Shown here piece by piece: positions 1 to 64,000 of a DNA stretch of 64,000 bases. Positions within the stretch are counted from its first letter, which is position 1; every line of letters begins with the position of its first letter. Made by a program: the position numbers and the translations under genes. The notes under the pieces are model-generated. The model ran no database searches, was not told where the DNA came from, and saw only the letters and a list, made by a program, of their open reading frames with translations. The stretch is from NCBI GenBank assembly GCA_003599255.1, contig QZJF01000016.1:863-64862 (forward strand), in the 5' to 3' direction. Source of the stretch: a candidate division WWE3 bacterium (GTDB lineage Bacteria; Patescibacteriota; WWE3; UBA101185; UBA10185).

Positions 1-243
1 TTATCGGGGAACCTCAGCCTGGACGTATACAGGGCCTCAAAGATCGATGAGATCGCCAGCTATGTCTCCGCTATGATCGTCAAGGGCATCAACGCCGAGG
101 TTTCGAAGGAAACTTCTGCTGAAGTCCAAAAGGCCTTCAACGAGATGCTCTCCGAGCTGCGGAAAGATCCGGACTTTGACGCAGATGATGAAGCACGACT
201 CATGTCGCTCAAGGATCTGATCTCCGACATTGCCGCGCTCTAG
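1..243 (+). CDS. 3' end of a GC-rich (approx 55% GC) CDS truncated by the window edge; hypothetical protein
   Basis: Open frame 1 runs from base 1 to TAG at 241-243. Composition is much more GC-rich than the rest of the window. No recognisable motif. Confidence 0.4.
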   Translation, partial: LSGNLSLDVYRASKIDEIASYVSAMIVKGINAEVSKETSAEVQKAFNEMLSELRKDPDFDADDEARLMSLKDLISDIAAL

Positions 244-264
244 TTAGACGCCATCCACCCCCAT

Positions 265-320
265 TGCATAGGAAGGTAAAAATTTTTATTACCTTACCTT
301 CCTATGCATCTCGTTCCTTT
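265..320. terminator. Perfect 15-bp inverted repeat (265-279 / 294-308) with 14-nt loop, followed by T-rich tract; likely bidirectional terminator between convergent genes
   Basis: gcataggaaggtaa ... ttaccttcctatgc read directly, then tctcgttccttttccttt. Sits between the stop of the + strand CDS (243) and the stop of the minus CDS (302). Confidence 0.5.
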
Positions 321-2509
321 TCCTTTAGAAAAAAAATAACTTCATTTAACCATTCCTTGCTGTGTGTCACGAATGTATTGTGTCCTGCGTCTTTGATTAC
401 CACAAAATTCGAATTTTTAATACCCTTGTGCAACTTTTCCCCTTCGTATAACGGGGTCATGGTGTCCTTATCGCCCCAGATTATTAGTGTCTTCGAGTCA
501 ATACTATTCAGATATGCTGTAAGATCCATGTTTACTACTTTATTTAATGTTTTACGCATTAGTGGTGTTGCACGTTTATAATCGGGGGACCCCATGAATT
601 TCACATAAATTTCAAGCAGGCGGTCATACAATTTTTCCGGCAACATAGTCCTAAGAAACTTTTTAATATTTTTAACAGAAAAAGATTTGGATATTTCAGT
701 TTTAACATCTTTTCTGTTTGCTACACCCGCAGCATTTGTAAGTATTAATTTATTTACAAGATCAGGATACTTAGAGGCGATATAAATTGCGAGTCTCCCT
801 CCAAAAGAATGCCCGATAAAATTGTAAGGTTTTCCGATATTCATTTGGCTTAATTTTTGGATCACAAAATCCGCATATTCAGGAATGCCCCAAGCCTCTT
901 TTGGTTCTTCGAGATCAAAACCTGGAAGCTGCATACTTACAGTCGGTAATCCTGCTGTATTAAGTGAGTCTTCAATTAATTTCCACTTCTTGGCCGAGGT
1001 GCCCCAACCGTGAAGCAGCACTGTTGTATTTTTGTTAGTTGTATCCATAACATGTAAAAAATCATCAACCAATTCCGAATGTTTAAATTCTAAATTTCCG
1101 TTAACGACAATATAAACTCTTTCGTTACCCGCTGACAGAGCTTGCATTTTTTTAATTGTCGATCCCTTATCATTTACTGTAATGATTTTTACGTTATCTT
1201 TAAGATGCCCGGCATACTTGACAGCTTTTATTCCCGAAAGTATTACATAATCAAACTTTGAGTTAATAATGTTCCAAGCTTTCTCATCCATTTCTTCTTC
1301 TTCATGAAAGTCAAAGTCGCCAAGTACAAGTATACGTTTGCCCGTCCAATGAAGCTCGTCAATTAATTCAAGTAAATGTTTAGTGTTTGTAGGGGTACCT
1401 TTAGCATAGTTGCTAAATAACTTAATACGTCCGTTTTCTAATATATGCCAGTTCATTCTTCCGGGCATAGGAATAAAATTAGTCAGACTGTCCATTATGG
1501 TCTGCGGATTGATTTTTAGTACATATCCTACCGATACCGCTGCTAAAGCAGTATACAGTCCTGATTTTCCAAGCAAAGATATGTTGCCGCTCACATTTTT
1601 GCCCGAAACGGAAATTTGATATAGGGTTGATATATCGAATTGTTCGAGTACTTTGCCTTTAATATCTCCATCTTTAATACCGAAAGTTACGATTTCTTTT
1701 TTTAACTCGTTACTTAATTTCAACGACTTGGCAAGATTTGGATCGTCTTTATTTAAAATTACCGTACCTTTTTCTTTTTGACATTTGATAATCTCGTTTT
1801 TAGCCTCAATTATACCTTCGACTCCTCCCAGAGTTTTGGAATGCGCTTCTTTAATGTTGAATACAAGCGATATATCAGGAGGAGCAATTCCACAAAGTTT
1901 TTCGATGGCTCCTTTTCTATCGGCAGGCAGTTCTATTACTAAGTAATAAGGTACTCCGGCGGTACTTAATGCTAGGTTAAAGACCATTTCCGGCAAAGTA
2001 ATTGGTGTAGGACGGGTTGTATATAACTTGTTTATATTTAACCCGGAGTTTTGTAAAACGGTATTTATACAATGAACCACAGTGGTTTTACCGGAGGATC
2101 CTGTAACCGCAATAATCTTTGTATTTAAATTTTCCAATAGGGCCTTTGCGGCTATTCCCATAAATTCTATTACGTTAGCCACTTTGAAATACGCGACTTC
2201 AGAATCTATTTTGTCAGGAAACTCCTCACAGACAATAATTTTGGCGCCATTTTTTATGGCATTATCTATAAAAGGTTGTCCATCAAAAAAGTATTTTCCG
2301 GGATTAGGTTTATACATGTACCAATATCTTTCTTCATATTTTTCTATAGGAAGTCTCGTTGCAAAGAAGACTGAGTTCACCACGCATTTTCTGCTGTCGG
2401 AAGTTGCCAACACAGGTCCAATTGTTTCAAGATCTACTGATGTATTTTTAATGTTTGTGCAGTGATCCCTTAGTATCTGCACTAATAGCTTTTTTTGGTT
2501 TAAATTCAT
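302..2509 (-). CDS. Mur ligase family protein (MurF-like, UDP-MurNAc-peptide ligase) fused to a C-terminal alpha/beta-hydrolase domain
   Basis: P-loop IIAVTGSSGKTT typical of MurF (GSSGKT) in the N-terminal ~480 aa. C-terminal ~240 aa has HGWG and GHSFGG nucleophile elbow and is ~50% identical to the standalone hydrolase at 3900-4628. Confidence 0.7.
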   Translation of the reverse strand: MNLNQKKLLVQILRDHCTNIKNTSVDLETIGPVLATSDSRKCVVNSVFFATRLPIEKYEERYWYMYKPNPGKYFFDGQPFIDNAIKNGAKIIVCEEFPDKIDSEVAYFKVANVIEFMGIAAKALLENLNTKIIAVTGSSGKTTVVHCINTVLQNSGLNINKLYTTRPTPITLPEMVFNLALSTAGVPYYLVIELPADRKGAIEKLCGIAPPDISLVFNIKEAHSKTLGGVEGIIEAKNEIIKCQKEKGTVILNKDDPNLAKSLKLSNELKKEIVTFGIKDGDIKGKVLEQFDISTLYQISVSGKNVSGNISLLGKSGLYTALAAVSVGYVLKINPQTIMDSLTNFIPMPGRMNWHILENGRIKLFSNYAKGTPTNTKHLLELIDELHWTGKRILVLGDFDFHEEEEMDEKAWNIINSKFDYVILSGIKAVKYAGHLKDNVKIITVNDKGSTIKKMQALSAGNERVYIVVNGNLEFKHSELVDDFLHVMDTTNKNTTVLLHGWGTSAKKWKLIEDSLNTAGLPTVSMQLPGFDLEEPKEAWGIPEYADFVIQKLSQMNIGKPYNFIGHSFGGRLAIYIASKYPDLVNKLILTNAAGVANRKDVKTEISKSFSVKNIKKFLRTMLPEKLYDRLLEIYVKFMGSPDYKRATPLMRKTLNKVVNMDLTAYLNSIDSKTLIIWGDKDTMTPLYEGEKLHKGIKNSNFVVIKDAGHNTFVTHSKEWLNEVIFFLKEKERDA

Positions 2510-2548
2510 ATGCCTTTAATACTAATGTATTATTAAGATATCGTATTT

Positions 2549-3205
2549 ATGAAAAATCTAAAGATCCTGCAACTCGATCAAGTACCTCATATAGACACTA
2601 TCGTTAGCATATTTGAGATTGTTGTGCTTTTGGCAATATATTTCTACGGACCGAGAACCAACAATGTTACTGAAATGATGTTTTCTATGGGAAGTTATTT
2701 CATATCATTAATTGTGATACTTCTCCTTTTTGTTTTCACTCTTATACAACAAAATCCGTATGGGGCAAACAATTTGAGCGACGCTCCGGAAATGTCGTAC
2801 AAGGCATTTGTGGAAACTTTTAACATCTTTAAGATAAGGTGGTTGGTACTTGGTTTTAGGATGATTGTGTTTGTTGTATTTCCTGTTATGTTTCCTCTGA
2901 TTTTCATCATATTGTATGGGATAGGAAGGGAACCGATATTAATGGGATTGTGGGTTTCGTGGTTTGCGATAAGTGAATTTATTCCTATTGCTTTCATACT
3001 AAAAGTTGCGGCGGATCCAGGAACTACAAGATTACAATTTTTTTTGCTGGCGGTAATTTTGGCAATTCCCGTTTTTTTTGACCGAGGTCTTATTTCTTAT
3101 ATACGCCCAACGGATACTTTACGTTTTGTTTCACTTCTGCCCTATCTGTACATCTGGATAGTGCCCATATTTAATACAGTGGTGAAACGGCCTAAAAATA
3201 TCTGA
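2549..3205 (+). CDS. hypothetical polytopic membrane protein
   Basis: ATG start. Several long hydrophobic segments. Divergently oriented to the MurF-like gene. Confidence 0.45.
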   Translation: MKNLKILQLDQVPHIDTIVSIFEIVVLLAIYFYGPRTNNVTEMMFSMGSYFISLIVILLLFVFTLIQQNPYGANNLSDAPEMSYKAFVETFNIFKIRWLVLGFRMIVFVVFPVMFPLIFIILYGIGREPILMGLWVSWFAISEFIPIAFILKVAADPGTTRLQFFLLAVILAIPVFFDRGLISYIRPTDTLRFVSLLPYLYIWIVPIFNTVVKRPKNI

Positions 3206-3216
3206 GGTTATTAATG

Positions 3217-3714
3217 TTATTCCCTATACGGCGTCAATCTTAAAAGTGTTTTCGCCCCGTCTCTGCTTAATCCGTCCCTAATCACTTTTTTCACCGAATT
3301 TCTCATCTTGCCGAGCGCCTCGCCCGAAGCGGTTTCGGCCGGACCAAACTGAGATGTTAGTTTGTTGTTGTATCCTCTAAGGCTGGATTGATCAAGTTCT
3401 GATAGTTTTCCTGTGGAATCTAATTGAAGCTGAAGTGCTTCGGCTTCAATAGCATACCCCATTGCCTGTTCAAACATAGTGTCAGCATTCATACCGGGGT
3501 TGAGTTCCCCCCAGACAAATTTTCTCTCCGGAGCTGTTCTATCTTTTTGAAGTGCTGCAAGATACTCTTTGTAATGGACAGGTAGACTTTCGATAAATTC
3601 TTGCCTGGGGCTTTTTACGACTTCAACAGGTTTTATCTCTTCTGCAACGGGTAGTCCGGTTAAATCCATTTCTTCGACTTCTGGTTTATATGTTTCTGTC
3701 ATAGTTACTTTCAA
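3217..3714 (-). CDS. hypothetical protein
   Basis: 165-aa ORF with AT-rich codon usage. No recognisable motif. Confidence 0.4.
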   Translation of the reverse strand: MKVTMTETYKPEVEEMDLTGLPVAEEIKPVEVVKSPRQEFIESLPVHYKEYLAALQKDRTAPERKFVWGELNPGMNADTMFEQAMGYAIEAEALQLQLDSTGKLSELDQSSLRGYNNKLTSQFGPAETASGEALGKMRNSVKKVIRDGLSRDGAKTLLRLTPYRE

Positions 3715-3899
3715 AAATTTAGTACATTCATGTATCAGTGATAATTATACAGGATTTACAAGGGTGGAAGATTGTTAATATGAAGAAACGTTCGAACTTT
3801 CTGCCGTATTTTTATAAGTCTTAATAATATGTTATGTTGTAACGAATGTAATCCCTAAGTACACACGTTTAGAACATTTTAAGGAGTTAGTACTATATT

Positions 3900-4628
3900 A
3901 TGAGCAACCAAGAAAGCTCTACCGTAATCCTGTTACATGGTTGGGGAGGCGTTGCTTTTTCGTGGCAGACCATAGAGCAAAGACTTAAGCAAATCGGGTA
4001 TCAATGCCTGAGTATTAGATTCCCCGGATTTGACCTGCCGCAGCCTTCAGAGCCTTGGGGTGTTCCTGAATATGCGGATTTTGTGTTGAACAGGCTTGAA
4101 CACCTTCAGTTAAAGCCTCCGTTCACATTTGTAGGACATTCGTTTGGTGGCCGAATAGCAATATATATTTCAGCTACCCGTCCGGATATGGTGGATAAAC
4201 TGATACTCACTGATTCAGCCGGTGTTGAGAATAGGCGTACACCGAAACTTCTTTTTGTGAGTACACTTTCCAAAGTGTTCAAGAAGCTGGATGGAGTACC
4301 GGTTGTGAATAAAATCAGCAGATCATTGCGTAAAATTATCTGGCGATTCACAGCCTCGCCGGATTACAGCAATGCCACCCCCATGATGCGGGAAATATTG
4401 AAGAAGGTTGTTGCCTTAAATCTTGAGCAATACCTTCCGAGTATTTGTGCTGATACATTAATAATATGGGGAGATCAGGACGAGGTGACCCCTATCAGGG
4501 ATGCAAAGGTTCTTAACCGCGGTATAAAAGGTTCAAGCCTTGTTGTGATTAAGGGTGCCGGTCATCATTCTCATATTTCGCATGTCCACGAATGGATGAA
4601 TTACGTCATTCATTTTCTGCGGAAGTGA
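3900..4628 (+). CDS. alpha/beta-hydrolase fold protein (paralog of the C-terminal domain of the MurF-like fusion)
   Basis: ILLHGWGG, VGHSFGG nucleophile elbow, C-terminal GHH. High similarity to residues ~495-735 of the 302-2509 protein. Confidence 0.8.
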   Translation: MSNQESSTVILLHGWGGVAFSWQTIEQRLKQIGYQCLSIRFPGFDLPQPSEPWGVPEYADFVLNRLEHLQLKPPFTFVGHSFGGRIAIYISATRPDMVDKLILTDSAGVENRRTPKLLFVSTLSKVFKKLDGVPVVNKISRSLRKIIWRFTASPDYSNATPMMREILKKVVALNLEQYLPSICADTLIIWGDQDEVTPIRDAKVLNRGIKGSSLVVIKGAGHHSHISHVHEWMNYVIHFLRK

Positions 4629-4633
4629 TACGC

Positions 4634-4672
4634 ATAGACTCGCCATAAAATTATGACGAGTCTATTTTCTTC
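4634..4672. terminator. rho-independent terminator hairpin (9-bp stem atagactcg/cgagtctat, 14-nt loop) plus T-tract, between convergent genes
   Basis: Read directly at 4634-4642 / 4657-4665, followed by ttttcttctt. Confidence 0.5.
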
Positions 4673-4716
4673 TTAAATTTTCCATGTATAGACGAGAGTC
4701 AAACTGCATTGATTTT

Positions 4717-5262
4717 TTAGTAAGGTACTGATTTTATTTTTAATGTGTATCCGATAAGGTTAGAAATAATATGAATGAAGAAAAACAAAAAAATTACCGT
4801 TAAAACAGCCTGTATCGACACTCCATAGAAGACCATTGCCATAGTCATACTTAATGTTGAATGATCTATTTCATCAAAAGGTATCCACGGTTTATGCGGT
4901 GCTATGTTAAATAGCCTTTTCGCCACACTTTTAAGAACATCGCCTGCTAGGGCGCAAAATGACATTAACAAATACAGTACCGTGTTTTCCGTAAAATCTA
5001 AATTTAGCAGTTGATAATCTTGCAGATGTTTGTCAAACACCAGGTACTTAATAATTCCCGAAGCCATTCCAAAGAGTACCCCAAACAGGAAACCGCCGAC
5101 TGTTTTATGATCCCCAATGATTCTAATCCCATTGATCGATTTACCTAAATCCAAAGGTGTATTAATAGCGTTGAAAAACGGTATAAAGCGACTAATAACA
5201 GCACCCATATTGGCGAATGCGGCAGGCAAGTAGAAATACACGCAAGAAATCAGAAAACCCAT
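4717..5262 (-). CDS. CTP-dependent cytidylyltransferase-like membrane protein (CdsA/CarS-like, DUF46-type); assignment tentative
   Basis: 181 aa with multiple TM segments. Motif GDVLKSVAKR resembles the GDxxxSxxKR of the CTP:phosphatidate cytidylyltransferase family, but the PGHGG motif is absent. Confidence 0.35.
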   Translation of the reverse strand: MGFLISCVYFYLPAAFANMGAVISRFIPFFNAINTPLDLGKSINGIRIIGDHKTVGGFLFGVLFGMASGIIKYLVFDKHLQDYQLLNLDFTENTVLYLLMSFCALAGDVLKSVAKRLFNIAPHKPWIPFDEIDHSTLSMTMAMVFYGVSIQAVLTVIFLFFFIHIISNLIGYTLKIKSVPY

Positions 5263-5266
5263 GACA

Positions 5267-5719
5267 TCATGTTACAGTAATTACTATTAAATAGAGTAGG
5301 TAGCAGAATCTTATAGCTATCAATATGTGTTTTCCTGATTTAATGCTGTAGTAAGAACCTATTATGTTAAACAAATATAAAGAAAAGAATAGGTTCCCCA
5401 CAAAAGTGCCTAAATATGCTACGAACATAAGTCCCTCGGAGATCCTGTCTATCACAACATCAAGCATCCATCCCTCTCTGCTTGTGAGGTTGTATTTTCT
5501 TGCCGCAGCCCCATCCATCCAATCAGATAGCAGTATTAAGGTAATCAAGAAAATGCCCAAAATGGGTTGTGGTTTGAATAGAAAAATAGCTGATAGAAAT
5601 ATAGAAAGAATTTGGTAGAAATTTGGATCCTTAATCGGAAAAATCAACTTACCCTCATACTTATCAAGTATATCCCTGTATATTTTTGCTAATTTACTAC
5701 GTTGAGGTATTTTATCCAT
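5267..5719 (-). CDS. CDP-alcohol phosphatidyltransferase family protein
   Basis: Motif DWMDGAAARK...G...LDVVIDR matches D-x2-DG-x2-AR...G-x3-D-x3-D. Small membrane protein. Overlaps the upstream gene by 31 nt. Confidence 0.7.
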   Translation of the reverse strand: MDKIPQRSKLAKIYRDILDKYEGKLIFPIKDPNFYQILSIFLSAIFLFKPQPILGIFLITLILLSDWMDGAAARKYNLTSREGWMLDVVIDRISEGLMFVAYLGTFVGNLFFSLYLFNIIGSYYSIKSGKHILIAIRFCYLLYLIVITVT

Positions 5720-6171
5720 AATATTGCAAAAATAATTATTACTGTAACATCAAGAAAGATTTTTATAGTTTTCTTTTGGGGTATCAACTGTATTTCGGTT
5801 TTGTCAACGGGGCTAAATGGTAAAGAAATGCCTACAAGCAAATCTTCAATTAAGTGAATCATTGCAGGAAGACCCAGAACTAACGCTAGTTTAGGGTTAA
5901 AGAAAGAAACAGCAAGCATTACCACACCTATTATCAAGAAACCCAAAAGTTCGTGTATAGGGCTTCTTGCCTTGTGTAAATGTCCACTAAACCCAACTTT
6001 CTTAAAGATTTTTCTATCCCGTATTAAAAAAAATAAATGATCAAGGTCTAAAATACCCGCAGAAATAAGCGATGTGGCTATATAGTCAAGTTCGTTAGGG
6101 GCCACATTTGCGACTTTAAGTGTAATGTAGGATGCCGAGACGATATGTGCGACAGTGGTCATGCTTTTCAT
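5689..6171 (-). CDS. hypothetical membrane protein
   Basis: 160 aa with 3-4 hydrophobic segments. First gene of a same-strand lipid-enzyme trio. Confidence 0.4.
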   Translation of the reverse strand: MKSMTTVAHIVSASYITLKVANVAPNELDYIATSLISAGILDLDHLFFLIRDRKIFKKVGFSGHLHKARSPIHELLGFLIIGVVMLAVSFFNPKLALVLGLPAMIHLIEDLLVGISLPFSPVDKTEIQLIPQKKTIKIFLDVTVIIIFAILWIKYLNVVN

Positions 6172-6233
6172 TATCGCATCTGTATCTTAAGAATAACAGC
6201 GTTGGGAGTTATGGTGAGGTTGTATGCAAATTA

Positions 6234-8087
6234 TTACAGCTCCCACGTCACCGGCAGCTTGCCGGTAAAGGGATAATCTCCGAACAAAACATCAGCCACA
6301 CCCTGGCCTTCACTTCCGGGCAGCCACGCTGCCACAACGGCGTTCCAATCATTGTGGAGTCCTTTTATATCAAGAGGTCTGCCGGATACTATTATCACCA
6401 CCAGCTTCTCAGATCGTGCCTTTGTCTTCTCGATAACCTCAAGGTCGTCTTTACTTAACGCCGGATGTGCTAGGTCTCCCCATCCCTCGGCATAAGGTTT
6501 TTCTCCAACAACGACAATACCTATATCCGCCCTTTTGCCGCTTGCTGAAAAATTTCCGGCTTCGTTGTATTCGATATCAGTACTATCCGAGACTGCGGCT
6601 TTAATTCCGGCTAAGATTGTTGTTCCCGGAATCCAATTTCCGTCTATACCCTGCCACTCAACCGTCCACGCCCCGGACTGCCTGCCGATATTATCCGCAG
6701 CTGATCCGGCTACAACAATACGGTCTACCGATTTTGATAATGGTAGTGTTTCGCCCGTATTCTTAAGAAGCACGAGTGACTTGCGAACCGCTTCCCGCGC
6801 TATATCCCGGTTAGCTTGAGAGCCTAGGACAGATAAGTCCGGATTATTAGATACATCGCGGTCAAAGAGTCCTAACTCAAATTTGACTAAAAGTATTCTT
6901 CGTGTCGCGTCATTGAGCCGTTCTTCACTAATATCTCCGGATTGCACTGCTTTTTCCATATAGTACATAAAAGATTTGTAATCGAAGGGAAGCATAATCA
7001 TATCTACACCGGCATTGACCGCGGTAACCAACGATTTATATTTGCTAATTGAAATTTCATATACACCATACCAGTCGCTTACCACAAAACCCTGAAAGTT
7101 TAATTCCTTTTTTAAAACGTCAGTCAATAGATAGCTGTTTGCCGCCATTTTTTTGTCTTCCCAGGTATTTAAACCTGCCATAACGCTTTTGGCACCTCCC
7201 TCAATTGCAGCTTTAAAAGGCGGAAGGTGAGTGCTTATCAAAGTATCCTCATCCAGTCTTGTTACACCTTGGTCTATGGCAAAGTTTATGTTTTTAGAGC
7301 TTCCCCATTCCATAGATCCGTTGCCGAGGTAATGTTTAGCGGTGGATAATACACTAAGACCTTCTACATATGCTTTTCCTAATTCCGCAACCGTATTAGG
7401 ATCAGATCCAAACGTTTCATACGTGCGACCCCATCGGATATCAGAAACCACATCTAAGTTTGGTGAAAAACTCCAATAAATATTTGTAGCCAGCATTTCT
7501 TCACTTGTTGCCTGAGCCGTTCGACGGACAAGGTCCGGATCGCTTGTTGCGCCAAGGCCGATAAAATGGGGGAAAATAGTTGCACCGGGAACGTTGCTGT
7601 GCCCGTGATTAGTGTCAACCCCATACAGTATTGGAATTCCAAGGCGGCTATATCGTGCCGATGACTCAAATCCGTTAACCATGTCCAACCATCCTTGGGG
7701 AGTATTAGGTTCAGGCTTTCCGCCAAACCCGCTCATCACTCCTCCCAGTCCATATCGGGAAACGTCAAGTGGATCATGAATGCTGTTTTTTTCCACCAAA
7801 GCCATCTGGCCGATCTTCTCGTCGGTAGTCATTCTGTTTAGTAAATCATCGACTCTTTGGTCAATAGGCAGGGACTTGTCTAGATACGGATAGTTGCTTT
7901 TTCTAAACTCATCTTGTGCGTAGATCTCAAAACCGGGGTGTTGCGGGGAAGGGAGTTGTTTATAGAGAAATATTATGCCTCCTATTCCGATACCAACAGC
8001 GATAAGTATAGTAAGGATGAAAATTTTACTTTTTGAAAGTTGTAGAAATCGCATAAATGTTGAGTGCATGCAGTTTAATTTTAGCAT
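6234..8087 (-). CDS. glycoside hydrolase family 3 (beta-glucosidase/beta-N-acetylhexosaminidase-like) with N-terminal signal anchor
   Basis: GFQGFVVSDW motif, two-domain GH3 length, N-terminal hydrophobic segment. ORF track starts at a TTG (8099); the first ATG is at 8087, with alternatives at 8069 and 8054. Confidence 0.75.
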   Translation of the reverse strand: MLKLNCMHSTFMRFLQLSKSKIFILTILIAVGIGIGGIIFLYKQLPSPQHPGFEIYAQDEFRKSNYPYLDKSLPIDQRVDDLLNRMTTDEKIGQMALVEKNSIHDPLDVSRYGLGGVMSGFGGKPEPNTPQGWLDMVNGFESSARYSRLGIPILYGVDTNHGHSNVPGATIFPHFIGLGATSDPDLVRRTAQATSEEMLATNIYWSFSPNLDVVSDIRWGRTYETFGSDPNTVAELGKAYVEGLSVLSTAKHYLGNGSMEWGSSKNINFAIDQGVTRLDEDTLISTHLPPFKAAIEGGAKSVMAGLNTWEDKKMAANSYLLTDVLKKELNFQGFVVSDWYGVYEISISKYKSLVTAVNAGVDMIMLPFDYKSFMYYMEKAVQSGDISEERLNDATRRILLVKFELGLFDRDVSNNPDLSVLGSQANRDIAREAVRKSLVLLKNTGETLPLSKSVDRIVVAGSAADNIGRQSGAWTVEWQGIDGNWIPGTTILAGIKAAVSDSTDIEYNEAGNFSASGKRADIGIVVVGEKPYAEGWGDLAHPALSKDDLEVIEKTKARSEKLVVIIVSGRPLDIKGLHNDWNAVVAAWLPGSEGQGVADVLFGDYPFTGKLPVTWEL

Positions 8088-8157
8088 GGGGTGGGGCAAG
8101 TTGGTCTTGTTTGGCTCTGCGGAGGGTACGATTTCAGAACTATGTTAAACTTTACTT

Positions 8158-9201
8158 ATGCTTTCCACGAAGGCTAACGAAAACCCCAACTCACAAGATG
8201 AAATAAATGAAAAAGTGGCCCCGGAGGGGGATGACGAAAAACAAAAACCTGATGAAGAATTGGGTTCGGGTACCGGAGAAGTCGTCAATAAGAATGAAGA
8301 AGAGGAAAAAAATAAGCTGGAGGAACTTAGAAAGGCCTGGTTTAATTCCAGTTTGCGCTCCACTTTGGCAACCGTTGGTGCAGGAGGTGCCTTTGTCGCC
8401 CGCGAGGCTTTGTCCAGTTATGCATCTGTAATTTCAAATCGTGAATATTGGGCTAGATATTATTATTTTGCACAAGATATATTTCAGAAGGGATTGCCTG
8501 CCACTTCTATAGAGGTTCAAAACCTGCTTCAGAATGCAAATACGGGTGAAGTGGCATTATTGGTAACAGGTGTAGCTTTAGCAGGATACGCTGTGTACGA
8601 AACTTACAAATCGTACAAGGCTGAAAAGGAATTCAAAAAGGAAAAACTGGTTCAACTGCATGAATTTTCAGATACTGCAGAAATGACTACTGAAGAGCTT
8701 GAGATGGTACAAGCAAAAGAAGATTGGTACGGCAATAGAATTAAGGCTGTCGTTGCCGCGGGATCCTCAGGTGTTGCTCTCATAGCAAAAAAATATCTTT
8801 CAGAAATTGCCCACAGCACTTGGTGGCAAGCAGAAAAGCAAGCAAGACTATTAGATGACTTAAGATACCACGACAAAGAACTTCCCGCAGAGGTTATTCA
8901 AAAATTTTATGCACTTTGTGAAAAAGTACAATATGCGGAAACCGGTGCTGCTGCAGCATTAGCTGCCGCAGTAGCGTTGGCAGGCTATTCTGCTTATAGT
9001 GCTTATAGGGCATTTAAAGCAAAAGAGGAGCTTAACCCCAAACCGGAACAGGAACCAGAACCTGAACCGAAACCGGAAACGAAACCAAAATCTGAACCAA
9101 AATCGGAACTTGTAGCACTAAGTTGTCCCGCTTGCGGCGCACCAGTGTCGTCTGCTGATAGCGTATGCCCTTATTGCCAGTCTGGTCTTGAAAGAAAGTA
9201 A
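8158..9201 (+). CDS. hypothetical Ala-rich protein with Pro/Glu/Lys linker and C-terminal CxxC...CxxC zinc ribbon
   Basis: ATG start. PEPEPKPETKPKSEPKSE repeat linker. C-terminal CPACGAPVSSADSVCPYC. Confidence 0.5.
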   Translation: MLSTKANENPNSQDEINEKVAPEGDDEKQKPDEELGSGTGEVVNKNEEEEKNKLEELRKAWFNSSLRSTLATVGAGGAFVAREALSSYASVISNREYWARYYYFAQDIFQKGLPATSIEVQNLLQNANTGEVALLVTGVALAGYAVYETYKSYKAEKEFKKEKLVQLHEFSDTAEMTTEELEMVQAKEDWYGNRIKAVVAAGSSGVALIAKKYLSEIAHSTWWQAEKQARLLDDLRYHDKELPAEVIQKFYALCEKVQYAETGAAAALAAAVALAGYSAYSAYRAFKAKEELNPKPEQEPEPEPKPETKPKSEPKSELVALSCPACGAPVSSADSVCPYCQSGLERK

Positions 9202-9224
9202 AAGTTTTTTTGAAAGGATTATTT

Positions 9225-9632
9225 ATGAAAGATAATAGATTGCTACCTACTCTTACCGAGTTGTTAAAGGAGATTGATCCAAAAGATGCAATGGATCGTG
9301 CTGAAGTAGGTATGAATATAGCTACACTCTCATTAGTAAAAGCTATACAAATTACCTCCGAGGAACTAACAGAAGAACAAAGAAAGGTAGTAGAAGGTAT
9401 ATTGAACAAAACGGAAAACAAAACGGATAGTACAAAGGAAATAATTGAATATCTGGATAGTATCTCAAAAAAGGATATATACCTTAAGAATCTGGCTGAA
9501 GCCACGAATTATTGGACCATTGATTTTATGCTCATGCTATATAAAAAAGTTGCTAAAGAGAAAAAAGAGCTGATTGATGTCTTATGGCCTAAACTAGGTG
9601 ATATAGCTGACGGTAAGCTTGATTATTTCTAA
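9225..9632 (+). CDS. hypothetical protein
   Basis: ORF track begins at a TTG (9210). The first ATG is at 9225 with an aaagga SD-like sequence upstream. Confidence 0.4.
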   Translation: MKDNRLLPTLTELLKEIDPKDAMDRAEVGMNIATLSLVKAIQITSEELTEEQRKVVEGILNKTENKTDSTKEIIEYLDSISKKDIYLKNLAEATNYWTIDFMLMLYKKVAKEKKELIDVLWPKLGDIADGKLDYF

Positions 9633-9890
9633 AAACTTTGTAGTTTGGGAAAACACGCCCCTATTATGCGAATTAACATTTGAATATACTCTGTTTCCTG
9701 GTTCGCTTCTGTTCCTTGCAAACATAAATATCTACAAGAAAGTTTTTAATAATTGTGAGAAGAATAAAATTGCTGATTATGAGTTGTTAGGGGAGTTTGA
9801 AACATTGATATCAAAGGATTTCGTTCGGATATCGTATACTTGGCTCCCCATTCAGGTCTTTATCCGAAGTTTATTTCCTGTTTTATATTG

Positions 9891-10424
9891 TTAACTGTAG
9901 TTGGGATCTGGCTTATAGTCTTTTGGTAAAACTACTTCGGGAGAAAATCTTTTTGCGTAATTGGCTAAAGTATCTAGTCCTACAAAAAATCTTCTTTTAT
10001 CTACTTCTTGAATGTTTTCTATACTATAAAATTCCATTTTTCCCTCTGAGTTAGATTTTATTTGTGAACCATATACTTGTGGTTTACCTAAGTACATATT
10101 CACACGGTCTTCTAATAATGCAGTATTTTTTGGCGAAACTTTGTCCTGATGAGATAGCATTAAATATAGGTATTTTTCCATAAACTCGATATCACTTTTG
10201 GGAGCATGTTGAACAATTAACCAGGCCGATTTAGAAATCTCTTCGCCAAAGCGTGGGATATCTATTAATCCGTATTTTTCTACAACCTCCTTTAATATAT
10301 TGGTATGTTTTTGATCTATTTTGGTAAGCTCATCCCAGTCGATATTTGGGCTATTACGCATTTCTTGATCGACTTTTTTCATATCTAGGATGGTTTTTTT
10401 GATTTGTTCGAATGTATTATCCAT
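9891..10424 (-). CDS. hypothetical protein, probably co-transcribed downstream of the ATP-grasp ligase (possible accessory protein of the graspetide locus)
   Basis: 177 aa with no TM segment. Lies 46 nt downstream of the ATP-grasp gene on the same strand. Confidence 0.4.
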   Translation of the reverse strand: MDNTFEQIKKTILDMKKVDQEMRNSPNIDWDELTKIDQKHTNILKEVVEKYGLIDIPRFGEEISKSAWLIVQHAPKSDIEFMEKYLYLMLSHQDKVSPKNTALLEDRVNMYLGKPQVYGSQIKSNSEGKMEFYSIENIQEVDKRRFFVGLDTLANYAKRFSPEVVLPKDYKPDPNYS

Positions 10425-10469
10425 AAAAAAAGAGAGATGTTGCAGGCAAGTTACAACATCTCCATGTTA

Positions 10470-11429
10470 TCATATCGACCCTTTACTCAGCATTTCGGCC
10501 ATTGCTTTGGAAATAACGATATTAGTATTTTCCTCCACGAATGCCCATTGTCCATTTGGATTCAGCTCTAAGAACCAATATATGCCTTCGGCATCTCGAG
10601 CTAATTCAATAACGCCAAACGGTAATCCTAGTTCTCTGAGATATCGTACACACTTGTCGGAAATCTCCTCCGGTAATTCAATCGGATCATAAGCTACTTG
10701 TCCGGTTGTAATCCCAGTCCTCCAGTCGGCTTTATTTTCCATTGAGCCTAAAGGAGTTGTGGAACATGCGAAAACTTGGTTACCAACGATAGTAATACGA
10801 ATATCCAGCTTTGGTGATATCTCCTGTTGGAATATCGTAGGTGTCAGGTGTAGCCCGCTAGTGTTTAAGGGCATTCCCTTGGCAATAGACGTAGCATAAA
10901 ACGCCTTAATACTGTTTCCGTCCTCAGACAGGAGTGGTGTGAATTTCAACGGCTTTGCCACTATTGAAGGAAATCGATCCTGAAAGTCTTCGATCTGCGT
11001 GCTATCGTTTGTAACAATTGTCTCCGGAACACAAAAACCCAGTCTTTGCGCTATTGCCAGTTGTAAAACCTTGTTATTTGCACGCATATGATTCTGGTAA
11101 GGCGATACCCAGAATTTGTCAGCAAGTAGATCGAAAAGCAATTTAACTCCCGAGGAATAGGCGTTATGGGCATACTCCTTATACTCTTCAGGTACCGGGT
11201 ATTGTGCTCGCTTTATGAAAGCTGGTTTTCTATACCATACAGAGCGCACAGAACTTAGATCTATACCGTTGTAAATCACACTAACAATTCCATCTCTGGT
11301 TACGTAGGTTAACTTCCCAGTTTCCGGAAAAGTGAATGTGTCGATTATAAGCATTTGTTCATCAAGGTGCTGTTGGACAAAGGGTAAATGCGAATCATCA
11401 GCTACAGATACTACAAGTATCGATGCCAT
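10470..11429 (-). CDS. ATP-grasp ligase of the microviridin/graspetide maturase type (MdnC/MvdD-like)
   Basis: FLELNPNGQW, LDIRITIVGNQVF, KADWRTG and VWYRKPAF motifs closely resemble recalled MdnC motifs (FLEINPVGEFFW, LELRITIVGEQIF, KYDWRKEG, VWYRR). ATG start with AAGGAG SD. Confidence 0.7.
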   Translation of the reverse strand: MASILVVSVADDSHLPFVQQHLDEQMLIIDTFTFPETGKLTYVTRDGIVSVIYNGIDLSSVRSVWYRKPAFIKRAQYPVPEEYKEYAHNAYSSGVKLLFDLLADKFWVSPYQNHMRANNKVLQLAIAQRLGFCVPETIVTNDSTQIEDFQDRFPSIVAKPLKFTPLLSEDGNSIKAFYATSIAKGMPLNTSGLHLTPTIFQQEISPKLDIRITIVGNQVFACSTTPLGSMENKADWRTGITTGQVAYDPIELPEEISDKCVRYLRELGLPFGVIELARDAEGIYWFLELNPNGQWAFVEENTNIVISKAMAEMLSKGSI

Positions 11430-11459
11430 TAGTTTCTCCTTCTAGGATCATGTGAAATG

Positions 11460-11498
11460 GGGAAATAGGTCTCTGTTGTTACATAACACCTATTTCCC
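11460..11498 (-). promoter_or_regulatory. Intercistronic perfect 11-bp stem hairpin (gggaaataggt / acctatttccc, 17-nt loop) between precursor gene and ATP-grasp gene; no U-tract
   Basis: Read directly. Precursor-downstream stem-loops are common in RiPP operons and are thought to set precursor:enzyme transcript ratios. Confidence 0.45.
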
Positions 11499-11505
11499 TG
11501 CTGGG

Positions 11506-11631
11506 TTAATCGTCCTCGGCGTAGTCGCCATCATGGTCAGGTCCGACAGTAGTCGTGTTGGTTTGAGTTCCACCCACACAAGCAACTGTTACGGGAGCTA
11601 CGATCATAAGATCTGCACCAAACGGTTCCAT
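11506..11631 (-). CDS. candidate graspetide precursor peptide (41 aa): MEPFGADLMIVAPVTVACVGGTQTNTTTVGPDHDGDYAEDD
   Basis: Small ORF immediately upstream of and on the same strand as the ATP-grasp gene. Extended SD agaaaggagg 8 nt before ATG. Core has a Thr cluster (T22,T24,T26-28) followed by an Asp/Glu cluster (D32,D34,D36,E39-D41). Leader PFGADL is reminiscent of the microviridin PFFARFL motif. Confidence 0.6.
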   Translation of the reverse strand: MEPFGADLMIVAPVTVACVGGTQTNTTTVGPDHDGDYAEDD

Positions 11632-11664
11632 GGCTTATTCCTCCTTTCTTATGTGATAATCCTA

Positions 11665-11693
11665 CATATACAGCCTCGTGTGCCCTTAGTCAA
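11665..11693 (-). promoter_or_regulatory. possible sigma70-type promoter for the precursor-ATP-grasp operon (TTGACT-17-TATATG on minus strand)
   Basis: On the plus strand, agtcaa at 11688-11693 and catata at 11665-11670. About 30 nt upstream of the precursor SD. Confidence 0.3.
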
Positions 11694-11823
11694 CGATAGT
11701 CAAAAAGTTAGGGTTTTCGCCAGTTATTTATCCGTATATGAAGTAGCAGTTCGAATATAGTTTAATTTGGATTGTTATAGAAAAATCTGATTATTTGTTG
11801 CTATGAAAACTAAAAGTCGTTAC

Positions 11824-11898
11824 TGGCTCCCCCGGCTGGATTCGAACCAGCGACCTAGCGCTTAACAGGCGCCCGCTCTACCGCTGAGCTACAGGGGA
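11824..11898 (-). tRNA. tRNA-Asn (anticodon GUU), CCA encoded
   Basis: Cloverleaf folded by hand: U1-A72 acceptor start as in E. coli tRNA-Asn, D-stem GCTC/GAGC, anticodon loop CTGTTAA, T-loop GGTTCGAATCC. Confidence 0.85.
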
Positions 11899-11988
11899 TT
11901 AACCGCACTCTAGACAACACAACCGGCTGCCCTCGGTACATGCAAAATACTAACACATGGTCATATAGTCATCAATATACGAAGAAGC

Positions 11989-12912
11989 CTAGGCAGTGTT
12001 GGACGGAGGGTTGATGTCTTCAAGGTTCTTGGGTTCTTTTCTGTCCTCCGCTTTCTCGTCTTTTGCCAGATTCATAATTACCACCATGGCAAAGCCTATA
12101 TTTACAAGGGCAAACCAGAAGGGTAGATTCATATTAAATCCCACTGCATTGATCAAAACCTCGATTGTAATTGGCAAAGTCATGGCGTGCAGACATACTT
12201 GCATATTCTGCGTATACGTAAGCTTGGAACCGAAAATAAACGAACCCATCCAGGTAATGAACGCCGCCATCAAAATATAAATTGTCCTTAGTACGAGGTA
12301 GTAAAATAGTGTTCCCAAAAATATGAAGACTGCCAGTATGTATGGCAAATACTTGGTGAAAGATCGTACGCTTTCGACTGTGCTATCAAATTTCGATCTA
12401 TCAAATTGGGTGTCCGGGAGCTCTTCAATGGGATATACATCGTATTTGTTTGCCTGTTTAACTAACACATTCTTTTCGTTTACCAAAATAAGAGTATTGA
12501 GATTTTCAAAATCCTCTACAGTTCCGTTGTGGTCAAACACAATTAGATTTTCCGGAATTTCTGCTGCAGGGGTTTCAGGTGCCTGAGCCATGTCTTCCAG
12601 GCTTTCAACCTCAGGGAAAGGAATAATCAACGGTTCGGGTAGATTTATTGACCATTCGTTACCTTTAGTGGATATTACAAGCTCGGAAGGGAAGACATCC
12701 TTAATTTTTGTAAGCATCTCTTCCATTGTTCTGTTCAGCTCCGGATAAATATTAAATGAAACTGAAATAGTAATCAGGATCGAAGAAATAACGGCTAGTG
12801 AAAAGAAGTACTTTAGAGAAAAGGCAAGTGTAGTCTTTAGGACATCTTTGTAGTATCCTATAGATAGTAAACTGTTTTTATAAACGTAAACAAAGGCTTT
12901 GAGCTTATTCAT
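11989..12912 (-). CDS. hypothetical membrane protein
   Basis: 307 aa. N-terminal and C-terminal hydrophobic segments flank a soluble acidic region. Confidence 0.45.
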   Translation of the reverse strand: MNKLKAFVYVYKNSLLSIGYYKDVLKTTLAFSLKYFFSLAVISSILITISVSFNIYPELNRTMEEMLTKIKDVFPSELVISTKGNEWSINLPEPLIIPFPEVESLEDMAQAPETPAAEIPENLIVFDHNGTVEDFENLNTLILVNEKNVLVKQANKYDVYPIEELPDTQFDRSKFDSTVESVRSFTKYLPYILAVFIFLGTLFYYLVLRTIYILMAAFITWMGSFIFGSKLTYTQNMQVCLHAMTLPITIEVLINAVGFNMNLPFWFALVNIGFAMVVIMNLAKDEKAEDRKEPKNLEDINPPSNTA

Positions 12913-12940
12913 ACTTTTATTTTAACATCCCTATCTATAT

Positions 12941-12970
12941 TTGACAGCGTACCTAGATATAGACTATTAT
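12941..12970 (+). promoter_or_regulatory. near-consensus sigma70 promoter (TTGACA-N18-TATTAT) with overlapping short inverted repeat (tataga/tctata), upstream of regulator-suf operon
   Basis: Read directly. The annotated TTG start of the ArsR ORF coincides with the -35 hexamer. Confidence 0.45.
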
Positions 12971-13285
12971 CTATACGTGAAAGAAAAGAAAGTAAACCAT
13001 ACAGAAGTAAAACATACATGTTCCGCGTGCTTTGCATGCCTTGGAGTCCCATCTCGAATGGAGATATACAGGTTTTTGAAAGATAACGGCAAAAGCAACG
13101 TATCCTCTATTGTCGGTGCATTCAAGCTAACCCAGCCTACTATTTCCTATCATCTCAAAGAAATGCGCGACTCCGGTATTCTTATCTCAAAGAAAGTGGG
13201 CAAAGAAGTCTACTATAGTTTGAGCGGCCATTGCCCGTCTTTCAGTCAGGATTGTGTTTTAAATTCAATCGAATTTCCCGCTTAA
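12941..13285 (+). CDS. ArsR/SmtB-family HTH transcriptional regulator with N-terminal CxxCxxC; likely regulator of the downstream suf operon
   Basis: HTH LTQPTISYHLKEMRDSGIL with CSACFAC upstream. The true start is probably GTG 12980 or ATG 13058 rather than TTG 12941. Confidence 0.55.
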   Translation: MTAYLDIDYYLYVKEKKVNHTEVKHTCSACFACLGVPSRMEIYRFLKDNGKSNVSSIVGAFKLTQPTISYHLKEMRDSGILISKKVGKEVYYSLSGHCPSFSQDCVLNSIEFPA

Positions 13286-13286
13286 T

Positions 13287-14015
13287 ATGTTAGCTATTAA
13301 AAATCTACACTCTTCTATTGGCGGCAGCGAAATATTAAAGGGCGTAAATCTTGATGTGTTGGAAGGCAAAGTCCATGCACTCATGGGACAGAATGGCTCC
13401 GGTAAAAGTACTCTTGCTCAGACAATTATGGGTCATCCTTCATTTGAGGTGACTGCAGGTGATATTGAATTAAACGGTACTTCTATTTTGGATATGGAAC
13501 CTACGGAGCGCGCGAGAGCAGGTATATTCCTGTCTTTTCAATATCCAAGCGAAGTAGGAGGAGTCAATATTGCCAGTTATTTAAGGCTTATTTACAACAA
13601 AAGCCATGATGCGCACCTTTCCCCGGTAAAGTTCAGGGAAATACTGAAAGAAAAGATGGAGATTCTCCGCATGAAAGAGGATTTCCTCAGCAGGTACCTT
13701 AATGACGGATTTTCAGGAGGAGAGAAAAAAAGAATGGAGATGTTGCAAATGCTGGTGTTAGAACCAAAACTCGTAATTTTGGACGAGGTTGACAGCGGCC
13801 TTGATATTGATGCAGTTAAAATAGTTTCTGCAGCGGTACAGCACCTGCACGAAGCAACGAGGGCTTCAATTTTAATTATTACCCACTATAGCCGTATCCT
13901 TAAGTATATTGAACCGGATTTTGTTCATATCATGAAAGACGGCTTGATAGCCAAAACAGGCGGTGCGGAACTTGCCAATGAGCTGGAAGAAAAAGGCTAC
14001 GCACACATCGCCTAA
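13287..14015 (+). CDS. sufC: SufC, Fe-S cluster assembly ATPase
   Basis: ABC ATPase Walker A GQNGSGKST, signature LSGGEKKR, Walker B LVILDEVDSGLD. First gene of the suf cluster. Confidence 0.9.
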   Translation: MLAIKNLHSSIGGSEILKGVNLDVLEGKVHALMGQNGSGKSTLAQTIMGHPSFEVTAGDIELNGTSILDMEPTERARAGIFLSFQYPSEVGGVNIASYLRLIYNKSHDAHLSPVKFREILKEKMEILRMKEDFLSRYLNDGFSGGEKKRMEMLQMLVLEPKLVILDEVDSGLDIDAVKIVSAAVQHLHEATRASILIITHYSRILKYIEPDFVHIMKDGLIAKTGGAELANELEEKGYAHIA

Positions 14016-14026
14016 GTTTCTAAACT

Positions 14027-15463
14027 ATGTCTGAAAAACCTAAAGCAGTAAAAAAACAGAAATCTAACGTAGGTGACCTGCGAGCTGATTACAAGACAAA
14101 GTACGGTTTTAATATGCCGGATAAATCAGTTTACAGGACAAAGAGAGGCCTTAATGAAGAGGTTATAAGAGATATCTCAAAAACTAAAGATGAGCCTGAA
14201 TGGATGCTTAATTTCAGGCTAAGAGCATATAAAACATTCAAGGAAAGGCCCATGCCTCAATGGGGTGCTAATCTCAACGATATAAACTTTGATGAAATAG
14301 TTTATTATCTTAAACCTACGGACCAGGAAAAACGCAGCTGGGAAGATGTACCCGAAGAAATCAAGCAAACATTTGAAAGACTGGGAATTCCCCAAGCGGA
14401 ACGTGAGTTTCTTGCCGGTGTTAAGGCCCAATATGATTCTGAAGTAGCGTATTCGTCTTTAAGAGACGAACTTGAAGAAGAGGGTGTTATTTTTCTTTCT
14501 ACTGATGAGGCTCTTAGAAAATATCCGCAACTTTTCGAAGAATATTTCGGCAAGGCTATTCCACCGGCAGATAACAAGTTTGCTGCGCTTAACAGTGCAG
14601 TGTGGTCGGGAGGTTCCTTTGTATATATTCCAAAAGGCGTTGAGGTCAAAAGGCCATTGCAGGCATATTTCCGAATAAACGCAGCCAGGATGGGTCAGTT
14701 TGAACGAACCTTGATTATTGCCGAGGAGGGTAGTTTTGCCCATTACGTGGAAGGTTGTACGGCTCCGGTATATTCCAGCGATTCGCTTCATGCTGCTGTA
14801 GTGGAGGTTTTTGTAAAGCCCGGGGCACGTTTCAGATACACCACCATACAGAACTGGTCCAACGATGTTTACAATCTTGTTACTAAGAGAGCGCGAGTGG
14901 AAAAGGATGGGGTTATGGAATGGATAGACGGAAATCTGGGATCAAAAATTACCATGAAATATCCTTCATGCTATCTTGTCGGCGAAAACGCCCATGGCGA
15001 AGTGCTGTCCATTGCTTATGCAGGCCAGGGGATGCATCAAGACGCAGGAGCAAAAATGATTCACCTTGCACCTAATACCTCATCAACTATAATCTCAAAA
15101 TCTATAAGCGCCTACGGCGGAAGGACCAGTTACAGAGGCCTGGTAAATGTATCTCCGTTGGCAGAAAACTCAAAAAGCAGGGTTGAGTGTGACGCTTTGA
15201 TTTTGGATGCCGATTCAGCTTCCGATACATTTCCCGTTATGAAAATCAGCAACAGTTCGGCTCAAATTGAGCATGAGGCTACTGTCAGCAAGATAGGAGA
15301 AGAAAAACTTTTTTATCTGATGAGCCGTGGTCTTACCGAACCGGAAGCTATGAGTTTAATTGTTTCGGGATTTATTGAACCTATCGTAAAAGAACTTCCC
15401 ATGGAGTACTCGTTGGAGCTTAACAGATTAATTGAGTTGGAAATGGAAGGGAGTGTCGGTTAA
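14027..15463 (+). CDS. sufB: SufB, Fe-S cluster assembly scaffold
   Basis: 478 aa with characteristic SufB C-terminal beta-helix region. Located between sufC and sufD/sufS. Confidence 0.85.
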
Positions 15464-15464
15464 T

Positions 15465-16055
15465 ATGATTTCAAAAATAGTACATCCGGAAGAAAATACC
15501 AAATTTCAAGTTACTGAAAACACCCAGTTTATAGCATTATTTAATGATTACCCTGACGGGAAAGAGTGTAAGATCGAACTGGAATTTAATACAGAGGGCA
15601 TCTCGGCGGAAATCATATGCCTTTATAGATTACCAGAGAGAAAATCTCTTCATTTAACAACTGTTGCTAAACATATTGTTCCTCATACTTCCTGCAATAC
15701 GGTTGTGCGCGGTGTACTGGAATCTAAAACTGATTCTTACTACATTGGAAAGATACTGATAAAAAAGCAGGCACAGCAAACATCTTCGTACCTGAGTGAC
15801 CGGGTTTTGGTTCTAGGTGATGGTGTTAAGAACAATTCAGAGCCTATTTTGGAGATTGAGGCCGATGATGTCAGCGCATCTCATGGTGCCTCCACGGGCA
15901 GAATAAATCCTGATGAAATTTATTATCTTCAATCAAGAGGTTTGAACGAAAAAGAGTCGTCCGACCTAATAGTAGAAGGGTTTTTTAATAAAGTTTTAGA
16001 AACCATCGCCGATCCGGAAGTTAGGGAACTTGCGGCAAATGCGGTAAAATCCTAA
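15465..16055 (+). CDS. sufD: SufD-like protein (short form)
   Basis: Conserved SufB/SufD C-terminal region (HGASTGRINPDEIYYLQSRGL). ATG at 15465 lies 1 nt after the sufB stop and has a purine-rich SD. The ORF track's 15432 start overlaps sufB. Confidence 0.6.
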   Translation: MISKIVHPEENTKFQVTENTQFIALFNDYPDGKECKIELEFNTEGISAEIICLYRLPERKSLHLTTVAKHIVPHTSCNTVVRGVLESKTDSYYIGKILIKKQAQQTSSYLSDRVLVLGDGVKNNSEPILEIEADDVSASHGASTGRINPDEIYYLQSRGLNEKESSDLIVEGFFNKVLETIADPEVRELAANAVKS

Positions 16056-16057
16056 TC

Positions 16058-17278
16058 ATGGGGACCGAAGCATTAAAAAAAGACTTTCCTATATTTAAGG
16101 TAAAAATAAACAATCATCCGCTTATTTATTTGGACAATGCGGCAACAACCCAGAAGCCGAAGAAGGTGCTACAAGCTATTAGCAATTTTTACAGCTACTC
16201 TAATGCTAATGTTCATAGAGGTGTGCACACTCTTAGCGAGGAAGCTTCGGAAATGTATGACGAGGCCCGAAGAAAAATAGCACGCTTCATAAATGCCTCT
16301 CACGAAAGCGAGGTAATATTTACCAGCGGTGCTACGGACAGCCTTAACTTTGTTGCATCCACCTGGGCGAGGAATAATCTCAAGCCCGGAGATGTCATCC
16401 TGGTGACCGACGCTGAACATCACAGTAATCTCGTGCCCTGGCAGATAGTCGCGCAACAGACCGGCGCGGAACTTGACTTTGTGGAGGTTGGAGAGACACA
16501 GGAAATTACATTGAATAATTTTAAAAATAAGATCTCGGAAAAAGTAAAATTGGCAGCATTTTTCCATTGTTCAAATGTCTTGGGAGCAATGCTTCCGGTG
16601 AGGGAAATTTCAAAATTAGTTAAGAATAATGGCGGGATAGTAGTGGTTGATGGCGCTCAGGCTGTACCTCATGTGCCTGTGAATGTTCAGAATCTTGATT
16701 GCGATTTTTATGCCTTTTCTGGTCACAAAATGCTTGGACCAATGGGAACAGGTGTTTTGTGGATGAAGCGCGATCTTCTGGACAAGGTCGAACCTTACAG
16801 ATATGGCGGCGGAATGATCGATTTGGTCGAGATGAAACATTCAACTTGGGCTGATCCACCTGAGAAATTCGAAGCAGGCACGCCTAATGTTGCCGGAATC
16901 TTCGGATTGGGTGCCGCGGTCGACTATCTTACCGAGATAGGTATGGAAAATATTATGAAACACGAACGAGAAGTTATAAACTATGCCGCTTCGGAATTAA
17001 GCAAGTTTGAAAGAGTAAAAATTCTCGGTCCAAAGGATGTGAACGAAAGATATGGCATGATTACCTTTTACACCGAAGGAGCACATGCGCACGACGTAGC
17101 AACTGTTCTTAATTCTTACGGTGTCGCGGTCAGATCGGGGCATCACTGCACAATGCCGCTACATAAGAAATACGATATACCTGCATCACTCAGAGCGAGC
17201 TTTTATATATACAATAATAAAGATGATGTAGACGTGTTGACCGGAGCTTTAAAGAAAGCGTTCGAAATTTTAGGCTAA
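16058..17278 (+). CDS. sufS: SufS, cysteine desulfurase (class V aminotransferase)
   Basis: PLP-lysine motif SGHKMLGP and active-site GHHC near the C-terminus. 406 aa. Confidence 0.9.
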   Translation: MGTEALKKDFPIFKVKINNHPLIYLDNAATTQKPKKVLQAISNFYSYSNANVHRGVHTLSEEASEMYDEARRKIARFINASHESEVIFTSGATDSLNFVASTWARNNLKPGDVILVTDAEHHSNLVPWQIVAQQTGAELDFVEVGETQEITLNNFKNKISEKVKLAAFFHCSNVLGAMLPVREISKLVKNNGGIVVVDGAQAVPHVPVNVQNLDCDFYAFSGHKMLGPMGTGVLWMKRDLLDKVEPYRYGGGMIDLVEMKHSTWADPPEKFEAGTPNVAGIFGLGAAVDYLTEIGMENIMKHEREVINYAASELSKFERVKILGPKDVNERYGMITFYTEGAHAHDVATVLNSYGVAVRSGHHCTMPLHKKYDIPASLRASFYIYNNKDDVDVLTGALKKAFEILG

Positions 17279-17282
17279 ATAT

Positions 17283-17666
17283 ATGGATAACGAAATATAT
17301 AAAGAAGAACTCATGGACGTGTACAGAAACCCTTTAAACAAGGGGAAACTGGATAATCCGTCCGTTTCAATTCTTGAAAGAAACCCGATGTGTGGGGATG
17401 AGATTAATCTCCAGTTGTCTATCAAGGATGGAGTTGTGAGTGACGTAAAATTTGATGGGAGTGCATGTGCCATAAGCATAATCTCGTCCTCGCTGGTGAC
17501 CGAAGATATATTGGGAAAAAAGGTTAATGAGATTCGCGACTACGATAGGCAAAAATTATTGGATTTGGTGGGTTTGAACTTATCTACCAGTCGTGTAAAG
17601 TGTGCGACATTAGTTTTAACTGCCCTTCAAAAGGCAATAAAACAATATGACTCAGGAAAAAAGTAA
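17283..17666 (+). CDS. sufU: SufU/IscU-like Fe-S/sulfur-transfer scaffold
   Basis: NPMCGD ... GSACAIS ... KCA three-Cys pattern of the NifU/SufU family. Confidence 0.8.
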   Translation: MDNEIYKEELMDVYRNPLNKGKLDNPSVSILERNPMCGDEINLQLSIKDGVVSDVKFDGSACAISIISSSLVTEDILGKKVNEIRDYDRQKLLDLVGLNLSTSRVKCATLVLTALQKAIKQYDSGKK

Positions 17667-17901
17667 AACACAAAAGAATAAACAACAGATTAAAATAACC
17701 AAGGACATGAATCTTGGAGAAGTTGTATTTAAATATCCTGAAGTGGCAGAGATTCTCACAGATTACGGACTGCATTGTGTAGGTTGTTTTGCCAGCTCTT
17801 TTGACACCATAGAAATGGGGGCTAAGATTCATCAGATGACTCCCGAGGAAATTGACGAGATGATGGAACGCGTTAACGAAGTGTTAAACTACAAGGAATG
17901 A
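17647..17901 (+). CDS. DUF1858-type small redox protein (hybrid-cluster-protein-associated disulfide domain-like)
   Basis: 84 aa. GLHCVGC motif with the characteristic short helical domain. Overlaps the sufU end by 20 nt. Confidence 0.5.
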   Translation: MTQEKSKTQKNKQQIKITKDMNLGEVVFKYPEVAEILTDYGLHCVGCFASSFDTIEMGAKIHQMTPEEIDEMMERVNEVLNYKE

Positions 17902-18143
17902 GGCAAACCGATAAATTTCCAAAAAAGAAAACTATACATAAAGTTGTGGTAGACAGAAAGCTGTGTATTGGCGCTGCCACGTGTGTTGTAATTGCTCCGC
18001 GAACTTTTGAATTGGACGATGAAAAGATTGCGATAGTGTTACCTAAAGGAGAGAATGAAGACGATGATACATTATTTATGGCCGCTCAGTCTTGTCCGAC
18101 GCAGGCAATATTGTTATACGACGAGTTTGGGAATAAAATCTAG
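17898..18143 (+). CDS. small 4Fe-4S ferredoxin
   Basis: CIGAATC...SCP pattern of single-cluster ferredoxins. ATGA overlap with the upstream gene. Confidence 0.6.
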   Translation: MRQTDKFPKKKTIHKVVVDRKLCIGAATCVVIAPRTFELDDEKIAIVLPKGENEDDDTLFMAAQSCPTQAILLYDEFGNKI

Positions 18144-18149
18144 TTGATT

Positions 18150-18848
18150 ATGCGTATTCTCAAAAATGTTATTTCTCCCGTAATGTTTTTTTACTGTTTC
18201 ACTTTTTTACTTTTGGTAATAGTTATTATTCAACGATGGCAGATTGAGGATTTAGAAGAGGCATTAAATAACTCCAAAGTAGCTAATCAAAGTTATTTTT
18301 CCAGACTCAATGAACTTGAGAAGGAACTTGATGCAAAAGAACCCAATCCTGCTTATGATACTTACGGTACTTTTGAACCGCCAAACTATCCGGGCTATAC
18401 ATTGGACTGGAAGTTGCTGGTGAGCGAAGAAAACAACTTTCTTTTTCTTTATCCAAATGATTTATCTATATCGAAAAATTCAGGGGCCAAATATGCGGCC
18501 ATTGAACTGTCCGGAATTTCCAATGAAAGATACGTTTATGCCAGAAGGTTGGACAATCTTGAAATTACCAGCCACGAAAAAAGGCTTGAATTTGACAGTC
18601 TAATCGGGAAGATTAACGAACAGGCCGCGGTGTCTATAGAAAGCGGATACAGCGTATTTCCTAATCCTTTGCTTTCGTCTTCATCCGACATAATTTATTT
18701 CTTGGAGGTGGACACTGAAACAAATATGTCTTACAACAGTGTATTGATAACCAACCCCGGTTGGCCGGAGGTTACGTTGCTCAGGACACGCGGATTAAAC
18801 GAGACAGAAGTCGAAGAAGTGATAGGTAGCTTTAAGTATCTCCGCTGA
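18150..18848 (+). CDS. hypothetical protein with N-terminal TM anchor
   Basis: ORF track start is a TTG (18144). The first ATG is at 18150. Confidence 0.4.
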   Translation: MRILKNVISPVMFFYCFTFLLLVIVIIQRWQIEDLEEALNNSKVANQSYFSRLNELEKELDAKEPNPAYDTYGTFEPPNYPGYTLDWKLLVSEENNFLFLYPNDLSISKNSGAKYAAIELSGISNERYVYARRLDNLEITSHEKRLEFDSLIGKINEQAAVSIESGYSVFPNPLLSSSSDIIYFLEVDTETNMSYNSVLITNPGWPEVTLLRTRGLNETEVEEVIGSFKYLR

Positions 18849-18878
18849 TGCAATTTCCGGAAATGTTAAAATGGAATT

Positions 18879-19250
18879 ATGCAATATCAAATAACTTCAG
18901 ATAACATACAGCAAATTTCTCCCAGTATGGATGCTTTAGCAAAAGATAAGCTCCAAAAGTTATCGGGCAAACTACAACACGTAAATGAGGATCTCAAATC
19001 ATTCCGTGTGGTTATGAATACTATTCCTGACAATCAGTTTGAAGTTAAGATAAACGCAACTATCCACGGAAAAACATACTTTGTACATGAAAAGGGTTAT
19101 ACGTTGGAACAATCCATGGTAGCCGCGGTAGATTTACTTGCAAGAATGCTTCAAAAGGATAAAATGGTGTCTACGTCTGAGGAGTGGCAGGAGATACGTG
19201 ATGCAAAACGCGACGAACTAAGTGAAGAAGAACTCAACGAATTGATATAA
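18879..19250 (+). CDS. hpf: ribosome hibernation promoting factor / RaiA (S30AE family)
   Basis: 123 aa with the typical N-terminal pattern (MQYQITSDNIQQISPSMDALAKDKLQKL...). Confidence 0.7.
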   Translation: MQYQITSDNIQQISPSMDALAKDKLQKLSGKLQHVNEDLKSFRVVMNTIPDNQFEVKINATIHGKTYFVHEKGYTLEQSMVAAVDLLARMLQKDKMVSTSEEWQEIRDAKRDELSEEELNELI

Positions 19251-19271
19251 AATAAGTATGTTTCCGGGCGG

Positions 19272-19347
19272 GGGCGATTAGCTCAATTGGCAGAGCGCTC
19301 GTCTTATACACGAGTGGTTCCTGGTTCGATCCCAGGATCGCCCACCA
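19272..19347 (+). tRNA. tRNA-Ile with UAU anticodon (reads AUA), CCA encoded
   Basis: Cloverleaf with standard numbering: acceptor GGGCGAT/ATCGCCC identical to tRNA-Ile(GAU) at 56613-56689. Anticodon loop CTTATAC gives anticodon TAT. Confidence 0.75.
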
Positions 19348-19935
19348 TTAAAAGATTATGTCTGTGTTTGGAAGCCTTGTTCTCAACTCACTAACCATAT
19401 TTCCATCTAATGGATTTCCCTTAATGTTTAATTCATCCAGATGCGTAAGATTGTAAATCTCATTTGGAAGAGCAGTAATCTGATTGCCCGAGAAATCAAT
19501 CTTCTCGATTTTAGGCAGCTGTCCCACCTCGGCGGGAATTCCCGTCAGCTCGTTGTCATGTACATCCAGGATTCTCAGGTCGGTAAACATTCTAATTTCT
19601 CCCGGTAATGCCCTCAGTCCGCTGTCTACGATGTTCAACTCCCGAAGGTTTTTAAGCTTTCCGATTTCGGATGGAAGCGACTCGATGCTGTTCCCTGACA
19701 GGTCAAGTTTGGTTAAACCTGTGTCATTCAATATTTCCTTCGGAAAACTATTCAATCCCTTGTTTCTGTAATCTCCTGACCCTCCGGACTCAGTGACTTT
19801 TTCCACAACCTTATCTACTGTATCTACTGTGGCGATATTGGTTAATGTGTCTTCATATTTAATTTTTTGGTAGAAATATACTGAGAAACCTACTATCGCA
19901 CCTATTAAAATGTATGGAAGCAGGTTTTTGTTCAT
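19348..19935 (-). CDS. leucine-rich repeat (LRR) protein with N-terminal membrane anchor
   Basis: Repeats LxxLxLxxNxL (LTKLDLSGNSIESLP, LRELNIVDSGLRALP, LRILDVHDNELTGIP, IEKIDFSGNQITALP, LDELNIKGNPL). N-terminal hydrophobic segment. Confidence 0.7.
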   Translation of the reverse strand: MNKNLLPYILIGAIVGFSVYFYQKIKYEDTLTNIATVDTVDKVVEKVTESGGSGDYRNKGLNSFPKEILNDTGLTKLDLSGNSIESLPSEIGKLKNLRELNIVDSGLRALPGEIRMFTDLRILDVHDNELTGIPAEVGQLPKIEKIDFSGNQITALPNEIYNLTHLDELNIKGNPLDGNMVSELRTRLPNTDIIF

Positions 19936-19978
19936 AGGGTATTATACCCTGTATGTAGAGATGTTGCTTGGACTGACA

Positions 19979-21049
19979 TTATTCCTGTTCTTTGGAAAGG
20001 GTGTCTATAGTTATTATTTCGGTATCGGGATGAGCTGCCCTAATGCTCTGCAGTTCTCCGTTAGCTAAATCAAGTAATCTCTGCGCTCTTCTTATAGTCG
20101 CCAGATTAGCGGGGTTGTTAGAATTTAGCAAAGTGAGTTGTTTTAGTCTGTTCAGTAACTTTGGATTACTTAAAAGTCTGTCAAGATCCGTATAACTAAC
20201 TTCATTTAGAGAGAAGAGTTCGCTTGGCTTTAGACCTTCCTGAGTTTCCTGTGCTTTTGCTTCAAAGATATCAACTTCATCACTTATCTCATTGGTTTCG
20301 TTAACACTATCCAGGTCTTGAATCATAAGTTCAGCGTTTTCCTCGATACGCTCACTTTTTAGTGCCGGTGCCGCCTCTACAACCGCTGCCTGCGGAATCC
20401 CTACCTCGACCGGCATTGTTGAATTCAGGGAACCTACCGTTCCCGGTGAAAGCTTTTTGTTTCCTCTTCTGAGATATTGCTCAATTTCATCGTCTGACAG
20501 AAACTGTTCCAGCCGTGCCCGCATTGTTGCAGGTGTTTCACCGTTTGGGGTTAAATTCATGGGTATATTCACAATAGCTCGTGTAACCGGGTTTTCATCC
20601 GCTCCCGTTCCTGATTTTGATTCCGGGATCATAGAAATTTCCTGCGACATTCTGTCCTCAAATGTTATTTGCGCTCCGAGAAAATTTTCTTCAATTGAGG
20701 CAGGATCTGCTGCGGAAAGGTTCTCATTTAAAGAACCAATTTGGTTTAAGAGCATGGCGGCGTGTTTTCTTACATTTGGATCATGGGAATTGTTTGCCAG
20801 GTCTTCCAGTGAAACCACCAGAATTTCCTTTCGCATTACTTGTTGATTTGCTTCCACGGGATTTGCATTAGATGTTTCGACTTTGAACGACCCTTCGTTT
20901 TTGAGAGATTTCCGCGCCCTGTCTGCCAGGTCGTGAATTTCTTCGGTTGTCAATTCGTCATTCTTTTCCGGGGTAATGGACTCAGGTTTTTCCTCTGTGC
21001 CGGTTTCTTGTAATTCCTGATCCTCAATGTTCAGTTTCTCATCATTCAT
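19979..21049 (-). CDS. hypothetical acidic protein
   Basis: 356 aa, very acidic. No catalytic motifs found. Confidence 0.4.
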   Translation of the reverse strand: MNDEKLNIEDQELQETGTEEKPESITPEKNDELTTEEIHDLADRARKSLKNEGSFKVETSNANPVEANQQVMRKEILVVSLEDLANNSHDPNVRKHAAMLLNQIGSLNENLSAADPASIEENFLGAQITFEDRMSQEISMIPESKSGTGADENPVTRAIVNIPMNLTPNGETPATMRARLEQFLSDDEIEQYLRRGNKKLSPGTVGSLNSTMPVEVGIPQAAVVEAAPALKSERIEENAELMIQDLDSVNETNEISDEVDIFEAKAQETQEGLKPSELFSLNEVSYTDLDRLLSNPKLLNRLKQLTLLNSNNPANLATIRRAQRLLDLANGELQSIRAAHPDTEIITIDTLSKEQE

Positions 21050-21115
21050 ACAGTAATAAGTATAAGGGCCGTTTTAAGGCCCTGTCCACTTATCAAATAT
21101 GTTTAAAGGGAATAA

Positions 21116-21991
21116 TTAAAGAATTCCTAGGTCTGTCTTTTCTTCTTCGGTGTCACGCTCGATATACTGCAGATATCTTTCTGTGGTGGATATTCTTTTG
21201 TGTCCGGCTATTTTTGATATATGAATTATGCTCACACCGGTTGCCAGGTGATGCGCCACAAAAGTATGTCTAAGATCATTTACTTTTGCATTTTCTACCC
21301 CGGCAAGTTTGAAATACCTATTAATCGTTGAACGGATATTTCTCACAAGCAGCGGTTTGCCTGTTTTTGTAATGAATAAGTGTTTAGCGTTTTCTAATTT
21401 TGGTCTGTCCTCGTTTATGTACTCTTTGATAGCTTCAACAACAGCCTTGTTTAGAGGAACAGTTCTCGCGTCTTTGTTATTTTTCTTGGGTACAAACAAA
21501 GATCCGGACTCTTCGTCCAGACTTATGTCTTCCATCCGGATTTCAGCAAGCTCGGAAATAGTAATTCCCGTCTGCAATAAGACCTCTATCATAGCGTAAC
21601 TTCTTAAATCATCTTTTGCAGCATCTCTAAGTGCCCGATACTCAAGTTTAGAGAGTATTCTGGGGGCCTTGATGTCCACTTTTGGATGTTTAAGTAAATC
21701 GGCAATATTATCTTTAATATGGCCTTCTTTGTGAAGAAACTTAAAGAAAGTCTTTGTGGCATTTGTTTTTCTGGAAATTGATTTAGGGGTGTATTCTTCT
21801 TCGGAGAGTTTAGACATAAAGCCCTCCAAATGAACCAATTCAACTTCAGTTACAATATTTACACCTGATTTTGAAAGGTGTTCCATTAACTGTTCAATAT
21901 CTTTACTGTAGGCTATAAGGGTAGAACTTGACTTTCCCTCACTCTCAAGGGCCTCAATAAACTTTTTATGAGCTAAATCTAATTTAATCAT
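21116..21991 (-). CDS. tyrosine site-specific recombinase (XerC/XerD/integrase family)
   Basis: C-terminal catalytic region HDLRHTFVAHHL ... GHKRISTTERYL (R..HxxR..Y). 291 aa, XerD-like size. Confidence 0.8.
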   Translation of the reverse strand: MIKLDLAHKKFIEALESEGKSSSTLIAYSKDIEQLMEHLSKSGVNIVTEVELVHLEGFMSKLSEEEYTPKSISRKTNATKTFFKFLHKEGHIKDNIADLLKHPKVDIKAPRILSKLEYRALRDAAKDDLRSYAMIEVLLQTGITISELAEIRMEDISLDEESGSLFVPKKNNKDARTVPLNKAVVEAIKEYINEDRPKLENAKHLFITKTGKPLLVRNIRSTINRYFKLAGVENAKVNDLRHTFVAHHLATGVSIIHISKIAGHKRISTTERYLQYIERDTEEEKTDLGIL

Positions 21992-22114
21992 AATCCTTTT
22001 TTTCGGCAGTTATACGGTATTACTTTATAATAATACTAAACTTGGTACCTAATTCTATAGGTCATTTTAGCACCGAGGTTGAACCATGTCAATTATTTCA
22101 CTACAATCTATTTA

Positions 22115-22522
22115 ATGTACGGTGTTGCCTCAATAAAATATATAGCCCTATCCGTGCTTTTAGTGATTGCCTCAGTTAATTTTACTAAAACTACTCTTGA
22201 AATCATAAAAAGCAGTCAGAGGCTTGACGATCTTAGGGACGAGGTTTCCTTGATGGAACAGGAAAAAAACGATCTTGAGGGTTCTGTTGAGTTCAAAAAA
22301 AGCGACGAGTATGTTGAAGAAAAGGCAAGAAACGACCTGAACCTGGCTAAGCCGGGGGAAAAACTGTTTGTTGTGAAGGACAAGGGGGAACCACAGAAAG
22401 CACGGGACACGGATGAGCCCGAGGATTCATCAGTTTTATCCGCATTTGATAAATTGGAAAAGCAATCTGACTCAGACAAAAAGGAAAATAATCTTTATCT
22501 CTGGTATAGGCTATTTTTTTGA
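22115..22522 (+). CDS. ftsB: septum formation initiator FtsB/DivIC-like protein
   Basis: TM helix then coiled coil and hallmark ARNDLNLAKPGEKLFVV. ORF track start is TTG 22079; the first ATG is at 22115. Confidence 0.55.
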   Translation: MYGVASIKYIALSVLLVIASVNFTKTTLEIIKSSQRLDDLRDEVSLMEQEKNDLEGSVEFKKSDEYVEEKARNDLNLAKPGEKLFVVKDKGEPQKARDTDEPEDSSVLSAFDKLEKQSDSDKKENNLYLWYRLFF

Positions 22523-22580
22523 CAATTACGCGATGTTTTGCTAATTTAAGTAGTGCTTCGGCGTCGTCATGCAAATTCGA

Positions 22581-22654
22581 CGCGGGGTGGAGGAATGGCA
22601 CCTCGTCAGGCTCATAATCTGAAGGTCCCGGTTCGAATCCGGGCCCCGCAACCA
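22581..22654 (+). tRNA. initiator tRNA-fMet (anticodon CAU), CCA encoded
   Basis: CGCGGGG...CCCCGCAACCA with C1·A72 mismatch, as in E. coli tRNA-fMet. Anticodon loop CTCATAA. Confidence 0.8.
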
Positions 22655-22756
22655 AAAAATCTTAATCTTCGTATTTACCACAAAAAAGGTCTAATAGAGA
22701 TAGACATAGTATAATAACTTGGTTAGTATTACGTAAAAAGTTGGTTATTTGAGCCT

Positions 22757-22832
22757 GCCAACGTAGCTCAGTGGTTAGAGCGGGCGTTTCATAAGCGCTA
22801 GGTCGGTGGTTCAATTCCACCCGTTGGCACCA
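22757..22832 (+). tRNA. tRNA with CAU anticodon: elongator tRNA-Met or tRNA-Ile2 (lysidine)
   Basis: Acceptor GCCAACG/CGTTGGC. Anticodon stem GGCGT/GCGCT and D-loop AGTGGTTA resemble E. coli tRNA-Ile2 more than tRNA-Met. CCA encoded. Confidence 0.75.
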
Positions 22833-22838
22833 AGATAT

Positions 22839-23846
22839 ATGTTTAAAAAGAAAAGAATTTTAACCGGAGACAACCCTACTGGAAGGCTTCATTTAGGTCA
22901 TTATGTAGGCTCCCTTGAAAACAGAGTGCGGCTACAAAATGATTATGAGACCTTTATTTTGGTTGCCGATATGCACGCGTATGCCTATCCAAAATATGTA
23001 GGAGAGCCTGATATTGTTTCAAAGTCCGTAATTGATGTAACGGTGGACAACCTTGCAGTGGGACTTGACCCAGAAAAGTCCACAATATTTGTGGAGTCAG
23101 CGATACCGGAAATATATGAGTTGGGTATCATTTTCAGCATGCTGACCTCTCACGCCAGAGTTTTAAGGAACCCTACTCTCAAGGAAGAGATTAAAGTAAA
23201 AGAAATGGGAGACAATTACTCTCTTGGTTTTGTTAATTTCCCGCTTTTGCAGGTAGCTGACATACTGTGTGTGAGGGCAGATCTGGTTCCGGTAGGAGAA
23301 GATCAGCTTCCTCATCTGGAGCTTACGAATGAAGTTGTGAGGAAATTTAACGGAACATATGGTCTGACTTTTGAGGAAATTGAGCCGATGATAGGAAGGG
23401 TCAAAAGATTGGTGGGGCTGGACGGCAATGCCAAAATGACCAAGTCCCTTGGCAATACTATTTATCTTAGTGAGGATAGAGAAAGCCTAAAGAAAAAAGT
23501 CATGTCTATGTATACGGATCCTAACAGGCTCAGAGCCAGCGATCCGGGAAAGGTGGACGGAAATCCGGTATTCATTTATCACGATGCTTTTAACCAAAAT
23601 GAGGAGGAAGTGAAAGAACTTAAAGACAGGTATGTTAAGGGGAAAGTAGGTGACGTTGAGGTTAAAGAAAAACTATTTGTCGCTCTTGATGAGTTCCTCA
23701 CTCCGATCAGGGAGAGACACTCCTATTACGAGGGCCATAGAGATGAAGTCAGGGACATTTTAAGATCTGGTACAGATAAAACAAGGAATATTGTTCAGGG
23801 CACTCTTGATGATGTGAAGTCTAAAATGATGCTTTTTGGTATATAA
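22839..23846 (+). CDS. trpS: tryptophanyl-tRNA synthetase
   Basis: Class I motifs HLGHY (HIGH) and KMTKS (KMSKS), ~335 aa. ORF track start 22806 overlaps the tRNA; ATG 22839 used. Confidence 0.8.
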   Translation: MFKKKRILTGDNPTGRLHLGHYVGSLENRVRLQNDYETFILVADMHAYAYPKYVGEPDIVSKSVIDVTVDNLAVGLDPEKSTIFVESAIPEIYELGIIFSMLTSHARVLRNPTLKEEIKVKEMGDNYSLGFVNFPLLQVADILCVRADLVPVGEDQLPHLELTNEVVRKFNGTYGLTFEEIEPMIGRVKRLVGLDGNAKMTKSLGNTIYLSEDRESLKKKVMSMYTDPNRLRASDPGKVDGNPVFIYHDAFNQNEEEVKELKDRYVKGKVGDVEVKEKLFVALDEFLTPIRERHSYYEGHRDEVRDILRSGTDKTRNIVQGTLDDVKSKMMLFGI

Positions 23847-23870
23847 TGTATAATCTCCGAGGTATAGAAT

Positions 23871-25727
23871 ATGGCAAATAAAAAAAGTAACAACAGAAAC
23901 CAAAGAAAACCGGGTATGAAATCAAAAAGACAGCTAGGAATTTTTAACAATGTATTTTTTTACATCTTTCTTGTTTTTACGCTTTACATGCTTCTGGTTT
24001 CTTTTTCCCAATTTTCCGCAAGTTCAAAAGAAGTCCCGATAAGTGAAGTGATCACAAATATCAGAGAGGAAAAAGTTCAGGATATTGTTGTTTCGGATAA
24101 TGACATTGAGGTTTTGCTCAAAGATGGCACAAAAATTGTTGCCAAAAAAGAGAGCGCTATAAGTTTTGATGAAGTTTTGAAAAATAACAATCTCGATGCG
24201 TCCAAAATTGCCGGTGAGTTACGAGTTGAACATAGGTTATCCTTTGAACAGATACTGACACCCCTTATCATGTTCGGTTTTCCCATTTTGATTTTATTTT
24301 TGATTTTTAGGCAGATGAAGACTTCCAGCGGTGATATATTTTCATTTGGCAGGTCCCGCGCACGTGTCTTTTCTCACGGGCAATCTCGCATAACATTTAA
24401 TGATGTTGCGGGTATTGAAGAGGCTAAGAGAGAAATGATGGAGATTGTGGATTTTCTTAAGTACCCTCAAAAATACAGAAAATTGGGCGCACGAATACCA
24501 AAAGGTGTGTTGCTGGTAGGACCTTCGGGTGTGGGTAAGACACTTCTTGCCAAAGCAATTGCCGGAGAGGCAAATGTACCTTTTTTCAGTGCCGCCGGAA
24601 GTGAGTTTATGGAAATGCTGGTGGGTGTGGGTTCATCTCGTGTTAGAGATTTGTTCAGAATGGCAAGAGAAAGCCAACCCAGCTTGATATTTATTGATGA
24701 GGTCGATGCCATAGGCAGACAGCGGGGAATGGGTATAGGTGGAGGTCACGATGAACGTGAGCAGACTTTAAACCAGATTCTTATAGAGATGGACGGTTTT
24801 GATACCAGAACCGATGTTATTGTCTTGGCCGCAACAAACAGACCCGATATGCTTGATCCTGCATTAATTAGACCCGGCAGATTTGACAGAAAAATTACAA
24901 TTCCCCTTCCGGATATTAAGGAGAGAGAGGAAATCATAAAAATTCACATGAGAGGAAAGCCATTTACCGATGACTTGAAACTGGAACGCATTGCCAAAAA
25001 GACGGTGGGATTCAGCGGAGCGGATATAGAAAATATGCTTAATGAGGCTGCGATATTAGCTGCACGGGCAGGAAAAGAGTTTATCTCCCAGACAGATGTT
25101 GATGAAGCAGCGTTGAAAGTAACTTTGGGCTCAGAGAGGAAAACGCTTCAGAGCGAGGAAGAACGCAAGATGACTGCATATCATGAAGCCGGACATGCCC
25201 TTGTATCCGCTTATGTAAAAGACATGGACCCTGTCTTTAGAGTCTCGATAGTTGCAAGGGGCGGGTCGCTTGGACATACAAGTTTTCCACCCGAACGTGA
25301 CAGATACAATGAAACAAAAACAAGGCTTATGTCTGTTATTTCAACCATGCTTGGAGGAAGAAGTGCGGAAGAAATTGTATTTGGAGAACTTACTGTAGGT
25401 GCCGCTGATGACATTGATAAGGCAACAAAGATAGCCCGAAGGATGGTAACCGAATTTGGAATGAGCTCTTTAGGTCCGATTTCTTTCAATGGTAAAGAAG
25501 CAAATCCGTGGGTAGCACGTGAAATAGGCGAAGCCCATTCTATTAGTGACGATGTAGCTTCGAAGATTGACACGGAAGTGGAAAAGATAATTAACGAGTG
25601 CCACAGCCAAGCCTTGGAAATCCTTAGAGTAAATAGAGATAAGCTGGACAAGATTTCAAGTCTTTTGCTTGAAAAAGAAACAATCTACGAAGACGAATTC
25701 AAAAGCATAATAAATCCCCAGGAGTGA
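23871..25727 (+). CDS. ftsH: ATP-dependent zinc metalloprotease FtsH
   Basis: N-terminal TM, AAA module (GPSGVGKT, DEVDA, SRH region), HEAGH zinc motif. Confidence 0.9.
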   Translation: MANKKSNNRNQRKPGMKSKRQLGIFNNVFFYIFLVFTLYMLLVSFSQFSASSKEVPISEVITNIREEKVQDIVVSDNDIEVLLKDGTKIVAKKESAISFDEVLKNNNLDASKIAGELRVEHRLSFEQILTPLIMFGFPILILFLIFRQMKTSSGDIFSFGRSRARVFSHGQSRITFNDVAGIEEAKREMMEIVDFLKYPQKYRKLGARIPKGVLLVGPSGVGKTLLAKAIAGEANVPFFSAAGSEFMEMLVGVGSSRVRDLFRMARESQPSLIFIDEVDAIGRQRGMGIGGGHDEREQTLNQILIEMDGFDTRTDVIVLAATNRPDMLDPALIRPGRFDRKITIPLPDIKEREEIIKIHMRGKPFTDDLKLERIAKKTVGFSGADIENMLNEAAILAARAGKEFISQTDVDEAALKVTLGSERKTLQSEEERKMTAYHEAGHALVSAYVKDMDPVFRVSIVARGGSLGHTSFPPERDRYNETKTRLMSVISTMLGGRSAEEIVFGELTVGAADDIDKATKIARRMVTEFGMSSLGPISFNGKEANPWVAREIGEAHSISDDVASKIDTEVEKIINECHSQALEILRVNRDKLDKISSLLLEKETIYEDEFKSIINPQE

Positions 25728-25728
25728 A

Positions 25729-26535
25729 GTGGCCAGGAGTATTCTGCAATCCAATCCAAAATCACAAATTCTAGAACACGGTTATATTAATATTTATTCC
25801 GAATTAAATAGCAAGGAAAAACGTCAGATAAATTACAAGTTATTGTATAAATCTAAGCATCCCGGGTGGGACGAAACACAGGTATTTCTTTCCGGGAAAT
25901 TTAATGAACTTGTGATCAAAGATGCCATAGTTTTGGATGCCGGCTGTGGAAACGGAAATTACGTAATCGATGAGAACAGAAAAAATATAGCTTGGGCTGT
26001 CGGAATAGACACAGATTCCGAGTTCTTTTCAAAAAATATATGTCTTGATGAGGTTATCGTAGGTAATTTGGAGAACTTGCCCTTCGATAATAATTCTTTC
26101 GATGCGGTAGTAAGTCTCTGGGTTTTGGAGCATCTGGATAATCCGAAGAAAGTTTTTTCTGAGATTCATCGTATTCTAAAGCCGGGAGGAATATTTTTAT
26201 TCGCAACTCCGTACAAATATTATTTTCCTTTAGTTTTTGTAGAAATTATTAATTCGCTCAGGCTTAACAGTATTGTTAATAAGTTTTTGTTCGGTAGAGA
26301 TAAGAAAGATATTTTTAAAACCTTTTACAAAGCAAATACATTAAAGGACGTAAGAAGTTTATCCCGGGATACTTTCGACGAATTAGAGTTAAAACTCAAT
26401 CAAGATCCTTCATACACTTCTTTTAATGGGGTTACTTTTATATTGACCGATTTATTATTAAATCTATTTTCCAGAATGAACATTACATTAGGGAAGCCCC
26501 ACATTATCGGGATACTAAAAAAGAAGTACACATGA
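25729..26535 (+). CDS. class I SAM-dependent methyltransferase
   Basis: VLDAGCGNGNY glycine-rich SAM motif. GTG start immediately after the ftsH stop. Confidence 0.6.
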   Translation: MARSILQSNPKSQILEHGYINIYSELNSKEKRQINYKLLYKSKHPGWDETQVFLSGKFNELVIKDAIVLDAGCGNGNYVIDENRKNIAWAVGIDTDSEFFSKNICLDEVIVGNLENLPFDNNSFDAVVSLWVLEHLDNPKKVFSEIHRILKPGGIFLFATPYKYYFPLVFVEIINSLRLNSIVNKFLFGRDKKDIFKTFYKANTLKDVRSLSRDTFDELELKLNQDPSYTSFNGVTFILTDLLLNLFSRMNITLGKPHIIGILKKKYT

Positions 26536-26549
26536 GTTAAACTAAATGT

Positions 26550-27473
26550 ATGAACAAATTTCTTTTATTGGACACTTTCAATTTTTTACATAGGGCATAT
26601 CATGCTTTGCCCAAGTCCTTCAGAGATTCCAACGGCGAGCCCACAAATGCCGTTTACGGGGTAACCTCAATGCTCATAAATGTACTGGATCAGATAAAAC
26701 CAGCATATGTAGTTGCGGCTATGGATAGTATCGAACCTACTTTCCGGTTAGAAGATTTTACTGGTTATAAGGCCCACAGAAAACCAATGGAGGAAGATTT
26801 ATCATCGCAGATCCCAAAGGTTATTGAGGTTCTTGACGCTTTTGGTATCACAAGGATTATGGCAAACGGTTATGAAGCCGATGATATTATCGCCACCATG
26901 GTTAAAAAATTCGAGCCCGAATCGGAAATAGTCATCGTTTCCAACGACAGGGACTTATGGCAACTTGCGGCTAGAAAGGTGTTGATCATGTTGCCGACCA
27001 CAAAAGGACCTGCCGAGTGGCTGGGTCCTTCCGAAGTAAACACAAGGCTGGGGTTTGAACCTTCTTTGATTGCTGATTACAAAGGTCTGCGCGGGGATAC
27101 CAGTGACAATATACCGGGTGTTTACGGCATAGGTGAAAAAACTGCTGCAGCACTAATACAGAATTTCGGATCCATTGAAAATATTTATGCAAATATTGAC
27201 AAAGTAACACCTGAATCAACAAGGCAAAAACTATTAAACAGTTATGATCAGGCAATGATGAGCAAAAAACTTGCCCAGCTTATTTACGATGTTCCCGTCA
27301 CGGTCAGGTTCGACGAACTCAAATACTCAACGTTTAATAAATTGAACGTGAAAAGAGTTCTTGAAAGATATAATTTTAAATCATTAATAAGAAGACTTGG
27401 GTTTGATGATGAGACAAATAATAAAAAGCAGAAGAAGGACGAAGTATCAAAAGATCAATTGTCCTTGTTATAG
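26550..27473 (+). CDS. 5'-3' exonuclease (FEN/Pol I N-terminal domain family)
   Basis: LLLDTFNFLHRAYHAL start and acidic clusters typical of 53EXO. 307 aa. Confidence 0.75.
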   Translation: MNKFLLLDTFNFLHRAYHALPKSFRDSNGEPTNAVYGVTSMLINVLDQIKPAYVVAAMDSIEPTFRLEDFTGYKAHRKPMEEDLSSQIPKVIEVLDAFGITRIMANGYEADDIIATMVKKFEPESEIVIVSNDRDLWQLAARKVLIMLPTTKGPAEWLGPSEVNTRLGFEPSLIADYKGLRGDTSDNIPGVYGIGEKTAAALIQNFGSIENIYANIDKVTPESTRQKLLNSYDQAMMSKKLAQLIYDVPVTVRFDELKYSTFNKLNVKRVLERYNFKSLIRRLGFDDETNNKKQKKDEVSKDQLSLL

Positions 27474-27488
27474 CTTCTTAGTTATATA

Positions 27489-28133
27489 ATGGTTACCATG
27501 ACTGAACAGGAAAGAATTTTAAAAATTGCACAGATTCTAAAAAATGAACACCCGAGTCCTAAGACTGAATTGACTCACAAAAATGAATACGAGCTGACAG
27601 TTGCAGTTATGTTGTCTGCTCAAACAACTGATAAGAAAGTTAACCAAATTACTCTCGAATTGTTTAAGAAATACAAATCGTGGGAAGATCTTGCTAACGC
27701 AGAACTTACACAACTTCAAGGGGACATTCACGGTGTGAACTTCCACCTTGGAAAAGCCGACAGACTTATCAAGGCCGGTAAGTTTTTGATGTCCGAATAT
27801 GGTGGAAAGTTACCAAGAAATTTGGATGAATTAATTCTGATACCGGGAGTTGCCAGAAAAAGTGCAAATGTAATTTTGCAGGAATTGTGGGATGTGGCGG
27901 AGGGTATTGTAGTAGATACGCATGTAACGCGGGTCTCTCAACGTCTTGGTATAACCAAAAACACCGACGCTGTAAAAATAGAAAAGGATCTGATGGCAAT
28001 TGTACCTAAAGAATACTGGAGAAACTTTTCAGGTGCAGTTGTATTGCATGGTCGTTATGTGTGTATTGCAAGGAAACCGAAATGCGAGGAATGCGTACTC
28101 AACAAGGTATGTCCGAGTGCCTTCAAATTTTAA
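27489..28133 (+). CDS. nth: endonuclease III (Nth), HhH-GPD with 4Fe-4S cluster
   Basis: HhH motif LILIPGVARKSANVIL, catalytic D, and C-x6-C-x2-C-x5-C at the C-terminus. Confidence 0.85.
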   Translation: MVTMTEQERILKIAQILKNEHPSPKTELTHKNEYELTVAVMLSAQTTDKKVNQITLELFKKYKSWEDLANAELTQLQGDIHGVNFHLGKADRLIKAGKFLMSEYGGKLPRNLDELILIPGVARKSANVILQELWDVAEGIVVDTHVTRVSQRLGITKNTDAVKIEKDLMAIVPKEYWRNFSGAVVLHGRYVCIARKPKCEECVLNKVCPSAFKF

Positions 28134-29164
28134 GGCTGTACTACATATATGCTTCCGTAGTGTCTTTTACTTTTTTCCTTAAAGTTCCAAAGCTTTTCCT
28201 GTGTCATTCTTAGTTCAAAAGTACCATTTGGCGCTATTATTATAGGTTGTTCAAAGTCGGAATAAAGTTTTATCAACTGTTCCAGTTCGATGTCTTTGTC
28301 AGTTTTATTTGTCCATCGCACCAGCTGATTTTGTACCGCCTTTACATTGCTGGGGATAAATCCAGTATCCGTATATTCTATTTCGATAATTCCGTATTTC
28401 TGATCAAATGCGATTTGTGAGTAATCGGGAGACCCTACTGAAGTTGTAGATTCGGTTGTACTTTCGGTGGAGTCATCCCCGTTTTGGAGCGGATTTTCCT
28501 GAGGTTTCGCGAGTTCGGGGTACTCTCTTATTACTACATCTCTTATTTGAGTTCTAAAATCTTCTATAGATCTATATTGAAGTACGCTATTATTCAGGAT
28601 AAAAGTAGGAGTTCCGCTTACGTTGATTCTTGTGCCAAGAGCAATGTCATCGCTGACTTGTTTCTGAATTACGGAATCATCAATTTTCTGCTCAAATTGA
28701 ACTCTGTCAATTCCAAGATCCTCCGCATATTTAACCAGACTTTCTCTGTCGAGTTCTTCCTGATTGTTGAAAAGTATTTCTCCGTATTCCCAGAATTTGC
28801 CGAATTGTCCAGCAGCTTGGGCGGCGATTGCAGCTTGCCTGGCATCAGGATGTTGCGGAAGGGGAAAGTGCCTGTATGCAATTAGTACTTCGTTCGGATA
28901 TTGAGCGGCTATTTCGTTGACGTAGGGATAAATTTGTCTGCACGAGGGGCATTGGAAATCGGTAAATTCCACAAGAATTACTTTTGCGTTTTCACTGCCT
29001 TTAGTAAATGTATACTCGGCAATCATTTCCTCTTCCGTTAGCTTTTCGAGTGTTGGTCCTGCTACGCCTCCGTTTTTTTGCGCAAGGTATATTAAACCTG
29101 CAAAAAGAGCCAAAGTTGCAAAACCTATTATAAATACCGGTGAGTTTCTTCTAATAAAATCCAT
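28130..29164 (-). CDS. DsbA-like thiol:disulfide oxidoreductase with N-terminal TM anchor and C-terminal extension
   Basis: FTDFQCPSCRQ thioredoxin-fold CxxC within a DsbA-like domain. Confidence 0.65.
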   Translation of the reverse strand: MDFIRRNSPVFIIGFATLALFAGLIYLAQKNGGVAGPTLEKLTEEEMIAEYTFTKGSENAKVILVEFTDFQCPSCRQIYPYVNEIAAQYPNEVLIAYRHFPLPQHPDARQAAIAAQAAGQFGKFWEYGEILFNNQEELDRESLVKYAEDLGIDRVQFEQKIDDSVIQKQVSDDIALGTRINVSGTPTFILNNSVLQYRSIEDFRTQIRDVVIREYPELAKPQENPLQNGDDSTESTTESTTSVGSPDYSQIAFDQKYGIIEIEYTDTGFIPSNVKAVQNQLVRWTNKTDKDIELEQLIKLYSDFEQPIIIAPNGTFELRMTQEKLWNFKEKSKRHYGSIYVVQP

Positions 29165-29170
29165 AATGAC

Positions 29171-30169
29171 TTAAGAAAGTGAAGTTACTGAATTCTGGGC
29201 AAGATCTTTATTAACTAAATACCTTGGTGGTTTATTATTTATTAAAACATCAACCACATTTTCAGCTACCATTCTTGACATTTGTATTCTGGCTTCCCAG
29301 GTAGCACTTGCTATATGTGGAGATAGTACCACATTGTCCATTTTTATCAATTCCGGATTAATCTTGGGTTCTTCTTCAAATACATCAAGTCCGGCGCCGG
29401 CAATCCATTCTTCTTTAAGTGCGTTAACTAATGATTCCTCATTTACAATCGGCCCCCTCGCTGTATTTATTAAATATGCCAAAGGCTTCATTTTTTTAAG
29501 TTCCTGTTCTCCAATCATTCCTTTACTTTCTTCGGTTAAGTTGCAGTGAATGGACACAATGTCGCTGTTTCCCAGAAGGGTATCCAGATCAACTCTTTCT
29601 GCATCCAGAAGGCTTTCGGCTTCGGGATGGGGAATAGGATCAAAGTAAAGTATTCTCATATTAAATCCGTACCTGGCTATTCTTGCAAAGTGTTGCCCTA
29701 TCCTGCCAAACCCAATTAGTCCGAGAGTTTTGCCCATGAACTTTGGTCCGATAAATTTCATAGGCTCCCAATATTTAAATTTCCCTGCCCTACAGAATCT
29801 ATCAGCTTCGGCGGTTTTTCTTCCCAGGGTCATCATCAGGGCTACAGAATGCTCGGCAACCGCCTCAGTCAGGTTACCCGGAGTGTTTCCCACAAAGATG
29901 CCCCGTGCTGTAGCTTCCTTTACATCAATGTGGTCATACCCCACCGAATACGTAGCGATAATCTTCAATTTCTCAGCACTATCAATAACATCCTTATCAA
30001 TTTCATCGGGTATCACAGGCACAATTGCATCCACTTCTTTTATGGCCTTTTTGAGTTCGGGTTTTGATAAAGGGGGACCTTGTCTGTAATCGATTTCAAT
30101 TCTATCTTTGTAAATTTCCAAGACTTTAAGTCCGGCCTGGGGTATTTCTCTTGTGATTAAGACTTTCAC
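29171..30169 (-). CDS. D-isomer-specific 2-hydroxyacid dehydrogenase (glyoxylate/hydroxypyruvate reductase-like)
   Basis: NAD-binding GLIGFGRIG, catalytic R/E/H pattern (RG...E...SPH). GTG start. Confidence 0.8.
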   Translation of the reverse strand: MKVLITREIPQAGLKVLEIYKDRIEIDYRQGPPLSKPELKKAIKEVDAIVPVIPDEIDKDVIDSAEKLKIIATYSVGYDHIDVKEATARGIFVGNTPGNLTEAVAEHSVALMMTLGRKTAEADRFCRAGKFKYWEPMKFIGPKFMGKTLGLIGFGRIGQHFARIARYGFNMRILYFDPIPHPEAESLLDAERVDLDTLLGNSDIVSIHCNLTEESKGMIGEQELKKMKPLAYLINTARGPIVNEESLVNALKEEWIAGAGLDVFEEEPKINPELIKMDNVVLSPHIASATWEARIQMSRMVAENVVDVLINNKPPRYLVNKDLAQNSVTSLS

Positions 30170-30220
30170 AGTTATATTCTATTAGATTTCGGAAGGTTTT
30201 AGAATAGTTAATCTATATAT

Positions 30221-31081
30221 TTAAGCTTTTCCGGTACTTCCGAATAATCCTATTTTGTATTCTACTACTTTTTGTACGGCTTCTATCGGCTTATCCATTA
30301 TTTTGTATACAGCCACCTCATTTGTAGAATTCAAAAGTTCCTGCAAAGACATTTTAAATGCGATGCGCATCTCGGAATTCACGTTAACTTTGACTATGCC
30401 CATGGTTACAGCCTGACGTACATCTTCATCAAATATTCCGGAGCCTCCGTGCAGTGACAAAAACGTGTCCGGTATAGTGGCCTTTATCTTTTTTAATAAA
30501 TCCAGATTCAAATGCATATTCGATGCATAAATGCCGTGCAAATTCCCAACGAAACTGGCAAAGACGTCAACACCAGTTTTTTCAACAAATTCCCGTGCCC
30601 TTTCAGGATCAGTAAATAATTTCGGATCCTGCAGTCGTGTAGGGTCCTCTGATCGATGGTCCGCGGAGCTTCCTTCAATGTGATCTATCTCTCCTTCCAC
30701 GGGGATACCGTGTTTGTGCGCCAGTTTCACGACCTCAGCGGCCTCCCGAAGAGCGTCTTCGAACGATGATTTACTTGCATCAATGTGCACATAATCAAAA
30801 CCCGCTTCAATGGCTCTTTTGCAAGATTCAAAGTCTTTCCCATGATCCAGATTTAAGATTATCGGAACACCGGTTTCTTCCATATAAATCTGTTTTAGGG
30901 CCACCATCTGCTTGTACCCTATGTAGGTTACTTCACCATCCGAAGCTTCTATGAGAATTGGGGATTTGAGCTTTTTTGCGGCATTGGTTATTGCCTTAAA
31001 TGTTTCAATATTGGCACAATTAAAAGCGCCTAAAGCGTAATTACCGTCGTCAGCCTTTTTTAAAATTTCGTAGACGTTCAT
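30221..31081 (-). CDS. fba: class II fructose/tagatose-bisphosphate aldolase
   Basis: LDHG, GEID and HGGSG zinc/catalytic motifs of class II FBA. Confidence 0.8.
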   Translation of the reverse strand: MNVYEILKKADDGNYALGAFNCANIETFKAITNAAKKLKSPILIEASDGEVTYIGYKQMVALKQIYMEETGVPIILNLDHGKDFESCKRAIEAGFDYVHIDASKSSFEDALREAAEVVKLAHKHGIPVEGEIDHIEGSSADHRSEDPTRLQDPKLFTDPERAREFVEKTGVDVFASFVGNLHGIYASNMHLNLDLLKKIKATIPDTFLSLHGGSGIFDEDVRQAVTMGIVKVNVNSEMRIAFKMSLQELLNSTNEVAVYKIMDKPIEAVQKVVEYKIGLFGSTGKA

Positions 31082-32031
31082 ATGTTTATGCTCTCAATTT
31101 CTTTTATCGTTAGCAATCCTTTAAAAGAACCTATGACCTTAATATTGGCACTGGCATTAATTGTTCCCCATTTCAACGCCGTTTCCAGGGATTTTCCATG
31201 TACAATGGCCGCCATAAAACCGGCTGAAAATGAATCACCGGCCCCCGTCATGTCTTCAACAGGTCTTCCATCATCGTATATGCCTTGATGAGTTATTTTT
31301 ATACCGTCATAGGCACTTGATCCGCTGCTACCGTCTGTAATTACCGACAATTTCGGGCCCAATTCTGCAAGTTTCTTATGAAGTTCCTCACCGGACAAAG
31401 CGGATTCTGTCAGCCTTTGCGCTTCTTCTTTATTTACAAATAATATATCTGTAACTTTTAAAATATCTCTTAAAGCGGCAAGCCCGGTCTTCATGTGAAT
31501 TGTGCCGGGATTAAAAGCCAATCCCGTCCCTCTGTGTTTAGAAATGTATTCGATCAGCTCGTGCTGAAAACTTTCAAAACCTTCGGGCATTGATGTGTAA
31601 TATATATATTTTGGTTGCGGCCAATCTTGCAACGTGTACTGTCTTTTCCCATGATAAGAGAATATAGTTCTTTCTCCTTTGAAGACTATTATGGTGTGAA
31701 GATCGGTAGGAGTATCTTTGTTTTTTTTACAGAAATCGGTGTTAATGTCCCATGATTTAAGTTCGGAGATTATCCGGTCTGTGTTGGCGTCGTCCCCAAG
31801 TTCAGTATAAACAGCAGCATTAAGTTTTAGCAGTTTTGCTCCGATGGCTACATTAATAGCGTTTCCGGCCACACTAGTTTCAAAACTTTCCACGGGAATC
31901 TTGCTTCCATGAAAAAAACAAAACTTTTCGGACGAACCGTCAGCCGATTCAGTGAGCCCGGAATTATCACCGATTTTCATAAACAGATCAATTGAACTAT
32001 CTCCGATTGTTAATAAGTCAAGTTTATTCAT
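31078..32031 (-). CDS. pfkB-family carbohydrate kinase (ribokinase/fructokinase-like)
   Basis: GAGDSF anion-hole motif and N-terminal GG motif. 317 aa. Confidence 0.75.
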   Translation of the reverse strand: MNKLDLLTIGDSSIDLFMKIGDNSGLTESADGSSEKFCFFHGSKIPVESFETSVAGNAINVAIGAKLLKLNAAVYTELGDDANTDRIISELKSWDINTDFCKKNKDTPTDLHTIIVFKGERTIFSYHGKRQYTLQDWPQPKYIYYTSMPEGFESFQHELIEYISKHRGTGLAFNPGTIHMKTGLAALRDILKVTDILFVNKEEAQRLTESALSGEELHKKLAELGPKLSVITDGSSGSSAYDGIKITHQGIYDDGRPVEDMTGAGDSFSAGFMAAIVHGKSLETALKWGTINASANIKVIGSFKGLLTIKEIESINI

Positions 32032-33013
32032 TATCTTTGAGTATACTTAAAATTTTGTTAACTAAATGGTGTGCGCTGAGTCCGAATTTGTCCAGTAAAT
32101 CACTGTAATGACCGGACTCCCCGAAAGTATCCGGCATTCCGATTCTGCGTATAGGAACCGGGTACTTTTCTGATAATAATTCGGCAACCGCTCCCCCCAA
32201 CCCCCCTGATACTTGATGATTTTCTATTGTTACAACTCTCTTTGTCTTTTTGGCCGAGTGAACAATTGTGACTTCGTCGAGAGGCTTTATGGTCGGGGAG
32301 CTGATTACTTCTACGTTGACCTTGTGCGCCGCTCTTAGGATTTTTGCTGCGGACAGAACCTCGTACATAATCGGACCGCTGCTTATCAGTGTGATCTCAT
32401 CCCCCTCTACCAGTACTTGAGCTTTGCCAAACTCAAAAGGGGTACTTTCAGTAGTAATTTCGGGAGTTCCTTCTCTGCCCAGCCTCATGTAGATTGGACC
32501 CTTGTGTTTTGCGGCGTATTTTGCCGCCGCTTTTGCCTGATGGAAATCTATGGGTTCTATGACCGAAAAGTTTGGGAGAACCCTGGTGAGTGCTATATCT
32601 TCAAGACATTGAGCCATGCCCCCGTCATAACAATGCATGAGACCGGCGTGTGTCCCGATAATTTTAACGTTTGTGTTTGAGAAACTGATACTTAATCTAA
32701 TTTGTTCCCAGTTTCTTCCCGGGCTGAATATGGCAAAGGAGGCCATAAACGGAATTTTTCCGCTTAATGCCAATCCTGCAGCTATGCCGGTCATATTCTG
32801 TTCGGCTACTCCTATTTCAATGTATCTGTCAGGGAATTTATGTGCGAATAAGTCAACTTTTGTAGATTCCTTGAGATCTCCACACAAAACCACAATGTTC
32901 TCGTCCTTTTCACCCGCTTCTAACAACCCCAACCCAAAACCCTCACGGGTGCTTCTTTTTTCCGCACTTTTCTGGAATAGCTCCTTATTTAATTTCAGCT
33001 TACTGTTAAGCAT
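32024..33013 (-). CDS. transketolase, C-terminal (pyrimidine-binding) subunit
   Basis: Split-transketolase B subunit pattern. 329 aa. Confidence 0.85.
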   Translation of the reverse strand: MLNSKLKLNKELFQKSAEKRSTREGFGLGLLEAGEKDENIVVLCGDLKESTKVDLFAHKFPDRYIEIGVAEQNMTGIAAGLALSGKIPFMASFAIFSPGRNWEQIRLSISFSNTNVKIIGTHAGLMHCYDGGMAQCLEDIALTRVLPNFSVIEPIDFHQAKAAAKYAAKHKGPIYMRLGREGTPEITTESTPFEFGKAQVLVEGDEITLISSGPIMYEVLSAAKILRAAHKVNVEVISSPTIKPLDEVTIVHSAKKTKRVVTIENHQVSGGLGGAVAELLSEKYPVPIRRIGMPDTFGESGHYSDLLDKFGLSAHHLVNKILSILKDNE

Positions 33014-33021
33014 TAGGCAGA

Positions 33022-33612
33022 TTAATTGCTATCTTCGCTTGGAGTACTTTGTTCGTCAGTGGCTTCGTCGTTTTCTTCTTCGCAGGGTTCTTCTTCTTTA
33101 ACTCTTTCAAAATCAATACTCCAATCTGTTTTATTTATTGCGACCATATCTACAGCAATGTGGGGACTTACCTCAACCGTACAGTTTTCTCTTGGGAAAG
33201 TTTCGTGTAAGGCTATTAAGAGGGATTTTTTATCCTTGTCCTCATAAACTTTCTTTATCTTGATTGCATGCGTTTCAGGATCTTCAACTTCTGTTGCTAC
33301 TCCGATGACATATTCTTTATTAAAATCCACAGTTTCCTTAAGAGTCACCAACCCGGCCGGATCAATGTAATTTAAAAAGTCGTTGAGTTCTTCTTCACTT
33401 TTAATAACTCTCCTCTGTTTTTCGTACTGTTTACCTTCTTCTGTGTAGATTATTGTGGGAAAGTTTTCCAGCCTTCTTATCTGTGTACCCTTGTTAAATT
33501 TAGGAAGTTTAATCTCGTCTGCCAGTAGGAAGTATCCTGCCCCAAAAATCAAAAGAACGATTATTACTAGTGGTAATAAAGATATATAAATGAATTGTTT
33601 TTTATCAGTCAT
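33022..33612 (-). CDS. hypothetical membrane-anchored acidic protein inserted between the two transketolase subunit genes
   Basis: N-terminal TM then a soluble acidic domain. ATGACTGA overlap with the tkt-N stop, and 8-nt gap to tkt-C. Confidence 0.45.
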   Translation of the reverse strand: MTDKKQFIYISLLPLVIIVLLIFGAGYFLLADEIKLPKFNKGTQIRRLENFPTIIYTEEGKQYEKQRRVIKSEEELNDFLNYIDPAGLVTLKETVDFNKEYVIGVATEVEDPETHAIKIKKVYEDKDKKSLLIALHETFPRENCTVEVSPHIAVDMVAINKTDWSIDFERVKEEEPCEEENDEATDEQSTPSEDSN

Positions 33613-34477
33613 AGTCGCAACTAATTTTTCCGTCGAGGGAGCGCAAATCCCTCAGGGCTTTCATGGCTTCCTTTTTATCGGGAACCTTGCCGTGCCACTC
33701 AACTTTATACTCCATAAATTCTACACCCTTTCCCGGTATAGTGTGCGCAATTATTGCCGTGGGACGCTGACTCACAGCCCTTGCCATGTTACAGGCATTG
33801 ATAATCTCTTCAATGTTGTGGCCGTCAATTTCAACCACAAACCAGTTAAAAGCTTCTAACTTATCTCTTAGACTTTCAAGAGGCATCATATCTTCGGTGT
33901 AGCCGCTAAGTTGTATGTTATTACGGTCAATTATCCATGTAATGTTGTTTAAGCCGCTGTTACCTCCAAACATTGCCGCTTCCCATACTTGTCCTTCGTT
34001 CAGCTCCCCGTCTCCGGTCATGACATATACTCTATAGTTCTTTTTATCTAGTTTTGCTGCTAATGCCATGCCAATAGCTTGTGAGATGCCCTGTCCAAGT
34101 GAGCCGCTTGTGTTCTCGACCCCCGGAAGGCTTCCGTAAGCAGGATGTCCCTGCAATCTCGAGTTAATTTTTCTTAAAGTCCAAAGTTCTTTTTTTGGGA
34201 AATATCCCCGTTCAGATAAACTAGCATACCATACGGGACAGATATGTCCATTCGAAAGAACGAATCTGTCTCTGTCTTCCCAATCCGGTTTTTTCGGATC
34301 AATGTTGAGTATGTGAAAATACAATGCAGCAAAGATATCGGCTGTGTCCAAGGAACCTGCACTGTGGCCTGAACCAGCCTCTAACAGCATTTGGATAACA
34401 GTTTTCCTCAAATCGTTTGCTTTAGTCTCTAAACTTGATATTACAGGATTTTGACAGTGAATATGTGTGTCGGGCAT
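33605..34477 (-). CDS. transketolase, N-terminal (TPP-binding) subunit
   Basis: TPP-binding GDG...NE motif region (MTGDGELNEGQVWE) and GHP/GH motifs. ORF track start is TTG 34495; the first ATG at 34477 (MPDTHIH...) is preferred. Confidence 0.85.
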   Translation of the reverse strand: MPDTHIHCQNPVISSLETKANDLRKTVIQMLLEAGSGHSAGSLDTADIFAALYFHILNIDPKKPDWEDRDRFVLSNGHICPVWYASLSERGYFPKKELWTLRKINSRLQGHPAYGSLPGVENTSGSLGQGISQAIGMALAAKLDKKNYRVYVMTGDGELNEGQVWEAAMFGGNSGLNNITWIIDRNNIQLSGYTEDMMPLESLRDKLEAFNWFVVEIDGHNIEEIINACNMARAVSQRPTAIIAHTIPGKGVEFMEYKVEWHGKVPDKKEAMKALRDLRSLDGKISCDYD

Positions 34478-34484
34478 TAAATTC

Positions 34485-34513
34485 AGTATATTCAATTAGT
34501 ATATTTTGTTCAA
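34485..34513 (-). promoter_or_regulatory. sigma70-type promoter TTGAAC-17-TATACT only 7 nt upstream of tkt-N ATG (leaderless or near-leaderless transcript)
   Basis: On the plus strand, gttcaa at 34508-34513 and agtata at 34485-34490. No SD between the -10 and the ATG. Confidence 0.4.
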
Positions 34514-34525
34514 GTAAAGTTTTTA

Positions 34526-34554
34526 TTGACGTAGCCTGTAGGATTAGGTATAAA
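34526..34554 (+). promoter_or_regulatory. sigma70-type promoter TTGACG-17-TATAAA at the start of a GC-rich ORF-poor island
   Basis: Read directly. It is followed ~40 nt later by GGAGG and a tiny ORF. Confidence 0.35.
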
Positions 34555-35029
34555 AAAAGATAGTTCCTACGAACAATAAAAAAAGAAAGAGGAGGTGCCT
34601 ATGGCGGTGGTTTTTACCATGTGTTTCGATCTTTGAATGACCCTGGTGCATCGACCGCCTACCGCTAAGCGGAAATTATAGGCAGGTCAGAATGGAGTTG
34701 AAAATGAGAGTTTCATCTACCTTGTGAGAGGAGGTGATCCATTCTCGGTCTCATCGCCGGTCGTTGGGACTGTATATCGTAAGACAAAAAACTCGTTCGC
34801 GAAAGGAGGTGAGACTACATATGGAAGCGGTAGTGTTCATGAGCTAACTCGTGGCGCCGTCGATCGTGATGAGAGAGTTTGGGTAAAAGCAGCGGATGTT
34901 GACTGCCCGAACGCCTTACGTTGCAGCGAGCGTTACTGAGGGGTTAAACACTGAAGCTCTATGAGGTTGGTTGATGGTAAGTCGATCGTAGGTTTCCTGG
35001 TGGACATCACTGCCCCTTCTAATGCCCCC

Positions 35030-35084
35030 GCCCCCGTGTCTGAAATGGATTAAATCCAAATCTATGGCACGGGGGCTCTTCTTT
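35030..35084 (+). terminator. rho-independent terminator: perfect 9-bp GC-rich stem (gcccccgtg / cacgggggc), 29-nt loop, then tcttcttt
   Basis: Read directly. Confidence 0.45.
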
Positions 35085-35086
35085 GC

Positions 35087-35114
35087 TTGACAACTATTTT
35101 CAATCTGATAGTAT
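35087..35114 (+). promoter_or_regulatory. sigma70-type promoter TTGACA-16-TAGTAT driving a ~450-nt ORF-less transcript
   Basis: Read directly. Lies immediately after the upstream terminator. Confidence 0.4.
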
Positions 35115-35119
35115 TTCAC

Positions 35120-35516
35120 GCACCCAGAGATTTTTAACAAGAAAATCTAGATAAAGGTCGCATTTTTGGCCTTCGCAAAACTGGCGATGTCGCGCCGTTG
35201 CCAGAATTCCAGATTCCGTTTTTACAGTAGAGGTCGGTCTGTCCGGATCGTCTGAGGGAATTTTGGAATTTTTTTAGCGCGCTCTGTTCTTCGCACTCTT
35301 TATGTGGAGATCGTGTGTAAAACAAACGTTTCTAGAACGTTTGCGGAATGGCGGCACCATTTCACTCACGAGCGGCCTACGCACGGAGAAATCGCAAAGC
35401 CTAGTTGCTTACCTCTTGTGACTAGTAACTTTGCCCAACCTTTTCACCCGGGCGAGAGATGAAACATAATGCGAGTTGGTTTCTACAACCCTCTCTCCCC
35501 GGTGATAAAACAAAAC
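35120..35516 (+). ncRNA. candidate non-coding RNA of unknown class (GC-rich, no ORF >26 codons, bounded by predicted promoter and terminator)
   Basis: Defined only by the flanking promoter (35087-35114) and terminator (35517-35570). No RNase P, tmRNA, SRP or riboswitch motifs were recognised by eye. Confidence 0.25.
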
Positions 35517-35570
35517 GGAGCCTTCTTGAGTATGCTTAACGCAAACTTGAAAAGGCTCCTTGTTTTTTTT
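35517..35570. terminator. bidirectional rho-independent terminator (stem ggagcctt/aaggctcc, then T8 on + strand and a U-rich tract on - strand)
   Basis: Read directly. Immediately downstream of the Rpe-LOG gene stop (35577). Confidence 0.55.
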
Positions 35571-35576
35571 AGAACT

Positions 35577-36806
35577 TTAATCTTTCTTTAGACTTTTTAG
35601 AAACTCAATAACTTCTTCGGGTGTTGTACAGATTTTTAACATATCCTCTTCGCTGTTTTTTAAGAGCATGTGTTTATGAATAACGTCCAAAAAGTCCTGC
35701 CAAAACGCCCCGAAAAGAATGATAGGTTTGTTATTTGGTTCATGTATCCATGAACTTATCCAGCTCATTCCAAACTCGCTGAGTGTTCCTATACTTCCTT
35801 TAAAAACGATATGAACCTGTGTAGTTTGCAGCATTACTTTAGTTCTGTCGAAGTAGTCCAATGTTATTACTTCGTCGTCAAAGTGGTTTTCCGGGTCAAC
35901 GCCTTCATAATGTCTTTTAGGTTTATTCGGGTGATAGGTGATTGCAAGTACCTTTCCGCCTCCTGCATGTGCTCCCTCTGTGGAAGCTCTCATTACCCCG
36001 GGTCCCCCGCCGTTTACTACTTCAAATCCTGCCTCTGCAACAGCTCTTGCTGTTTCATATGCTTCTTTGTAGGGTTGATCATTCTCAACCCAAGCCGCAC
36101 CTCCTAAGAAAGCAACTTTCGTTATTCTTTCCCGTTTTAAGGTAACAATAGTTTCTTCATTATTTATATCTTGTTTGTTTTGCATGCTTGTTAATTGTAA
36201 ATATTTTTTTCTCGGATTTGTACTACCAAATATTGCTGATCCTATTATCATATCATCTACGCCGGCATGTACTATTCCCGGAATGGTTTTCTCATTCACC
36301 CCGCCATCGACCTGAATTTGGACTTTAGGGTATGTGAGCTTGAATCTTTCGATTTTCTGCAGTACGCCCGGAATGAAATCTCTGCCCTGACCCCCGGGGA
36401 TTATGGTCATAAATTGGACAAAGTCCAGGTCTTTTACAAAATCCTGAATTATTTCAAAATCAGTGGTTGGTCCGAGAGACAGGCCAACTCTATAACCCAG
36501 TATTTTGGCTTTTTTTATGAATTCTTCGACTTCAGCTTTGCTCCCGAACCCTTCAATTTGGGAACATATTTTTACTGCATTTTTGATTTTTACAAGATAA
36601 TCAAGAGGATTTACTACAAGAAGATGCAGATCGTATTTGAGATTTGATTCCAAATTGTTTAGAGCTTCAATATCCTGAAAAGTGGAGCCCTCAAAGAGTT
36701 TACCGTCAACAAAATCTATCTGTACCATCTCCGAGAAGCTCTCCGCAATGCTAACTTTATCTTCAATATCCCTGAAGTTTTTTTCTAGAATGGCAGGAAT
36801 TATCAT
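35577..36806 (-). CDS. fusion protein: ribulose-phosphate 3-epimerase (N-terminal) plus LOG-family domain (TIGR00730, cytokinin riboside 5'-monophosphate phosphoribohydrolase-like, C-terminal)
   Basis: Rpe motif QVDGGVN...AGVDDMIIGSAIF. LOG motifs KVAFLGGAAW, NGGGPGVMRA and KGSIGTLSEF (GGGxGxM / PGGxGTxxE). Confidence 0.7.
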   Translation of the reverse strand: MIIPAILEKNFRDIEDKVSIAESFSEMVQIDFVDGKLFEGSTFQDIEALNNLESNLKYDLHLLVVNPLDYLVKIKNAVKICSQIEGFGSKAEVEEFIKKAKILGYRVGLSLGPTTDFEIIQDFVKDLDFVQFMTIIPGGQGRDFIPGVLQKIERFKLTYPKVQIQVDGGVNEKTIPGIVHAGVDDMIIGSAIFGSTNPRKKYLQLTSMQNKQDINNEETIVTLKRERITKVAFLGGAAWVENDQPYKEAYETARAVAEAGFEVVNGGGPGVMRASTEGAHAGGGKVLAITYHPNKPKRHYEGVDPENHFDDEVITLDYFDRTKVMLQTTQVHIVFKGSIGTLSEFGMSWISSWIHEPNNKPIILFGAFWQDFLDVIHKHMLLKNSEEDMLKICTTPEEVIEFLKSLKKD

Positions 36807-37249
36807 TATTGTCCAAAATTATTAACGATTTCCAGTCTTTTTCTGTGACGTTCTGCACCGCTAAAGTCCTCCTTAAGCCAGGAGCGGACTGTTTCCAAAG
36901 CCGTGGTTTTATCAATAAATCCGGAAGGTAAGGCAAGCACATTTGAGTTGTCGTCAATTCTTGACGATACAGCGTGATCCGGGTTCCAGGAGAGGGCAGC
37001 TCGAATATCTCTAAACTTATTTGCCAGCATGCTCACTCCAACACCATTCTTGCAGATGATTATTCCTTTATTGACCAAAATATCCCCTTTTAGCTTCTCC
37101 ACCAATCTTATAGTATAGTCCGGGTAATCATCTGATTCATCCAACCCGAAAGGACCAAGATCCTGTACTTCTACACCTTGTTCTTTCAAATATTTAATAA
37201 TTTCGGATTTAAGTTGAAACCCTCGATGATCTGAAGTTATATAAAGCAT
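36806..37249 (-). CDS. rpiB: ribose-5-phosphate isomerase B
   Basis: MLYITSDHRGF ... CKNGVGVSMLANK matches the RpiB/LacAB family. ORF track start 37357 extends into lgt; the internal ATG at 37249 gives a canonical 147 aa. Confidence 0.8.
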   Translation of the reverse strand: MLYITSDHRGFQLKSEIIKYLKEQGVEVQDLGPFGLDESDDYPDYTIRLVEKLKGDILVNKGIIICKNGVGVSMLANKFRDIRAALSWNPDHAVSSRIDDNSNVLALPSGFIDKTTALETVRSWLKEDFSGAERHRKRLEIVNNFGQ

Positions 37250-37260
37250 ATTGTTATATA

Positions 37261-38007
37261 TTATGCCACACTTTTTTTTTTGACTAAAGCTATTGCAGCA
37301 AATGTACCAGCGACCAAACAAATTGCTTGTGCCACGTTTATGCCGGCAATGCTCCATGGTCTTATACGGAGAAATTCCAAAAGGAACCTTATACAGCTAT
37401 AACCTGCTATATATAACCAAAAGATAATGCCCGTATGTTTTTTAGCTTTGGTTTTAATATGATACAAAAACAAGAAAAGTAGTAAATTCAACAGGGATTC
37501 GTATAAAAAGAGCGGGTGAAACCGTACAAATGATTCAAAACCTTCCGGGCGTTTTTCTTCAGGTATAAATATTCCCCAAAAGACGTCAGTCGGGAGACCA
37601 AAAATTTCCTTATTAAAAAAATTTCCCCACCTCCCTATTGCTTGTGCAAGGGGAGTAACTACAGCCGCGATATCAAGCCAGTAGATTATATCCAGCTTGT
37701 TTTTCTTTGAGTATATAAAAAGTCCAAAGACTCCGCCGAGTACGGCTCCGATTATACTCATTCCCCCCGACCACAACGCCGGAATGTAAAGGGGATGTTG
37801 AATATAATATTTGTAAAAGTCCAAAACATGATAAAGTCTTGCGCCTGCGATGCCTGCTACTAGTGTGTACAAAGTCAGACCCCAAAAATATTCCGGATTT
37901 CTCCCGTCTTTTTTGATCAGGTGTTCAGCCAAATAAACGGACAATGCAATGGAGATGGAAATTAATATTCCATAAATTGAAATCACAGGATGTATAGGCA
38001 GTAGCAA
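37261..38007 (-). CDS. lgt: prolipoprotein diacylglyceryl transferase
   Basis: Lgt signature IAGARLYHVL and GRWGNFFNKE. TTG start. Confidence 0.85.
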   Translation of the reverse strand: MLLPIHPVISIYGILISISIALSVYLAEHLIKKDGRNPEYFWGLTLYTLVAGIAGARLYHVLDFYKYYIQHPLYIPALWSGGMSIIGAVLGGVFGLFIYSKKNKLDIIYWLDIAAVVTPLAQAIGRWGNFFNKEIFGLPTDVFWGIFIPEEKRPEGFESFVRFHPLFLYESLLNLLLFLFLYHIKTKAKKHTGIIFWLYIAGYSCIRFLLEFLRIRPWSIAGINVAQAICLVAGTFAAIALVKKKSVA

Positions 38008-38531
38008 AATATAAAGACAAGTGCGGCTACATAAATCATAAAGCCTTGTTTACCGGGCTTCGTCTTGAAAGTCCAGAACCATTCGTCCAGTCTATTTCCA
38101 TAATAATACTCAAACATTACATACATCGTATTTGCAAATGTTGATAAAACTAACGCCTTGGGAAAGTAGGATCTGGTTGAGAAAACCACAAAAATACTCA
38201 CTAGGGCAATTACGATTTGAAACAGCGCGCTGTTGAGGGATTTTTCCTTAATTTCGTCTTTATGATACTGAATGTGTTTTATTGCGTTGGCAAAGTCGCT
38301 GTGTCTTATGAACGCCATCAGAGTTTTGGAAAAATCTTTCTGAGGTTCTACAAAAATTGCATTCAGTACGTACTCAAGATCAAGCACAAAAGCCCCGAGG
38401 AAGGTACCTACAAAGATGAATGAGATTTGCAGCGGATCTCGCTCTACTCCTAAGGCTGAAATGACAACTCCAAGAGTAAGGGAGATCAACAAAGGAATTT
38501 TGTAGAATGAAAAGGCACTATTTTTTCCCAT
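37983..38531 (-). CDS. hypothetical membrane protein
   Basis: 182 aa with 4-5 hydrophobic segments. Confidence 0.4.
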   Translation of the reverse strand: MGKNSAFSFYKIPLLISLTLGVVISALGVERDPLQISFIFVGTFLGAFVLDLEYVLNAIFVEPQKDFSKTLMAFIRHSDFANAIKHIQYHKDEIKEKSLNSALFQIVIALVSIFVVFSTRSYFPKALVLSTFANTMYVMFEYYYGNRLDEWFWTFKTKPGKQGFMIYVAALVFIFCYCLYIL

Positions 38532-38546
38532 TTAGTTAATGATATT

Positions 38547-38822
38547 TTATTTGTCCTGTTGTTTCAACTCTTTTTTCAGTTCGGTTAATTTCCACATAAA
38601 GAGCCTTCCTTTTGTATGTGCCTTTTCCGCACCTTTGACGTATTCCCTTGCCATTTCAAGTAGATTTCTAGGTTCCGATTTGGCGAGTTTAATATATAAA
38701 GCCCTGTGTTTAATGTCTCCAAGTTCCTCCGCAAGCATATTTCCATATGCCTGAAATTCATAACTATTTCGCTTGTCAGGCTTTAACGCTCTGTGATTTA
38801 GGATCTCGGAAATACTTTTCAT
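38547..38822 (-). CDS. hypothetical small basic protein
   Basis: 91-aa ORF on the same strand within the operon. Confidence 0.35.
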   Translation of the reverse strand: MKSISEILNHRALKPDKRNSYEFQAYGNMLAEELGDIKHRALYIKLAKSEPRNLLEMAREYVKGAEKAHTKGRLFMWKLTELKKELKQQDK

Positions 38823-38864
38823 ACCATTTGAGAAGAAACAATAAGGATTGTGCAGGAAATAAAA

Positions 38865-39233
38865 CTACCTAATTTTGTTGGCCTGATCTTTGGCAATCTT
38901 GCCCAGATAGGGAAGCTCATATTCCTCGTTGTTGTAGGCTTTCCAAATCAGGAACAACCAGAGAAGAAATGTGCCTATTGAAATTACGGGCTCCACGATA
39001 TAACCGATGTAGATGATGAAGAGTGACTGAGAAATCTTCCACAATGCATATCCCATTACCCCAAAGAGAATTGACTGGAAGGAATGGAATTTAACATACT
39101 TGTTATCTTTCTCCATTAGAAAGAAAACCACACCGGTGATGGGCGGTACCAAGTAGGAAAGAGCAGCGGCTACATTTGGTTCAAAGTATTCAAGAGGTGA
39201 CTTTGTTTCGTCCTTTTTATCGTGTTCTTCCAT
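38865..39233 (-). CDS. DUF4870-like small membrane protein
   Basis: AALSYLVPPITGVVFFLMEKDNKYVKFHSFQSILFG pattern. Confidence 0.4.
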   Translation of the reverse strand: MEEHDKKDETKSPLEYFEPNVAAALSYLVPPITGVVFFLMEKDNKYVKFHSFQSILFGVMGYALWKISQSLFIIYIGYIVEPVISIGTFLLWLFLIWKAYNNEEYELPYLGKIAKDQANKIR

Positions 39234-39285
39234 ACTGTATAAATTTTTTCACATATTTGAAAAATTATCAAATATATTAATGATT

Positions 39286-41073
39286 TTAGTAATGCCCCCG
39301 TTTTTGATTTTTGTACATTTTTTTAATTTCGTCCGTTGTTGTAGCGTCAGTTGCCCCTTTGTCCTTTCGGAATCGTAAAAGCCTCGGGAACCTCAAAGCA
39401 TATCCGGCACTATGAGAGGGAGACTCAGAGATTTCGTCCGCACCAATTTCCACAACGATTTTAGGAGAAACAATGGTGTCGGGCATGAAATTTTTTGGTA
39501 CGTCTACATTTTGGGGAAATTTGTCGATTTTTACTTTATCGCACATTAATTTTAATTCCGCCCAGTCAGAATCACTGAGGCCTGTTCCTACTTTGGAGAT
39601 GGTCTTGTAAGTATCTGTTTCCGGGTCATACACTCCAATTAGAAATCCCCCTATCCCAAACTTTGATCGTACGCCGCGACCTGCGTAATATCCCAATACA
39701 ATGCAATCTACGGAGTCGGTTAATAATTTCTTGTCTGCTTTCTTCAATTTTACCCACGAAAAGGATCTTGCGCCGGCCTGGTAGGGATCTTCCGGTCTTT
39801 TAAGAATTAATCCCTCCAAACCCTTTTCCTCCGCCAGCTCGAAATACTCTTCTATTTCTTCAAGACTGTCCGATTCTATATAATCGTCAACAATAATTGT
39901 TTCCCCATCTTTTACTATTTCTCTTAAAAGTTTCTTTCTTTCACGAAGCGTTTTGTCGACCAACGATTCCCCATTGAGGTAGAGTAGATCGAACACAAAG
40001 TATTTTAGTGGTATTTCCAAAGCAGTTTCAGAAATTCCATGCTTTCTTTTTCTCTGCATGGTTTCCTGAAAGGGTAAAAAGTCCCCGGTTTCCCTGTTAA
40101 AGCCTATTGCTTCTCCGTCAAGTATCACTGATTCGGCATCAATTTGTTCAGTCGCGGCACTTACAATGTCCGGGTATTGATGTGTGGTTTCTTCAAGATT
40201 TCTTGTAAATGTTTTAATGAGAAAACCAACCTTCTTGGAGGAAAAAAGGGGTGTTTGAGTAAGTTGGGTGTCCGTTATTGACTTAGTCCTATCCATATGT
40301 AGCTGTACCCTTGTTCCATCGAATTTGTACTCGGCCCATACGTTCTTCATTTTCTCCATTGCTTCTTCCGGACCGGATACTCTCTGTGCTTTTTGCGATA
40401 AAATAGGGACACCGGTTTCCACGACAATATTCTTCATCCCACCGATGCCACTTTTTCTTATCATTTTTGCAATGTAGCCAATATCAGGGTGAAGGCTATA
40501 CACCCGTTCGATTGCCGCCCCGGCTTTCGGATCCCCCGTAGATAATGCAAGGGCATCAGCAAGTGTTAGCTCAGTAAAGCCCAGCCTTGTAGTTCCCAGT
40601 ATTATTCTCACGACATATTTTGCTGATAACCTATTTAAATCCTTAAGCAACGCAGCAGTTTTCACCACCTTGTTATCCTGAGATCCGGATCCTTCAATCT
40701 CCGCAATTTCCTGAAGTTTTTTGTGTACTTCCTCTAGTGATAAGTTACTTTCTTTTTTCTGAGGCGCCAGTTCATAAGCAACATTACCAAGGTCTCCTGC
40801 TTTTTTGTATAACTCATTAATCTGAATTTCGGTTAGATGCCGGTTTGGAGAAGAGTAGGTTTGCAGCAATATTCTCAACATCATCCTGTCGGCAATATTG
40901 AATTTGGGATTTTCGTAGGAAGCCCTAAGATACCCGAGTGTCAAGTACACCCCTATATCGATTTCATTTGGGTCCAACTTGAGAATTAATTCAGATAGAA
41001 TGCTGGTAATTTCCAGTCGTTTGCTGGTTTTTTCCAGTTTTTCAAGATATTCCGCTAAATCAGAAAAAAGCAT
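39286..41073 (-). CDS. ATP-dependent DNA ligase
   Basis: Adenylation motif I EYKFDGTRVQ (KxDG). Ligase nucleotidyltransferase and OB-fold lengths. Confidence 0.85.
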   Translation of the reverse strand: MLFSDLAEYLEKLEKTSKRLEITSILSELILKLDPNEIDIGVYLTLGYLRASYENPKFNIADRMMLRILLQTYSSPNRHLTEIQINELYKKAGDLGNVAYELAPQKKESNLSLEEVHKKLQEIAEIEGSGSQDNKVVKTAALLKDLNRLSAKYVVRIILGTTRLGFTELTLADALALSTGDPKAGAAIERVYSLHPDIGYIAKMIRKSGIGGMKNIVVETGVPILSQKAQRVSGPEEAMEKMKNVWAEYKFDGTRVQLHMDRTKSITDTQLTQTPLFSSKKVGFLIKTFTRNLEETTHQYPDIVSAATEQIDAESVILDGEAIGFNRETGDFLPFQETMQRKRKHGISETALEIPLKYFVFDLLYLNGESLVDKTLRERKKLLREIVKDGETIIVDDYIESDSLEEIEEYFELAEEKGLEGLILKRPEDPYQAGARSFSWVKLKKADKKLLTDSVDCIVLGYYAGRGVRSKFGIGGFLIGVYDPETDTYKTISKVGTGLSDSDWAELKLMCDKVKIDKFPQNVDVPKNFMPDTIVSPKIVVEIGADEISESPSHSAGYALRFPRLLRFRKDKGATDATTTDEIKKMYKNQKRGHY

Positions 41074-41094
41074 ATTTACTATTTTACACCCGCG

Positions 41095-42117
41095 TTACTT
41101 AAGCTCATATCTGGAGGATTTTGTACTTCCCGCCTTTTCAATAATGTCCCTTTCTATAAGTACTTTCAAATCTCTGAGGACAGAATCTTCCGAAATGTTA
41201 GGGAATAATCTCTGAAAATCTTTATTCTGAAGCATGCCGTAGTTTTGGATAAATTCGATGATCTTTTCCTGTCTTTCCGTTAATTTATAACGGCCCGATG
41301 CCTTGGCTATTTTAGTGTCTTTTGCTAATGTTTTTACCTTTTCCTGTGTACTGGAAACTTGAAGTGCCATTCCCTCACTAAAGTACTCAATCCATTCAGT
41401 GTAGTCAGGGCTCTCGTGGGATATACTTGCCAAACCCCTTTCAAGTTCCCGTTGGGTTTTCTGATAATATCCCGTTATTACAACATAATCTTTAAAGGTA
41501 TATCCTGAGATTTTGAGAGCAAGGTGTACTGTGGTATCTATAGTTGCGGAATTAAAATTTTCGAAGGGCATTATTTCTTCCAGTCTGGCTTTTAGTATTG
41601 ACGCTGCAACAACAGGATGGTTCTCTTTAGCATCGAGACTGTTAAACCAGTCAAACAACTCCACGATATCGGCGAGTATACTTTCGGGTTCGGTTTTGCC
41701 TGAGACTTTGGTGCTTCTGTATACTCCCTGCCTGGTCTTAGGTAACAAATTTTGTGAAATGCTCTTGTGCATGTATTTAATATCCATTTCGTCAAGCTCT
41801 TTGCTTCTGGAAATTTCTTCAAGCATATCGTAAGTTTTGTCCAAATTAACAATCTCGCCTGATTTGTTCTGTTCAATATTATCTATAGTCCGTTTTATAG
41901 TTTCATCAGGGATATTTATCTTTTCAGCAAGCAAAACCGATCGAATAAAATCAATCTTTGCCTCTTTTCGTAACTGGGCTTCCCAGTTTTGCAGTATTAC
42001 CGTGTTATCAACAATAGCCCTGTAATATTCAATAAAGCCAATATTCTTCAATATTTTTTGAGTAATTGTAAATTCAGGGAAAAACATCGCAAGATAATTC
42101 TTGCATATTTCCCGCAA
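41095..42117 (-). CDS. Fic/DOC-like protein with degenerate active-site motif and C-terminal winged-helix domain (tentative)
   Basis: Central ENHPVVAAS...MPFENFN in place of HPFx[DE]GNGR. C-terminal wHTH-like segment. The TTG start at 42117 may instead be the ATG at 42087. Confidence 0.35.
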   Translation of the reverse strand: MREICKNYLAMFFPEFTITQKILKNIGFIEYYRAIVDNTVILQNWEAQLRKEAKIDFIRSVLLAEKINIPDETIKRTIDNIEQNKSGEIVNLDKTYDMLEEISRSKELDEMDIKYMHKSISQNLLPKTRQGVYRSTKVSGKTEPESILADIVELFDWFNSLDAKENHPVVAASILKARLEEIMPFENFNSATIDTTVHLALKISGYTFKDYVVITGYYQKTQRELERGLASISHESPDYTEWIEYFSEGMALQVSSTQEKVKTLAKDTKIAKASGRYKLTERQEKIIEFIQNYGMLQNKDFQRLFPNISEDSVLRDLKVLIERDIIEKAGSTKSSRYELK

Positions 42118-42134
42118 GTTTTAAATTGTTATTG

Positions 42135-43208
42135 TTACAACCTGATAATTTGGGGTTTCTTTTCTGCAAGTTTTGGTTCAAGTTCCTGAAGTTCTTCCGC
42201 ACTGGTGATTATAGTTTGTTGCTTGTTTATTACGTCCAAAACCGCCTTTCTGTGTGTATCGTCCAGCTCTGAGAATATATCATCAAGGAGAAGGACAGGC
42301 CGATGGCCCTTTTTTTGCTCCGAAAAATCGATTTCCAGTAGTTTCAACGCCAAAAGTACCGCACGTTGTTGGCCCCGTGAACCAAACTGCCCGAGATCAC
42401 TTTCGTTGAATTGTATAAGAAAATCATCTCTGTGGGGTCCTATGAGGGTAGTTTGAGCTCTTAGGTCAGCTTGAAGGTGTGCATCAAGTCTTTCTCTAGT
42501 TATTTCGTTCTTTTTGTATTTTATGTACACTTCAGTTTTCGGCGAGTCGAGTGTTGAAATAAGCTTGGGAAGCCTGAAATTCAAAAAATCTATTAGCTCT
42601 GACCTACTATTCTGAATAATTGTCCCGGTTTGAGTAAGTATATTATCCCAAAATGGCATCTGATCAGTATTTGAGCCTTGTATTCTTATGATTTCTAATA
42701 ATTTGTTACGTTGCCTCAGAGCCTTAGTATAATCAGATATGGCCTTTTTGTAACCACGATCGTTTTGAATCAAAATAAGATCAAGGTATTTCCTGCGTGC
42801 TCCGGGCGATCCTGTTATTACTTCAATATCCTGCGGGGTAAAGAACACCGCGTTAAATATACCTGTGAAATATGTTATTGATTTAACCGTTTTATTCACT
42901 CGCGTCTTTTTACTTGAAATGTTGTTGTTTCGATCAGGATTGCGTATAACTTGAAGTTCAAGGGATACGTTCTCTCCGTCAGATTGGATTTCTCCGTTAA
43001 CTGTAGCAAATTCTCTGAGCATGTTTATTACATCACTGTCATAACGTGATTTGGGTGATTTTGCAGTTGCAAGCATGAATATTGATTCAAGCAGATTTGT
43101 TTTTCCCGCACCGTTTTTACCTAAAATAATAGTCAAGTCTCCGTCAAAGGAACAATTGTAATCCGAATGATTTCTGAAATTCTTTAATCTAATAGAGTGT
43201 ATTCTCAT
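42135..43208 (-). CDS. recF: DNA replication and repair protein RecF
   Basis: Walker A GKNGAGKTNLLE and signature/Walker B near the C-terminus. The internal ATG at 43208 (MRIHSIRLKNF) avoids overlap with fpg. Confidence 0.85.
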   Translation of the reverse strand: MRIHSIRLKNFRNHSDYNCSFDGDLTIILGKNGAGKTNLLESIFMLATAKSPKSRYDSDVINMLREFATVNGEIQSDGENVSLELQVIRNPDRNNNISSKKTRVNKTVKSITYFTGIFNAVFFTPQDIEVITGSPGARRKYLDLILIQNDRGYKKAISDYTKALRQRNKLLEIIRIQGSNTDQMPFWDNILTQTGTIIQNSRSELIDFLNFRLPKLISTLDSPKTEVYIKYKKNEITRERLDAHLQADLRAQTTLIGPHRDDFLIQFNESDLGQFGSRGQQRAVLLALKLLEIDFSEQKKGHRPVLLLDDIFSELDDTHRKAVLDVINKQQTIITSAEELQELEPKLAEKKPQIIRL

Positions 43209-43218
43209 CTTTTGAGTC

Positions 43219-44070
43219 CTAAAATAGTTCTTTCTGGGCAGAGGGGTTGTAACCTGTTTTCTTTTGTTGACATTCAGGGCAGAAGTAGGTACCACGTCCC
43301 TGTATTTTTATATGTTGAACCTCGGAGAAGCACGTAGGACATTTTGATTTCATATATATTTTAAATGATTCCTGGTACTTTCCCGGTCTGCCAAATATAT
43401 CAACATACATTTTGTCGGGAAGGGTACTGCCGCGCTTTTCTATGCCCTCGTTCAGCACGGATCTGGCTGCTGTTAGCAGTTTTTCCGCGCTTTGGTAATC
43501 GATGTCTTTTGTCGGAGTTTCCGGGTGTATTCCCGATAGAAACAGCGCTTCCGTAGCATAGATGTTTCCTAATCCGGCAACAATCGACTGATCTAGAAGC
43601 GCGTTTTTAATTATTGTGTTCTTTTGTTTAAGCACCTCAAGAAATGTCTTTGTATCGAGATCAGTATTTATAGGTTCCGGCCCGTATTTTTGGGTAAGTT
43701 TTTCTACTTCTGACTTATCGAGCACTGCTACCTTGCCGAACATGCGCATATCGGAAAATACCATTACTTTATTAATAGCGTTTTTCTGCAAATAGAATAC
43801 AGCTCTTACCCAGTTAGTACCTTTTTCTTGTTTGTCCAATAATAATACCCTCCCAGTCATTGCTAAATGTATCAAGACAGTGTATTCGTCAGTCTCAACT
43901 AGAATATTTTTTGCGACCCGACGAATATCTCTTATCTCGCTGTCTTTAACTAAGGACGGTTCTCCCGATATTTTGTAACCGGCTTGAGCATTTAAACTCA
44001 CAATATTAAAGCCCAAAACGGTTTTTTTTAAATCACTTGTTATGGTGTGTACTTCTGGTAATTCCGGCAC
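43219..44070 (-). CDS. mutM: formamidopyrimidine-DNA glycosylase (Fpg/MutM)
   Basis: N-terminal MPELPEV. C-terminal zinc finger CPTC...CPEC. Confidence 0.85.
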   Translation of the reverse strand: MPELPEVHTITSDLKKTVLGFNIVSLNAQAGYKISGEPSLVKDSEIRDIRRVAKNILVETDEYTVLIHLAMTGRVLLLDKQEKGTNWVRAVFYLQKNAINKVMVFSDMRMFGKVAVLDKSEVEKLTQKYGPEPINTDLDTKTFLEVLKQKNTIIKNALLDQSIVAGLGNIYATEALFLSGIHPETPTKDIDYQSAEKLLTAARSVLNEGIEKRGSTLPDKMYVDIFGRPGKYQESFKIYMKSKCPTCFSEVQHIKIQGRGTYFCPECQQKKTGYNPSAQKELF

Positions 44071-45184
44071 TGCTAAAGCTTTCCCATTTATCTTCTACAA
44101 ATTTTTTAAATGCGGACTTAAATCTTTCTTTTGAGTACTTATGGACTTCGGAGAGGATTTTTTCCCGGTTGAAATAGCCATTTCTTACTGCGTTATCAAA
44201 CTTTTTCATTTTGTCTACTAAATCCTCCACGGTTAGATCGTAAAAAAACATGCCGTTCACGTTCTCCACAATGGTTTCCTTGTGCCCCCCTGAATAATGT
44301 GCGAGAACAGGAACACCGTGAGCCATAGCTTCAATGGGCACTATTCCGAAATCTTCGTCCTTAACCGGGTTTATGAGACCCAGTGAATTTGCAATAAGTC
44401 GGTGTTTTTCAATATCAGAAACTCTACCCTTAAAAACAACATTATTACCCGCAATTTTCTTGAGATTTTTCGCATAATTTCCGTCCCCTATAATAACCAG
44501 AGACATATCAAGCATACTAAACGCTTCTATAAGGAGATCAAAATTTTTATACTTTATCAGTCTTCCAACGGCTACATAGTAAGGCTTTTCCATGTTTTCT
44601 TTTTCTGATGCAACTTTTACATCAGTTTCAACAGGCGGATAAATAACCGTTGCGGCCCTTCTGTAGAATTTCTGTATTCTTTTTTGTGTTTCAACTGAAT
44701 TTGTCAGGATAAAGTCCGGGCGTTGCGCTGCTACAAAATCCCAAATTCGCAGGAGGTTATCGATATAGCTGAAGAAGAGTTTAAAATACCACCTATCCCT
44801 TTTAGTGCTTTCAGTTGAGTAATGATAGAGAAACCTTGGCGGCGTATGAATGTAAGTAATGTGAAGCTGGTCGGGTTTGGTCAGGATGCCCTTGTTCCAT
44901 GTATTACCGTCTGAGATTATTATATCGTAGCCGCTGAAATCAAAACTTTCAAAAACCGGCGCCATCATAAAGGTAAAAAAATACTTGGCAGCGCGATTGA
45001 TAAATCCGCTTTTTGGGGATATTACTTTCCTTTTTTTTATAACATCCGGCATTGACTCCGGAGTGTATTTTGCAGTAAAAATAGGTGCTTCAGGATAAAT
45101 CTCGGCAATAGCTTCTAGTGTCTTTTCCGCCCCGCCGTATTGGACCAAGAATTCATGTGCTAATGCAATTTTAGGTTTTTTCAT
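44033..45184 (-). CDS. glycosyltransferase family 4 (GT-B)
   Basis: EDFGIVPIEAMAHGVPV motif. ATG at 45184 (MKKPKIALAHEF) preferred over TTG 45208. Confidence 0.75.
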   Translation of the reverse strand: MKKPKIALAHEFLVQYGGAEKTLEAIAEIYPEAPIFTAKYTPESMPDVIKKRKVISPKSGFINRAAKYFFTFMMAPVFESFDFSGYDIIISDGNTWNKGILTKPDQLHITYIHTPPRFLYHYSTESTKRDRWYFKLFFSYIDNLLRIWDFVAAQRPDFILTNSVETQKRIQKFYRRAATVIYPPVETDVKVASEKENMEKPYYVAVGRLIKYKNFDLLIEAFSMLDMSLVIIGDGNYAKNLKKIAGNNVVFKGRVSDIEKHRLIANSLGLINPVKDEDFGIVPIEAMAHGVPVLAHYSGGHKETIVENVNGMFFYDLTVEDLVDKMKKFDNAVRNGYFNREKILSEVHKYSKERFKSAFKKFVEDKWESFSSAGITRSTHHNK

Positions 45185-45248
45185 ATTTTCGATTATATAC
45201 TGAAACAAAAGTGGTTACTAACTAAAGTCAATTTGATAATATTACCCC

Positions 45249-45779
45249 ATGAACCTGTCCGGCAAAAAGAACGGTTATATTTCCCCTGTAGTTCTTCTAT
45301 TTATCTTTCTATTCATATCCGTACCGTTGATTTACTGGTTTGTCAGTTCCGATGAGGGAAGCCCAGAGGATGTAAAAGGTAGTTCTGACGTTGTTACAGA
45401 AGAGACCGAGGGCTTGTTAGTTAATGTTACCTCGGAAAGCACCTGGGATATGTACGTATACTTGTGTAAAAATTCTGATGAATGTGATGAGTCGTTAACA
45501 GCCGGAAAGAGAGTCGGAGTGTTTAGCGGAGGTGTCGTTTCAAAATTTACGGTTGCAGTTCCTCTAGACGAAACTTGGACTGAGGGAAATGTTGTTAAGT
45601 TTTATATAAAACCTGGTTGGGGATCCTCCGGGAGAGTTTTTAGCGCGGAGTCAGTAGGTGATTCCGGTGCTGAAGTGAAAAGAATTAGGAATGACGGTAT
45701 GGAGTTGGAAACAATATTTATAACAGTAGGTGATGAGCATATCGGCGGTTCGTGGGTTGGTGAATTCTCGGATCGTTAA
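45249..45779 (+). CDS. hypothetical exported protein (N-terminal signal anchor)
   Basis: 176 aa. N-terminal hydrophobic segment. No motif. Confidence 0.4.
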   Translation: MNLSGKKNGYISPVVLLFIFLFISVPLIYWFVSSDEGSPEDVKGSSDVVTEETEGLLVNVTSESTWDMYVYLCKNSDECDESLTAGKRVGVFSGGVVSKFTVAVPLDETWTEGNVVKFYIKPGWGSSGRVFSAESVGDSGAEVKRIRNDGMELETIFITVGDEHIGGSWVGEFSDR

Positions 45780-45784
45780 AACAG

Positions 45785-46729
45785 TTAAAATTGAGTGTAG
45801 TATTCAAATAATACAAAGATAAAATAAAGGGCAAGCAGCGCAACCGACTCCTTTTTGTCCAGATTCCCTTTCGATCTTGTGAAAATATAAAAAAGCAAAA
45901 GTGCGATCAGAAGAAAGATATTTGAAGACACACTCAAATCCGGATCTGAAGTATTTATTGGGAAGATGACTGCCGTAATACCTAGTACAAGAGTTGTGTT
46001 TGCTACCACACTCCCCACCACGTCCCCCATAACATCTTTTTCGTGATGATTTCGTACTGAAGCAATCGCAAAAGCAATTTCCGGCAGAGACGTACCTATG
46101 GCGGTGATGGTAAGACCTATAAATCCGATCTCTAGTTTAAGCAGAGTGCTGAGATTTATTGCTCCTCTTACAATGCCTTCGCTAGCTATGAGTATTACAA
46201 GCAACGATACAAAAAATATTAACAATTGTTTTGCTACATTGCGTCGTTCAAAACTCTCAAGGAGCTGTTCAATCCTTGAACTTCTCCTTATAAAGGCTAT
46301 TGTGTACACGGCATAGCCCACAAGCAGAAGCATTCCGTCCCGTTTGCCAAGAGTTCCGTCAAAAGAAAGTACCAGAGAAACCAAAACAAATAGAATGGTG
46401 TAATAGATGTCCTTGGACTTGAAAATTGACTCGGTCTTTAATTTTGAATTTAGTAGGCTGGGAAGCGCTACTATGAGTGTGAGCAGGGCAATATTCGAAC
46501 CCAGTACATTTCCATAAGATAACACCGATTCTTGTTCGAGGGCTGCAGTGATCCCCACAAATGCTTCCGGCAGAGATGTGGCAATTGCTACCAACAAAAA
46601 ACTTACTGTATAGGAAGATATTTTCAGTGCGTGCGAAAGCTTAGTAACTGACTTAACAAAATAATCCACTGCTTTTATTAAGACTAGCGAAGCTCCCAAC
46701 AAGAGCAGCATATTGAGGAGTGTTTGCAT
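45785..46729 (-). CDS. CaCA-family cation/Ca2+ exchanger (YrbG-like)
   Basis: Two alpha-repeats containing ATSLPE / GTSLPE. About 10 TM segments. Confidence 0.75.
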   Translation of the reverse strand: MQTLLNMLLLLGASLVLIKAVDYFVKSVTKLSHALKISSYTVSFLLVAIATSLPEAFVGITAALEQESVLSYGNVLGSNIALLTLIVALPSLLNSKLKTESIFKSKDIYYTILFVLVSLVLSFDGTLGKRDGMLLLVGYAVYTIAFIRRSSRIEQLLESFERRNVAKQLLIFFVSLLVILIASEGIVRGAINLSTLLKLEIGFIGLTITAIGTSLPEIAFAIASVRNHHEKDVMGDVVGSVVANTTLVLGITAVIFPINTSDPDLSVSSNIFLLIALLLFYIFTRSKGNLDKKESVALLALYFIFVLFEYYTQF

Positions 46730-46777
46730 TAGTCAATAATACTACAAATAGGGTTTTTGCTGTGATACCATTTCCTT

Positions 46778-47302
46778 ATGCAGCTTGTAGATCGCAAGTC
46801 CTGGTTGTGGAATTACCTTCAGCCCGAAATTAAGAATCTTATAAGCGACGGTGAGATTCTATTAACATTTGTACGTAAGGGAAAAACCGGAGCAAAAATC
46901 ACTGACTATTCGTTCCTTGTTTTCCCATTTGCAAAGGCCTATGAGGGCTTCTTAAAAAAGTTATTTCTTGACTTAGGAATTATCGCCCACGATGAGTATT
47001 ATGGAGACGAGATACGCATAGGGCGACTGCTGAACCCCAGATATCAAAAAGAAGTTCGGAACGTATTCTCTCACGAATGCCGCAGTGCAACCGGGAAAAA
47101 GCCTTTAATGGAGGAGTTATGGGCTGTCTGGAAGAGGGGGAGAAATTTGGTGTTTCATTATTTTCCTCATAATTTCAGGAAACTTTCATATCAGGAAGCT
47201 ATGGATATTATCACGGAGATGGTCGATATTATGCACTCCGCCGTGGCTGATTGCGAACTTAACGTCAAAGTTAAGTCGGAGGAAGTTTCATCAATCCTCT
47301 GA
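46778..47302 (+). CDS. hypothetical protein
   Basis: 174-aa ORF. No motif. Confidence 0.4.
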   Translation: MQLVDRKSWLWNYLQPEIKNLISDGEILLTFVRKGKTGAKITDYSFLVFPFAKAYEGFLKKLFLDLGIIAHDEYYGDEIRIGRLLNPRYQKEVRNVFSHECRSATGKKPLMEELWAVWKRGRNLVFHYFPHNFRKLSYQEAMDIITEMVDIMHSAVADCELNVKVKSEEVSSIL

Positions 47303-47327
47303 ATTTTGTATCTAGTATAATTCCCTT

Positions 47328-48401
47328 GTGTTTATAAAGAAGAATAAAGGAAAAAAGAAAGTTGCGATAGGTTTAAGCGGCGGAGTCGATTCGTCGGTTG
47401 CTGCGTATCTACTAAAGGAACAGGGATTTGAAGTTGTAGGCGTGTATATGCAGTGTTGGGATGAAAAGGCCGACGGGTGTGTCGCTGATGTCGATAGAAG
47501 CTTTGCAGTAGCTACAGCCGCGTCTCTGGGGATAAAATTTATTCATCTGGACTTTAAAGATAGATACAAGTCCAAAGTCATTGATTATTTTTATTCCGAG
47601 TATGAGCATGGGCGCACCCCTAATCCTGATGTATTGTGTAATAAAGAAATTAAGTTTGGGCTTTTTTACGATTGGGCACTTGAAAAGGGTTACGATTTTG
47701 TAGCTACGGGACACTATGCGCGCGTCGAGACCGGAAACAATGAAATCCTTTTGAAAAGAGGAATAGATGAATCTAAAGATCAATCCTACTTTTTATATTT
47801 GTTAGAACAGAGGCATTTAGAAAAGGTTATTTTTCCGGTGGGTAATCACACAAAGGCTGAAATCAGAGAAATTGCAAAAAACACCAACTTGCCCCCTGCT
47901 AAGCGCCCTGAGAGTATGGGAATTTGTTTCATAGGGGAGGTTGATATTAAAGATTTTTTAAAAAAGAGGATTGAAGAGAGGAAAGGAGAGGTTATTTTTA
48001 AGGATGGTGAGAATATTGGAGAACATGACGGGGTTTGGTTCTACACAATAGGGCAACGTCACGGGTTTAGGGTAAATAAATACTTCGGAACGCCATTATA
48101 TGTTTTATCAAAGGATATGACACGCAACACGCTGACTGTGGGCAGGTATGATGATGCGTTATCAGAGGCTTTTGAAATAAGTGATATACACTGGATAGGC
48201 AAAAATTACCTGTCTGATTGTAAAGATTTGAAGTGCGATGTAAGAATAAGGCACTTGGGAGAGATTATTAATTGTAATTTGGTAATGATTGAGTCCGGAT
48301 TTCGCGTTGAGTTGACTAAACCGGTCTTTGCTGTTGCACCCGGACAGAGTGCCGTTTTCTATAAAGACGATGTGGTCTTGGGCGGTGGTGTAATAGTCTG
48401 A
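47328..48401 (+). CDS. mnmA: tRNA-specific 2-thiouridylase MnmA
   Basis: PP-loop SGGVDSS and catalytic Cys region. 357 aa. GTG start. Confidence 0.9.
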   Translation: MFIKKNKGKKKVAIGLSGGVDSSVAAYLLKEQGFEVVGVYMQCWDEKADGCVADVDRSFAVATAASLGIKFIHLDFKDRYKSKVIDYFYSEYEHGRTPNPDVLCNKEIKFGLFYDWALEKGYDFVATGHYARVETGNNEILLKRGIDESKDQSYFLYLLEQRHLEKVIFPVGNHTKAEIREIAKNTNLPPAKRPESMGICFIGEVDIKDFLKKRIEERKGEVIFKDGENIGEHDGVWFYTIGQRHGFRVNKYFGTPLYVLSKDMTRNTLTVGRYDDALSEAFEISDIHWIGKNYLSDCKDLKCDVRIRHLGEIINCNLVMIESGFRVELTKPVFAVAPGQSAVFYKDDVVLGGGVIV

Positions 48402-48403
48402 AC

Positions 48404-50785
48404 TTAGTTGGTATTAAAAGTCGCGGATCTGACTATGATTTTGTTTTTCCATTTTCCTTTTGTATCAATTTTTACAGTTATATTTCTGATTTCTTCAAGA
48501 TTATTATTTGCATCCAAAGACCTGAAAAATACCTCTACGATACCGTCTTGACCTATTGTTACAGGTAAATTGTATTCTTTCCATTCACTATCTTTGCCGA
48601 CTTTATAAAGGATGGTTGCATTCTCAACATTATTCTGTTCAGAAAGAGTTAAAACGGGGTATTCAGTAAACCATTCGTCCGTTTGTATACCGGTAATTTG
48701 AAACAAGGTAACAGGAGGTAACGAGTCATTATTTAGTCCAAATGCAGCAAAATGGCTTAGATGGTTGGTCTCAGTGCTGATTTTATTGTTTAAGGAATCA
48801 AATATTGTTTCCATGGGAATCCATCTTAAGCCGTTTTCATCTAAGTAGTATATCTTCAGCGTGTCCGGAAGAATGTCGTGCAAGTCTATTCCTGAGATGT
48901 CCAGTGTAATTTTTAATATACCGGACAAAATAGTTATCTTGTTTCCCACAGTATCGAAGAAATCCAAGAAAGCCGAGGTGGAGGGAACGTACTTAAGTTC
49001 TTTTTGCGAATCATCAAGAGTAGGTTTATTTCCGGATTGCAATAGTATCGTACCGGGTAATGTAGAGTTTAGGTTTGTATAGTGTATCTCTTTATTGTCC
49101 ATCGTTATGGTTTTGTCTATTCCGGGTACGACGAACTCGGAAGTATTATGTATATCGTGTTGCCACAAGTATCTACTTCTATTACCTGTTCTTAAAAGGC
49201 TTTCGTCCTGCCATGAGAATTCTTTCCATGGATCGGATAGATTGTTTGTTAACCAGCCAAACGGGTCAACCCGCCCGTCAATGACGTTATCGCTAAAGGT
49301 GCCATTAAAATTTTTGTCCTGTAATACAGCAAAATGTAAGTGGGGTCCAGTCGTGTTTCCGGTTAAACCAACCTTTCCTATTGTCGTACCGGTGTCAATC
49401 CAAACCTTTGTGTTAGTGGTGATAAGTTCGTCCTGTTGAAGATGCATGTATGTTGTTCTGTATCCGTTTTGGTGATCAATATGAATTGTATGTCCACATG
49501 CAAAACAATAATAGTAAGTTGCATATCCCGGAGCCGGCGCTTTGATGGGTGTTCCATACGGAAGCGCAAAGTCTATTCCGTCATGACTACTATAAAAGAG
49601 TCTGGGTTGGGGAGCTCTTTCCCCCCAAAAGTTCAGAGTAGTATTTTTTGATGCGTCCGGTTCAGGCATGCCAGTTCCTAAGAATGGGTACTCGTGGTCA
49701 AAAAATGAGTACACTTTGTCGATAAGTTCGTTTTCGTCGCTGTATTCCCAGGGTATTTCCAGAAAACTAAACTTATCATACGAATCTTGCGGTACTGTGT
49801 ATTTATATACTCCGGAATCCAAGGTGGAGAAGTAGATGAATCCTGGGTATGAAAATACCCATGTTGCGTCGGAGCCAGTTGTACCGGAGTACGGAAGATT
49901 AAGTCCTGTATCCTCCCAGCTCACTCCTTCGTCAGAGCTTCGAAAGACCGTAAATGCATTTGAGTTGGGACTTATAGTTCCAATATAAATATCGTGTCTG
50001 TATTTTGTCATACCTCCAATGCGATGATTTTCAAAATTTTCCAATTTTTGCCAACTTTTCCCTTGGTCTATTGACCTATACAATCCGTCATTGTTGAATG
50101 TACCGATCATTGCCGTTGTTTGGTCAATATATCCGGACCTGATTATCTTGCCCGATAATTCGGGGACATCTGTCCAACTTTGGCCTTTGTCATGAGATTT
50201 GTATACCTTGTTGTTTGTCGCGACCAGTGTGAAATCTTTTGAAGTCAGAATCATTTCAATTTTTGGCCCATACCATCCTGTTCCAATCATTTGTGTCCAG
50301 GTAGTTCCTTCGTCAGATGATACCCATAATCCGTTGCTGTATGTTCCCAAATATATTGTGCTTTCATCTCTGCCGATTTTAGAGGCAGAAACGTTAGGGC
50401 CGGTATGTATCCAAACACCCCCAGGATTCTGTGAGAAAAACAATCCTGTCTGTGAATTGACTACATTGTATGTTGTTGCGTAAACAATCCCTTGTTGATA
50501 ATTGAGATCCGTCACGCCCCTTTCGCTCAGAGAAAGGTCTGTCCAGGTTTCTCCGCTGTCATAAGAAATCTTTATACCGTTAAAACTATTACGATATACG
50601 CTTGTATTGTTTTCTCCAAGCATAAGGCCCCATTTCGTATTCTCTACGCTTGAAACGTAGGGAATATTAATAACGTGTTTCCAGGAAGGCTCCGCATTTG
50701 TTGCAGGACTGTAGAAATAAAATATCCACATAAGGAATACAAAACACGTAATTACAAATCGACTTATTCGGGTAAAGTTTTTCAT
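48404..50785 (-). CDS. secreted multidomain protein: BNR/Asp-box repeat beta-propeller plus M23 (LytM-type) metallopeptidase domain
   Basis: Signal peptide. Five S-x-D-x-G-x-(T/S)-W Asp-boxes (SYDSGETW, SSDEGTTW, SHDKGQSW, SIDQGKSW, SSDEGVSW). M23 motifs H...D and GPHLHF. Confidence 0.7.
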   Translation of the reverse strand: MKNFTRISRFVITCFVFLMWIFYFYSPATNAEPSWKHVINIPYVSSVENTKWGLMLGENNTSVYRNSFNGIKISYDSGETWTDLSLSERGVTDLNYQQGIVYATTYNVVNSQTGLFFSQNPGGVWIHTGPNVSASKIGRDESTIYLGTYSNGLWVSSDEGTTWTQMIGTGWYGPKIEMILTSKDFTLVATNNKVYKSHDKGQSWTDVPELSGKIIRSGYIDQTTAMIGTFNNDGLYRSIDQGKSWQKLENFENHRIGGMTKYRHDIYIGTISPNSNAFTVFRSSDEGVSWEDTGLNLPYSGTTGSDATWVFSYPGFIYFSTLDSGVYKYTVPQDSYDKFSFLEIPWEYSDENELIDKVYSFFDHEYPFLGTGMPEPDASKNTTLNFWGERAPQPRLFYSSHDGIDFALPYGTPIKAPAPGYATYYYCFACGHTIHIDHQNGYRTTYMHLQQDELITTNTKVWIDTGTTIGKVGLTGNTTGPHLHFAVLQDKNFNGTFSDNVIDGRVDPFGWLTNNLSDPWKEFSWQDESLLRTGNRSRYLWQHDIHNTSEFVVPGIDKTITMDNKEIHYTNLNSTLPGTILLQSGNKPTLDDSQKELKYVPSTSAFLDFFDTVGNKITILSGILKITLDISGIDLHDILPDTLKIYYLDENGLRWIPMETIFDSLNNKISTETNHLSHFAAFGLNNDSLPPVTLFQITGIQTDEWFTEYPVLTLSEQNNVENATILYKVGKDSEWKEYNLPVTIGQDGIVEVFFRSLDANNNLEEIRNITVKIDTKGKWKNKIIVRSATFNTN

Positions 50786-50879
50786 AGACCCAACATAGTC
50801 GAGTCGGTATTTAATTAAAATATGGTTTCGGCTACTTTACTTGGAGAAGTGTTTTTTCCTGTGTTCCAGCCATTTTCAG

Positions 50880-50908
50880 TTGACCGAACCTATAGTATAT
50901 AGTATAAT
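50880..50908 (+). promoter_or_regulatory. consensus sigma70 promoter TTGACC-17-TATAAT upstream of the GC-rich gene
   Basis: Read directly. Followed by AAGGAGAG SD and ATG at 50956. Confidence 0.5.
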
Positions 50909-50955
50909 TACCTTATCAAAAGTTCTTTTAATCAGCATAGAAAAAAAGGAGAGAC

Positions 50956-51918
50956 ATGTACCAGTTTTATTTCCCGTATCAGTACGAACGCCTGCAGGCA
51001 ATTCGGCGGATGACGAATGTTCTGATCGTCATTGCCATTTTGCTTGCTGCCCATCTCTTCGTCACCCTGTTCGATGTGACCGGCGATGAAGTCATCGGGT
51101 TTGCGCGCAACGCGTATGCCTGGGTGGGAGATCAACTTTCACAGGCCATTAATGATGTGCGCGCCGCAGATACGGTGATCGCAGAGGAGGCCAATCCAAC
51201 CCAGAGTGCCGAACTTTATATGAATGTTCACAACTTTGAGGATGGTGAAGATACGCTCTACTACATGCAGCCTGAGGCGGTTGAGGACATCATGAAATAC
51301 AATGAGATCGGACTGCCCGAGCCCACATACGTAGGTCGTGATGACTTTGACCTCTTGGTTCCCCATTACGCATACCGGGAGCTTCCACTGGCTGAAACTT
51401 GGGTCGTCAACAAATCGCAATTCCCGTGGTTATGGGTAAACCCCATTGACCATTTCAACGCCGACGACGAACCCTATGTTTCCTGGCAGATTGGCACATA
51501 CATGGATGGGCAGGTGTTCACCGTGGTTGACTCGGAGTCTGAGGGTTATTACGAACTCAGATGGACCGCGACTGATGGTGAGCACGTGCAAATGGTTCCG
51601 GATAACAACATGTTCAAAATCTCCACCTGTGACCAGATCGGCAACTTTCCTAATAAGTTTGCTGCTTATATTCAGGTTAAAGACGACGGCATGTTGGTTT
51701 TCCATGAGCCCGCAGGGGAACCTGTCTTCTCAATGCACGCTGTATCCTGCGGATATGGAGCATACTACCTTGCGTGGGATGCACCTTTGAGGATACCGTT
51801 TGGCGTCATTGAGCCTGACTCACTCCTTAAGTACTACTGGCACAACCAGATGATGTGTCGGGAATATTATTGGAATCAGGGACTTTGTTGGTCTTACGAG
51901 ACAGACGTCGCCCGCTGA
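50956..51918 (+). CDS. hypothetical Cys-containing exported protein encoded by an anomalously GC-rich (~50%) gene; probable horizontal acquisition
   Basis: 320 aa. N-terminal TM/signal anchor. Codon usage (CGC, CTG, GGC) unlike neighbouring genes. Confidence 0.5.
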   Translation: MYQFYFPYQYERLQAIRRMTNVLIVIAILLAAHLFVTLFDVTGDEVIGFARNAYAWVGDQLSQAINDVRAADTVIAEEANPTQSAELYMNVHNFEDGEDTLYYMQPEAVEDIMKYNEIGLPEPTYVGRDDFDLLVPHYAYRELPLAETWVVNKSQFPWLWVNPIDHFNADDEPYVSWQIGTYMDGQVFTVVDSESEGYYELRWTATDGEHVQMVPDNNMFKISTCDQIGNFPNKFAAYIQVKDDGMLVFHEPAGEPVFSMHAVSCGYGAYYLAWDAPLRIPFGVIEPDSLLKYYWHNQMMCREYYWNQGLCWSYETDVAR

Positions 51919-52018
51919 TTCCTGCTATGCTGACCGACCGGGGTCCGAGAGAAAGATCTTTTTTCACTCTTGGGCTCCGGTTTTCAGTTTCCAGACTCTT
52001 TTACTGTATAATACTCAC

Positions 52019-53338
52019 GTGAATCAGCTAATTTCAAAAATTAAAGAACACAATAAAGACCTTAAAAACAGGGAAATAGAGGGTATTTTGTACCTGCTGA
52101 TCTCTAATCATGGTATCTCGAGCATGGATTTGATAAAAGCAACCGGATTACCCAAAGAAACTTTGAGAATTTTTAAAACTTCCATTTCGCATTTACTTGA
52201 AAAAAATGATGAGGATAGACTGCAATTTACGGAAGAGAGTCTAAAAGTACTTAGGGAGTCCAATCTTCGTCCATATGATTGGAGTACTGTGAAATATGCA
52301 AACGCAGCCGCTGAAGCCGGGCTCGTTGACATAAGGAAAAAATATAAACTGCAGCCTAAGAGGGAGTTTGATCAGTTTTTTGCTACCGAAAGCACTTCAA
52401 TAGCCAAAACGATGGTGATGGAAAATAAATTAGGTCTGGAAAATAAAGATGTAGTGCTTCTTGGAGACGACGATCTAATTTCTATAGCACTTCCGTTGTT
52501 GGGAATTAAGCCAAAGAGCGTAACAGTGCTGGATATAGACAAGGATTTGCTTTCCGTTATAGAGGACATAACCGCCGATATGGGTATAAACAATACCCAC
52601 ACCTCTGTATACGATTTCAGAAAGGACCCTGACAAAAATCTTTTAAATAAATTTGATGTAGTTGTAACTGATCCGCCATATACATCGTCAGGCGTAAAGT
52701 TATTTTTAAACAGAGGGGTTCAGTTGCTCAAGAAAAAAGACGATCACTCTGGGAGTTACATTTTCTTTTATTATGGAAACAGTTTCAAATCACCGGAAAA
52801 GACTTTAAAAGTTCAGGACATTATAGGTAGATTCAATTTGGTAATTGAAGACAAGATAGACAAGTTTGCGCGGTACAATGGGGCGGAGTCTATAGGCAGC
52901 GCCAGTTCTTTGTATGTTCTTAAGTCCACATCAAGTACCTTTGAACTCAGTGACTTATCGGATTATTCCGATATTTATACGTACTCGTCAACTTCCGAAG
53001 AAAAGTTTCCGTACGTGGATCACTTTACCTTCAAGCTGTATAACGTTCCTGCGAACATGCTGAAATCAAAAACCGCTATTTTCAAGGCTGCCGGAGATTT
53101 TTGCACAAGACACAAGTTAAAGGTTGTTGACCAAAAGGTTACGAAGTTTAAAGGACAGGGGTTAACAGTAACCTATGTGCTTTCAAATTCAAACCTCTTG
53201 CTTCATACCTGGCCTGAGCACGGAGCACTGCATGTGGATCTTGTAACCTGTTCTCCCATATATGATAAGGAAGGACTTTCATACACTCTCATGAAGGTAT
53301 TCGGAGCTAAATCCATAGATACTAGGAAAATTGAATAA
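52019..53338 (+). CDS. putative bifunctional polyamine enzyme: aminopropyl/methyl-transferase-like domain (GDDDL, DPPYT motifs; DUF43/BpsA-like, tentative) fused to C-terminal S-adenosylmethionine decarboxylase (SpeH-type)
   Basis: C-terminal HFTFKLYNV ... LLLHTWPEHGALHVDLVTC matches the SpeH hallmark HTWPE...D.FTC. Middle region has VLLGDDDLIS and VVVTDPPYT. GTG start. Confidence 0.55.
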   Translation: MNQLISKIKEHNKDLKNREIEGILYLLISNHGISSMDLIKATGLPKETLRIFKTSISHLLEKNDEDRLQFTEESLKVLRESNLRPYDWSTVKYANAAAEAGLVDIRKKYKLQPKREFDQFFATESTSIAKTMVMENKLGLENKDVVLLGDDDLISIALPLLGIKPKSVTVLDIDKDLLSVIEDITADMGINNTHTSVYDFRKDPDKNLLNKFDVVVTDPPYTSSGVKLFLNRGVQLLKKKDDHSGSYIFFYYGNSFKSPEKTLKVQDIIGRFNLVIEDKIDKFARYNGAESIGSASSLYVLKSTSSTFELSDLSDYSDIYTYSSTSEEKFPYVDHFTFKLYNVPANMLKSKTAIFKAAGDFCTRHKLKVVDQKVTKFKGQGLTVTYVLSNSNLLLHTWPEHGALHVDLVTCSPIYDKEGLSYTLMKVFGAKSIDTRKIE

Positions 53339-53554
53339 AGGTTGTTATAATGAACAGGAATAACTGTTGACTTAATGATATTAAGTTGCTATCTTCCAGT
53401 TTGCTAGCAAATATATGCTAGAATTATTCGTTGTTTTGTTAATTCCGAAGAGAACTTTGAAATATACATAGATAGAGCAATCCTTGAACAATTAGTTTGA
53501 GTACCTTAAGTAACTTTGAAATTTTCGAGGTTCAAGAGGTAAGAAGAATATTTT

Positions 53555-55024
<1,470 letters not shown>

Positions 55025-55253
55025 CTAGGGAGAAAACACGTATCTTTGATTGATGGAATCTTGTGTTTGCTATACGCAAACAAAGGCCATTGAAATAGAA
55101 GATACAACATATATCCGATAGCTCTGAGGATATGTGTTTTAGGCTGTTATGTGTTGCCTCACAACAGCTGAGCAAGTTCGACAGTAAGCTTAAACTGTCA
55201 AAAGAAATATTCTTCTTGCCTTTTGGATCTTGAAATTTATATTGTTTGAAACT

Positions 55254-55622
55254 TTAGGACCTGGCTCTATCTCTGTATTCGTAACCAAGCATAATTAATT
55301 TTTGCTTCTGTTCATCATTTAAGTCTTTCCCGATTTCCTGCAGGAAGTCCTGCAACATTACTCTAATTGATTCTTCCAGATGTGTTTGGATTTCATCCTC
55401 TTTCCAGTATTTTTTAATAACCTGAGTTAATTCTTCAATATTGGCTGTTGGTGTAAAAATTTCATCAGAGCCTATTTTAGATTTAGTATCAGCCCCAAGT
55501 CTTAGAACAGCATTCCTGAATATCTTATCTGCAACATCTGTGGAAACTTCGTCTGCATTGTCAATTCCAATGCCGTTTAATAAATCAAACAAAAATTGTT
55601 TTAAAAGATTTTGATCATTCAT
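55254..55622 (-). CDS. hypothetical protein (antisense to rRNA orientation, in 16S-23S interval)
   Basis: 122-aa ORF whose start overlaps the upstream ORF stop (ATGA coupling). Confidence 0.35.
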   Translation of the reverse strand: MNDQNLLKQFLFDLLNGIGIDNADEVSTDVADKIFRNAVLRLGADTKSKIGSDEIFTPTANIEELTQVIKKYWKEDEIQTHLEESIRVMLQDFLQEIGKDLNDEQKQKLIMLGYEYRDRARS

Positions 55623-56035
55623 TACGATTCCTTTTCCTGTTGATTTTCAAAATGTTCTGCTGCTCTGCCGAAATATCTCGACATTCCATAGCCTACTGCG
55701 GCGCCGATGCTGCCAGAGATCACTCCGGCAGGGTTCCCGGTCACGGCTCCAATTGGAACTGTACCGGCTGACATGCTTCCCGTAACCAAAGTGCCTTTGC
55801 TTAGCGATTTAGCCAATTTTGCTCTTTCTTCATCTGTTTCTGCCCCTTTCTCAATATACTTTATTGCCATCCCTAATGCCGCTTCATCCATTCTTTCCAG
55901 CCAACCGCCTATAGTTTGCTTAATAGTTTCCATGTTACTAAGTTGTTCGGGTTGGGATATATCCGCAACACTTTCTGTTGCGTCTTCCGCCGAAAAATTC
56001 TCGTGTTCTGCGTCGTCTTTTAAAAACTCACTCAC
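55622..56035 (-). CDS. hypothetical protein with C-terminal glycine-zipper hydrophobic segment
   Basis: Acidic N-terminal half, then GTLVTGSMSAGTVPIGAVTGNPAGVISGSIGAAVGYG (GxxxG repeats). GTG start; start uncertain. Confidence 0.35.
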   Translation of the reverse strand: MSEFLKDDAEHENFSAEDATESVADISQPEQLSNMETIKQTIGGWLERMDEAALGMAIKYIEKGAETDEERAKLAKSLSKGTLVTGSMSAGTVPIGAVTGNPAGVISGSIGAAVGYGMSRYFGRAAEHFENQQEKES

Positions 56036-56109
56036 CTAATTATTATCAAACGGGCGGTAACTGAAGTCAACCGTTGTCGTGACTTGATTTAATGGTGTAA
56101 AATGCACCT

Positions 56110-56529
56110 ATGACAATAACTAATGGTAAAGAAAAAGGAATTGCAGTCGGAGTTGTCAAGAATCCTGCAGGAAAAGTGTTGATAATGGATAGGATAAGAA
56201 AAGAAACCGGTGCTGACGGAAGCAAGCTTACCTGGGTCTTTCCAGGGGGAAAGCTTGACGGTTCCGAAACGTTTGAAGACGCAGTTGTCCGCGAAATTTT
56301 GCTGGAAACAGGGTTTAAGGTAAAAGTTAACAAACTTATCTCCGAAAGAGTTCATCCGCAATTTGAGGTCCCGATCAAATACTTTGCCTGCGAATTAGCC
56401 GAATTTCGGACAAGGCCCATACAGGAAATTCACGAAGTATCAACAATAAGATGGGTAGATGTCTCAGAGCTACGCGATTACTTTACTACGGATATTGATC
56501 CCAACGTCGCGAAGTTTTTAAAGATTTAG
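56110..56529 (+). CDS. NUDIX hydrolase
   Basis: Nudix box GGKLDGSETFEDAVVREILLETG (Gx5Ex7REUxEExGU). Confidence 0.75.
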   Translation: MTITNGKEKGIAVGVVKNPAGKVLIMDRIRKETGADGSKLTWVFPGGKLDGSETFEDAVVREILLETGFKVKVNKLISERVHPQFEVPIKYFACELAEFRTRPIQEIHEVSTIRWVDVSELRDYFTTDIDPNVAKFLKI

Positions 56530-56541
56530 CCTAAATGTTCT

Positions 56542-56564
56542 TGGTGGGCGATCGTGGACTCGAA
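56542..56564. repeat. 23-nt direct repeat identical to the 3' end (T-loop to CCA) of the adjacent tRNA-Ile(GAU); att-site-like duplication
   Basis: tggtgggcgatcgtggactcgaa occurs at 56542-56564 and again at 56613-56635 (the tRNA 3' end on the minus strand). The copies are 48 nt apart. Confidence 0.6.
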
Positions 56565-56612
56565 GACGCTCGCTTCGTTCGCTTGGTTCTCGTTGAGTAG
56601 ACCAAAAGTATA

Positions 56613-56689
56613 TGGTGGGCGATCGTGGACTCGAACCACGGACCTTTCCCTTATCAGAGGAATGCTCTAACCACCTGAGCTAATCGCCC
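56613..56689 (-). tRNA. tRNA-Ile (anticodon GAU), CCA encoded, antisense to the rRNA genes
   Basis: Cloverleaf: GGGCGAT acceptor, anticodon loop CTGATAA, T-loop TTCGAGT. Confidence 0.85.
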
Positions 56690-56765
56690 TAGAAACAGAT
56701 GAATTCTACCATGTGATTTCTCCGGAAGTCTACGCTAGATCAATATATTATGATAACATTTTGGT

Positions 56766-57821
56766 ATGTACAAGCTTTTTGCTTTACTTTTTTTCTCTCT
56801 ACCTCCACTGTTACTATTTGCCATTCTGCTTAGAGTGGACGACAATCTTGGTTTTGGTCTGACAATATATCTGTTTTTGGCAATTCTGCTCCTTTATGTG
56901 ATATTTTTTGTTCTGGTCATTTTTCGCAGTATGTTTCAGATGAAAAAGGAACTCGCCGTAAGCCGTTTCATGAAGCTTCTGTCTGATGAGTTTCACATTG
57001 TATCTAAAAAATACTCTTTTTTTGTCAATTCCTTGTTGTTTTCCTGGTTGGTTGTTTTGGTTTTTATCATGTTTTACACAGTGAGTTTTATGTTTGCGCA
57101 ATATGTGGGAAAGCATTATGGAGATGAGATTAGAAATTTCCTGAAACAGCCTACGGTTAGCACATCGGACTTGTTGAATACAACTGAGGAGATGAAAGAT
57201 GAGTTGCGGGACCTCAAAACAAAGTTTTACGAACAAAATCAGTTAGATTTTTTTTCCAATAATTCTAGTACTTACTCTGAGGAGGAGGCACCTTACATTG
57301 TATTCTTAGATTTCAGCTTCCGCGAGGATTCCTCACCGGGGTTCAAGAGTTATTTTCTGTACTCTGTAAACATCTGTGCCGACGATGATCCGGAAAGTAT
57401 TGGGGTAGAGAGATGTTTGGATATCAGAGGTCCCATGGATTCTGAACTAAAGTTTAAATTCGCAAAGGAAGAAACTGTGTCGAATATTAATTTACGGGAG
57501 ATTTATGCCGCGGATTTTAACCAGCCATTCTTTGTACTCGAAATTGAAACAAATCTTAGGGATGCAGCGGTGCTGGTATATCCTGTCGATACTGATGATC
57601 TAAGCTACTCATACATTCCAAATACCAGTATCAACTCCGAGGCGAAGTTCGCAACATATGTGCAGGTCAATCAAATACAGAACGGTATTGTTTTTCTCGA
57701 ACGTATCAGGGACTTAGTAAACGGAGTAGTTGATGATACCGGAAAAGATCTGCATGTCACTGTTTTTAAAGAGAATGGTATTGTGAACTACCAGTATTCT
57801 CCGGTTAACGTCCAGCCCTAA
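56766..57821 (+). CDS. hypothetical membrane protein
   Basis: 351 aa. Four N-terminal TM segments followed by a soluble domain. Confidence 0.45.
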   Translation: MYKLFALLFFSLPPLLLFAILLRVDDNLGFGLTIYLFLAILLLYVIFFVLVIFRSMFQMKKELAVSRFMKLLSDEFHIVSKKYSFFVNSLLFSWLVVLVFIMFYTVSFMFAQYVGKHYGDEIRNFLKQPTVSTSDLLNTTEEMKDELRDLKTKFYEQNQLDFFSNNSSTYSEEEAPYIVFLDFSFREDSSPGFKSYFLYSVNICADDDPESIGVERCLDIRGPMDSELKFKFAKEETVSNINLREIYAADFNQPFFVLEIETNLRDAAVLVYPVDTDDLSYSYIPNTSINSEAKFATYVQVNQIQNGIVFLERIRDLVNGVVDDTGKDLHVTVFKENGIVNYQYSPVNVQP

Positions 57822-57830
57822 TTTTAATTT

Positions 57831-58829
57831 ATGAAACAATACCCCAAAGTAGTAGTTATAGGCGGAGGAACAGGAACATATGCTGTTCTTTCGGGTTTAA
57901 AGAAATATCCGGTCCATTTATCTGCAATTGTTACCATGATGGATTCCGGAGGTTCGACCGGAAGATTAAGAGACCAATTAGGTGTGCTGCCTCCAGGAGA
58001 TTTGAGACAGTCATTGGTAGCGCTTTCAGAATCTACTGAAATATGGAGAAACCTGTTCGCATATAGGTTTGATAACGGTGATCTGGAGGGGCACAATTTT
58101 GGAAACATATTTTTGTCGTCACTTGAGATGATAACTGGTTCAAATGAACGCGCTATTCATTACGCTGCAAGACTATTGAAGACAAAAGGAAAGGTAATTC
58201 CCGTTACGTTAACAAAATCCACTCTATGTGCAAAATATTCTGACGGAACAATCCTTGAAGGGGAAAAGCTAATAGATTACGCGCCGGCACCCAGAGCGCG
58301 TATAAATTATGTTTATCTTTCCCCTAGAGCCGTAATAAATCCTAACGCCAGAAAAGCCATAGAAACAGCCGATTTCTTGATATTCGGACCGGGAGACCTG
58401 TATACAAGCATTATTCCTAATTTAATAGTGGACGACATGGATGATGCAATTAGAAAAAGTAAAGCGAATAAAATATTTTGTATAAATTTAATGACTAAGT
58501 TGGGCCAGACTGATGGATTTAAGGCCTCCGATTTTGTCACTGAGCTATATAAGTACCTGGGCGGGGCAATGGTAGATTCTCTGGTTGTAAACAATAAAGA
58601 ACCGGATAAGGAAGTGGTAGATTGGTACGCACGATCGGGGGACGCATTCCTGGTTGAAGACGATCTTGATTCAATTGGCGGGGACATAGAGGTTTTTAGG
58701 GGAGATTTGCTTAGTGATACGCGCTATGAACAGTCTTTGTCTGATAGGATCCAAAGGAGCTTAATCCGACACGATCCGGACAAACTGGCAAAAGTGCTAT
58801 CCGAAGTTATCCAGAAAATCTTAGGTTGA
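57831..58829 (+). CDS. YvcK/CofD-like (UPF0052, gluconeogenesis factor family) protein
   Basis: N-terminal VVVIGGGTGTYAVLSGLK and family-typical length. Confidence 0.7.
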   Translation: MKQYPKVVVIGGGTGTYAVLSGLKKYPVHLSAIVTMMDSGGSTGRLRDQLGVLPPGDLRQSLVALSESTEIWRNLFAYRFDNGDLEGHNFGNIFLSSLEMITGSNERAIHYAARLLKTKGKVIPVTLTKSTLCAKYSDGTILEGEKLIDYAPAPRARINYVYLSPRAVINPNARKAIETADFLIFGPGDLYTSIIPNLIVDDMDDAIRKSKANKIFCINLMTKLGQTDGFKASDFVTELYKYLGGAMVDSLVVNNKEPDKEVVDWYARSGDAFLVEDDLDSIGGDIEVFRGDLLSDTRYEQSLSDRIQRSLIRHDPDKLAKVLSEVIQKILG

Positions 58830-59088
58830 CATCACTTTATACCGGTGCTAGAGTATCAGGTACGGAATGGGTAGTTCAACTTCCATATGGACTTTCTTTG
58901 CGTTTTTATGCGCAGGAATCTTAAAAAGATTCTTCAGGAAGCTCTGAATATCTATGTTTTAAACAATTGAATGTGAATAGTTTTACTTGTTGATTAAGTG
59001 TGCTACATTAGTGAGACCTGCAGTATGTTAGGCCAATGAGTGCATTCTCGGTCCTGCCTACGCGGGCTTGTACAGTCCCGTAAGTTTA

Positions 59089-59164
59089 CGGGCCTGTAGC
59101 TTAGTTGGTAGAGCGCCGCATTTGCATTGCGGAGGTCACGGGTTCGAATCCCGTCGGGTCCACC
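59089..59164 (+). tRNA. tRNA-Ala (anticodon UGC), CCA encoded
   Basis: G3·U70 identity pair. Anticodon loop TTTGCAT. T-loop GGTTCGAATCC. Confidence 0.9.
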
Positions 59165-59254
59165 AGATTAGTAAGTGCCCTTTGAAAACTGAATAAAAGT
59201 ATCTGATTTCGAAAGAAGTCAGGATACGAAAACTCTAAATTTTATGACAACAAT

Positions 59255-62385
<3,131 letters not shown>

Positions 62386-62514
62386 TATGAAGTCATAGAG
62401 AAGAGTTTTTGTATTCGGCTTTAGCCGCTTTACGCGCTTGCGCGAAAGGGGCCGGAGGCCACTTTTATTCAGTTTTTAGAGGGTACGAACATTAAAAATA
62501 AGTTTGTGTTCAGC

Positions 62515-62631
<117 letters not shown>

Positions 62632-62648
62632 ATTGGATACAAGCTTTT

Positions 62649-63011
62649 TTAGTTTTGAATCGGAGGTGTTACGGGTTGTGGTGTCTGGCTGCTGTTCCCG
62701 GAACGCGAGGTAAATGGTTCTTTCGGCAGCTTGCCGGAGCTCAACTTATCAAAATCCTTTTTCAATTCGTCCATTTGTTCTTCAAACATGGCGTTTTCAA
62801 ACTCCAAAGCATCATAGCCTTCAGCCCTGATCTCCATCTCCTGCACTCCCATAATGAAAGTTACAAGCGCGAAGATCAACATGTTAAGGTCATCTACATT
62901 GTTTCCGTCATAACTATCCAGGAAAACCTTAATCTCATCGATGAGGGGACTATCATAGTTAAGACTATTAATTAAGTTTTTTAATTTTTCTTTATCTTCC
63001 GGATTTAGCAT
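62649..63011 (-). CDS. hypothetical acidic protein
   Basis: 120-aa ORF. Confidence 0.35.
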   Translation of the reverse strand: MLNPEDKEKLKNLINSLNYDSPLIDEIKVFLDSYDGNNVDDLNMLIFALVTFIMGVQEMEIRAEGYDALEFENAMFEEQMDELKKDFDKLSSGKLPKEPFTSRSGNSSQTPQPVTPPIQN

Positions 63012-63013
63012 AA

Positions 63014-63961
63014 TTAAATTGTTACTCCTTTCCTTTGCAACATTTGATCTATTAGCTGTTCGGGATCGATATCCTCGTCACGAACCACTCTTGCCGCATA
63101 ACTCGAGACATGCTTTCGTATTCTGGCAATCTCTTTCGGATCTCCACCTGCTGTTATCTTTTCTACCAGCCACATAAAATCGGGGTTATTCATTATCGCT
63201 TCGTTTCTTGTTCTTGTTTCTTTTGCCTTCAGTGCTACCTCAGCCATAATCTGACTTCTTCTTTCCTGAGCTTGCTGAAGTTGCTCGTTGTATTGGGTAG
63301 TTAGTCTCTCCATTAACTCCCCCTTATATCTGTCTGATTCGGCTGCGCGGAGATCCCTGTCAAGCATTTGATCCCATCTTTCCCAGTGTTCCTGAGGCGT
63401 TACCCCATTATTATTTGTGAATTCTGTTTGATACGAGTCAAGAGTCATTTCTCCTCTTGCCAGTTTAGCCTGCAGTGAGTTATCCGCATATGCGCTGACA
63501 CGTCGGGTTCTCGTTTTTAACGGGCCTTTGTCTTTTTCACTTCGGTATTGCTCTCTTACATTCCTTCTTTCCTGGTATCCTTTGAAATCCTTTTCGGTCA
63601 TGAGTTCCATTTCTGATCTCGCGTTTAGATTAATACGATTGTTCTCGTATTTAAAAACCCCGGACAACACGGTATTGTCGTCTTCTGTTTTGCCGTTGTT
63701 CATGACAATTGTTACCGACACTTCGCCTGTAGGTTTCGCAACCAGTTTTGCAGGGTCCGGTTTATAAGTCTGGCCTTTCCTTTGGGCTTTCCAGGTAAGA
63801 TAATTATCTCTTTGTTTTTCAAGCCAGTTTCTCTTGTCATCGTATTCCATCACCTGCCTGATAAATATTTGCGGACCGTTTTCGTTACGGACAGCATCAA
63901 AGTCAATTTCCTGTCCTTCCGCCAATACCTTGGCAAATCCCAAGTGCAGTTCTTTTCTCAT
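63014..63961 (-). CDS. hypothetical charged/coiled-coil protein
   Basis: 315-aa ORF with ATG start. Confidence 0.4.
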   Translation of the reverse strand: MRKELHLGFAKVLAEGQEIDFDAVRNENGPQIFIRQVMEYDDKRNWLEKQRDNYLTWKAQRKGQTYKPDPAKLVAKPTGEVSVTIVMNNGKTEDDNTVLSGVFKYENNRINLNARSEMELMTEKDFKGYQERRNVREQYRSEKDKGPLKTRTRRVSAYADNSLQAKLARGEMTLDSYQTEFTNNNGVTPQEHWERWDQMLDRDLRAAESDRYKGELMERLTTQYNEQLQQAQERRSQIMAEVALKAKETRTRNEAIMNNPDFMWLVEKITAGGDPKEIARIRKHVSSYAARVVRDEDIDPEQLIDQMLQRKGVTI

Positions 63962-64000
63962 GGCGGCCTCTCCTTCGGGCTCGTTGGCTTTATCTCTATT

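Follow-up and report, generated by a model that had tools for sequence, protein, structure and literature searches.

Several described systems come close to the locus reported here. [quoted passage not shown] 2007; summarised in PMC4113751). In OLE RNA, P6 mimics the duplex between SD and anti-SD (ASD) and is bound by the ribosomal protein bS21 (PMC12054373). The SD-blind Bacteroidia keep their ASD for one gene with an extended SD (PMC9976891, PMC13000453), and the extended SD of their rpsU reads the availability of the free 16S tail (PMC7797042, PMC9976891, PMC13000453). Finally, the leaders of erm genes (ermA, ermC) carry the arrest motifs IAVV and IFVI (PMC12698558, PMC8274638), of which IAVV is the stalling motif of leader L1 (PMC12698558). 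Retention of the anti-SD in bacteria that do not use SDs has so far been explained only in Bacteroidia, through rpsU autoregulation and rRNA processing. The locus described below would be an independent second example, from the candidate phyla radiation, with a candidate non-coding RNA and not a ribosomal-protein gene as the partner of the tail.

The window (the whole 64-kb stretch of WWE3 DNA that was analysed) holds the 3' end of a 16S rRNA gene at 55010-55026 (...TGGATCACCTCCTTTCT; Rfam 16S match at 53553-55024), and the tail has the same sequence as that of Bacillus. The original prediction had pointed to three near-maximal matches to the anti-SD beside a GC island, and both observations hold: the elements, here called SD1, SD2 and SD3 (Table 1), pair with the tail at about -16, -26 to -30 and -22 to -24 kcal/mol, respectively, and GC is 0.47-0.51 at 34600-35100, whereas the window as a whole has 0.41 and the DNA immediately upstream 0.32. 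Copies of the core AGGAGGTG lie on the + strand at 34590, 34729 and 34804, all three inside 222 nt; the window contains seven copies where 1.39 are expected, a count reached by none of 100 shuffles, one of the seven being the antisense of the 16S gene itself. When 16-nt windows on both strands were scored against GAUCACCUCCUUUCU, SD2 reached -25.6, SD3 -21.7 and SD1 -16.0 kcal/mol, compared with -25.9 kcal/mol for the perfect antisense of the 16S gene and -16.8 kcal/mol for the next best site. Scoring in 20-nt windows gave -29.8 kcal/mol for the top site of the gap between rpe-LOG and tktN, where the elements lie, and -17.6 kcal/mol for the top site elsewhere outside rRNA genes (both strands of the 64-kb window); over the 128 kb of strand searched, SD2 and SD3 beat every other non-rRNA site by 5-12 kcal/mol. 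Such a cluster is far beyond chance.

Table 1. Features of the insert between rpe-LOG and tktN and of its flanks (window coordinates).
Feature	Position	Strand	Details
tktN promoter	34477..34513	-	TTGAAC, 17 nt, TATACT, 7 nt to ATG 34477
RNA-A promoter-like site	34526..34554	+	TTGACG, 17 nt, TATAAA; found by eye; predicted start ~34561
RNA-A, predicted independent structured non-coding transcript	~34561..35080	+	~515 nt; contains all three SD-like elements
SD1	34583..34598	+	AAGAAAGAGGAGGTGC; ~25-30 nt from predicted 5' end
Mini-ORF1	34601..34636	+	MAVVFTMCFDL, stop TGA; ATG 5 nt past GGAGG
Mini-ORF2	34637..34681	+	MTLVHRPPTAKRKL, stop TAG; same frame as mini-ORF1; without SD of its own
SD2 partner strand	34713..34723	+	UCAUCUACCUU; then GUGA tetraloop 34724-34727
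SD2, orphan site	34726..34741	+	GAGAGGAGGTGATCCA; no canonical start codon behind it
SD3 partner strand	34747..34764	+	GGUCUCAUCGCCGGUCGU; inverted repeat I5
SD3	34799..34816	+	GCGAAAGGAGGTGAGACT
Mini-ORF3	34821..34847	+	MEAVVFMS, stop TAA; ATG 11 nt past GGAGG
SD1 partner, 3' tail-like strand	35013..35021	+	CCCCUUCUA; predicted 5'-3' closure of RNA-A
RNA-A terminator-like hairpin	35031..35089	+	CCCCCGUGUC...GGCACGGGGG, then U-rich tail CUCUUCUUUGCUUG
RNA-B	35087..35570	+	same insert as RNA-A; hairpin string of ~450 nt

The pairing of SD2 runs over 16 consecutive positions (34726-34741; 15 Watson-Crick pairs and one G.U), including a perfect run of 13 bases (AGGAGGTGATCCA, 34729-34741), and 15 of its 16 bases are identical to the antisense of 55010-55025. 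The match is therefore longer than the 12 nt first reported for it, whilst its description as an orphan stands, with no ATG, GTG or TTG 5-12 nt further on; an ATT at 34741 would begin a 13-codon frame. SD3 carries a 12-nt perfect complement of the tail at its core (GAAAGGAGGTGA, 34802-34813; duplex -21.7 to -23.7 kcal/mol), and the 12-nt pairing of SD1 contains a G.U and a single mismatch or, alternatively, a bulged A (-16.0 to -17.2 kcal/mol). Past the shared core the matches diverge, SD2 continuing toward the 3' side (GATCCA) and SD3 and SD1 toward the 5' side (GAAAG); in both directions the elements track the real 16S tail and not the internal strands with which they are predicted to pair. 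A repeat or mobile element was rejected, as the window contains no second copy and the only matches, of 12-16 nt, are to the end of the 16S gene.

The strength of these sites contrasts with their genomic context, which the original prediction had correctly described as one of weak SDs: in the window and at the syntenic loci, the protein genes of the host do not use SDs although its 16S rRNA keeps the anti-SD. Mean SD energy was -3.4 kcal/mol for the 62 ORFs of the window (background -3.7) and -2.7 kcal/mol (minimum -6.5) for 14 independently called starts on the same contig (background -4.9), leaving gene SD strength at or below background, and the called starts of relatives are likewise SD-poor. 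Because the tail matches are extreme and host genes lack SDs, the RNA that carries them, RNA-A, probably grabs ribosomes and does not serve to make protein. The arrangement recalls Bacteroidia, where a canonical anti-SD is kept, mRNAs lack SDs and one transcript is exceptional. In that group, however, the exceptional transcript carries the bS21 gene within an autoregulatory loop, whereas RNA-A has non-conserved ORFs of 8-14 codons, no ribosomal protein and an orphan site. Neither RNase J nor bS21 was among the window ORFs scanned.

Together with a second predicted RNA (RNA-B), RNA-A fills an insert of 1.1 kb that separates rpe-LOG from tktN and varies between lineages; SD1 to SD3 sit within the first 260 nt of RNA-A. 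Its sequence folds far better than shuffles on the + strand (z = -4.19) and not on the - strand (z = -0.84), and it has no ORF above 74 aa. Initiation would occur at a promoter-like site that the promoter scan skipped, since the scan demanded that the -10 hexamer end in T; this site stands back to back with that of tktN, and the region aligns with the nearest relative, L083, with a score matched by 13 of 2000 shuffles. Transcription would end at a terminator-like hairpin, present in both the MFE and centroid structures, which the terminator scan passed over owing to a loop longer than 8 nt. No protein gene lies downstream of the elements on the + strand. An attenuator, as originally suggested, finds no support in this layout: there is no + strand gene for it to control, RNA-A has a hairpin and U-rich tail of its own, and RNA-B has its own promoter-like site.

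It is conceivable, but scarcely credible, that the functional product is instead a - strand RNA bearing three mimics of the 16S tail (GGAUCACCUCCU, UCACCUCCUUUC, CACCUCCUCUUUCU) that bind the SD regions of mRNAs. That strand does hold three near-copies of the 16S 3' end and one weak promoter-like site (34704-34675), yet its fold is no better than that of shuffles, and a genome with almost no SDs offers it few targets. Read-through from either side is not expected either, because rpe-LOG has a predicted bidirectional terminator and tktN its own, predicted leaderless promoter. The start of tktN, independently called at 34477, lies so close to its promoter that the mRNA is predicted to be leaderless, and transcription of the insert on the - strand is therefore not needed; L212 and L214 can be read as having the same promoter layout.

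The order of rpe-LOG and tktN is conserved in relatives, the nearest of which shows no more than about 60% identity in a conserved enzyme. Ten loci have a gap at this junction, and the gap sequences do not align; in L210 the genes are separated by only 4 nt and the insert is absent. Neither the region upstream of tktN in 80 GTDB loci nor the syntenic gaps of relatives yielded a sequence homologue of RNA-A. Nevertheless, in 6 of the 10 gapped loci the best tail complement of the entire locus falls inside the gap, on the RNA strand, although this represents only 1-3% of the search space: the window (-29.8 kcal/mol), L211 (-26.1), L212 (-23.1), L003 (-20.0), L083 (-18.8) and L214 (-18.2). The gaps of the other four (L085, L086, L209, L213) have no outstanding tail complement. 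Some of these gap-best sites serve as the SD of a tiny, non-conserved ORF and the others are orphans; the orphans of L211, L212 and L214 have no start codon behind them and lie 8-58 nt before a terminator. Between L211 and L212, two A-to-G differences fall opposite U in the tail, so that pairing is kept as G.U. In L083, an A-rich UTR and SD (AAAAAAGAAAGGAGG) resemble the SD1 region, and the SD is predicted to close with UUCCUUCU, the same kind of 5'-3' closure as that of SD1. What recurs in these homologous regions is the strong tail complement; AVVF, the core common to two peptides of RNA-A, is absent from the mini-ORFs of relatives, whose peptides (MKILAI, MKFYGADDGRKV, MVKKEIIIGP, MADAPPY and others) are not conserved.

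The tiny ORFs behind SD1 and SD3 raise a different explanation. Their translations (11, 14 and 8 codons; Table 1) are exactly as originally listed, except that mini-ORF1 ends (TGA, 34634-34636) directly before the next ATG (34637-34639), in frame and with no overlap. A recoded TGA fusing the two was rejected because TGA ends 16 of the 62 ORFs in the window. AVVF is shared by codons 2-5 of mini-ORF1 and 3-6 of mini-ORF3 (peptide-level P about 4e-4), and the two ORFs differ by three synonymous third positions and two 3-nt indels. At the DNA level their likeness is marginal when gaps are allowed (p about 0.05) and not significant otherwise. The proposed kinship of the two peptides is thus plausible, resting on the AVVF run, the synonymous differences and the 3-nt indels, with scant data and the lack of peptide conservation between lineages weighing on the other side. 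A duplicated module across all three sites was rejected, since likeness beyond the SD is confined to SD1 and SD3 and is marginal there. From the AVVF signal, two or more of the sites would seem to be normal ribosome-binding sites, albeit very strong ones, that serve translated peptides.

From this it is a short step to regulatory leader or arrest peptides, an unlikely reading that nonetheless deserves serious weight. SD1 and SD3 would be true ribosome-binding sites of mini-ORFs of the form M(E)AVVF(T)M..., translation or stalling of which would rearrange SD/anti-SD helices in the manner of erm-type translational attenuation, with SD2 as an anti-anti-SD decoy; the output may be termination of RNA-A versus read-through, into RNA-B or antisense into rpe-LOG. 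Apart from the shared AVVF and the codon-sized indels, the SD-to-ATG spacings are usable, an SD and mini-ORF stand near the start of the gap transcript in every gapped relative, the mini-ORF of L083 stops ~10 nt ahead of a GC-rich hairpin, and a tail-like ACCUU is predicted to pair with the 5' SD in L212 and with the orphan site in L214, as a switch might. Three SDs in ~220 nt, short ORFs and predicted sequestration of the SDs resemble erm leaders by analogy, as do the leader ORFs of 8-19 codons rich in beta-branched hydrophobics and the placement of strong SDs, within ~200 nt, in alternative hairpins. RNA-A has in common with erm that a short leader ORF is preceded by an SD of its own. It differs in that a terminator-like hairpin, and not a gene with a sequestered SD or start, lies downstream, in that there is no sign of drug sensing, and in that its peptides are not conserved between lineages. 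As for an arrest motif, AVVF is common to two ORFs of RNA-A but missing from those of relatives. Moreover, the strands sequestering SD2 and SD3 are transcribed before them, so translation of mini-ORF1 is not obviously coupled to either site, and a decoy would require complementarity to an internal strand only, not 16 pairs with the real tail.

Short peptides and 5'-3' closure also bring to mind type I toxin mRNAs (hok, aapA1), in which a 5'-3' fold-back sequesters the SD. RNA-A is reminiscent of these mRNAs in being highly structured, in its intergenic, lineage-specific position and in the predicted closure of SD1 by a 3' tail-like strand immediately ahead of the terminator. Type I toxins are typically at least 18 aa, whereas at 8-14 codons the ORFs of RNA-A are below the size of a membrane toxin, and there is no sign of an antisense RNA.

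Each SD-like element is predicted to pair within RNA-A with a weaker internal strand that itself resembles the 16S tail. For SD2 this is a hairpin of about -11 kcal/mol (-10.8 to -11.2) with a predicted pairing probability of 0.93-0.99; for SD3, a duplex of -22.7 kcal/mol (probability about 0.85), as against -23.7 with the tail; and for SD1, a pairing with CCUUCU at 35015-35020 (P about 0.67), in which the internal duplex reaches -10.4 and the tail duplex -17.2 kcal/mol. The predicted base-pairing of all three sites within RNA-A counts against tail binding, and SD3 may never open, because its internal helix is predicted to be about as stable as the tail duplex. The elements could accordingly be one half of SD:ASD-duplex mimics that act in cis and never meet the tail of a ribosome, whether as a site for a protein such as bS21 or as plain scaffolding. 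The pairing probabilities (0.67-0.99), the GNRA-type GUGA loop that caps the SD2 hairpin, and the predicted folding of the L211 orphan onto adjacent CCUCCUCUCU, close to the 16S tail, and of the L214 orphan onto GAUUGUACCUU would all fit, and OLE RNA P6 provides a precedent (PMC12054373). RNA-A would resemble OLE RNA as a large structured non-coding RNA with a helix of anti-SD-like and SD-like strands, a helix that ties such an RNA to the machinery of SD recognition. The OLE covariance model, however, does not match it, whether the gathering threshold or E up to 10 is used; OLE has the exact tail core CCUCCU opposite an SD-like partner, whereas RNA-A has exact SD strands opposite imperfect tail-like strands; and the hosts of OLE are SD-using Bacillota, whereas the host of RNA-A is SD-poor. 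The match to the real tail is also far better than that to the internal strand (SD2 -29.8 vs -11.2, SD1 -17.2 vs -10.4 kcal/mol), some tail-matching bases fall outside the internal helix (34738-34740 of SD2 are predicted to be unpaired), the L211/L212 substitutions keep tail pairing, and a structural helix has no reason to copy the complement of the anti-SD, over 12-16 nt, three times. On balance, duplexes confined to cis are improbable.

Searches for the identity of the insert allow several further candidates to be set aside. No Rfam family matched the window at the gathering threshold, nor did any when E was relaxed to 10, and the same was true of relatives L083, L085 and L086 at gathering or relaxed thresholds; RNase P RNA, tmRNA, SRP RNA and 6S RNA were rejected in the absence of even a weak Rfam match or of any ARAGORN match. 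A pseudogene or missed gene was rejected after Pfam returned nothing for any gap ORF of at least 37 aa, and a phage origin after distant-mode blastn returned no match.

SDs of the AGAAAGGAGGTGATCC type are typical of Bacillota, and their presence in the insert lent some appeal to an origin in foreign DNA from a strong-SD donor, for instance a decayed Firmicutes-type leader that is now functionless. The absence of the insert from some relatives (the 4-nt gap of L210), its unalignable counterparts in others and a GC content above that of surrounding intergenic DNA are in keeping with such a relic. Donor DNA nevertheless finds no support in the searches, six-frame translation against 5.8 billion proteins having given no match at E up to 10, so that residual protein similarity is lacking in every frame as well as any phage match. 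Nor does a relic account for strong strand-specific predicted structure, intact promoter-like and terminator-like signals, complementarity of 12-16 nt that exceeds that of ordinary SDs, or extreme tail complements that recur at the junction in separate WWE3 lineages, and it is very unlikely.

The reading that we favour, at a probability of roughly 0.4, is that the three elements are binding sites for the 16S 3' tail on a lineage-specific, independently transcribed, structured non-coding RNA. Of the functions first proposed for the elements, ribosome titration or binding would fit best, because the matches extend specifically along the tail, the genome is SD-poor and extreme complements recur at the junction; the initial observation as a whole is borne out, and its interpretation finds partial support, as regards ribosome binding, though not as regards an attenuator or donor DNA. 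Under the proposed mechanism, each site would be held in a helix by its weaker, tail-like internal strand until the free tail of a 30S subunit or ribosome out-competes that strand, as the energies for SD2 (about -30 vs -11 kcal/mol) would permit. SD1 would be the ancestral part, common to the nearest relative; SD1 and SD3 might also load ribosomes onto the tiny ORFs, whose peptides differ from one lineage to the next, and SD2 would be a pure landing pad. Binding could then protect or remodel the RNA, by comparison with STAB-SD, or could sequester or sense ribosomes with a free tail.

Amongst described elements, STAB-SD (of the GAAAGGAGG type, binding 30S without initiating) is what SD2 and the orphans of L211, L212 and L214 are predicted to resemble. 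Tail complementarity is ample here (12-16 nt, -16 to -30 kcal/mol), and SD2 is followed by nothing but an ATT, whereas SD1 and SD3 precede ATGs. STAB-SD itself occupies a 5'-proximal position in the UTR of a protein-coding mRNA; RNA-A has no protein gene and three sites in place of one, it pairs over a longer stretch, and internal tail-like strands are predicted to occupy its sites beforehand. The orphan sites, for their part, are found in the middle of the RNA or toward its 3' end. SD2 is ~170 nt from the predicted 5' end and the orphans of L211, L212 and L214 are near the 3' end, neither being the position expected of a 5' stabiliser.

A broader proposal, which is doubtful as matters stand, is that WWE3, having dropped SD-led initiation, keeps its anti-SD partly for a dedicated class of fast-evolving non-coding RNAs, small or long, beside pentose-phosphate genes, which would pair with the tail over up to 16 nt, carry tail-mimic lids and act as sponges or sensors of ribosomes with a free tail (immature or bS21-lacking subunits). 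Should the favoured reading of RNA-A hold, it would add a natural RNA that targets the mRNA-docking tail of the ribosome and would provide a simple search criterion in SD-poor genomes, namely extreme tail complements outside genes. In viral contigs, a pattern of three spaced AGGAGGTG copies matched only glycine-rich coding repeats and is for that reason too unspecific, and a stricter two-site pattern found nothing; for further such loci, a spaced two-site pattern can be formulated as AGGAGGTGATCC N{50,80} AAGGAGGTGA.

The neighbouring RNA-B contains no 16S-tail complement at or below -13 kcal/mol, and its pairing with RNA-A is no better than that of shuffles. Its promoter-like site (TTGACA, 16 nt, TAGTAT, with a TG extension) was found by the promoter scan, and its fold is again stronger on the + strand (z = -6.19) than on the - strand (z = -2.20). 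A predicted bidirectional terminator, with its stem at 35517-35559 and a U-run at 35560-35570, completes RNA-B and abuts the stop codon of rpe-LOG.

Mean SD energy ahead of the initial start codon of 62 long ORFs in the window was -3.4 kcal/mol, vs -3.7 kcal/mol at random positions; at 14 independently called gene starts on the same contig it was -2.7 (-6.5 at the strongest start; background -4.9), and gene starts in six related loci behave likewise. As these energies are no stronger than background, the clade essentially does without SD pairing for these genes, in line with the mostly weak or short SDs originally noted elsewhere in the window, and yet the canonical 3' tail of the 16S rRNA (...GGATCACCTCCTTTCT) is retained. 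Against this SD-poor setting in an AT-rich genome (41% GC; candidate division WWE3, Katanobacteria), AGGAGGTG occurs seven times in the window where 1.39 copies are expected; three (34590, 34729, 34804) fall within 222 nt, and one of the other four is the 16S gene's own antisense.

Duplex energies with the tail, computed for every 16-nt window on both strands, were -25.6 kcal/mol at SD2, -21.7 at SD3 and -16.0 at SD1, the exact complement of the 16S end giving -25.9 and the next best site -16.8. With 20-nt windows, the best site between rpe-LOG and tktN reached -29.8 kcal/mol, vs -17.6 anywhere else outside rRNA genes. SD2 is predicted to form 16 consecutive pairs with the tail (15 Watson-Crick and one G.U). 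Beyond the common core the match extends in different directions (GATCCA in SD2, GAAAG in SD3 and SD1), a pattern that, judged from sequence, would be expected from selection for the tail itself and not from simple motif repetition. Chance is excluded as the source of the three complements. SD2 is the orphan it was said to be, with no canonical start codon behind it; an ideally placed ATT would start a frame of 13 codons.

All three elements lie in the largest non-rRNA stretch of the window without genes, flanked by tktN and rpe-LOG, which belong to a conserved series of pentose-phosphate and glycolytic genes. The adjoining rpe-LOG fusion protein, annotated as that of a WWE3 MAG, has a best relative of only 62% identity among 5.8 billion proteins, and the same contig was found in other samples at 100% identity, so that no close variants are available for comparison. 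The + strand of 34560-35080 folds much better than shuffled sequences (z = -4.19), which is not so of the - strand (z = -0.84). Of four alternative readings, the one with a product of the - strand that bears tail mimics has the least weight. A simple promoter and terminator scan misses both end signals of RNA-A, a transcript candidate of ~515 nt whose ends and helices are predicted. Directly after it lies RNA-B, a second orphan structured candidate, whose predicted fold is a chain of ~12 hairpins (z = -6.19, vs -2.2 on the opposite strand), whose 3' end is a predicted bidirectional terminator also serving rpe-LOG, and which carries no complement of the 16S tail. Neither RNA has an ORF above 74 aa, a Pfam, Rfam or phage match, a protein match in six frames or a second copy elsewhere in the window. 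No homologue of RNA-A was found in 80 GTDB loci searched upstream of tktN, or in the gaps of syntenic relatives.

Coordinates of the features discussed (window positions unless a related locus is named)
Feature	Position	Strand	Remarks
Split transketolase genes	32024-34495	-	N- and C-terminal genes
tktN	33605-34495	-	independently called start at 34477
tktN promoter-like site and start	34477-34513	-	TTGAAC, 17 nt, TATACT, exactly 7 nt, ATG
Gene-free stretch	34496-35576		
RNA-A promoter-like site	34526-34554	+	TTGACG, 17 nt, TATAAA; read by eye
RNA-A (predicted)	~34561-35080	+	
SD1	34583-34598	+	
mini-ORF1	34601-34636	+	MAVVFTMCFDL
mini-ORF2	34637-34681	+	
SD2	34726-34741	+	
SD3	34799-34816	+	
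mini-ORF3	34821-34847	+	MEAVVFMS
RNA-A terminator-like element	35031-35089	+	long GC hairpin, U-rich tail; read by eye
RNA-B candidate with promoter-like site	35087-35570	+	TTGACA, 16 nt, TAGTAT with TG extension (scan); transcript ~35121-35570 (scan, fold)
rpe-LOG	35577-36806	-	
L003 module	3731-3955	+	
L213 gap protein	4824-5042	-	72 aa
L086 7-codon ORF	~6545-6522	-	MADAPPY*
L209 7-codon ORF	~5926-5903	-	MCDTPPG*
Gap without genes	43296-44032		737 nt, GC 0.40
rRNA region	53553-62630		
16S gene	53553-55024		
tRNA-Ile(GAU)	56613-56689		opposite strand to rRNA genes
23S gene	59257-62387		
tRNA-Ile(UAU)	19272-19347	+	anticodon tat in gene

Within RNA-A, each element is predicted to pair with a strand that is an imperfect likeness of the 16S tail: SD2 with UCAUCUACCUU just upstream, via a GUGA loop (P ~0.99), SD3 with 34747-34764 (P ~0.85), and SD1 with CCUUCU at 35015-35020, adjoining the terminator (P ~0.67). 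Computed energies of internal helix vs tail duplex were -11 vs -30 kcal/mol for SD2, -10 vs -17 for SD1 and -23 vs -24 for SD3, and the tail-matching UCC at 34738-34740 in SD2 is predicted to be unpaired internally. We suggest that RNA-A interacts with the 16S tail, whether of 30S subunits or of ribosomes, that the tail-like strands would act as lids, and that the RNA might thereby be protected or remodelled, or ribosomes with a free tail titrated or sensed. The same helices could instead imitate the SD:ASD duplex in cis for a protein, the second weightiest alternative. [quoted passage not shown]

Other WWE3 lineages keep the gene order (ligase ... LGT, rpiB, rpe-LOG, [gap], tktN, an ORF of no known function, tktC, pfkB, fba), except that one related locus, L208, has other genes at this junction. 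The gap ranges through 4 nt (L210), 225 (L003), 251 (L083), 294 (L214), 300 (L212), 333 (L211), 620 (L213), 879 (L086), 887 (L209) and 2235 nt (L085), and its sequences align neither with the window nor, mostly, with each other. In predicted layout the long gaps are nevertheless alike: each combines a promoter-like site and a hairpin terminator with a structured body and a tiny or small ORF that has an SD, and the unit runs opposite to the flanking genes in all but L003. Six of the ten gap-bearing loci, searched on both strands over their whole length of 5-64 kb, have their best tail complement in the gap and on the RNA strand, a part amounting to 1-3% of the sequence searched per locus; besides the window these are L211 (-26.1 kcal/mol, AGAAAGGAAGGTGATCC), L212 (-23.1, AGAAGGGAGCGTGGTC), L003 (-20.0), L083 (-18.8, AGAAAGGAGG + ATG) and L214 (-18.2), and the gaps of L085, L086, L209 and L213 hold nothing comparable. 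This recurrence speaks against the insert being foreign relic DNA, third in weight among the alternatives.

In the clade of L211, L212 and L214 (78-80% protein identity) the complement is an orphan 8-58 nt upstream of the terminator, and two of the L211-vs-L212 differences are A-to-G, each facing a U of the tail. Predicted partners are an adjacent near copy of the tail in L211 (CCUCCUCUCU) and GAUUGUACCUU in L214; in L083, the nearest relative, whose A-rich UTR and SD resemble those of SD1, the SD likewise has a predicted 3' partner, UUCCUUCU. The L003 module (a GTDB WWE3 genome) comprises an SD, a mini-ORF and an orphan AAGGTGATTC ~200 nt upstream of tktN on the same strand, so module orientation is not fixed. 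In the L213 protein a single hydrophobic helix is accompanied by a long tail that is basic and rich in glycine; besides RNAs, small protein genes can therefore occupy the junction.

The weightiest alternative is that the mini-ORFs are translated regulatory elements within an SD/anti-SD switch. All three translations originally proposed were recovered, although the overlap claimed for the TGA of mini-ORF1 and the ATG after it is not there: the two codons are adjacent and in frame. The shared AVVF core of mini-ORF1 and mini-ORF3 is present, with a chance of ~4e-4 in composition-matched simulations; their codons differ by three synonymous third-position changes and two 3-nt indels, and DNA similarity is marginal (p ~0.05 with gaps, not significant without). 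Across lineages the peptides are wholly different (MKILAI, MKFYGADDGRKV, MVKKEIIIGP, an 18-mer in L003, MADAPPY, MCDTPPG). Of the conservation originally sought in related loci, strong complements recur in six of the ten loci with a gap and the peptides do not. If translation matters, the act of translating is more likely to be important than the peptide. The gap RNAs of L086 and L209, distant relatives, open with 7-codon ORFs of the form x-D-x-P-P-x, each behind an SD, in RNA that does not otherwise align; the likeness may be fortuitous or reflect a conserved leader that stalls at prolines.

Elsewhere in the series, transketolase is split into two genes in the window and its relatives, with a conserved ORF of ~190 aa lacking a Pfam match between them in every syntenic relative, and across the whole clade Rpe carries a fused LOG/SLOG domain. 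From its sequence tktN looks leaderless, a layout also readable upstream of tktN in L212 and L214. The rRNA genes form no compact operon: 16S and 23S lie 4.2 kb apart, with five ORFs (a NUDIX hydrolase and a CofD-like protein among them) and tRNA-Ile(GAU) between them and tRNA-Ala just upstream of 23S. The 23S match spans 3131 nt vs a 2925-position model, which suggests ~200 nt of insertion; insertions of this kind are typical of CPR rRNA genes. A further tRNA-Ile in the window has an unusual anticodon, UAU.

What the first reader, a model, noticed from the sequence alone, without database searches (positions are those of the whole stretch)
52019..53338. Single polypeptide combining an aminopropyltransferase-like Rossmann domain with a SpeH-type S-adenosylmethionine decarboxylase
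- The C-terminal ~120 aa carry the AdoMetDC hallmark (LLLHTWPEHGALHVDLVTC, compare ...IHTWPEYGYAA.DLFTC in SpeH).
- The preceding region carries GDDDL and DPPYT motifs. I associate these with the DUF43/branched-chain polyamine synthase (BpsA) family of dcSAM-dependent aminopropyl transferases.
- The N-terminus looks like a small helical/wHTH domain.
- Fusing the dcSAM-producing and dcSAM-consuming steps would channel a labile intermediate.
- This is not the common SpeD-SpeE arrangement.
Basis: partly seen in the sequence, partly recalled or inferred. Interest (0 to 1): 0.6.

Follow-up and report, generated by a model that had tools for sequence, protein, structure and literature searches.

The report
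Fused polyamine synthase and SAM decarboxylase
One gene in this candidate-phylum (WWE3) bacterium joins an enzyme that decarboxylates S-adenosylmethionine to a BpsA-type enzyme that uses that product to lengthen or branch polyamines; the fusion is real, is conserved across the lineage, and I found no paper describing it.

Summary
ORF 52019-53338 (+, 439 aa, GTG start) has three parts:
- aa 1-109: a helical, winged-helix-like N-domain.
- aa 110-302: a BpsA-type Rossmann domain (Pfam PF01861, 5.2e-40).
- aa 335-439: a class 1b S-adenosylmethionine decarboxylase domain (PF02675, 1.5e-19), joined by a flexible linker.

An AlphaFold model (pLDDT 93.5, pTM 0.84) matches solved BpsA structures (E about 1e-23). 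It also matches T. maritima AdoMetDC (TM 0.82, rmsd 2.1 A).

The catalytic residues of both halves are invariant or nearly so in 120 homologues: GDDD, DPPYT, Tyr286, the pyruvoyl precursor Ser391, His396 and Cys411.

The fusion occurs in at least 58 species-level genomes, which by their record titles are all or nearly all WWE3 or other Patescibacteria.

Best explanation: a self-contained enzyme that turns SAM into dcSAM and then aminopropylates an amine. The acceptor and product are unknown.

It differs from characterised BpsA: BpsA's last ~60 residues, with the acidic aminopropyl-carrier tail, have no detectable counterpart. It differs from canonical SpeD: the cleavage site is N-S-N instead of E-S-H, and Lys replaces Tm Glu11.

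The known precedent is the SpeD-SpeE fusion. This one uses a different transferase family in the opposite order. I rate it a new variant of a known kind, of moderate interest.

The parts
52007..52012 (+). TATAAT -10 box, ending 6 nt before the GTG start. No Shine-Dalgarno motif lies between them, so the mRNA is probably leaderless or nearly so.
   Evidence: Sequence read directly. A box matching at least 5 of 6 positions and ending 6-9 nt before the start is present in 29 of 32 orthologous loci, against 4.6% of random positions.
52019..53338 (+). Complete CDS: 439 aa, GTG start, TAA stop. BpsA-like aminopropyltransferase fused to AdoMetDC.
52019..52345 (+). N-terminal helical, winged-helix-like domain (aa 1-109), homologous to the N-domain of BpsA-family proteins.
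   Evidence: The phmmer and profile alignments to 2qm3 begin at aa 2. The model has helices at aa 2-9, 17-29, 35-42, 46-55, 72-80 and 96-109, plus short strands, with pLDDT of 90 or more.
52346..52924 (+). BpsA-type Rossmann (class I methyltransferase-like) aminopropyltransferase domain, aa 110-302.
   Evidence: PF01861 at 137.7 bits, aa 110-294, profile positions 13-191 of 243. Foldseek matches to 2qm3 (5e-24), 5xnc (3e-23) and 6j27 (2e-17).
52463..52474 (+). GDDD motif (G149-D152). It corresponds to Tk-BpsA Gly157-Asp160, which positions the aminopropyl amine of dcSAM.
   Evidence: Aligned to 'lGDDDl' of 5xnc. Invariant in 120/120 homologues. The role of the motif is taken from PMC12979288.
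52670..52684 (+). DPPYT motif (D218-T222). D218 corresponds to Tk-BpsA Asp225. Tk-BpsA has DPPET and Thermus BpsA has DPVEG at this position.
   Evidence: Alignments. D, P, P and T are invariant in 120/120; Y is 119/120.
52874..52876 (+). Tyr286, the equivalent of Tk-BpsA Tyr290 (an acceptor-site residue). Detectable sequence similarity to BpsA ends one residue later.
   Evidence: Alignments. Invariant in 120/120.
52925..53020 (+). Interdomain linker, aa 303-334. It is Ser- and acid-rich with lowered model confidence, but ends in a conserved stretch: I-Y320-T, E327/E328, then F330-P331.
   Evidence: pLDDT is 74 and 59 for the 10-residue blocks aa 311-320 and 321-330. Y320, F330 and P331 are 120/120; E327 and E328 are each 98/120.
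53021..53335 (+). Class 1b AdoMetDC (SpeD/SpeH-type) domain, aa 335-439.
   Evidence: PF02675 at 70.7 bits. The family profile matches 1tlu at 1.1e-10 over Tm residues 7-107. Foldseek target TM-score is 0.82 and rmsd 2.1 A.
53033..53035 (+). Lys339, at the position of T. maritima Glu11. This is a charge reversal specific to the BpsA-fused clade.
   Evidence: Profile alignment. K 114, R 5 and Q 1 among 120 homologues. BpsA fusions in the representative library have K/R/M, whereas stand-alone relatives mostly have E.
53189..53191 (+). Ser391, the predicted pyruvoyl precursor. Self-cleavage is predicted between N390 and S391, giving a ~45 kDa chain (aa 1-390) and a 49-residue chain that starts with the pyruvoyl group.
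   Evidence: Aligned with Tm Ser63. Invariant in 120/120. Cleavage itself is inferred, not shown.
53204..53218 (+). HTWPE (H396-E400). H396 corresponds to Tm His68. P399 is the proline reported as completely conserved in bona fide AdoMetDCs.
   Evidence: The criterion comes from PMC10407285.
53249..53251 (+). Cys411, the equivalent of Tm Cys83 (processing and catalysis).
   Evidence: Invariant in 120/120.

Best explanation
The gene encodes a bifunctional polyamine-biosynthesis enzyme.

1. **Activation (inferred).** The C-terminal class 1b AdoMetDC domain cleaves itself between N390 and S391, converting S391 into a pyruvoyl cofactor.
2. **Donor synthesis (inferred).** That domain then decarboxylates S-adenosylmethionine to dcSAM. 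By analogy with T. maritima AdoMetDC, it probably works as a dimer.
3. **Donor binding (inferred).** The BpsA-like Rossmann domain remains covalently attached to the N-terminal (beta) fragment of the decarboxylase. It binds dcSAM through the invariant GDDD motif.
4. **Transfer (inferred).** It transfers the aminopropyl group to an amine held near D218-P-P-Y221 and Y286, releasing methylthioadenosine.

The acceptor is most likely a polyamine or polyamine precursor, such as spermidine, putrescine or agmatine, possibly scavenged from outside the cell. Whether the product is branched, as with BpsA, or linear is unknown.

Shown here: the domain identities, the predicted folds, the conservation of catalytic residues, and the conservation of the fusion across the lineage. 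Inferred: self-processing, both enzyme activities, any hand-over of dcSAM between the domains, and the substrate.
For: - **Domain matches.** Both Pfam domains score well above their curated cut-offs.
- **Closest solved relatives.** These are BpsA proteins (2qm3 at 1.3e-30, Tk-BpsA 5xnc at 1.2e-27) and AdoMetDC (2iii, 1tlu).
- **Structure.** The AlphaFold model has pLDDT 93.5 and pTM 0.84. Foldseek matches BpsA at 5e-24 to 3e-23 and Tm AdoMetDC at TM 0.82.
- **Transferase residues.** The dcSAM-positioning GDDD motif and the equivalents of Asp225 and Tyr290 are invariant in 120 homologues (roles from PMC12979288).
- **Not an ODC- or ADC-type homologue.** The proline diagnostic of bona fide AdoMetDC is kept in 114/120. 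The Gln/Thr/Phe/Tyr signature of the SpeD-derived ornithine decarboxylases is absent.
- **Link to aminopropyltransferases.** A close stand-alone relative of the C-domain (P0152) is encoded directly after a SpeE spermidine synthase gene. SpeE-AdoMet_dc fusions in the same domain order also exist (P0226, P0235).
- **Conservation of the fusion.** It is maintained at 40-64% identity in 58 species genomes, and in more distant clades at 30-43% identity in the C-domain.
- **Functional precedent.** AdoMetDC-SpeE-type fusions from Ca. Pelagibacter have both activities (PMC11107197).
Against: - No activity data exist for any family member.
- The decarboxylase domain scores below NCBIfam's equivalog cut-off for AdoMetDC (TIGR03330, 54.8 bits against 75.65).
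- Two positions near the catalytic centre differ consistently from stand-alone relatives:
  - Lys/Arg at the Tm Glu11 position. Stand-alone relatives mostly have Glu (51 E, 5 D and 6 Q among the 90 sequences aligned there).
  - Asn right after the pyruvoyl Ser. Stand-alone relatives have His in 107/120.
- The last ~60 residues of Tk-BpsA have no detectable counterpart. That region includes Tyr316 and the acidic cluster reported to carry the aminopropyl group in the ping-pong mechanism. The transfer chemistry and product may therefore differ from BpsA.
- No other polyamine gene lies in the 64-kb window, so the acceptor has no genomic support.
- The DPPY motif is the form typical of amino-group methyltransferases rather than the DPPE of characterised BpsA.
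Confidence: 0.75

Rival explanations
1. The C-terminal domain is a neofunctionalised SpeD homologue acting on another substrate. It could be an arginine or ornithine decarboxylase that supplies the amine acceptor. Alternatively, it could decarboxylate a carboxy-aminopropylated product made by the transferase from SAM. In either case it would not be an AdoMetDC.
For: - SpeD homologues have repeatedly become Arg or Orn decarboxylases, including in candidate phyla radiation bacteria (PMC10407285).
- The fusion clade has specific substitutions at the Tm Glu11 position (Lys/Arg) and right after the pyruvoyl Ser (Asn instead of His).
- It scores below the TIGR03330 equivalog cut-off.
Against: - The proline that separates bona fide AdoMetDC from the Arg decarboxylases is retained (114/120). 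The four residues diagnostic of the Orn decarboxylases are absent.
- A basic Lys is an unlikely adaptation to a cationic Arg or Orn side chain (inference).
- The invariant GDDD motif of the partner domain is the dcSAM-type donor site, and that domain needs a source of dcSAM.
- A close stand-alone relative is paired with a SpeE gene.
Confidence: 0.1
2. The transferase domain aminopropylates something other than a free polyamine, for example an amino group on a protein, RNA or DNA base, or a cell-envelope component. The fused decarboxylase would supply dcSAM.
For: - The invariant DPPY motif is the form found in amino-group methyltransferases (from memory).
- The rRNA m6A methyltransferase METTL5 is among the matches, by profile (1e-6) and by fold (3.5e-9).
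- The BpsA C-terminal lid, which governs polyamine selectivity, is missing.
- No polyamine precursor genes lie in the window.
- The gene sits directly upstream of the 16S rRNA gene in about 49 of 58 genomes.
Against: - The domain is far closer to BpsA (137.7 bits) than to any methyltransferase family (23 bits or less, below cut-off).
- The BpsA acceptor-site residues Asp225 and Tyr290 are conserved.
- The position next to the rRNA gene is part of a long conserved gene order (fpg, GT4, mnmA, M23 peptidase, fusion gene, 16S), so it does not indicate a functional link.
- A divergent fusion member lies in a different context without rRNA.
- From my own knowledge, no dcSAM-dependent modification of a macromolecule is known.
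Confidence: 0.08
3. One of the two domains is catalytically dead. The fusion would then be a regulatory or structural arrangement, for example a SAM-sensing pseudo-decarboxylase attached to an active transferase, or the reverse.
For: - SpeD fusion proteins with a degraded second domain are documented (V. vadensis).
- A frameshifted copy of this gene exists in one lineage, so it can be dispensable.
Against: Every residue known to be needed for processing or catalysis in both domains is invariant or nearly so across 120 sequences that share only 46-64% identity with the window protein. That pattern indicates selection on catalysis in both halves.
Confidence: 0.05

Closest known systems
BpsA, N4-bis(aminopropyl)spermidine synthase (EC 2.5.1.128; Tk-BpsA TK1691, PDB 5xnc; P. 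furiosus homologue 2qm3; Thermus BpsA 6j27)
   Same: - Two-domain layout: an N-terminal helical domain followed by a Rossmann domain, alignable from aa 2 to 287.
- The GDDD donor motif, the Asp of DPP and Tyr290 are all conserved.
- Fold match at E about 1e-23.
- It is closer to the archaeal Thermococcales type (1e-27 to 1e-30) than to the Thermus type (5e-12).
   Different: - Sequence similarity stops right after Tyr290. Tyr316 and the C-terminal acidic aminopropyl-carrier cluster (Glu339-Glu345) have no detectable counterpart. A linker and a whole AdoMetDC domain sit there instead.
- The motif is DPPY rather than DPPE.
- The hosts are WWE3/Patescibacteria, recovered from aquifer and wastewater samples (record titles; PMC3812714). 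Characterised BpsA enzymes come from thermophiles.
- Product unknown.
Class 1b S-adenosylmethionine decarboxylase (SpeD/SpeH; T. maritima TM0655, PDB 1tlu/1vr7; A. aeolicus 2iii)
   Same: - Full-length domain match (Pfam profile positions 1-104 of 107).
- Same fold (TM 0.82).
- Ser63, His68, Cys83, Gly53, the HTWPE proline and Glu72 are all conserved.
   Different: - It is fused to the C-terminus of a 334-residue transferase-plus-linker segment.
- The cleavage site reads N/S/T/Q-Ser-Asn rather than Glu-Ser-His.
- Lys/Arg replaces Tm Glu11.
- It scores below the TIGR03330 equivalog cut-off.
AdoMetDC-aminopropyltransferase (SpeD-SpeE) fusion proteins, e.g. Ca. Pelagibacter ubique HTCC1062 (PMC11107197). 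From memory, these were first described by Green et al., Mol Microbiol 2011.
   Same: One polypeptide combines the dcSAM-producing decarboxylase with a dcSAM-consuming aminopropyltransferase. Both domains are functional in the Pelagibacter proteins.
   Different: - In those proteins the transferase is SpeE-type (PF01564) and the decarboxylase is N-terminal.
- Here the transferase is BpsA-type (PF01861) and the decarboxylase is C-terminal.
- SpeE-AdoMet_dc proteins in this reversed order also exist in the sequence library (P0226, P0235). I found no characterisation of them.
SpeD-derived arginine and ornithine decarboxylases, and SpeD1-SpeD2 fusions (PMC10407285)
   Same: Same pyruvoyl fold family and the same conserved Gly/Ser/His/Cys. 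Some members also occur in candidate phyla radiation bacteria.
   Different: The ODC-diagnostic residues are absent and the AdoMetDC-type proline is present. The fusion partner is a transferase, not a second SpeD domain.

Membership tests
Class 1b AdoMetDC (SpeD/SpeH, PF02675) | Scores above the Pfam gathering threshold over the whole domain | tested here: met
   70.7 bits against a cut-off of 25; profile positions 1-104 of 107.
Class 1b AdoMetDC (SpeD/SpeH, PF02675) | Scores above the NCBIfam equivalog cut-off (TIGR03330) | tested here: not met
   54.8 bits against 75.65.
Class 1b AdoMetDC (SpeD/SpeH, PF02675) | [quoted passage not shown] | tested here: met
   S391, C411 and G381 in 120/120; H396 in 119/120. 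Criteria from PMC10407285.
Class 1b AdoMetDC (SpeD/SpeH, PF02675) | The proline of HTWPE, completely conserved in bona fide AdoMetDC but not in the SpeD-derived Arg decarboxylases | tested here: met
   P399 is present in the window protein and in 114/120 homologues. That this is the paper's marked proline is my reading of its text; I could not see the figure.
Class 1b AdoMetDC (SpeD/SpeH, PF02675) | Acidic residue at the Tm Glu11 position and His after the pyruvoyl Ser, both typical of stand-alone members | tested here: not met
   K339 (K 114, R 5) and N392 (115/120). Stand-alone relatives have E 51 and D 5 at the first position and His in 107/120 at the second. The functional weight of these residues is unknown to me.
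Class 1b AdoMetDC (SpeD/SpeH, PF02675) | AdoMetDC fold | tested here: met
   Foldseek against 1vr7 and 1tlu: target TM 0.82, rmsd 2.1-2.3 A over 109-110 columns. The query is a predicted model.
Class 1b AdoMetDC (SpeD/SpeH, PF02675) | Autocatalytic cleavage and SAM decarboxylase activity | not testable with these tools
   Needs protein expression and an assay.
BpsA (EC 2.5.1.128, PF01861) | Scores above the Pfam gathering threshold | tested here: met
   137.7 bits against 27, but only profile positions 13-191 of 243 are covered.
BpsA (EC 2.5.1.128, PF01861) | GDDD motif (Tk Gly157-Asp160), indispensable for catalysis | tested here: met
   G149-D152 align to it and are invariant in 120/120. Role.
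BpsA (EC 2.5.1.128, PF01861) | Acceptor-site residues Asp225, Glu259, Tyr290 and Tyr316 | tested here: inconclusive
   - Asp225 corresponds to D218 and Tyr290 to Y286; both are invariant.
- Glu259 falls in a loop that is two residues shorter here. It aligns to F256, with the conserved E260 nearby.
- Tyr316 lies beyond the alignable region. The invariant Y299 and Y320 are candidates only.
BpsA (EC 2.5.1.128, PF01861) | Flexible C-terminal acidic cluster that carries the aminopropyl group (ping-pong mechanism) | tested here: not met
   Nothing aligns after family position 287, and the Pfam match stops at profile position 191 of 243. A conserved EE pair (E327/E328, 98/120) in the flexible linker could substitute; this is untested inference.
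BpsA (EC 2.5.1.128, PF01861) | N-terminal domain plus Rossmann domain architecture and fold | tested here: met
   Alignment to 2qm3 runs from aa 2 to 287. Foldseek gives 5e-24.
BpsA (EC 2.5.1.128, PF01861) | Makes N4-aminopropylspermidine and N4-bis(aminopropyl)spermidine | not testable with these tools
   Needs an enzyme assay or polyamine profiling.
N6-adenine / amino-group methyltransferases | Scores above a family threshold and has a SAM-type motif I | tested here: not met
   PF10237 scores 22.7 bits against 23.2; the other methyltransferase models score 21 bits or less. From memory, motif I in these enzymes is glycine-rich, whereas this protein has GDDD there. Only the DPPY motif is shared.
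SpeD-SpeE type bifunctional fusion | AdoMetDC and an aminopropyltransferase in one polypeptide | tested here: met
SpeD-SpeE type bifunctional fusion | The transferase is SpeE-type (PF01564) and the decarboxylase is N-terminal | tested here: not met
   No PF01564 hit, and the decarboxylase is C-terminal. Compare PMC11107197.

The most novel reading that the evidence does not exclude
A whole lineage of small-genome, non-thermophilic candidate-phylum bacteria carries a self-sufficient 'SAM in, aminopropyl out' enzyme. It may work differently from both known aminopropyltransferase types. It has no acidic carrier tail, so transfer may be direct or may use the linker's EE pair. The remodelled decarboxylase site (Lys for Glu11, Asn after the pyruvoyl group) may be tuned to pass dcSAM to the fused transferase. 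The product would be either branched or long polyamines, so far described predominantly in thermophiles, or a non-polyamine aminopropylated target.
Probability: 0.2. Interest if true: 0.7.

Novelty: new variant of a known kind. Interest (0 to 1): 0.5.

Why it matters
- **Distribution of BpsA.** BpsA-type enzymes and branched-chain polyamines are described as occurring predominantly in thermophiles (PMC12979288). A conserved BpsA-like enzyme across WWE3 genomes from aquifers and wastewater would widen that picture.
- **Metabolism of these bacteria.** It suggests that these metabolically sparse bacteria spend SAM on making or extending polyamines. The original WWE3 genome paper mentions polyamines only for the OD1 genome, not for WWE3 (PMC3812714).
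- **Enzymology.** The fusion is a natural test of two questions: whether BpsA chemistry needs the acidic carrier tail, and whether dcSAM is handed directly between fused active sites.
- **Annotation.** NCBI names family members only 'bis-aminopropyl spermidine synthase family protein', which leaves out the decarboxylase half.

Tried and rejected
**Searches that found nothing or failed**
- Literature searches found no paper on a BpsA-AdoMetDC fusion or on polyamine synthesis in WWE3. The search was too loose and returned only unrelated polyamine papers.
- The 2026 BpsA review and the 2023 and 2024 Michael-lab papers do not mention such a fusion.
- Papers that could have settled the role of Tm Glu11 are not held (Giles & Graham 2008; Bale & Ealick 2010). 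My recollection of its role was not reliable enough, so I make no claim about it.
- Two contig look-ups failed because I trimmed the wrong end of minus-strand ORFs. I repeated them correctly.
- The afdb50 fold library was unavailable.
- No viral contig encodes a relative.
- Model coordinates are not exposed. I could not measure the distance between the two active sites or locate K339 in the model.

**Readings considered and rejected**
- **DNA/RNA N6-methyltransferase for the middle domain.** All such hits are below cut-off.
- **Assembly chimera.** More than 120 homologues share the architecture.
- **Functional link to the adjacent 16S rRNA gene.** The position is part of a general conserved gene order in WWE3 and is absent in a divergent member.
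- **Alternative genetic code for the fragmented copy in L062.** The breaks are frameshifts, not in-frame stop codons.

**Not possible with these tools**
- A whole-genome survey of WWE3 for speE, speA, speB, metK or mtnN.
Full report
**1. The observation**

The window holds an ORF at exactly 52019-53338 on the + strand (439 aa, GTG start). JGI's gene call on the source contig gives the identical product.

Pfam gives two strong, non-overlapping matches:
- PF01861 BpsA_C: aa 110-294, 137.7 bits, E 5.2e-40.
- PF02675 AdoMet_dc: aa 335-438, 70.7 bits, E 1.5e-19, covering profile positions 1-104 of 107.

Methyltransferase models hit only weakly and below their cut-offs; the best is PF10237 at 22.7 bits against 23.2. 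GC content is typical of the window.

**2. Anatomy**

*Transferase half.*
- By sequence, the nearest solved structures are the P. furiosus BpsA homologue 2qm3 (1.3e-30, aligned from aa 2 to 286) and T. kodakarensis BpsA 5xnc (1.2e-27). Thermus BpsA is more distant (5e-12).
- A profile built from 120 family members gives the same picture. It shows that similarity to BpsA ends at family position 287, one residue after the equivalent of Tk Tyr290.
- So the whole of aa 1-287, including the N-terminal helical domain, is BpsA-like.

*Decarboxylase half.*
- It aligns with T. maritima AdoMetDC from His7 to residue 107.
- S391 falls on the pyruvoyl precursor Ser63, H396 on His68 and C411 on Cys83.

*Structure.*
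- An AlphaFold model built on the 120-sequence alignment is confident: mean pLDDT 93.5 and pTM 0.84. Only the 10-residue blocks aa 311-320 and 321-330 fall to 74 and 59.
- Foldseek matches the model to 2qm3 (5e-24), Tk-BpsA (3e-23) and Thermus BpsA (2e-17).
- Separately, it matches Tm and Aquifex AdoMetDC with target TM 0.79-0.82 and rmsd about 2.1 A.

**3. Conservation and distribution**

The protein search returned 310 relatives. The best 120 are all full-length, 46-64% identical, and carry both Pfam domains.

Conservation across those 120:

| Feature | Count out of 120 |
|---|---|
| G149-D150-D151-D152 | 120 |
| D218, P219, P220, T222 | 120 |
| Y221 | 119 |
| Y286 | 120 |
| G381, S391, W398, E400, H405, C411 | 120 |
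| H396 | 119 |
| P399 | 114 |

- A scan of one genome per GTDB species found the gene in 58 genomes.
  - Most are labelled candidate division WWE3, Patescibacteria or 'uncultured Saccharibacteria'.
  - A few carry other or generic labels ('Candidatus Nomurabacteria', 'uncultured Gammaproteobacteria', 'bacterium').
  - They include the closed genome CP006914.1.
  - The scan used family-specific peptide patterns, so 58 is a lower bound.
- The nearest relative is WWE3 RIFOXYD1_FULL_39_9, with 64% protein identity. Over the 173 bases of its 16S gene that lie on the contig, identity to the window is 94%.
- A search of 1.84 billion representative proteins with the C-domain alone found more distant fusion clades (30-43% identity in that domain).
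  - One lacks the N-domain (P0163/P0272).
  - Source names for these, where present, are again WWE3 or Patescibacteria.
- No viral copies were found.

**4. Genomic context**

- The gene order fpg, GT4 glycosyltransferase, mnmA, M23 peptidase (opposite strand), fusion gene, 16S rRNA is shared by most of the 58 loci. In about 49 of them the 16S gene starts within roughly 0.1-2.9 kb downstream.
- The whole neighbourhood is collinear, and a divergent member sits in a different context. I therefore read the rRNA adjacency as lineage synteny, not a functional link.
- No polyamine-related gene lies anywhere in the 64-kb window.
- From memory, the one 'Lysine_decarbox' Pfam hit in the window (PF03641) is the LOG family and not a real lysine decarboxylase.

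**5. What it most likely does**

*Criteria from the literature.*
- In Tk-BpsA the GDDD motif is indispensable, and its Asp159 and Asp160 position the aminopropyl amine of dcSAM. Asp225, Glu259, Tyr290 and Tyr316 activate the acceptor (PMC12979288).
- For SpeD homologues, a Gly, the Ser, a His and a Cys are conserved in all functional members.
  - A proline is completely conserved in genuine AdoMetDCs but not in the derived Arg decarboxylases.
  - The derived Orn decarboxylases have a Gln/Thr/Phe/Tyr signature (PMC10407285).

*How this protein fares.*
- It meets the donor-site criterion for BpsA and all the processing and catalysis criteria for AdoMetDC. It lacks the ODC signature.
- A close stand-alone relative of the C-domain is encoded directly after a SpeE gene.
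- SpeE-AdoMet_dc fusions in the same domain order exist.
- AdoMetDC-SpeE fusions from Pelagibacter have both activities (PMC11107197).

*Conclusion.*
The best explanation is a bifunctional enzyme. Self-cleavage at N390|S391 yields a pyruvoyl decarboxylase that makes dcSAM. The BpsA-like domain, still attached to the decarboxylase's N-terminal fragment, uses that dcSAM to aminopropylate an amine. I put this at about 0.75. Self-processing, both activities, any channelling and the substrate are all inferred.

**6. How it differs from the known families**

*From BpsA.*
- The last ~60 residues of Tk-BpsA have no detectable counterpart. That region includes Tyr316 and the acidic cluster Glu339-Glu345, reported to carry the aminopropyl group in a ping-pong mechanism.
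- The Pfam match stops at profile position 191 of 243 here, although it reaches 210-217 in the more distant fusion clades.
- In its place is a flexible linker that ends in conserved I-Y320-T, E327/E328 and F330-P331. The EE pair might stand in for the acidic lid, but that is speculation.
- The motif is DPPY rather than DPPE.

*From canonical SpeD.*
- The residue before the Ser is N, S, T, Q or A, never E. Close stand-alone relatives also vary at this position.
- The residue after the Ser is Asn in 115/120. Stand-alone relatives have His in 107/120.
- The Tm Glu11 position is Lys/Arg in 119/120 family members and K/R/M in all 19 BpsA-fusion representatives. Among the 90 stand-alone sequences aligned at that position, 51 have E, 5 D and 6 Q; most of the few K/R cases are probably fragments of fusion proteins.
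- The same position is Glu in characterised SpeD1 domains and Asp in the ODC domains printed in the 2023 paper's supplement.
- These clade-specific changes are unexplained. They are the main reason I keep a 0.1 rival in which the decarboxylase has a different substrate.
- The domain also scores below NCBIfam's AdoMetDC equivalog cut-off.

**7. Novelty and verdict**

- **Already known:** the principle of fusing the dcSAM producer to its consumer (SpeD-SpeE fusions). Databases already label family members as 'bis-aminopropyl spermidine synthase family protein' or 'S-adenosylmethionine/arginine decarboxylase-like enzyme'.
- **New, as far as the searchable literature shows**:
  - the BpsA-type partner;
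  - the reversed domain order;
  - the loss of the BpsA carrier tail;
  - the remodelled decarboxylase site;
  - conservation of the fusion across a candidate phylum recovered from aquifers and wastewater rather than hot environments.

I rate it a new variant of a known kind, with interest 0.5.

Noticed in passing
window 52007-52012, and the orthologous loci L002-L058: A TATAAT-like -10 box ends 6-9 nt before the start codon of the fusion gene in 29 of 32 WWE3 loci, against 4.6% of random positions. The start codon is GTG in 22 of 32. This implies a leaderless or near-leaderless mRNA with a GUG start. The same arrangement is seen at 20 of 61 called genes on this contig, so it looks like a genome-wide habit.
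   Followed up: partly
window 53553-62630: The rRNA genes are not a compact operon.
- 16S is at 53553-55024, 23S at 59257-62387 and 5S at 62517-62630.
- The 4.2 kb between 16S and 23S holds five protein genes, a tRNA-Ile on the opposite strand (56613-56689) and a tRNA-Ala (59090-59165).
- The 23S match spans 3131 nt for a 2925-position model, which suggests about 200 nt of insertion.
   Followed up: no
window 43219-55024, and loci L002-L059: The gene order fpg, GT4 glycosyltransferase, mnmA, M23 peptidase (opposite strand), fusion gene, 16S rRNA is conserved across most of the 58 WWE3-like genomes, even though their proteins share only ~30-60% identity. Many assemblies break just after the fusion gene, inside the 16S gene.
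   Followed up: partly
L062:298-1519 and L063:1877-3098: A relative of the fusion gene is split by three frameshifts into four pieces, in two independent assemblies (JGI and ENA). The breaks are frameshifts, not reassigned stop codons. This is either a pseudogene in that lineage or a shared sequencing error.
   Followed up: partly
P0168 (NCBI RLI52977.1, Candidatus Thorarchaeota archaeon, 400 aa): This protein has a PP-loop ATPase domain (QueC/ThiI/ATP_bind_3-like) fused to a complete C-terminal AdoMet_dc domain, with Ser, His, Cys and the Glu11-type acidic residue all intact. I know of no description of this architecture.
   Followed up: no
P0226 (428 aa) and P0235 (475 aa): These are SpeE-type spermidine synthase domains followed by a C-terminal AdoMet_dc domain. 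That is the reverse of the order in the characterised Pelagibacter AdoMetDC-aminopropyltransferase fusions.
   Followed up: no
window 35577-36806 (-): A 409-aa protein combines ribulose-phosphate 3-epimerase (PF00834) with a LOG-type domain (PF18306, PF03641). This is an unusual fusion. The 'Lysine_decarbox' name of PF03641 is, from memory, a misnomer; the domain is not a polyamine enzyme.
   Followed up: no
window 50956-51918 (+): The 320-aa ORF directly upstream of the fusion gene has no Pfam hit. A relative was found only in the nearest genome, L002 (33% identity). In the other WWE3 genomes the M23 peptidase gene directly abuts the fusion gene, so this looks like a recent insertion. Local GC content is higher here (0.448).
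   Followed up: no
window 39286-41073 (-) and 10470-11429 (-): Two other genes stood out: an ATP-dependent DNA ligase (DNA_ligase_A N, M and C domains) and a RimK/MvdD-like ATP-grasp protein.
   Followed up: no

Follow-up and report, generated by a model that had tools for sequence, protein, structure and literature searches.

In a stretch of 64,000 nucleotides from a contig of an uncultured bacterium of candidate division WWE3, one of the CPR bacteria (hereafter the window, which denotes the whole stretch that was analysed), the last 23 nt of the tRNA-Ile(GAT) gene are present twice: once in the tRNA itself and once 48 nt downstream of it, co-oriented with the tRNA. A partial tRNA copy beside a tRNA gene is routinely taken for the boundary of an island or for a scar, and such copies serve in the automatic delimitation of mobile elements. 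The question raised by this locus is whether the displaced copy is such a scar, or whether it has been retained as a part of the tRNA transcription unit. The reading we prefer, with a probability of roughly 0.4, is that tRNA-Ile(GAT) was long ago duplicated in part, from the T-loop to CCA, and that the copy has become a fixed and constrained part of the 3' trailer in one WWE3 clade, where it would be co-transcribed with the tRNA and have a role at the RNA level.

The plus-strand sequence TGGTGGGCGATCGTGGACTCGAA was found exactly at positions 56542-56564 and 56613-56635, the only two copies in the window; none of 100 dinucleotide shuffles contained a match. In the sense of the tRNA the repeat reads TTCGAGTCCACGATCGCCCACCA, and it comprises the T-loop (TTCGAGT), the 3' strand of the T-stem (CCACG), the 3' acceptor strand (ATCGCCC), the discriminator A and CCA. 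Identity between the copies ends sharply at both edges. The base 5' of the T-loop is a G in the tRNA and a C in the duplicate, and the duplicate is without its 5' T-stem partner. In the 15 nt 3' of each copy 9 of 15 positions agree, in AT-rich sequence and without significance; extended to 38 nt in this way, the repeat is 84% identical between the copies. No part of the remainder of the tRNA is repeated. The exact duplication at this distance and its restriction to the 3' end, both part of the original prediction, were thus borne out. Elsewhere in the window, the 23-mer has a single near match, with 3 mismatches, where the tRNA-Ile(TAT) gene ends (19325-19347), and no partial copies of the window's other five tRNAs were found. 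The coordinates of the features are listed in Table 1.

Table 1. Features of the tRNA-Ile(GAT) locus, the tRNA-Ile(TAT) locus and the corresponding intervals in related contigs (positions are those of the window unless a contig is named)
Feature	Position	Strand	Evidence or remark
16S rRNA	53553-55024		split rRNA locus
NUDIX hydrolase gene, convergent	56110..56529	+	Pfam
Repeat copy 2, exact duplicate, T-loop to CCA	56542..56564	-	exact match; identical in L013 8241-8263
Possible hairpin CGAAG-loop-CUUCG	56561..56577	-	read from window/L013 alignment
Spacer, 48 nt (50 nt in L013)	56565..56612	-	window/L013 alignment
Spacer motif ACGAGAACCAAGCG	56580..56593	-	14/14 identical in window and L013; unique in window
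Repeat copy 1, last 23 nt of tRNA-Ile(GAT)	56613-56635	-	sequence
tRNA-Ile(GAT), encoded CCA	56613..56689	-	ARAGORN; Rfam tRNA 67.9 bits; sequence
Promoter-like site for tRNA-Ile(GAT), TAGACT-18 nt-TG-n-TAGAAT (TGgTAGAAT)	56703..56732	-	sequence scan
tRNA-Ile(TAT), anticodon UAU	19272..19347	+	3' end differs from the 23-mer at 3 positions
XerC/D-like tyrosine recombinase, 291 aa	21116-21991	-	sequence
NUDIX-to-tRNA/duplicate interval	window 56530-56541		no genes
NUDIX-to-tRNA/duplicate interval	L013 7258-8240		one gene
NUDIX-to-tRNA/duplicate interval	L014 3427-5745		four genes
NUDIX-to-tRNA/duplicate interval	L018 800-2932		three genes
NUDIX-to-tRNA/duplicate interval	L020 2843-3828		two genes

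The tRNA-Ile(GAT) gene is situated in a split rRNA locus (53553-62630), in which about 4 kb of protein genes and the inverted tRNA-Ile lie between the 16S and the tRNA-Ala/23S unit. Following the 16S, the block consists of two ORFs of 122 and 137 aa on the minus strand, the NUDIX gene, the inverted tRNA-Ile, a 351-aa ORF and a gene of the CofD/YvcK family (hereafter the CofD-family gene); tRNA-Ala, 23S and 5S follow downstream of the block. The stop codon of the NUDIX gene lies 12 nt from the duplicate. The tRNA-Ala/23S unit has a promoter-like site of its own (TTGACA-17-TAGAGT, 58826-58854), which is conserved in the related contig L013 described below. No relatives of the 351-aa protein were found in GTDB genomes. 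A 22-nt imperfect direct repeat (18/22; 55120-55141 and 58940-58961) brackets the inserted gene block, with one copy just after the 16S flank and the other just before tRNA-Ala. The 23S match (59257-62387) measures 3131 nt against a model of 2925 nt, and about 200 nt of it are insertions in the gene.

The original prediction would have fallen with a common dispersed repeat or with a second, degenerate tRNA gene, and both were ruled out. Besides the two copies in the window, the 23-mer was found in 11 GTDB genomes (scanned with one genome per species), as a single copy in each and always at the 3' end of tRNA-Ile(GAT). ARAGORN and Rfam find one tRNA only at the locus, and the spacer does not contain GGGCGAT, the 5' acceptor strand. 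Further copies would have delimited a larger island; no third copy was present in the window, L013 or another relative, L014, when up to 6 mismatches were allowed.

The JGI metagenome collection was scanned for copies of the 23-mer with a base other than G in front of them, so that those in an intact T-arm were passed over. A single contig matched, L013, which represents a different organism from a different metagenome and an independent assembly. Its 16S is 96.5% identical to that of the window (89.8% for L014 and 85.2% for L020). The layout in L013 is that of the window, with an inverted tRNA-Ile (8314-8390), a slightly longer spacer and an exact duplicate, and the differences between the two tRNA-Ile(GAT) genes are confined to the anticodon stem. 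In the alignment of the two trailers, the first 19 spacer nucleotides after the tRNA are identical at 9 positions, the 14-nt motif is fully conserved, the next stretch of the spacer is rich in indels, and the 6 nt preceding the duplicate (AGCGTC) as well as the 23 nt of the duplicate itself are identical throughout. Beyond the duplicate the two sequences cannot be aligned, and the neighbouring gene is a different one.

At the 4-fold degenerate sites of two genes shared by the window and L013, identity is 33-36%, which amounts to saturation. Since silent sites are saturated, the conserved blocks of the trailer cannot be neutral survivors: the chance of neutral survival of 23/23, 14/14 and 6/6 positions is negligible, and even an identity of 0.6 per site would give only 0.6^23, or ~8e-6, for the duplicate. 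The decay of the displaced fragment and its arms at the neutral rate, as expected of a non-functional scar, was not observed. A decaying scar would not survive in a layout that is conserved in a relative with saturated silent sites, and the claim that the short spacing points to the scar of an excised or deleted element therefore fails for any recent event. We consider it likely that the duplicate is under constraint and is not a recent scar.

A third lineage, L014, very probably has the duplicate as well, judging from the sequence on both sides of an assembly gap. In this contig the inverted tRNA is followed by a gap of 100 N that ends at the tRNA 3' end. Across the gap the sequence resumes with the 8 nt TGGTGGGC, with which a further copy begins. 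The tRNA-Ile of L014 carries the T-stem variant TCCATGATCGCCCACCA, and its CofD-family protein is 66% identical to that of the window. In contrast, the duplicate is missing from the more distant relatives L018 and L020, where the tRNA-Ile is inverted in the same way, likewise upstream of the CofD-family gene, and has other genes abutting its 3' end. The tRNA was therefore inverted before the duplication arose, and independently of it, which refutes the proposed link between the duplicate and the inverted orientation of the tRNA. Being absent from L018 and L020, the duplicate is also not essential to the tRNA. The comparison with relatives thus gave a divided result, with the duplicate in the window, in L013 and probably in L014, but not in L018 and L020. 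The duplicate seems to have been gained once and kept thereafter, although its presence and absence among these genomes agree with mobility no less than with one gain in a single clade. The sample behind this conservation consists of two complete examples and one inferred across an assembly gap; on these two to three genomes, sequence comparison identifies a clade-conserved orphan duplicate of a tRNA 3' end.

The NUDIX gene is present in L013, L014, L018 and L020, and is an ancestral neighbour, not cargo. The gene content between it and the 3' side of the tRNA-Ile or duplicate differs in the window and in every relative (Table 1), and no mobile-element domains were detected in the ORFs scanned in these intervals. 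Three short contigs, obtained with different assemblers, end at or inside tRNA-Ile(GAT) (L015 1-77, L021 1-43 and L034 1-40), which hints at strain heterogeneity or at breaks induced by the repeat.

Several features of the sequence bear on transcription of the duplicate. The predicted promoter of tRNA-Ile(GAT) lies about 14 nt upstream of the mature 5' end, and L013, L021 and L034 likewise have an extended -10 that follows the pattern TGnTAnAAT. No terminator-like sites were predicted in 55000-59300, including the stretch between this promoter and the duplicate. A plus-strand promoter within the conserved spacer motif was considered and did not pass the promoter scan. A conserved small ORF through the spacer was not found on either strand, as indels shift the frames between the window and L013. 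The stem of a possible hairpin was kept in L013 despite an indel in the loop, which measures 3 nt there versus 7 nt in the window; the 3' arm of this hairpin is made up of the C preceding the duplicate and the first 4 nt of the duplicate. The evidence for this hairpin is weak; it does not appear in the predicted minimum-energy fold, and there is no fold-energy signal. No stable or conserved RNA fold of the trailers was detected (fold z-scores of +0.3 and -0.4), the two-sequence consensus fold of the window and L013 trailers showed no covariation, and an Rfam search of 56480-56640 (E up to 10) returned no known RNA family, including RtT RNA.

According to the preferred reading, the spacer and duplicate would be transcribed as the trailer of tRNA-Ile(GAT), inside its predicted transcription unit. 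The additional 3' end of tRNA type, ACCA with A/U-rich sequence behind it, might then be handled by the same 3'-end machinery as the first, and the product could be a trailer RNA of ~71-73 nt or a processing or stability signal. The duplication itself may go back to a crossover by a T-loop-targeting tyrosine integrase, the insert of which was later lost or was tiny from the start; illegitimate local duplication is the alternative. The exact start of the repeat at the T-loop fits such a crossover, and the repeat may thus be of integrase-mediated origin.

The closest tested analogue, and the only system known to share this anatomy, is formed by the trailer repeats of E. coli tyrT/tyrV-rttR. E. 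coli K-12 has 6 exact copies of the 19 nt that end tRNA-Tyr, 3 of them within the 178-bp trailer repeats; the sRNA rttR, as annotated, begins 8 nt after tyrV and stops precisely at the CCA of one of these duplicates. As at the WWE3 locus, the 3' end of the tRNA, CCA included, recurs exactly downstream of the gene and co-oriented with it. The E. coli copies sit in the transcription unit of the tRNA, and rtT RNA is a processing product of the tyrT-tyrV operon (bioRxiv 10.1101/2024.07.17.603846); the WWE3 spacer and duplicate have the same layout, and their co-transcription is predicted. The differences are equally clear. E. coli has three units of 178 bp, whereas the WWE3 locus has one extra copy at 71-73 nt; the duplicate in RttR pairs with the upstream GGGGAAGGAU into a 10-bp acceptor-like helix, a partner that the WWE3 trailers lack; the WWE3 trailer has no sequence or Rfam similarity to RttR; and the E. 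coli locus has the small ORF tpr, to which no conserved ORF on either strand of the window and L013 is comparable. The likeness is one of analogous function, not of family membership. A further related system is 3'ETS-leuZ of E. coli, an sRNA from the 3' external transcribed spacer of a tRNA, which is freed from the trailer by tRNA-processing nucleases. The trailers of this type are not known to contain a copy of the tRNA 3' end, and the likeness to the proposed WWE3 trailer RNA is that of a functional RNA derived from a tRNA trailer. By analogy with the E. coli trailer repeats an RNA-level role of the spacer and duplicate is put forward tentatively, as somewhat less than an even chance.

The trailer of tRNA-Ile(GAT) has a counterpart at the second isoleucine tRNA. 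In the window, the stop codon of a convergent LRR gene abuts the CCA of tRNA-Ile(TAT). In the organism of the L013 type, 36 nt are found between tRNA-Ile(TAT) and the LRR gene, and 32 of these 36 are the trailer of tRNA-Ile(GAT) (L017 8595-8706). Thus the 32-nt trailer sequence, including the conserved motif, is 100% identical at both tRNA-Ile genes of this organism, which is not so in the window; short sequences therefore move between these loci. The copy at the tRNA-Ile(TAT) gene does not have the duplicated core, and it ends 4 nt before the stop codon.

The same locus accounts for the contig L016, the relative with the closest CofD-family protein (74% amino acid identity), in which a Phage_integrase ORF and an LRR gene adjoin the same tRNA. 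L016 and L013 show 100% identity that begins 32 nt downstream of the tRNA, and the LRR gene and Phage_integrase ORF lie beyond that point. These two genes are orthologues of those at 19348-19935 and 21116-21991 in the window, which adjoin tRNA-Ile(TAT), and in L017 (same organism as L016) the LRR gene is followed by the same 32 nt and then by tRNA-Ile(TAT). L016 was therefore rejected as an integrated element, as its genes belong to the tRNA-Ile(TAT) locus in the window and L017; to judge by its sequence, two loci that share a repeat of 44 nt were joined in it, either as a chimera or by recombination. The Xer-like protein of the window has threonine in place of the first catalytic arginine (TGITISEL versus TGLRVSEL in E. 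coli XerD), with the RH..., H and Y positions kept, and is 87% identical in the L013-type organism. The order DivIC, Xer, LRR, tRNA-Ile(TAT) is conserved, with an extra 356-aa ORF between Xer and LRR in the window.

The alternative that survives best, although we regard it as unlikely, is that the duplicate is a non-functional integrase scar: an element in a T-loop-to-CCA site would have been mostly deleted, leaving arms of 48-50 nt between attL and attR, and gene conversion from the adjacent tRNA would keep the copies identical. The footprint of a tyrosine integrase claimed in the original prediction stands as far as the extent of the repeat is concerned. In a survey of Klebsiella tDNAs, the att repeats of tRNA-targeting tyrosine integrases take in the 3' part of the tRNA gene and begin at the T-loop or at the anticodon loop (bioRxiv 10.1101/2020.11.02.365908). 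With its extent from the start of the T-loop to CCA, the WWE3 repeat corresponds to the T-loop class of tDNA att sites, a sublocation also given for tRNA-integrated islands in the paper on the Islander database (PMC4383910). As in att pairs, a direct repeat from T-loop to CCA has the intact tRNA on one side and the displaced fragment downstream and co-oriented, and a region of variable gene content adjoins. No two of the genomes compared have the same genes on the far side of the duplicate, which recalls tRNA-linked hot spots, and the three short metagenome contigs that end at or inside tRNA-Ile(GAT) may be counted on the same side. So may the 32 nt of trailer that one organism carries unchanged at both of its tRNA-Ile genes, a sign that sequence was transferred ectopically. 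Finally, the Thermus phage P23-77 (L036, NC_013197.1, ~15802-15846) contains an intergenic, unannotated 3' half of tRNA-Ile(GAT) that looks, from its sequence, like an attP site, so that such sites exist. This fragment is, like the WWE3 duplicate, a partial tRNA-Ile(GAT) ending in CCA outside a tRNA gene, and it matches the 23-mer at 22 of 23 positions; unlike the duplicate, it is part of a phage genome with a host from an unrelated phylum, and its extent, anticodon loop to CCA, corresponds to another sublocation. It shows only that 3' parts of tRNA-Ile serve as attP sites.

The remainder of the integrase footprint was not found. Att pairs have an integrase and cargo between the repeats, whereas the WWE3 copies are separated by just the spacer; no integrase or mobile-element domains were detected in ORFs near the site in the window or its relatives, and no integrase was seen other than the conserved chromosomal Xer-like gene. 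The 23-mer and the spacer and arm patterns were absent from IMG/VR. Twelve 16-mer matches in IMG/VR lay outside any tRNA-like context and were dismissed as chance. GenBank phages and PLSDB gave no significant source of the spacer or core, and no attP-like partner was found in IMG/VR and the JGI metagenome collection, neither of which is exhaustive. With no integrase, cargo, third copy or attP, the scar would in addition have to be of the same remnant size and with the same end points in two lineages, so that its deletion must predate their split. The displaced fragment and part of the spacer have been conserved across saturated divergence instead of decaying, and the direct repeats have escaped both decay and slippage deletion since the two lineages split. 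Direct repeats of 23 nt at a distance of 48 nt should be prone to slippage deletion, and their retention over a long span therefore argues for selection or strong homogenisation. Even a duplicate that has no function could stay identical through gene conversion from the tRNA, and the identical trailers at both tRNA-Ile genes make conversion a possible source of this identity. However, the 14-nt motif, which is fully conserved at saturated divergence, has no template, and homogenisation cannot explain its conservation.

A local duplication of the tRNA 3' end and trailer by slippage, unequal crossing-over or template switching, which was later retained, would account for the repeat without any integrase. 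Local duplication is the mechanism proposed for the 178-bp repeats of E. coli tyrT, where exact copies of a tRNA 3' end in trailer repeats provide a precedent. The 38-nt extended repeat, the templated insertion of 36 nt at the other tRNA-Ile gene of the L013-type organism and the gap of 100 N in L014 with the start of a repeat on both sides agree with such an origin. Against this, the left boundary falls exactly on the first base of the T-loop, which is expected for an integrase and would be chance for slippage, the spacer itself is unduplicated, and the agreement beyond the 23 nt is not significant in AT-rich sequence. On balance we consider this alternative, which concerns the origin of the repeat only, to be improbable.

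Slightly more improbable still is a non-autonomous mini integrative element, a unit of 71-73 bp (arms and core) that would be moved in trans by an integrase encoded elsewhere, with the 3' side of tRNA-Ile genes as its target; in that case the repeats would be perfect because each lineage had acquired its unit recently. The uneven distribution among the relatives could be explained in this way, the conserved motif could be an arm-type binding site, and the first 32 nt of the unit are present after tRNA-Ile(TAT) in the L013-type organism and not in the window. That copy, however, is without the duplicated core and stops short of the LRR stop codon, and no further copies of the unit were found. 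The only integrase seen is the chromosomal Xer-like gene, and no free junction was present in IMG/VR or the JGI metagenome collection. Moreover, recombination between sites ~71 bp apart is sterically difficult, which counts against an element of this size. An assembly artefact or a degenerate second tRNA gene, suggested by the metagenomic source of the assembly and by a 71-nt spacing close to the length of a tRNA, can practically be dismissed, as a second organism shows the same structure in an assembly of its own, modern assemblers should not be misled by a repeat of only 23 nt, neither a match to a tRNA model nor a 5' acceptor strand was found in the spacer, and the boundary between perfect identity and unrelated sequence is sharp.

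A bolder form of the constrained-trailer reading, which we think rather doubtful, is that the spacer and duplicate together are a selected module of the WWE3 clade, made up of a free-standing second tRNA 3' terminus and the 14-nt motif. A trailer RNA of this kind might mimic the 3' end of tRNA-Ile and act as a decoy or competitor for its readers, or it might serve as a processing or stability signal. Alternatively, the module might have been domesticated from a site of recombination; the second tRNA-Ile gene, which has received a copy of the trailer sequence, is two genes away from the conserved Xer-like recombinase without the first catalytic arginine.

The WWE3 copy of the tRNA 3' end has no element attached to it, and it has remained intact over a divergence that erased all neutral similarity. 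If it is instead a scar kept by conversion, the locus would allow the efficiency with which these reduced genomes homogenise very short repeats to be gauged. If the preferred reading is true in more genomes, some of the 'att scars' would be retained parts of tRNA transcription units. This class of retained tRNA trailers is so far represented mainly by the poorly understood tyrT-rttR locus of E. coli, and CPR bacteria, the RNA processing of which is largely unknown, would then offer a second, independent example.
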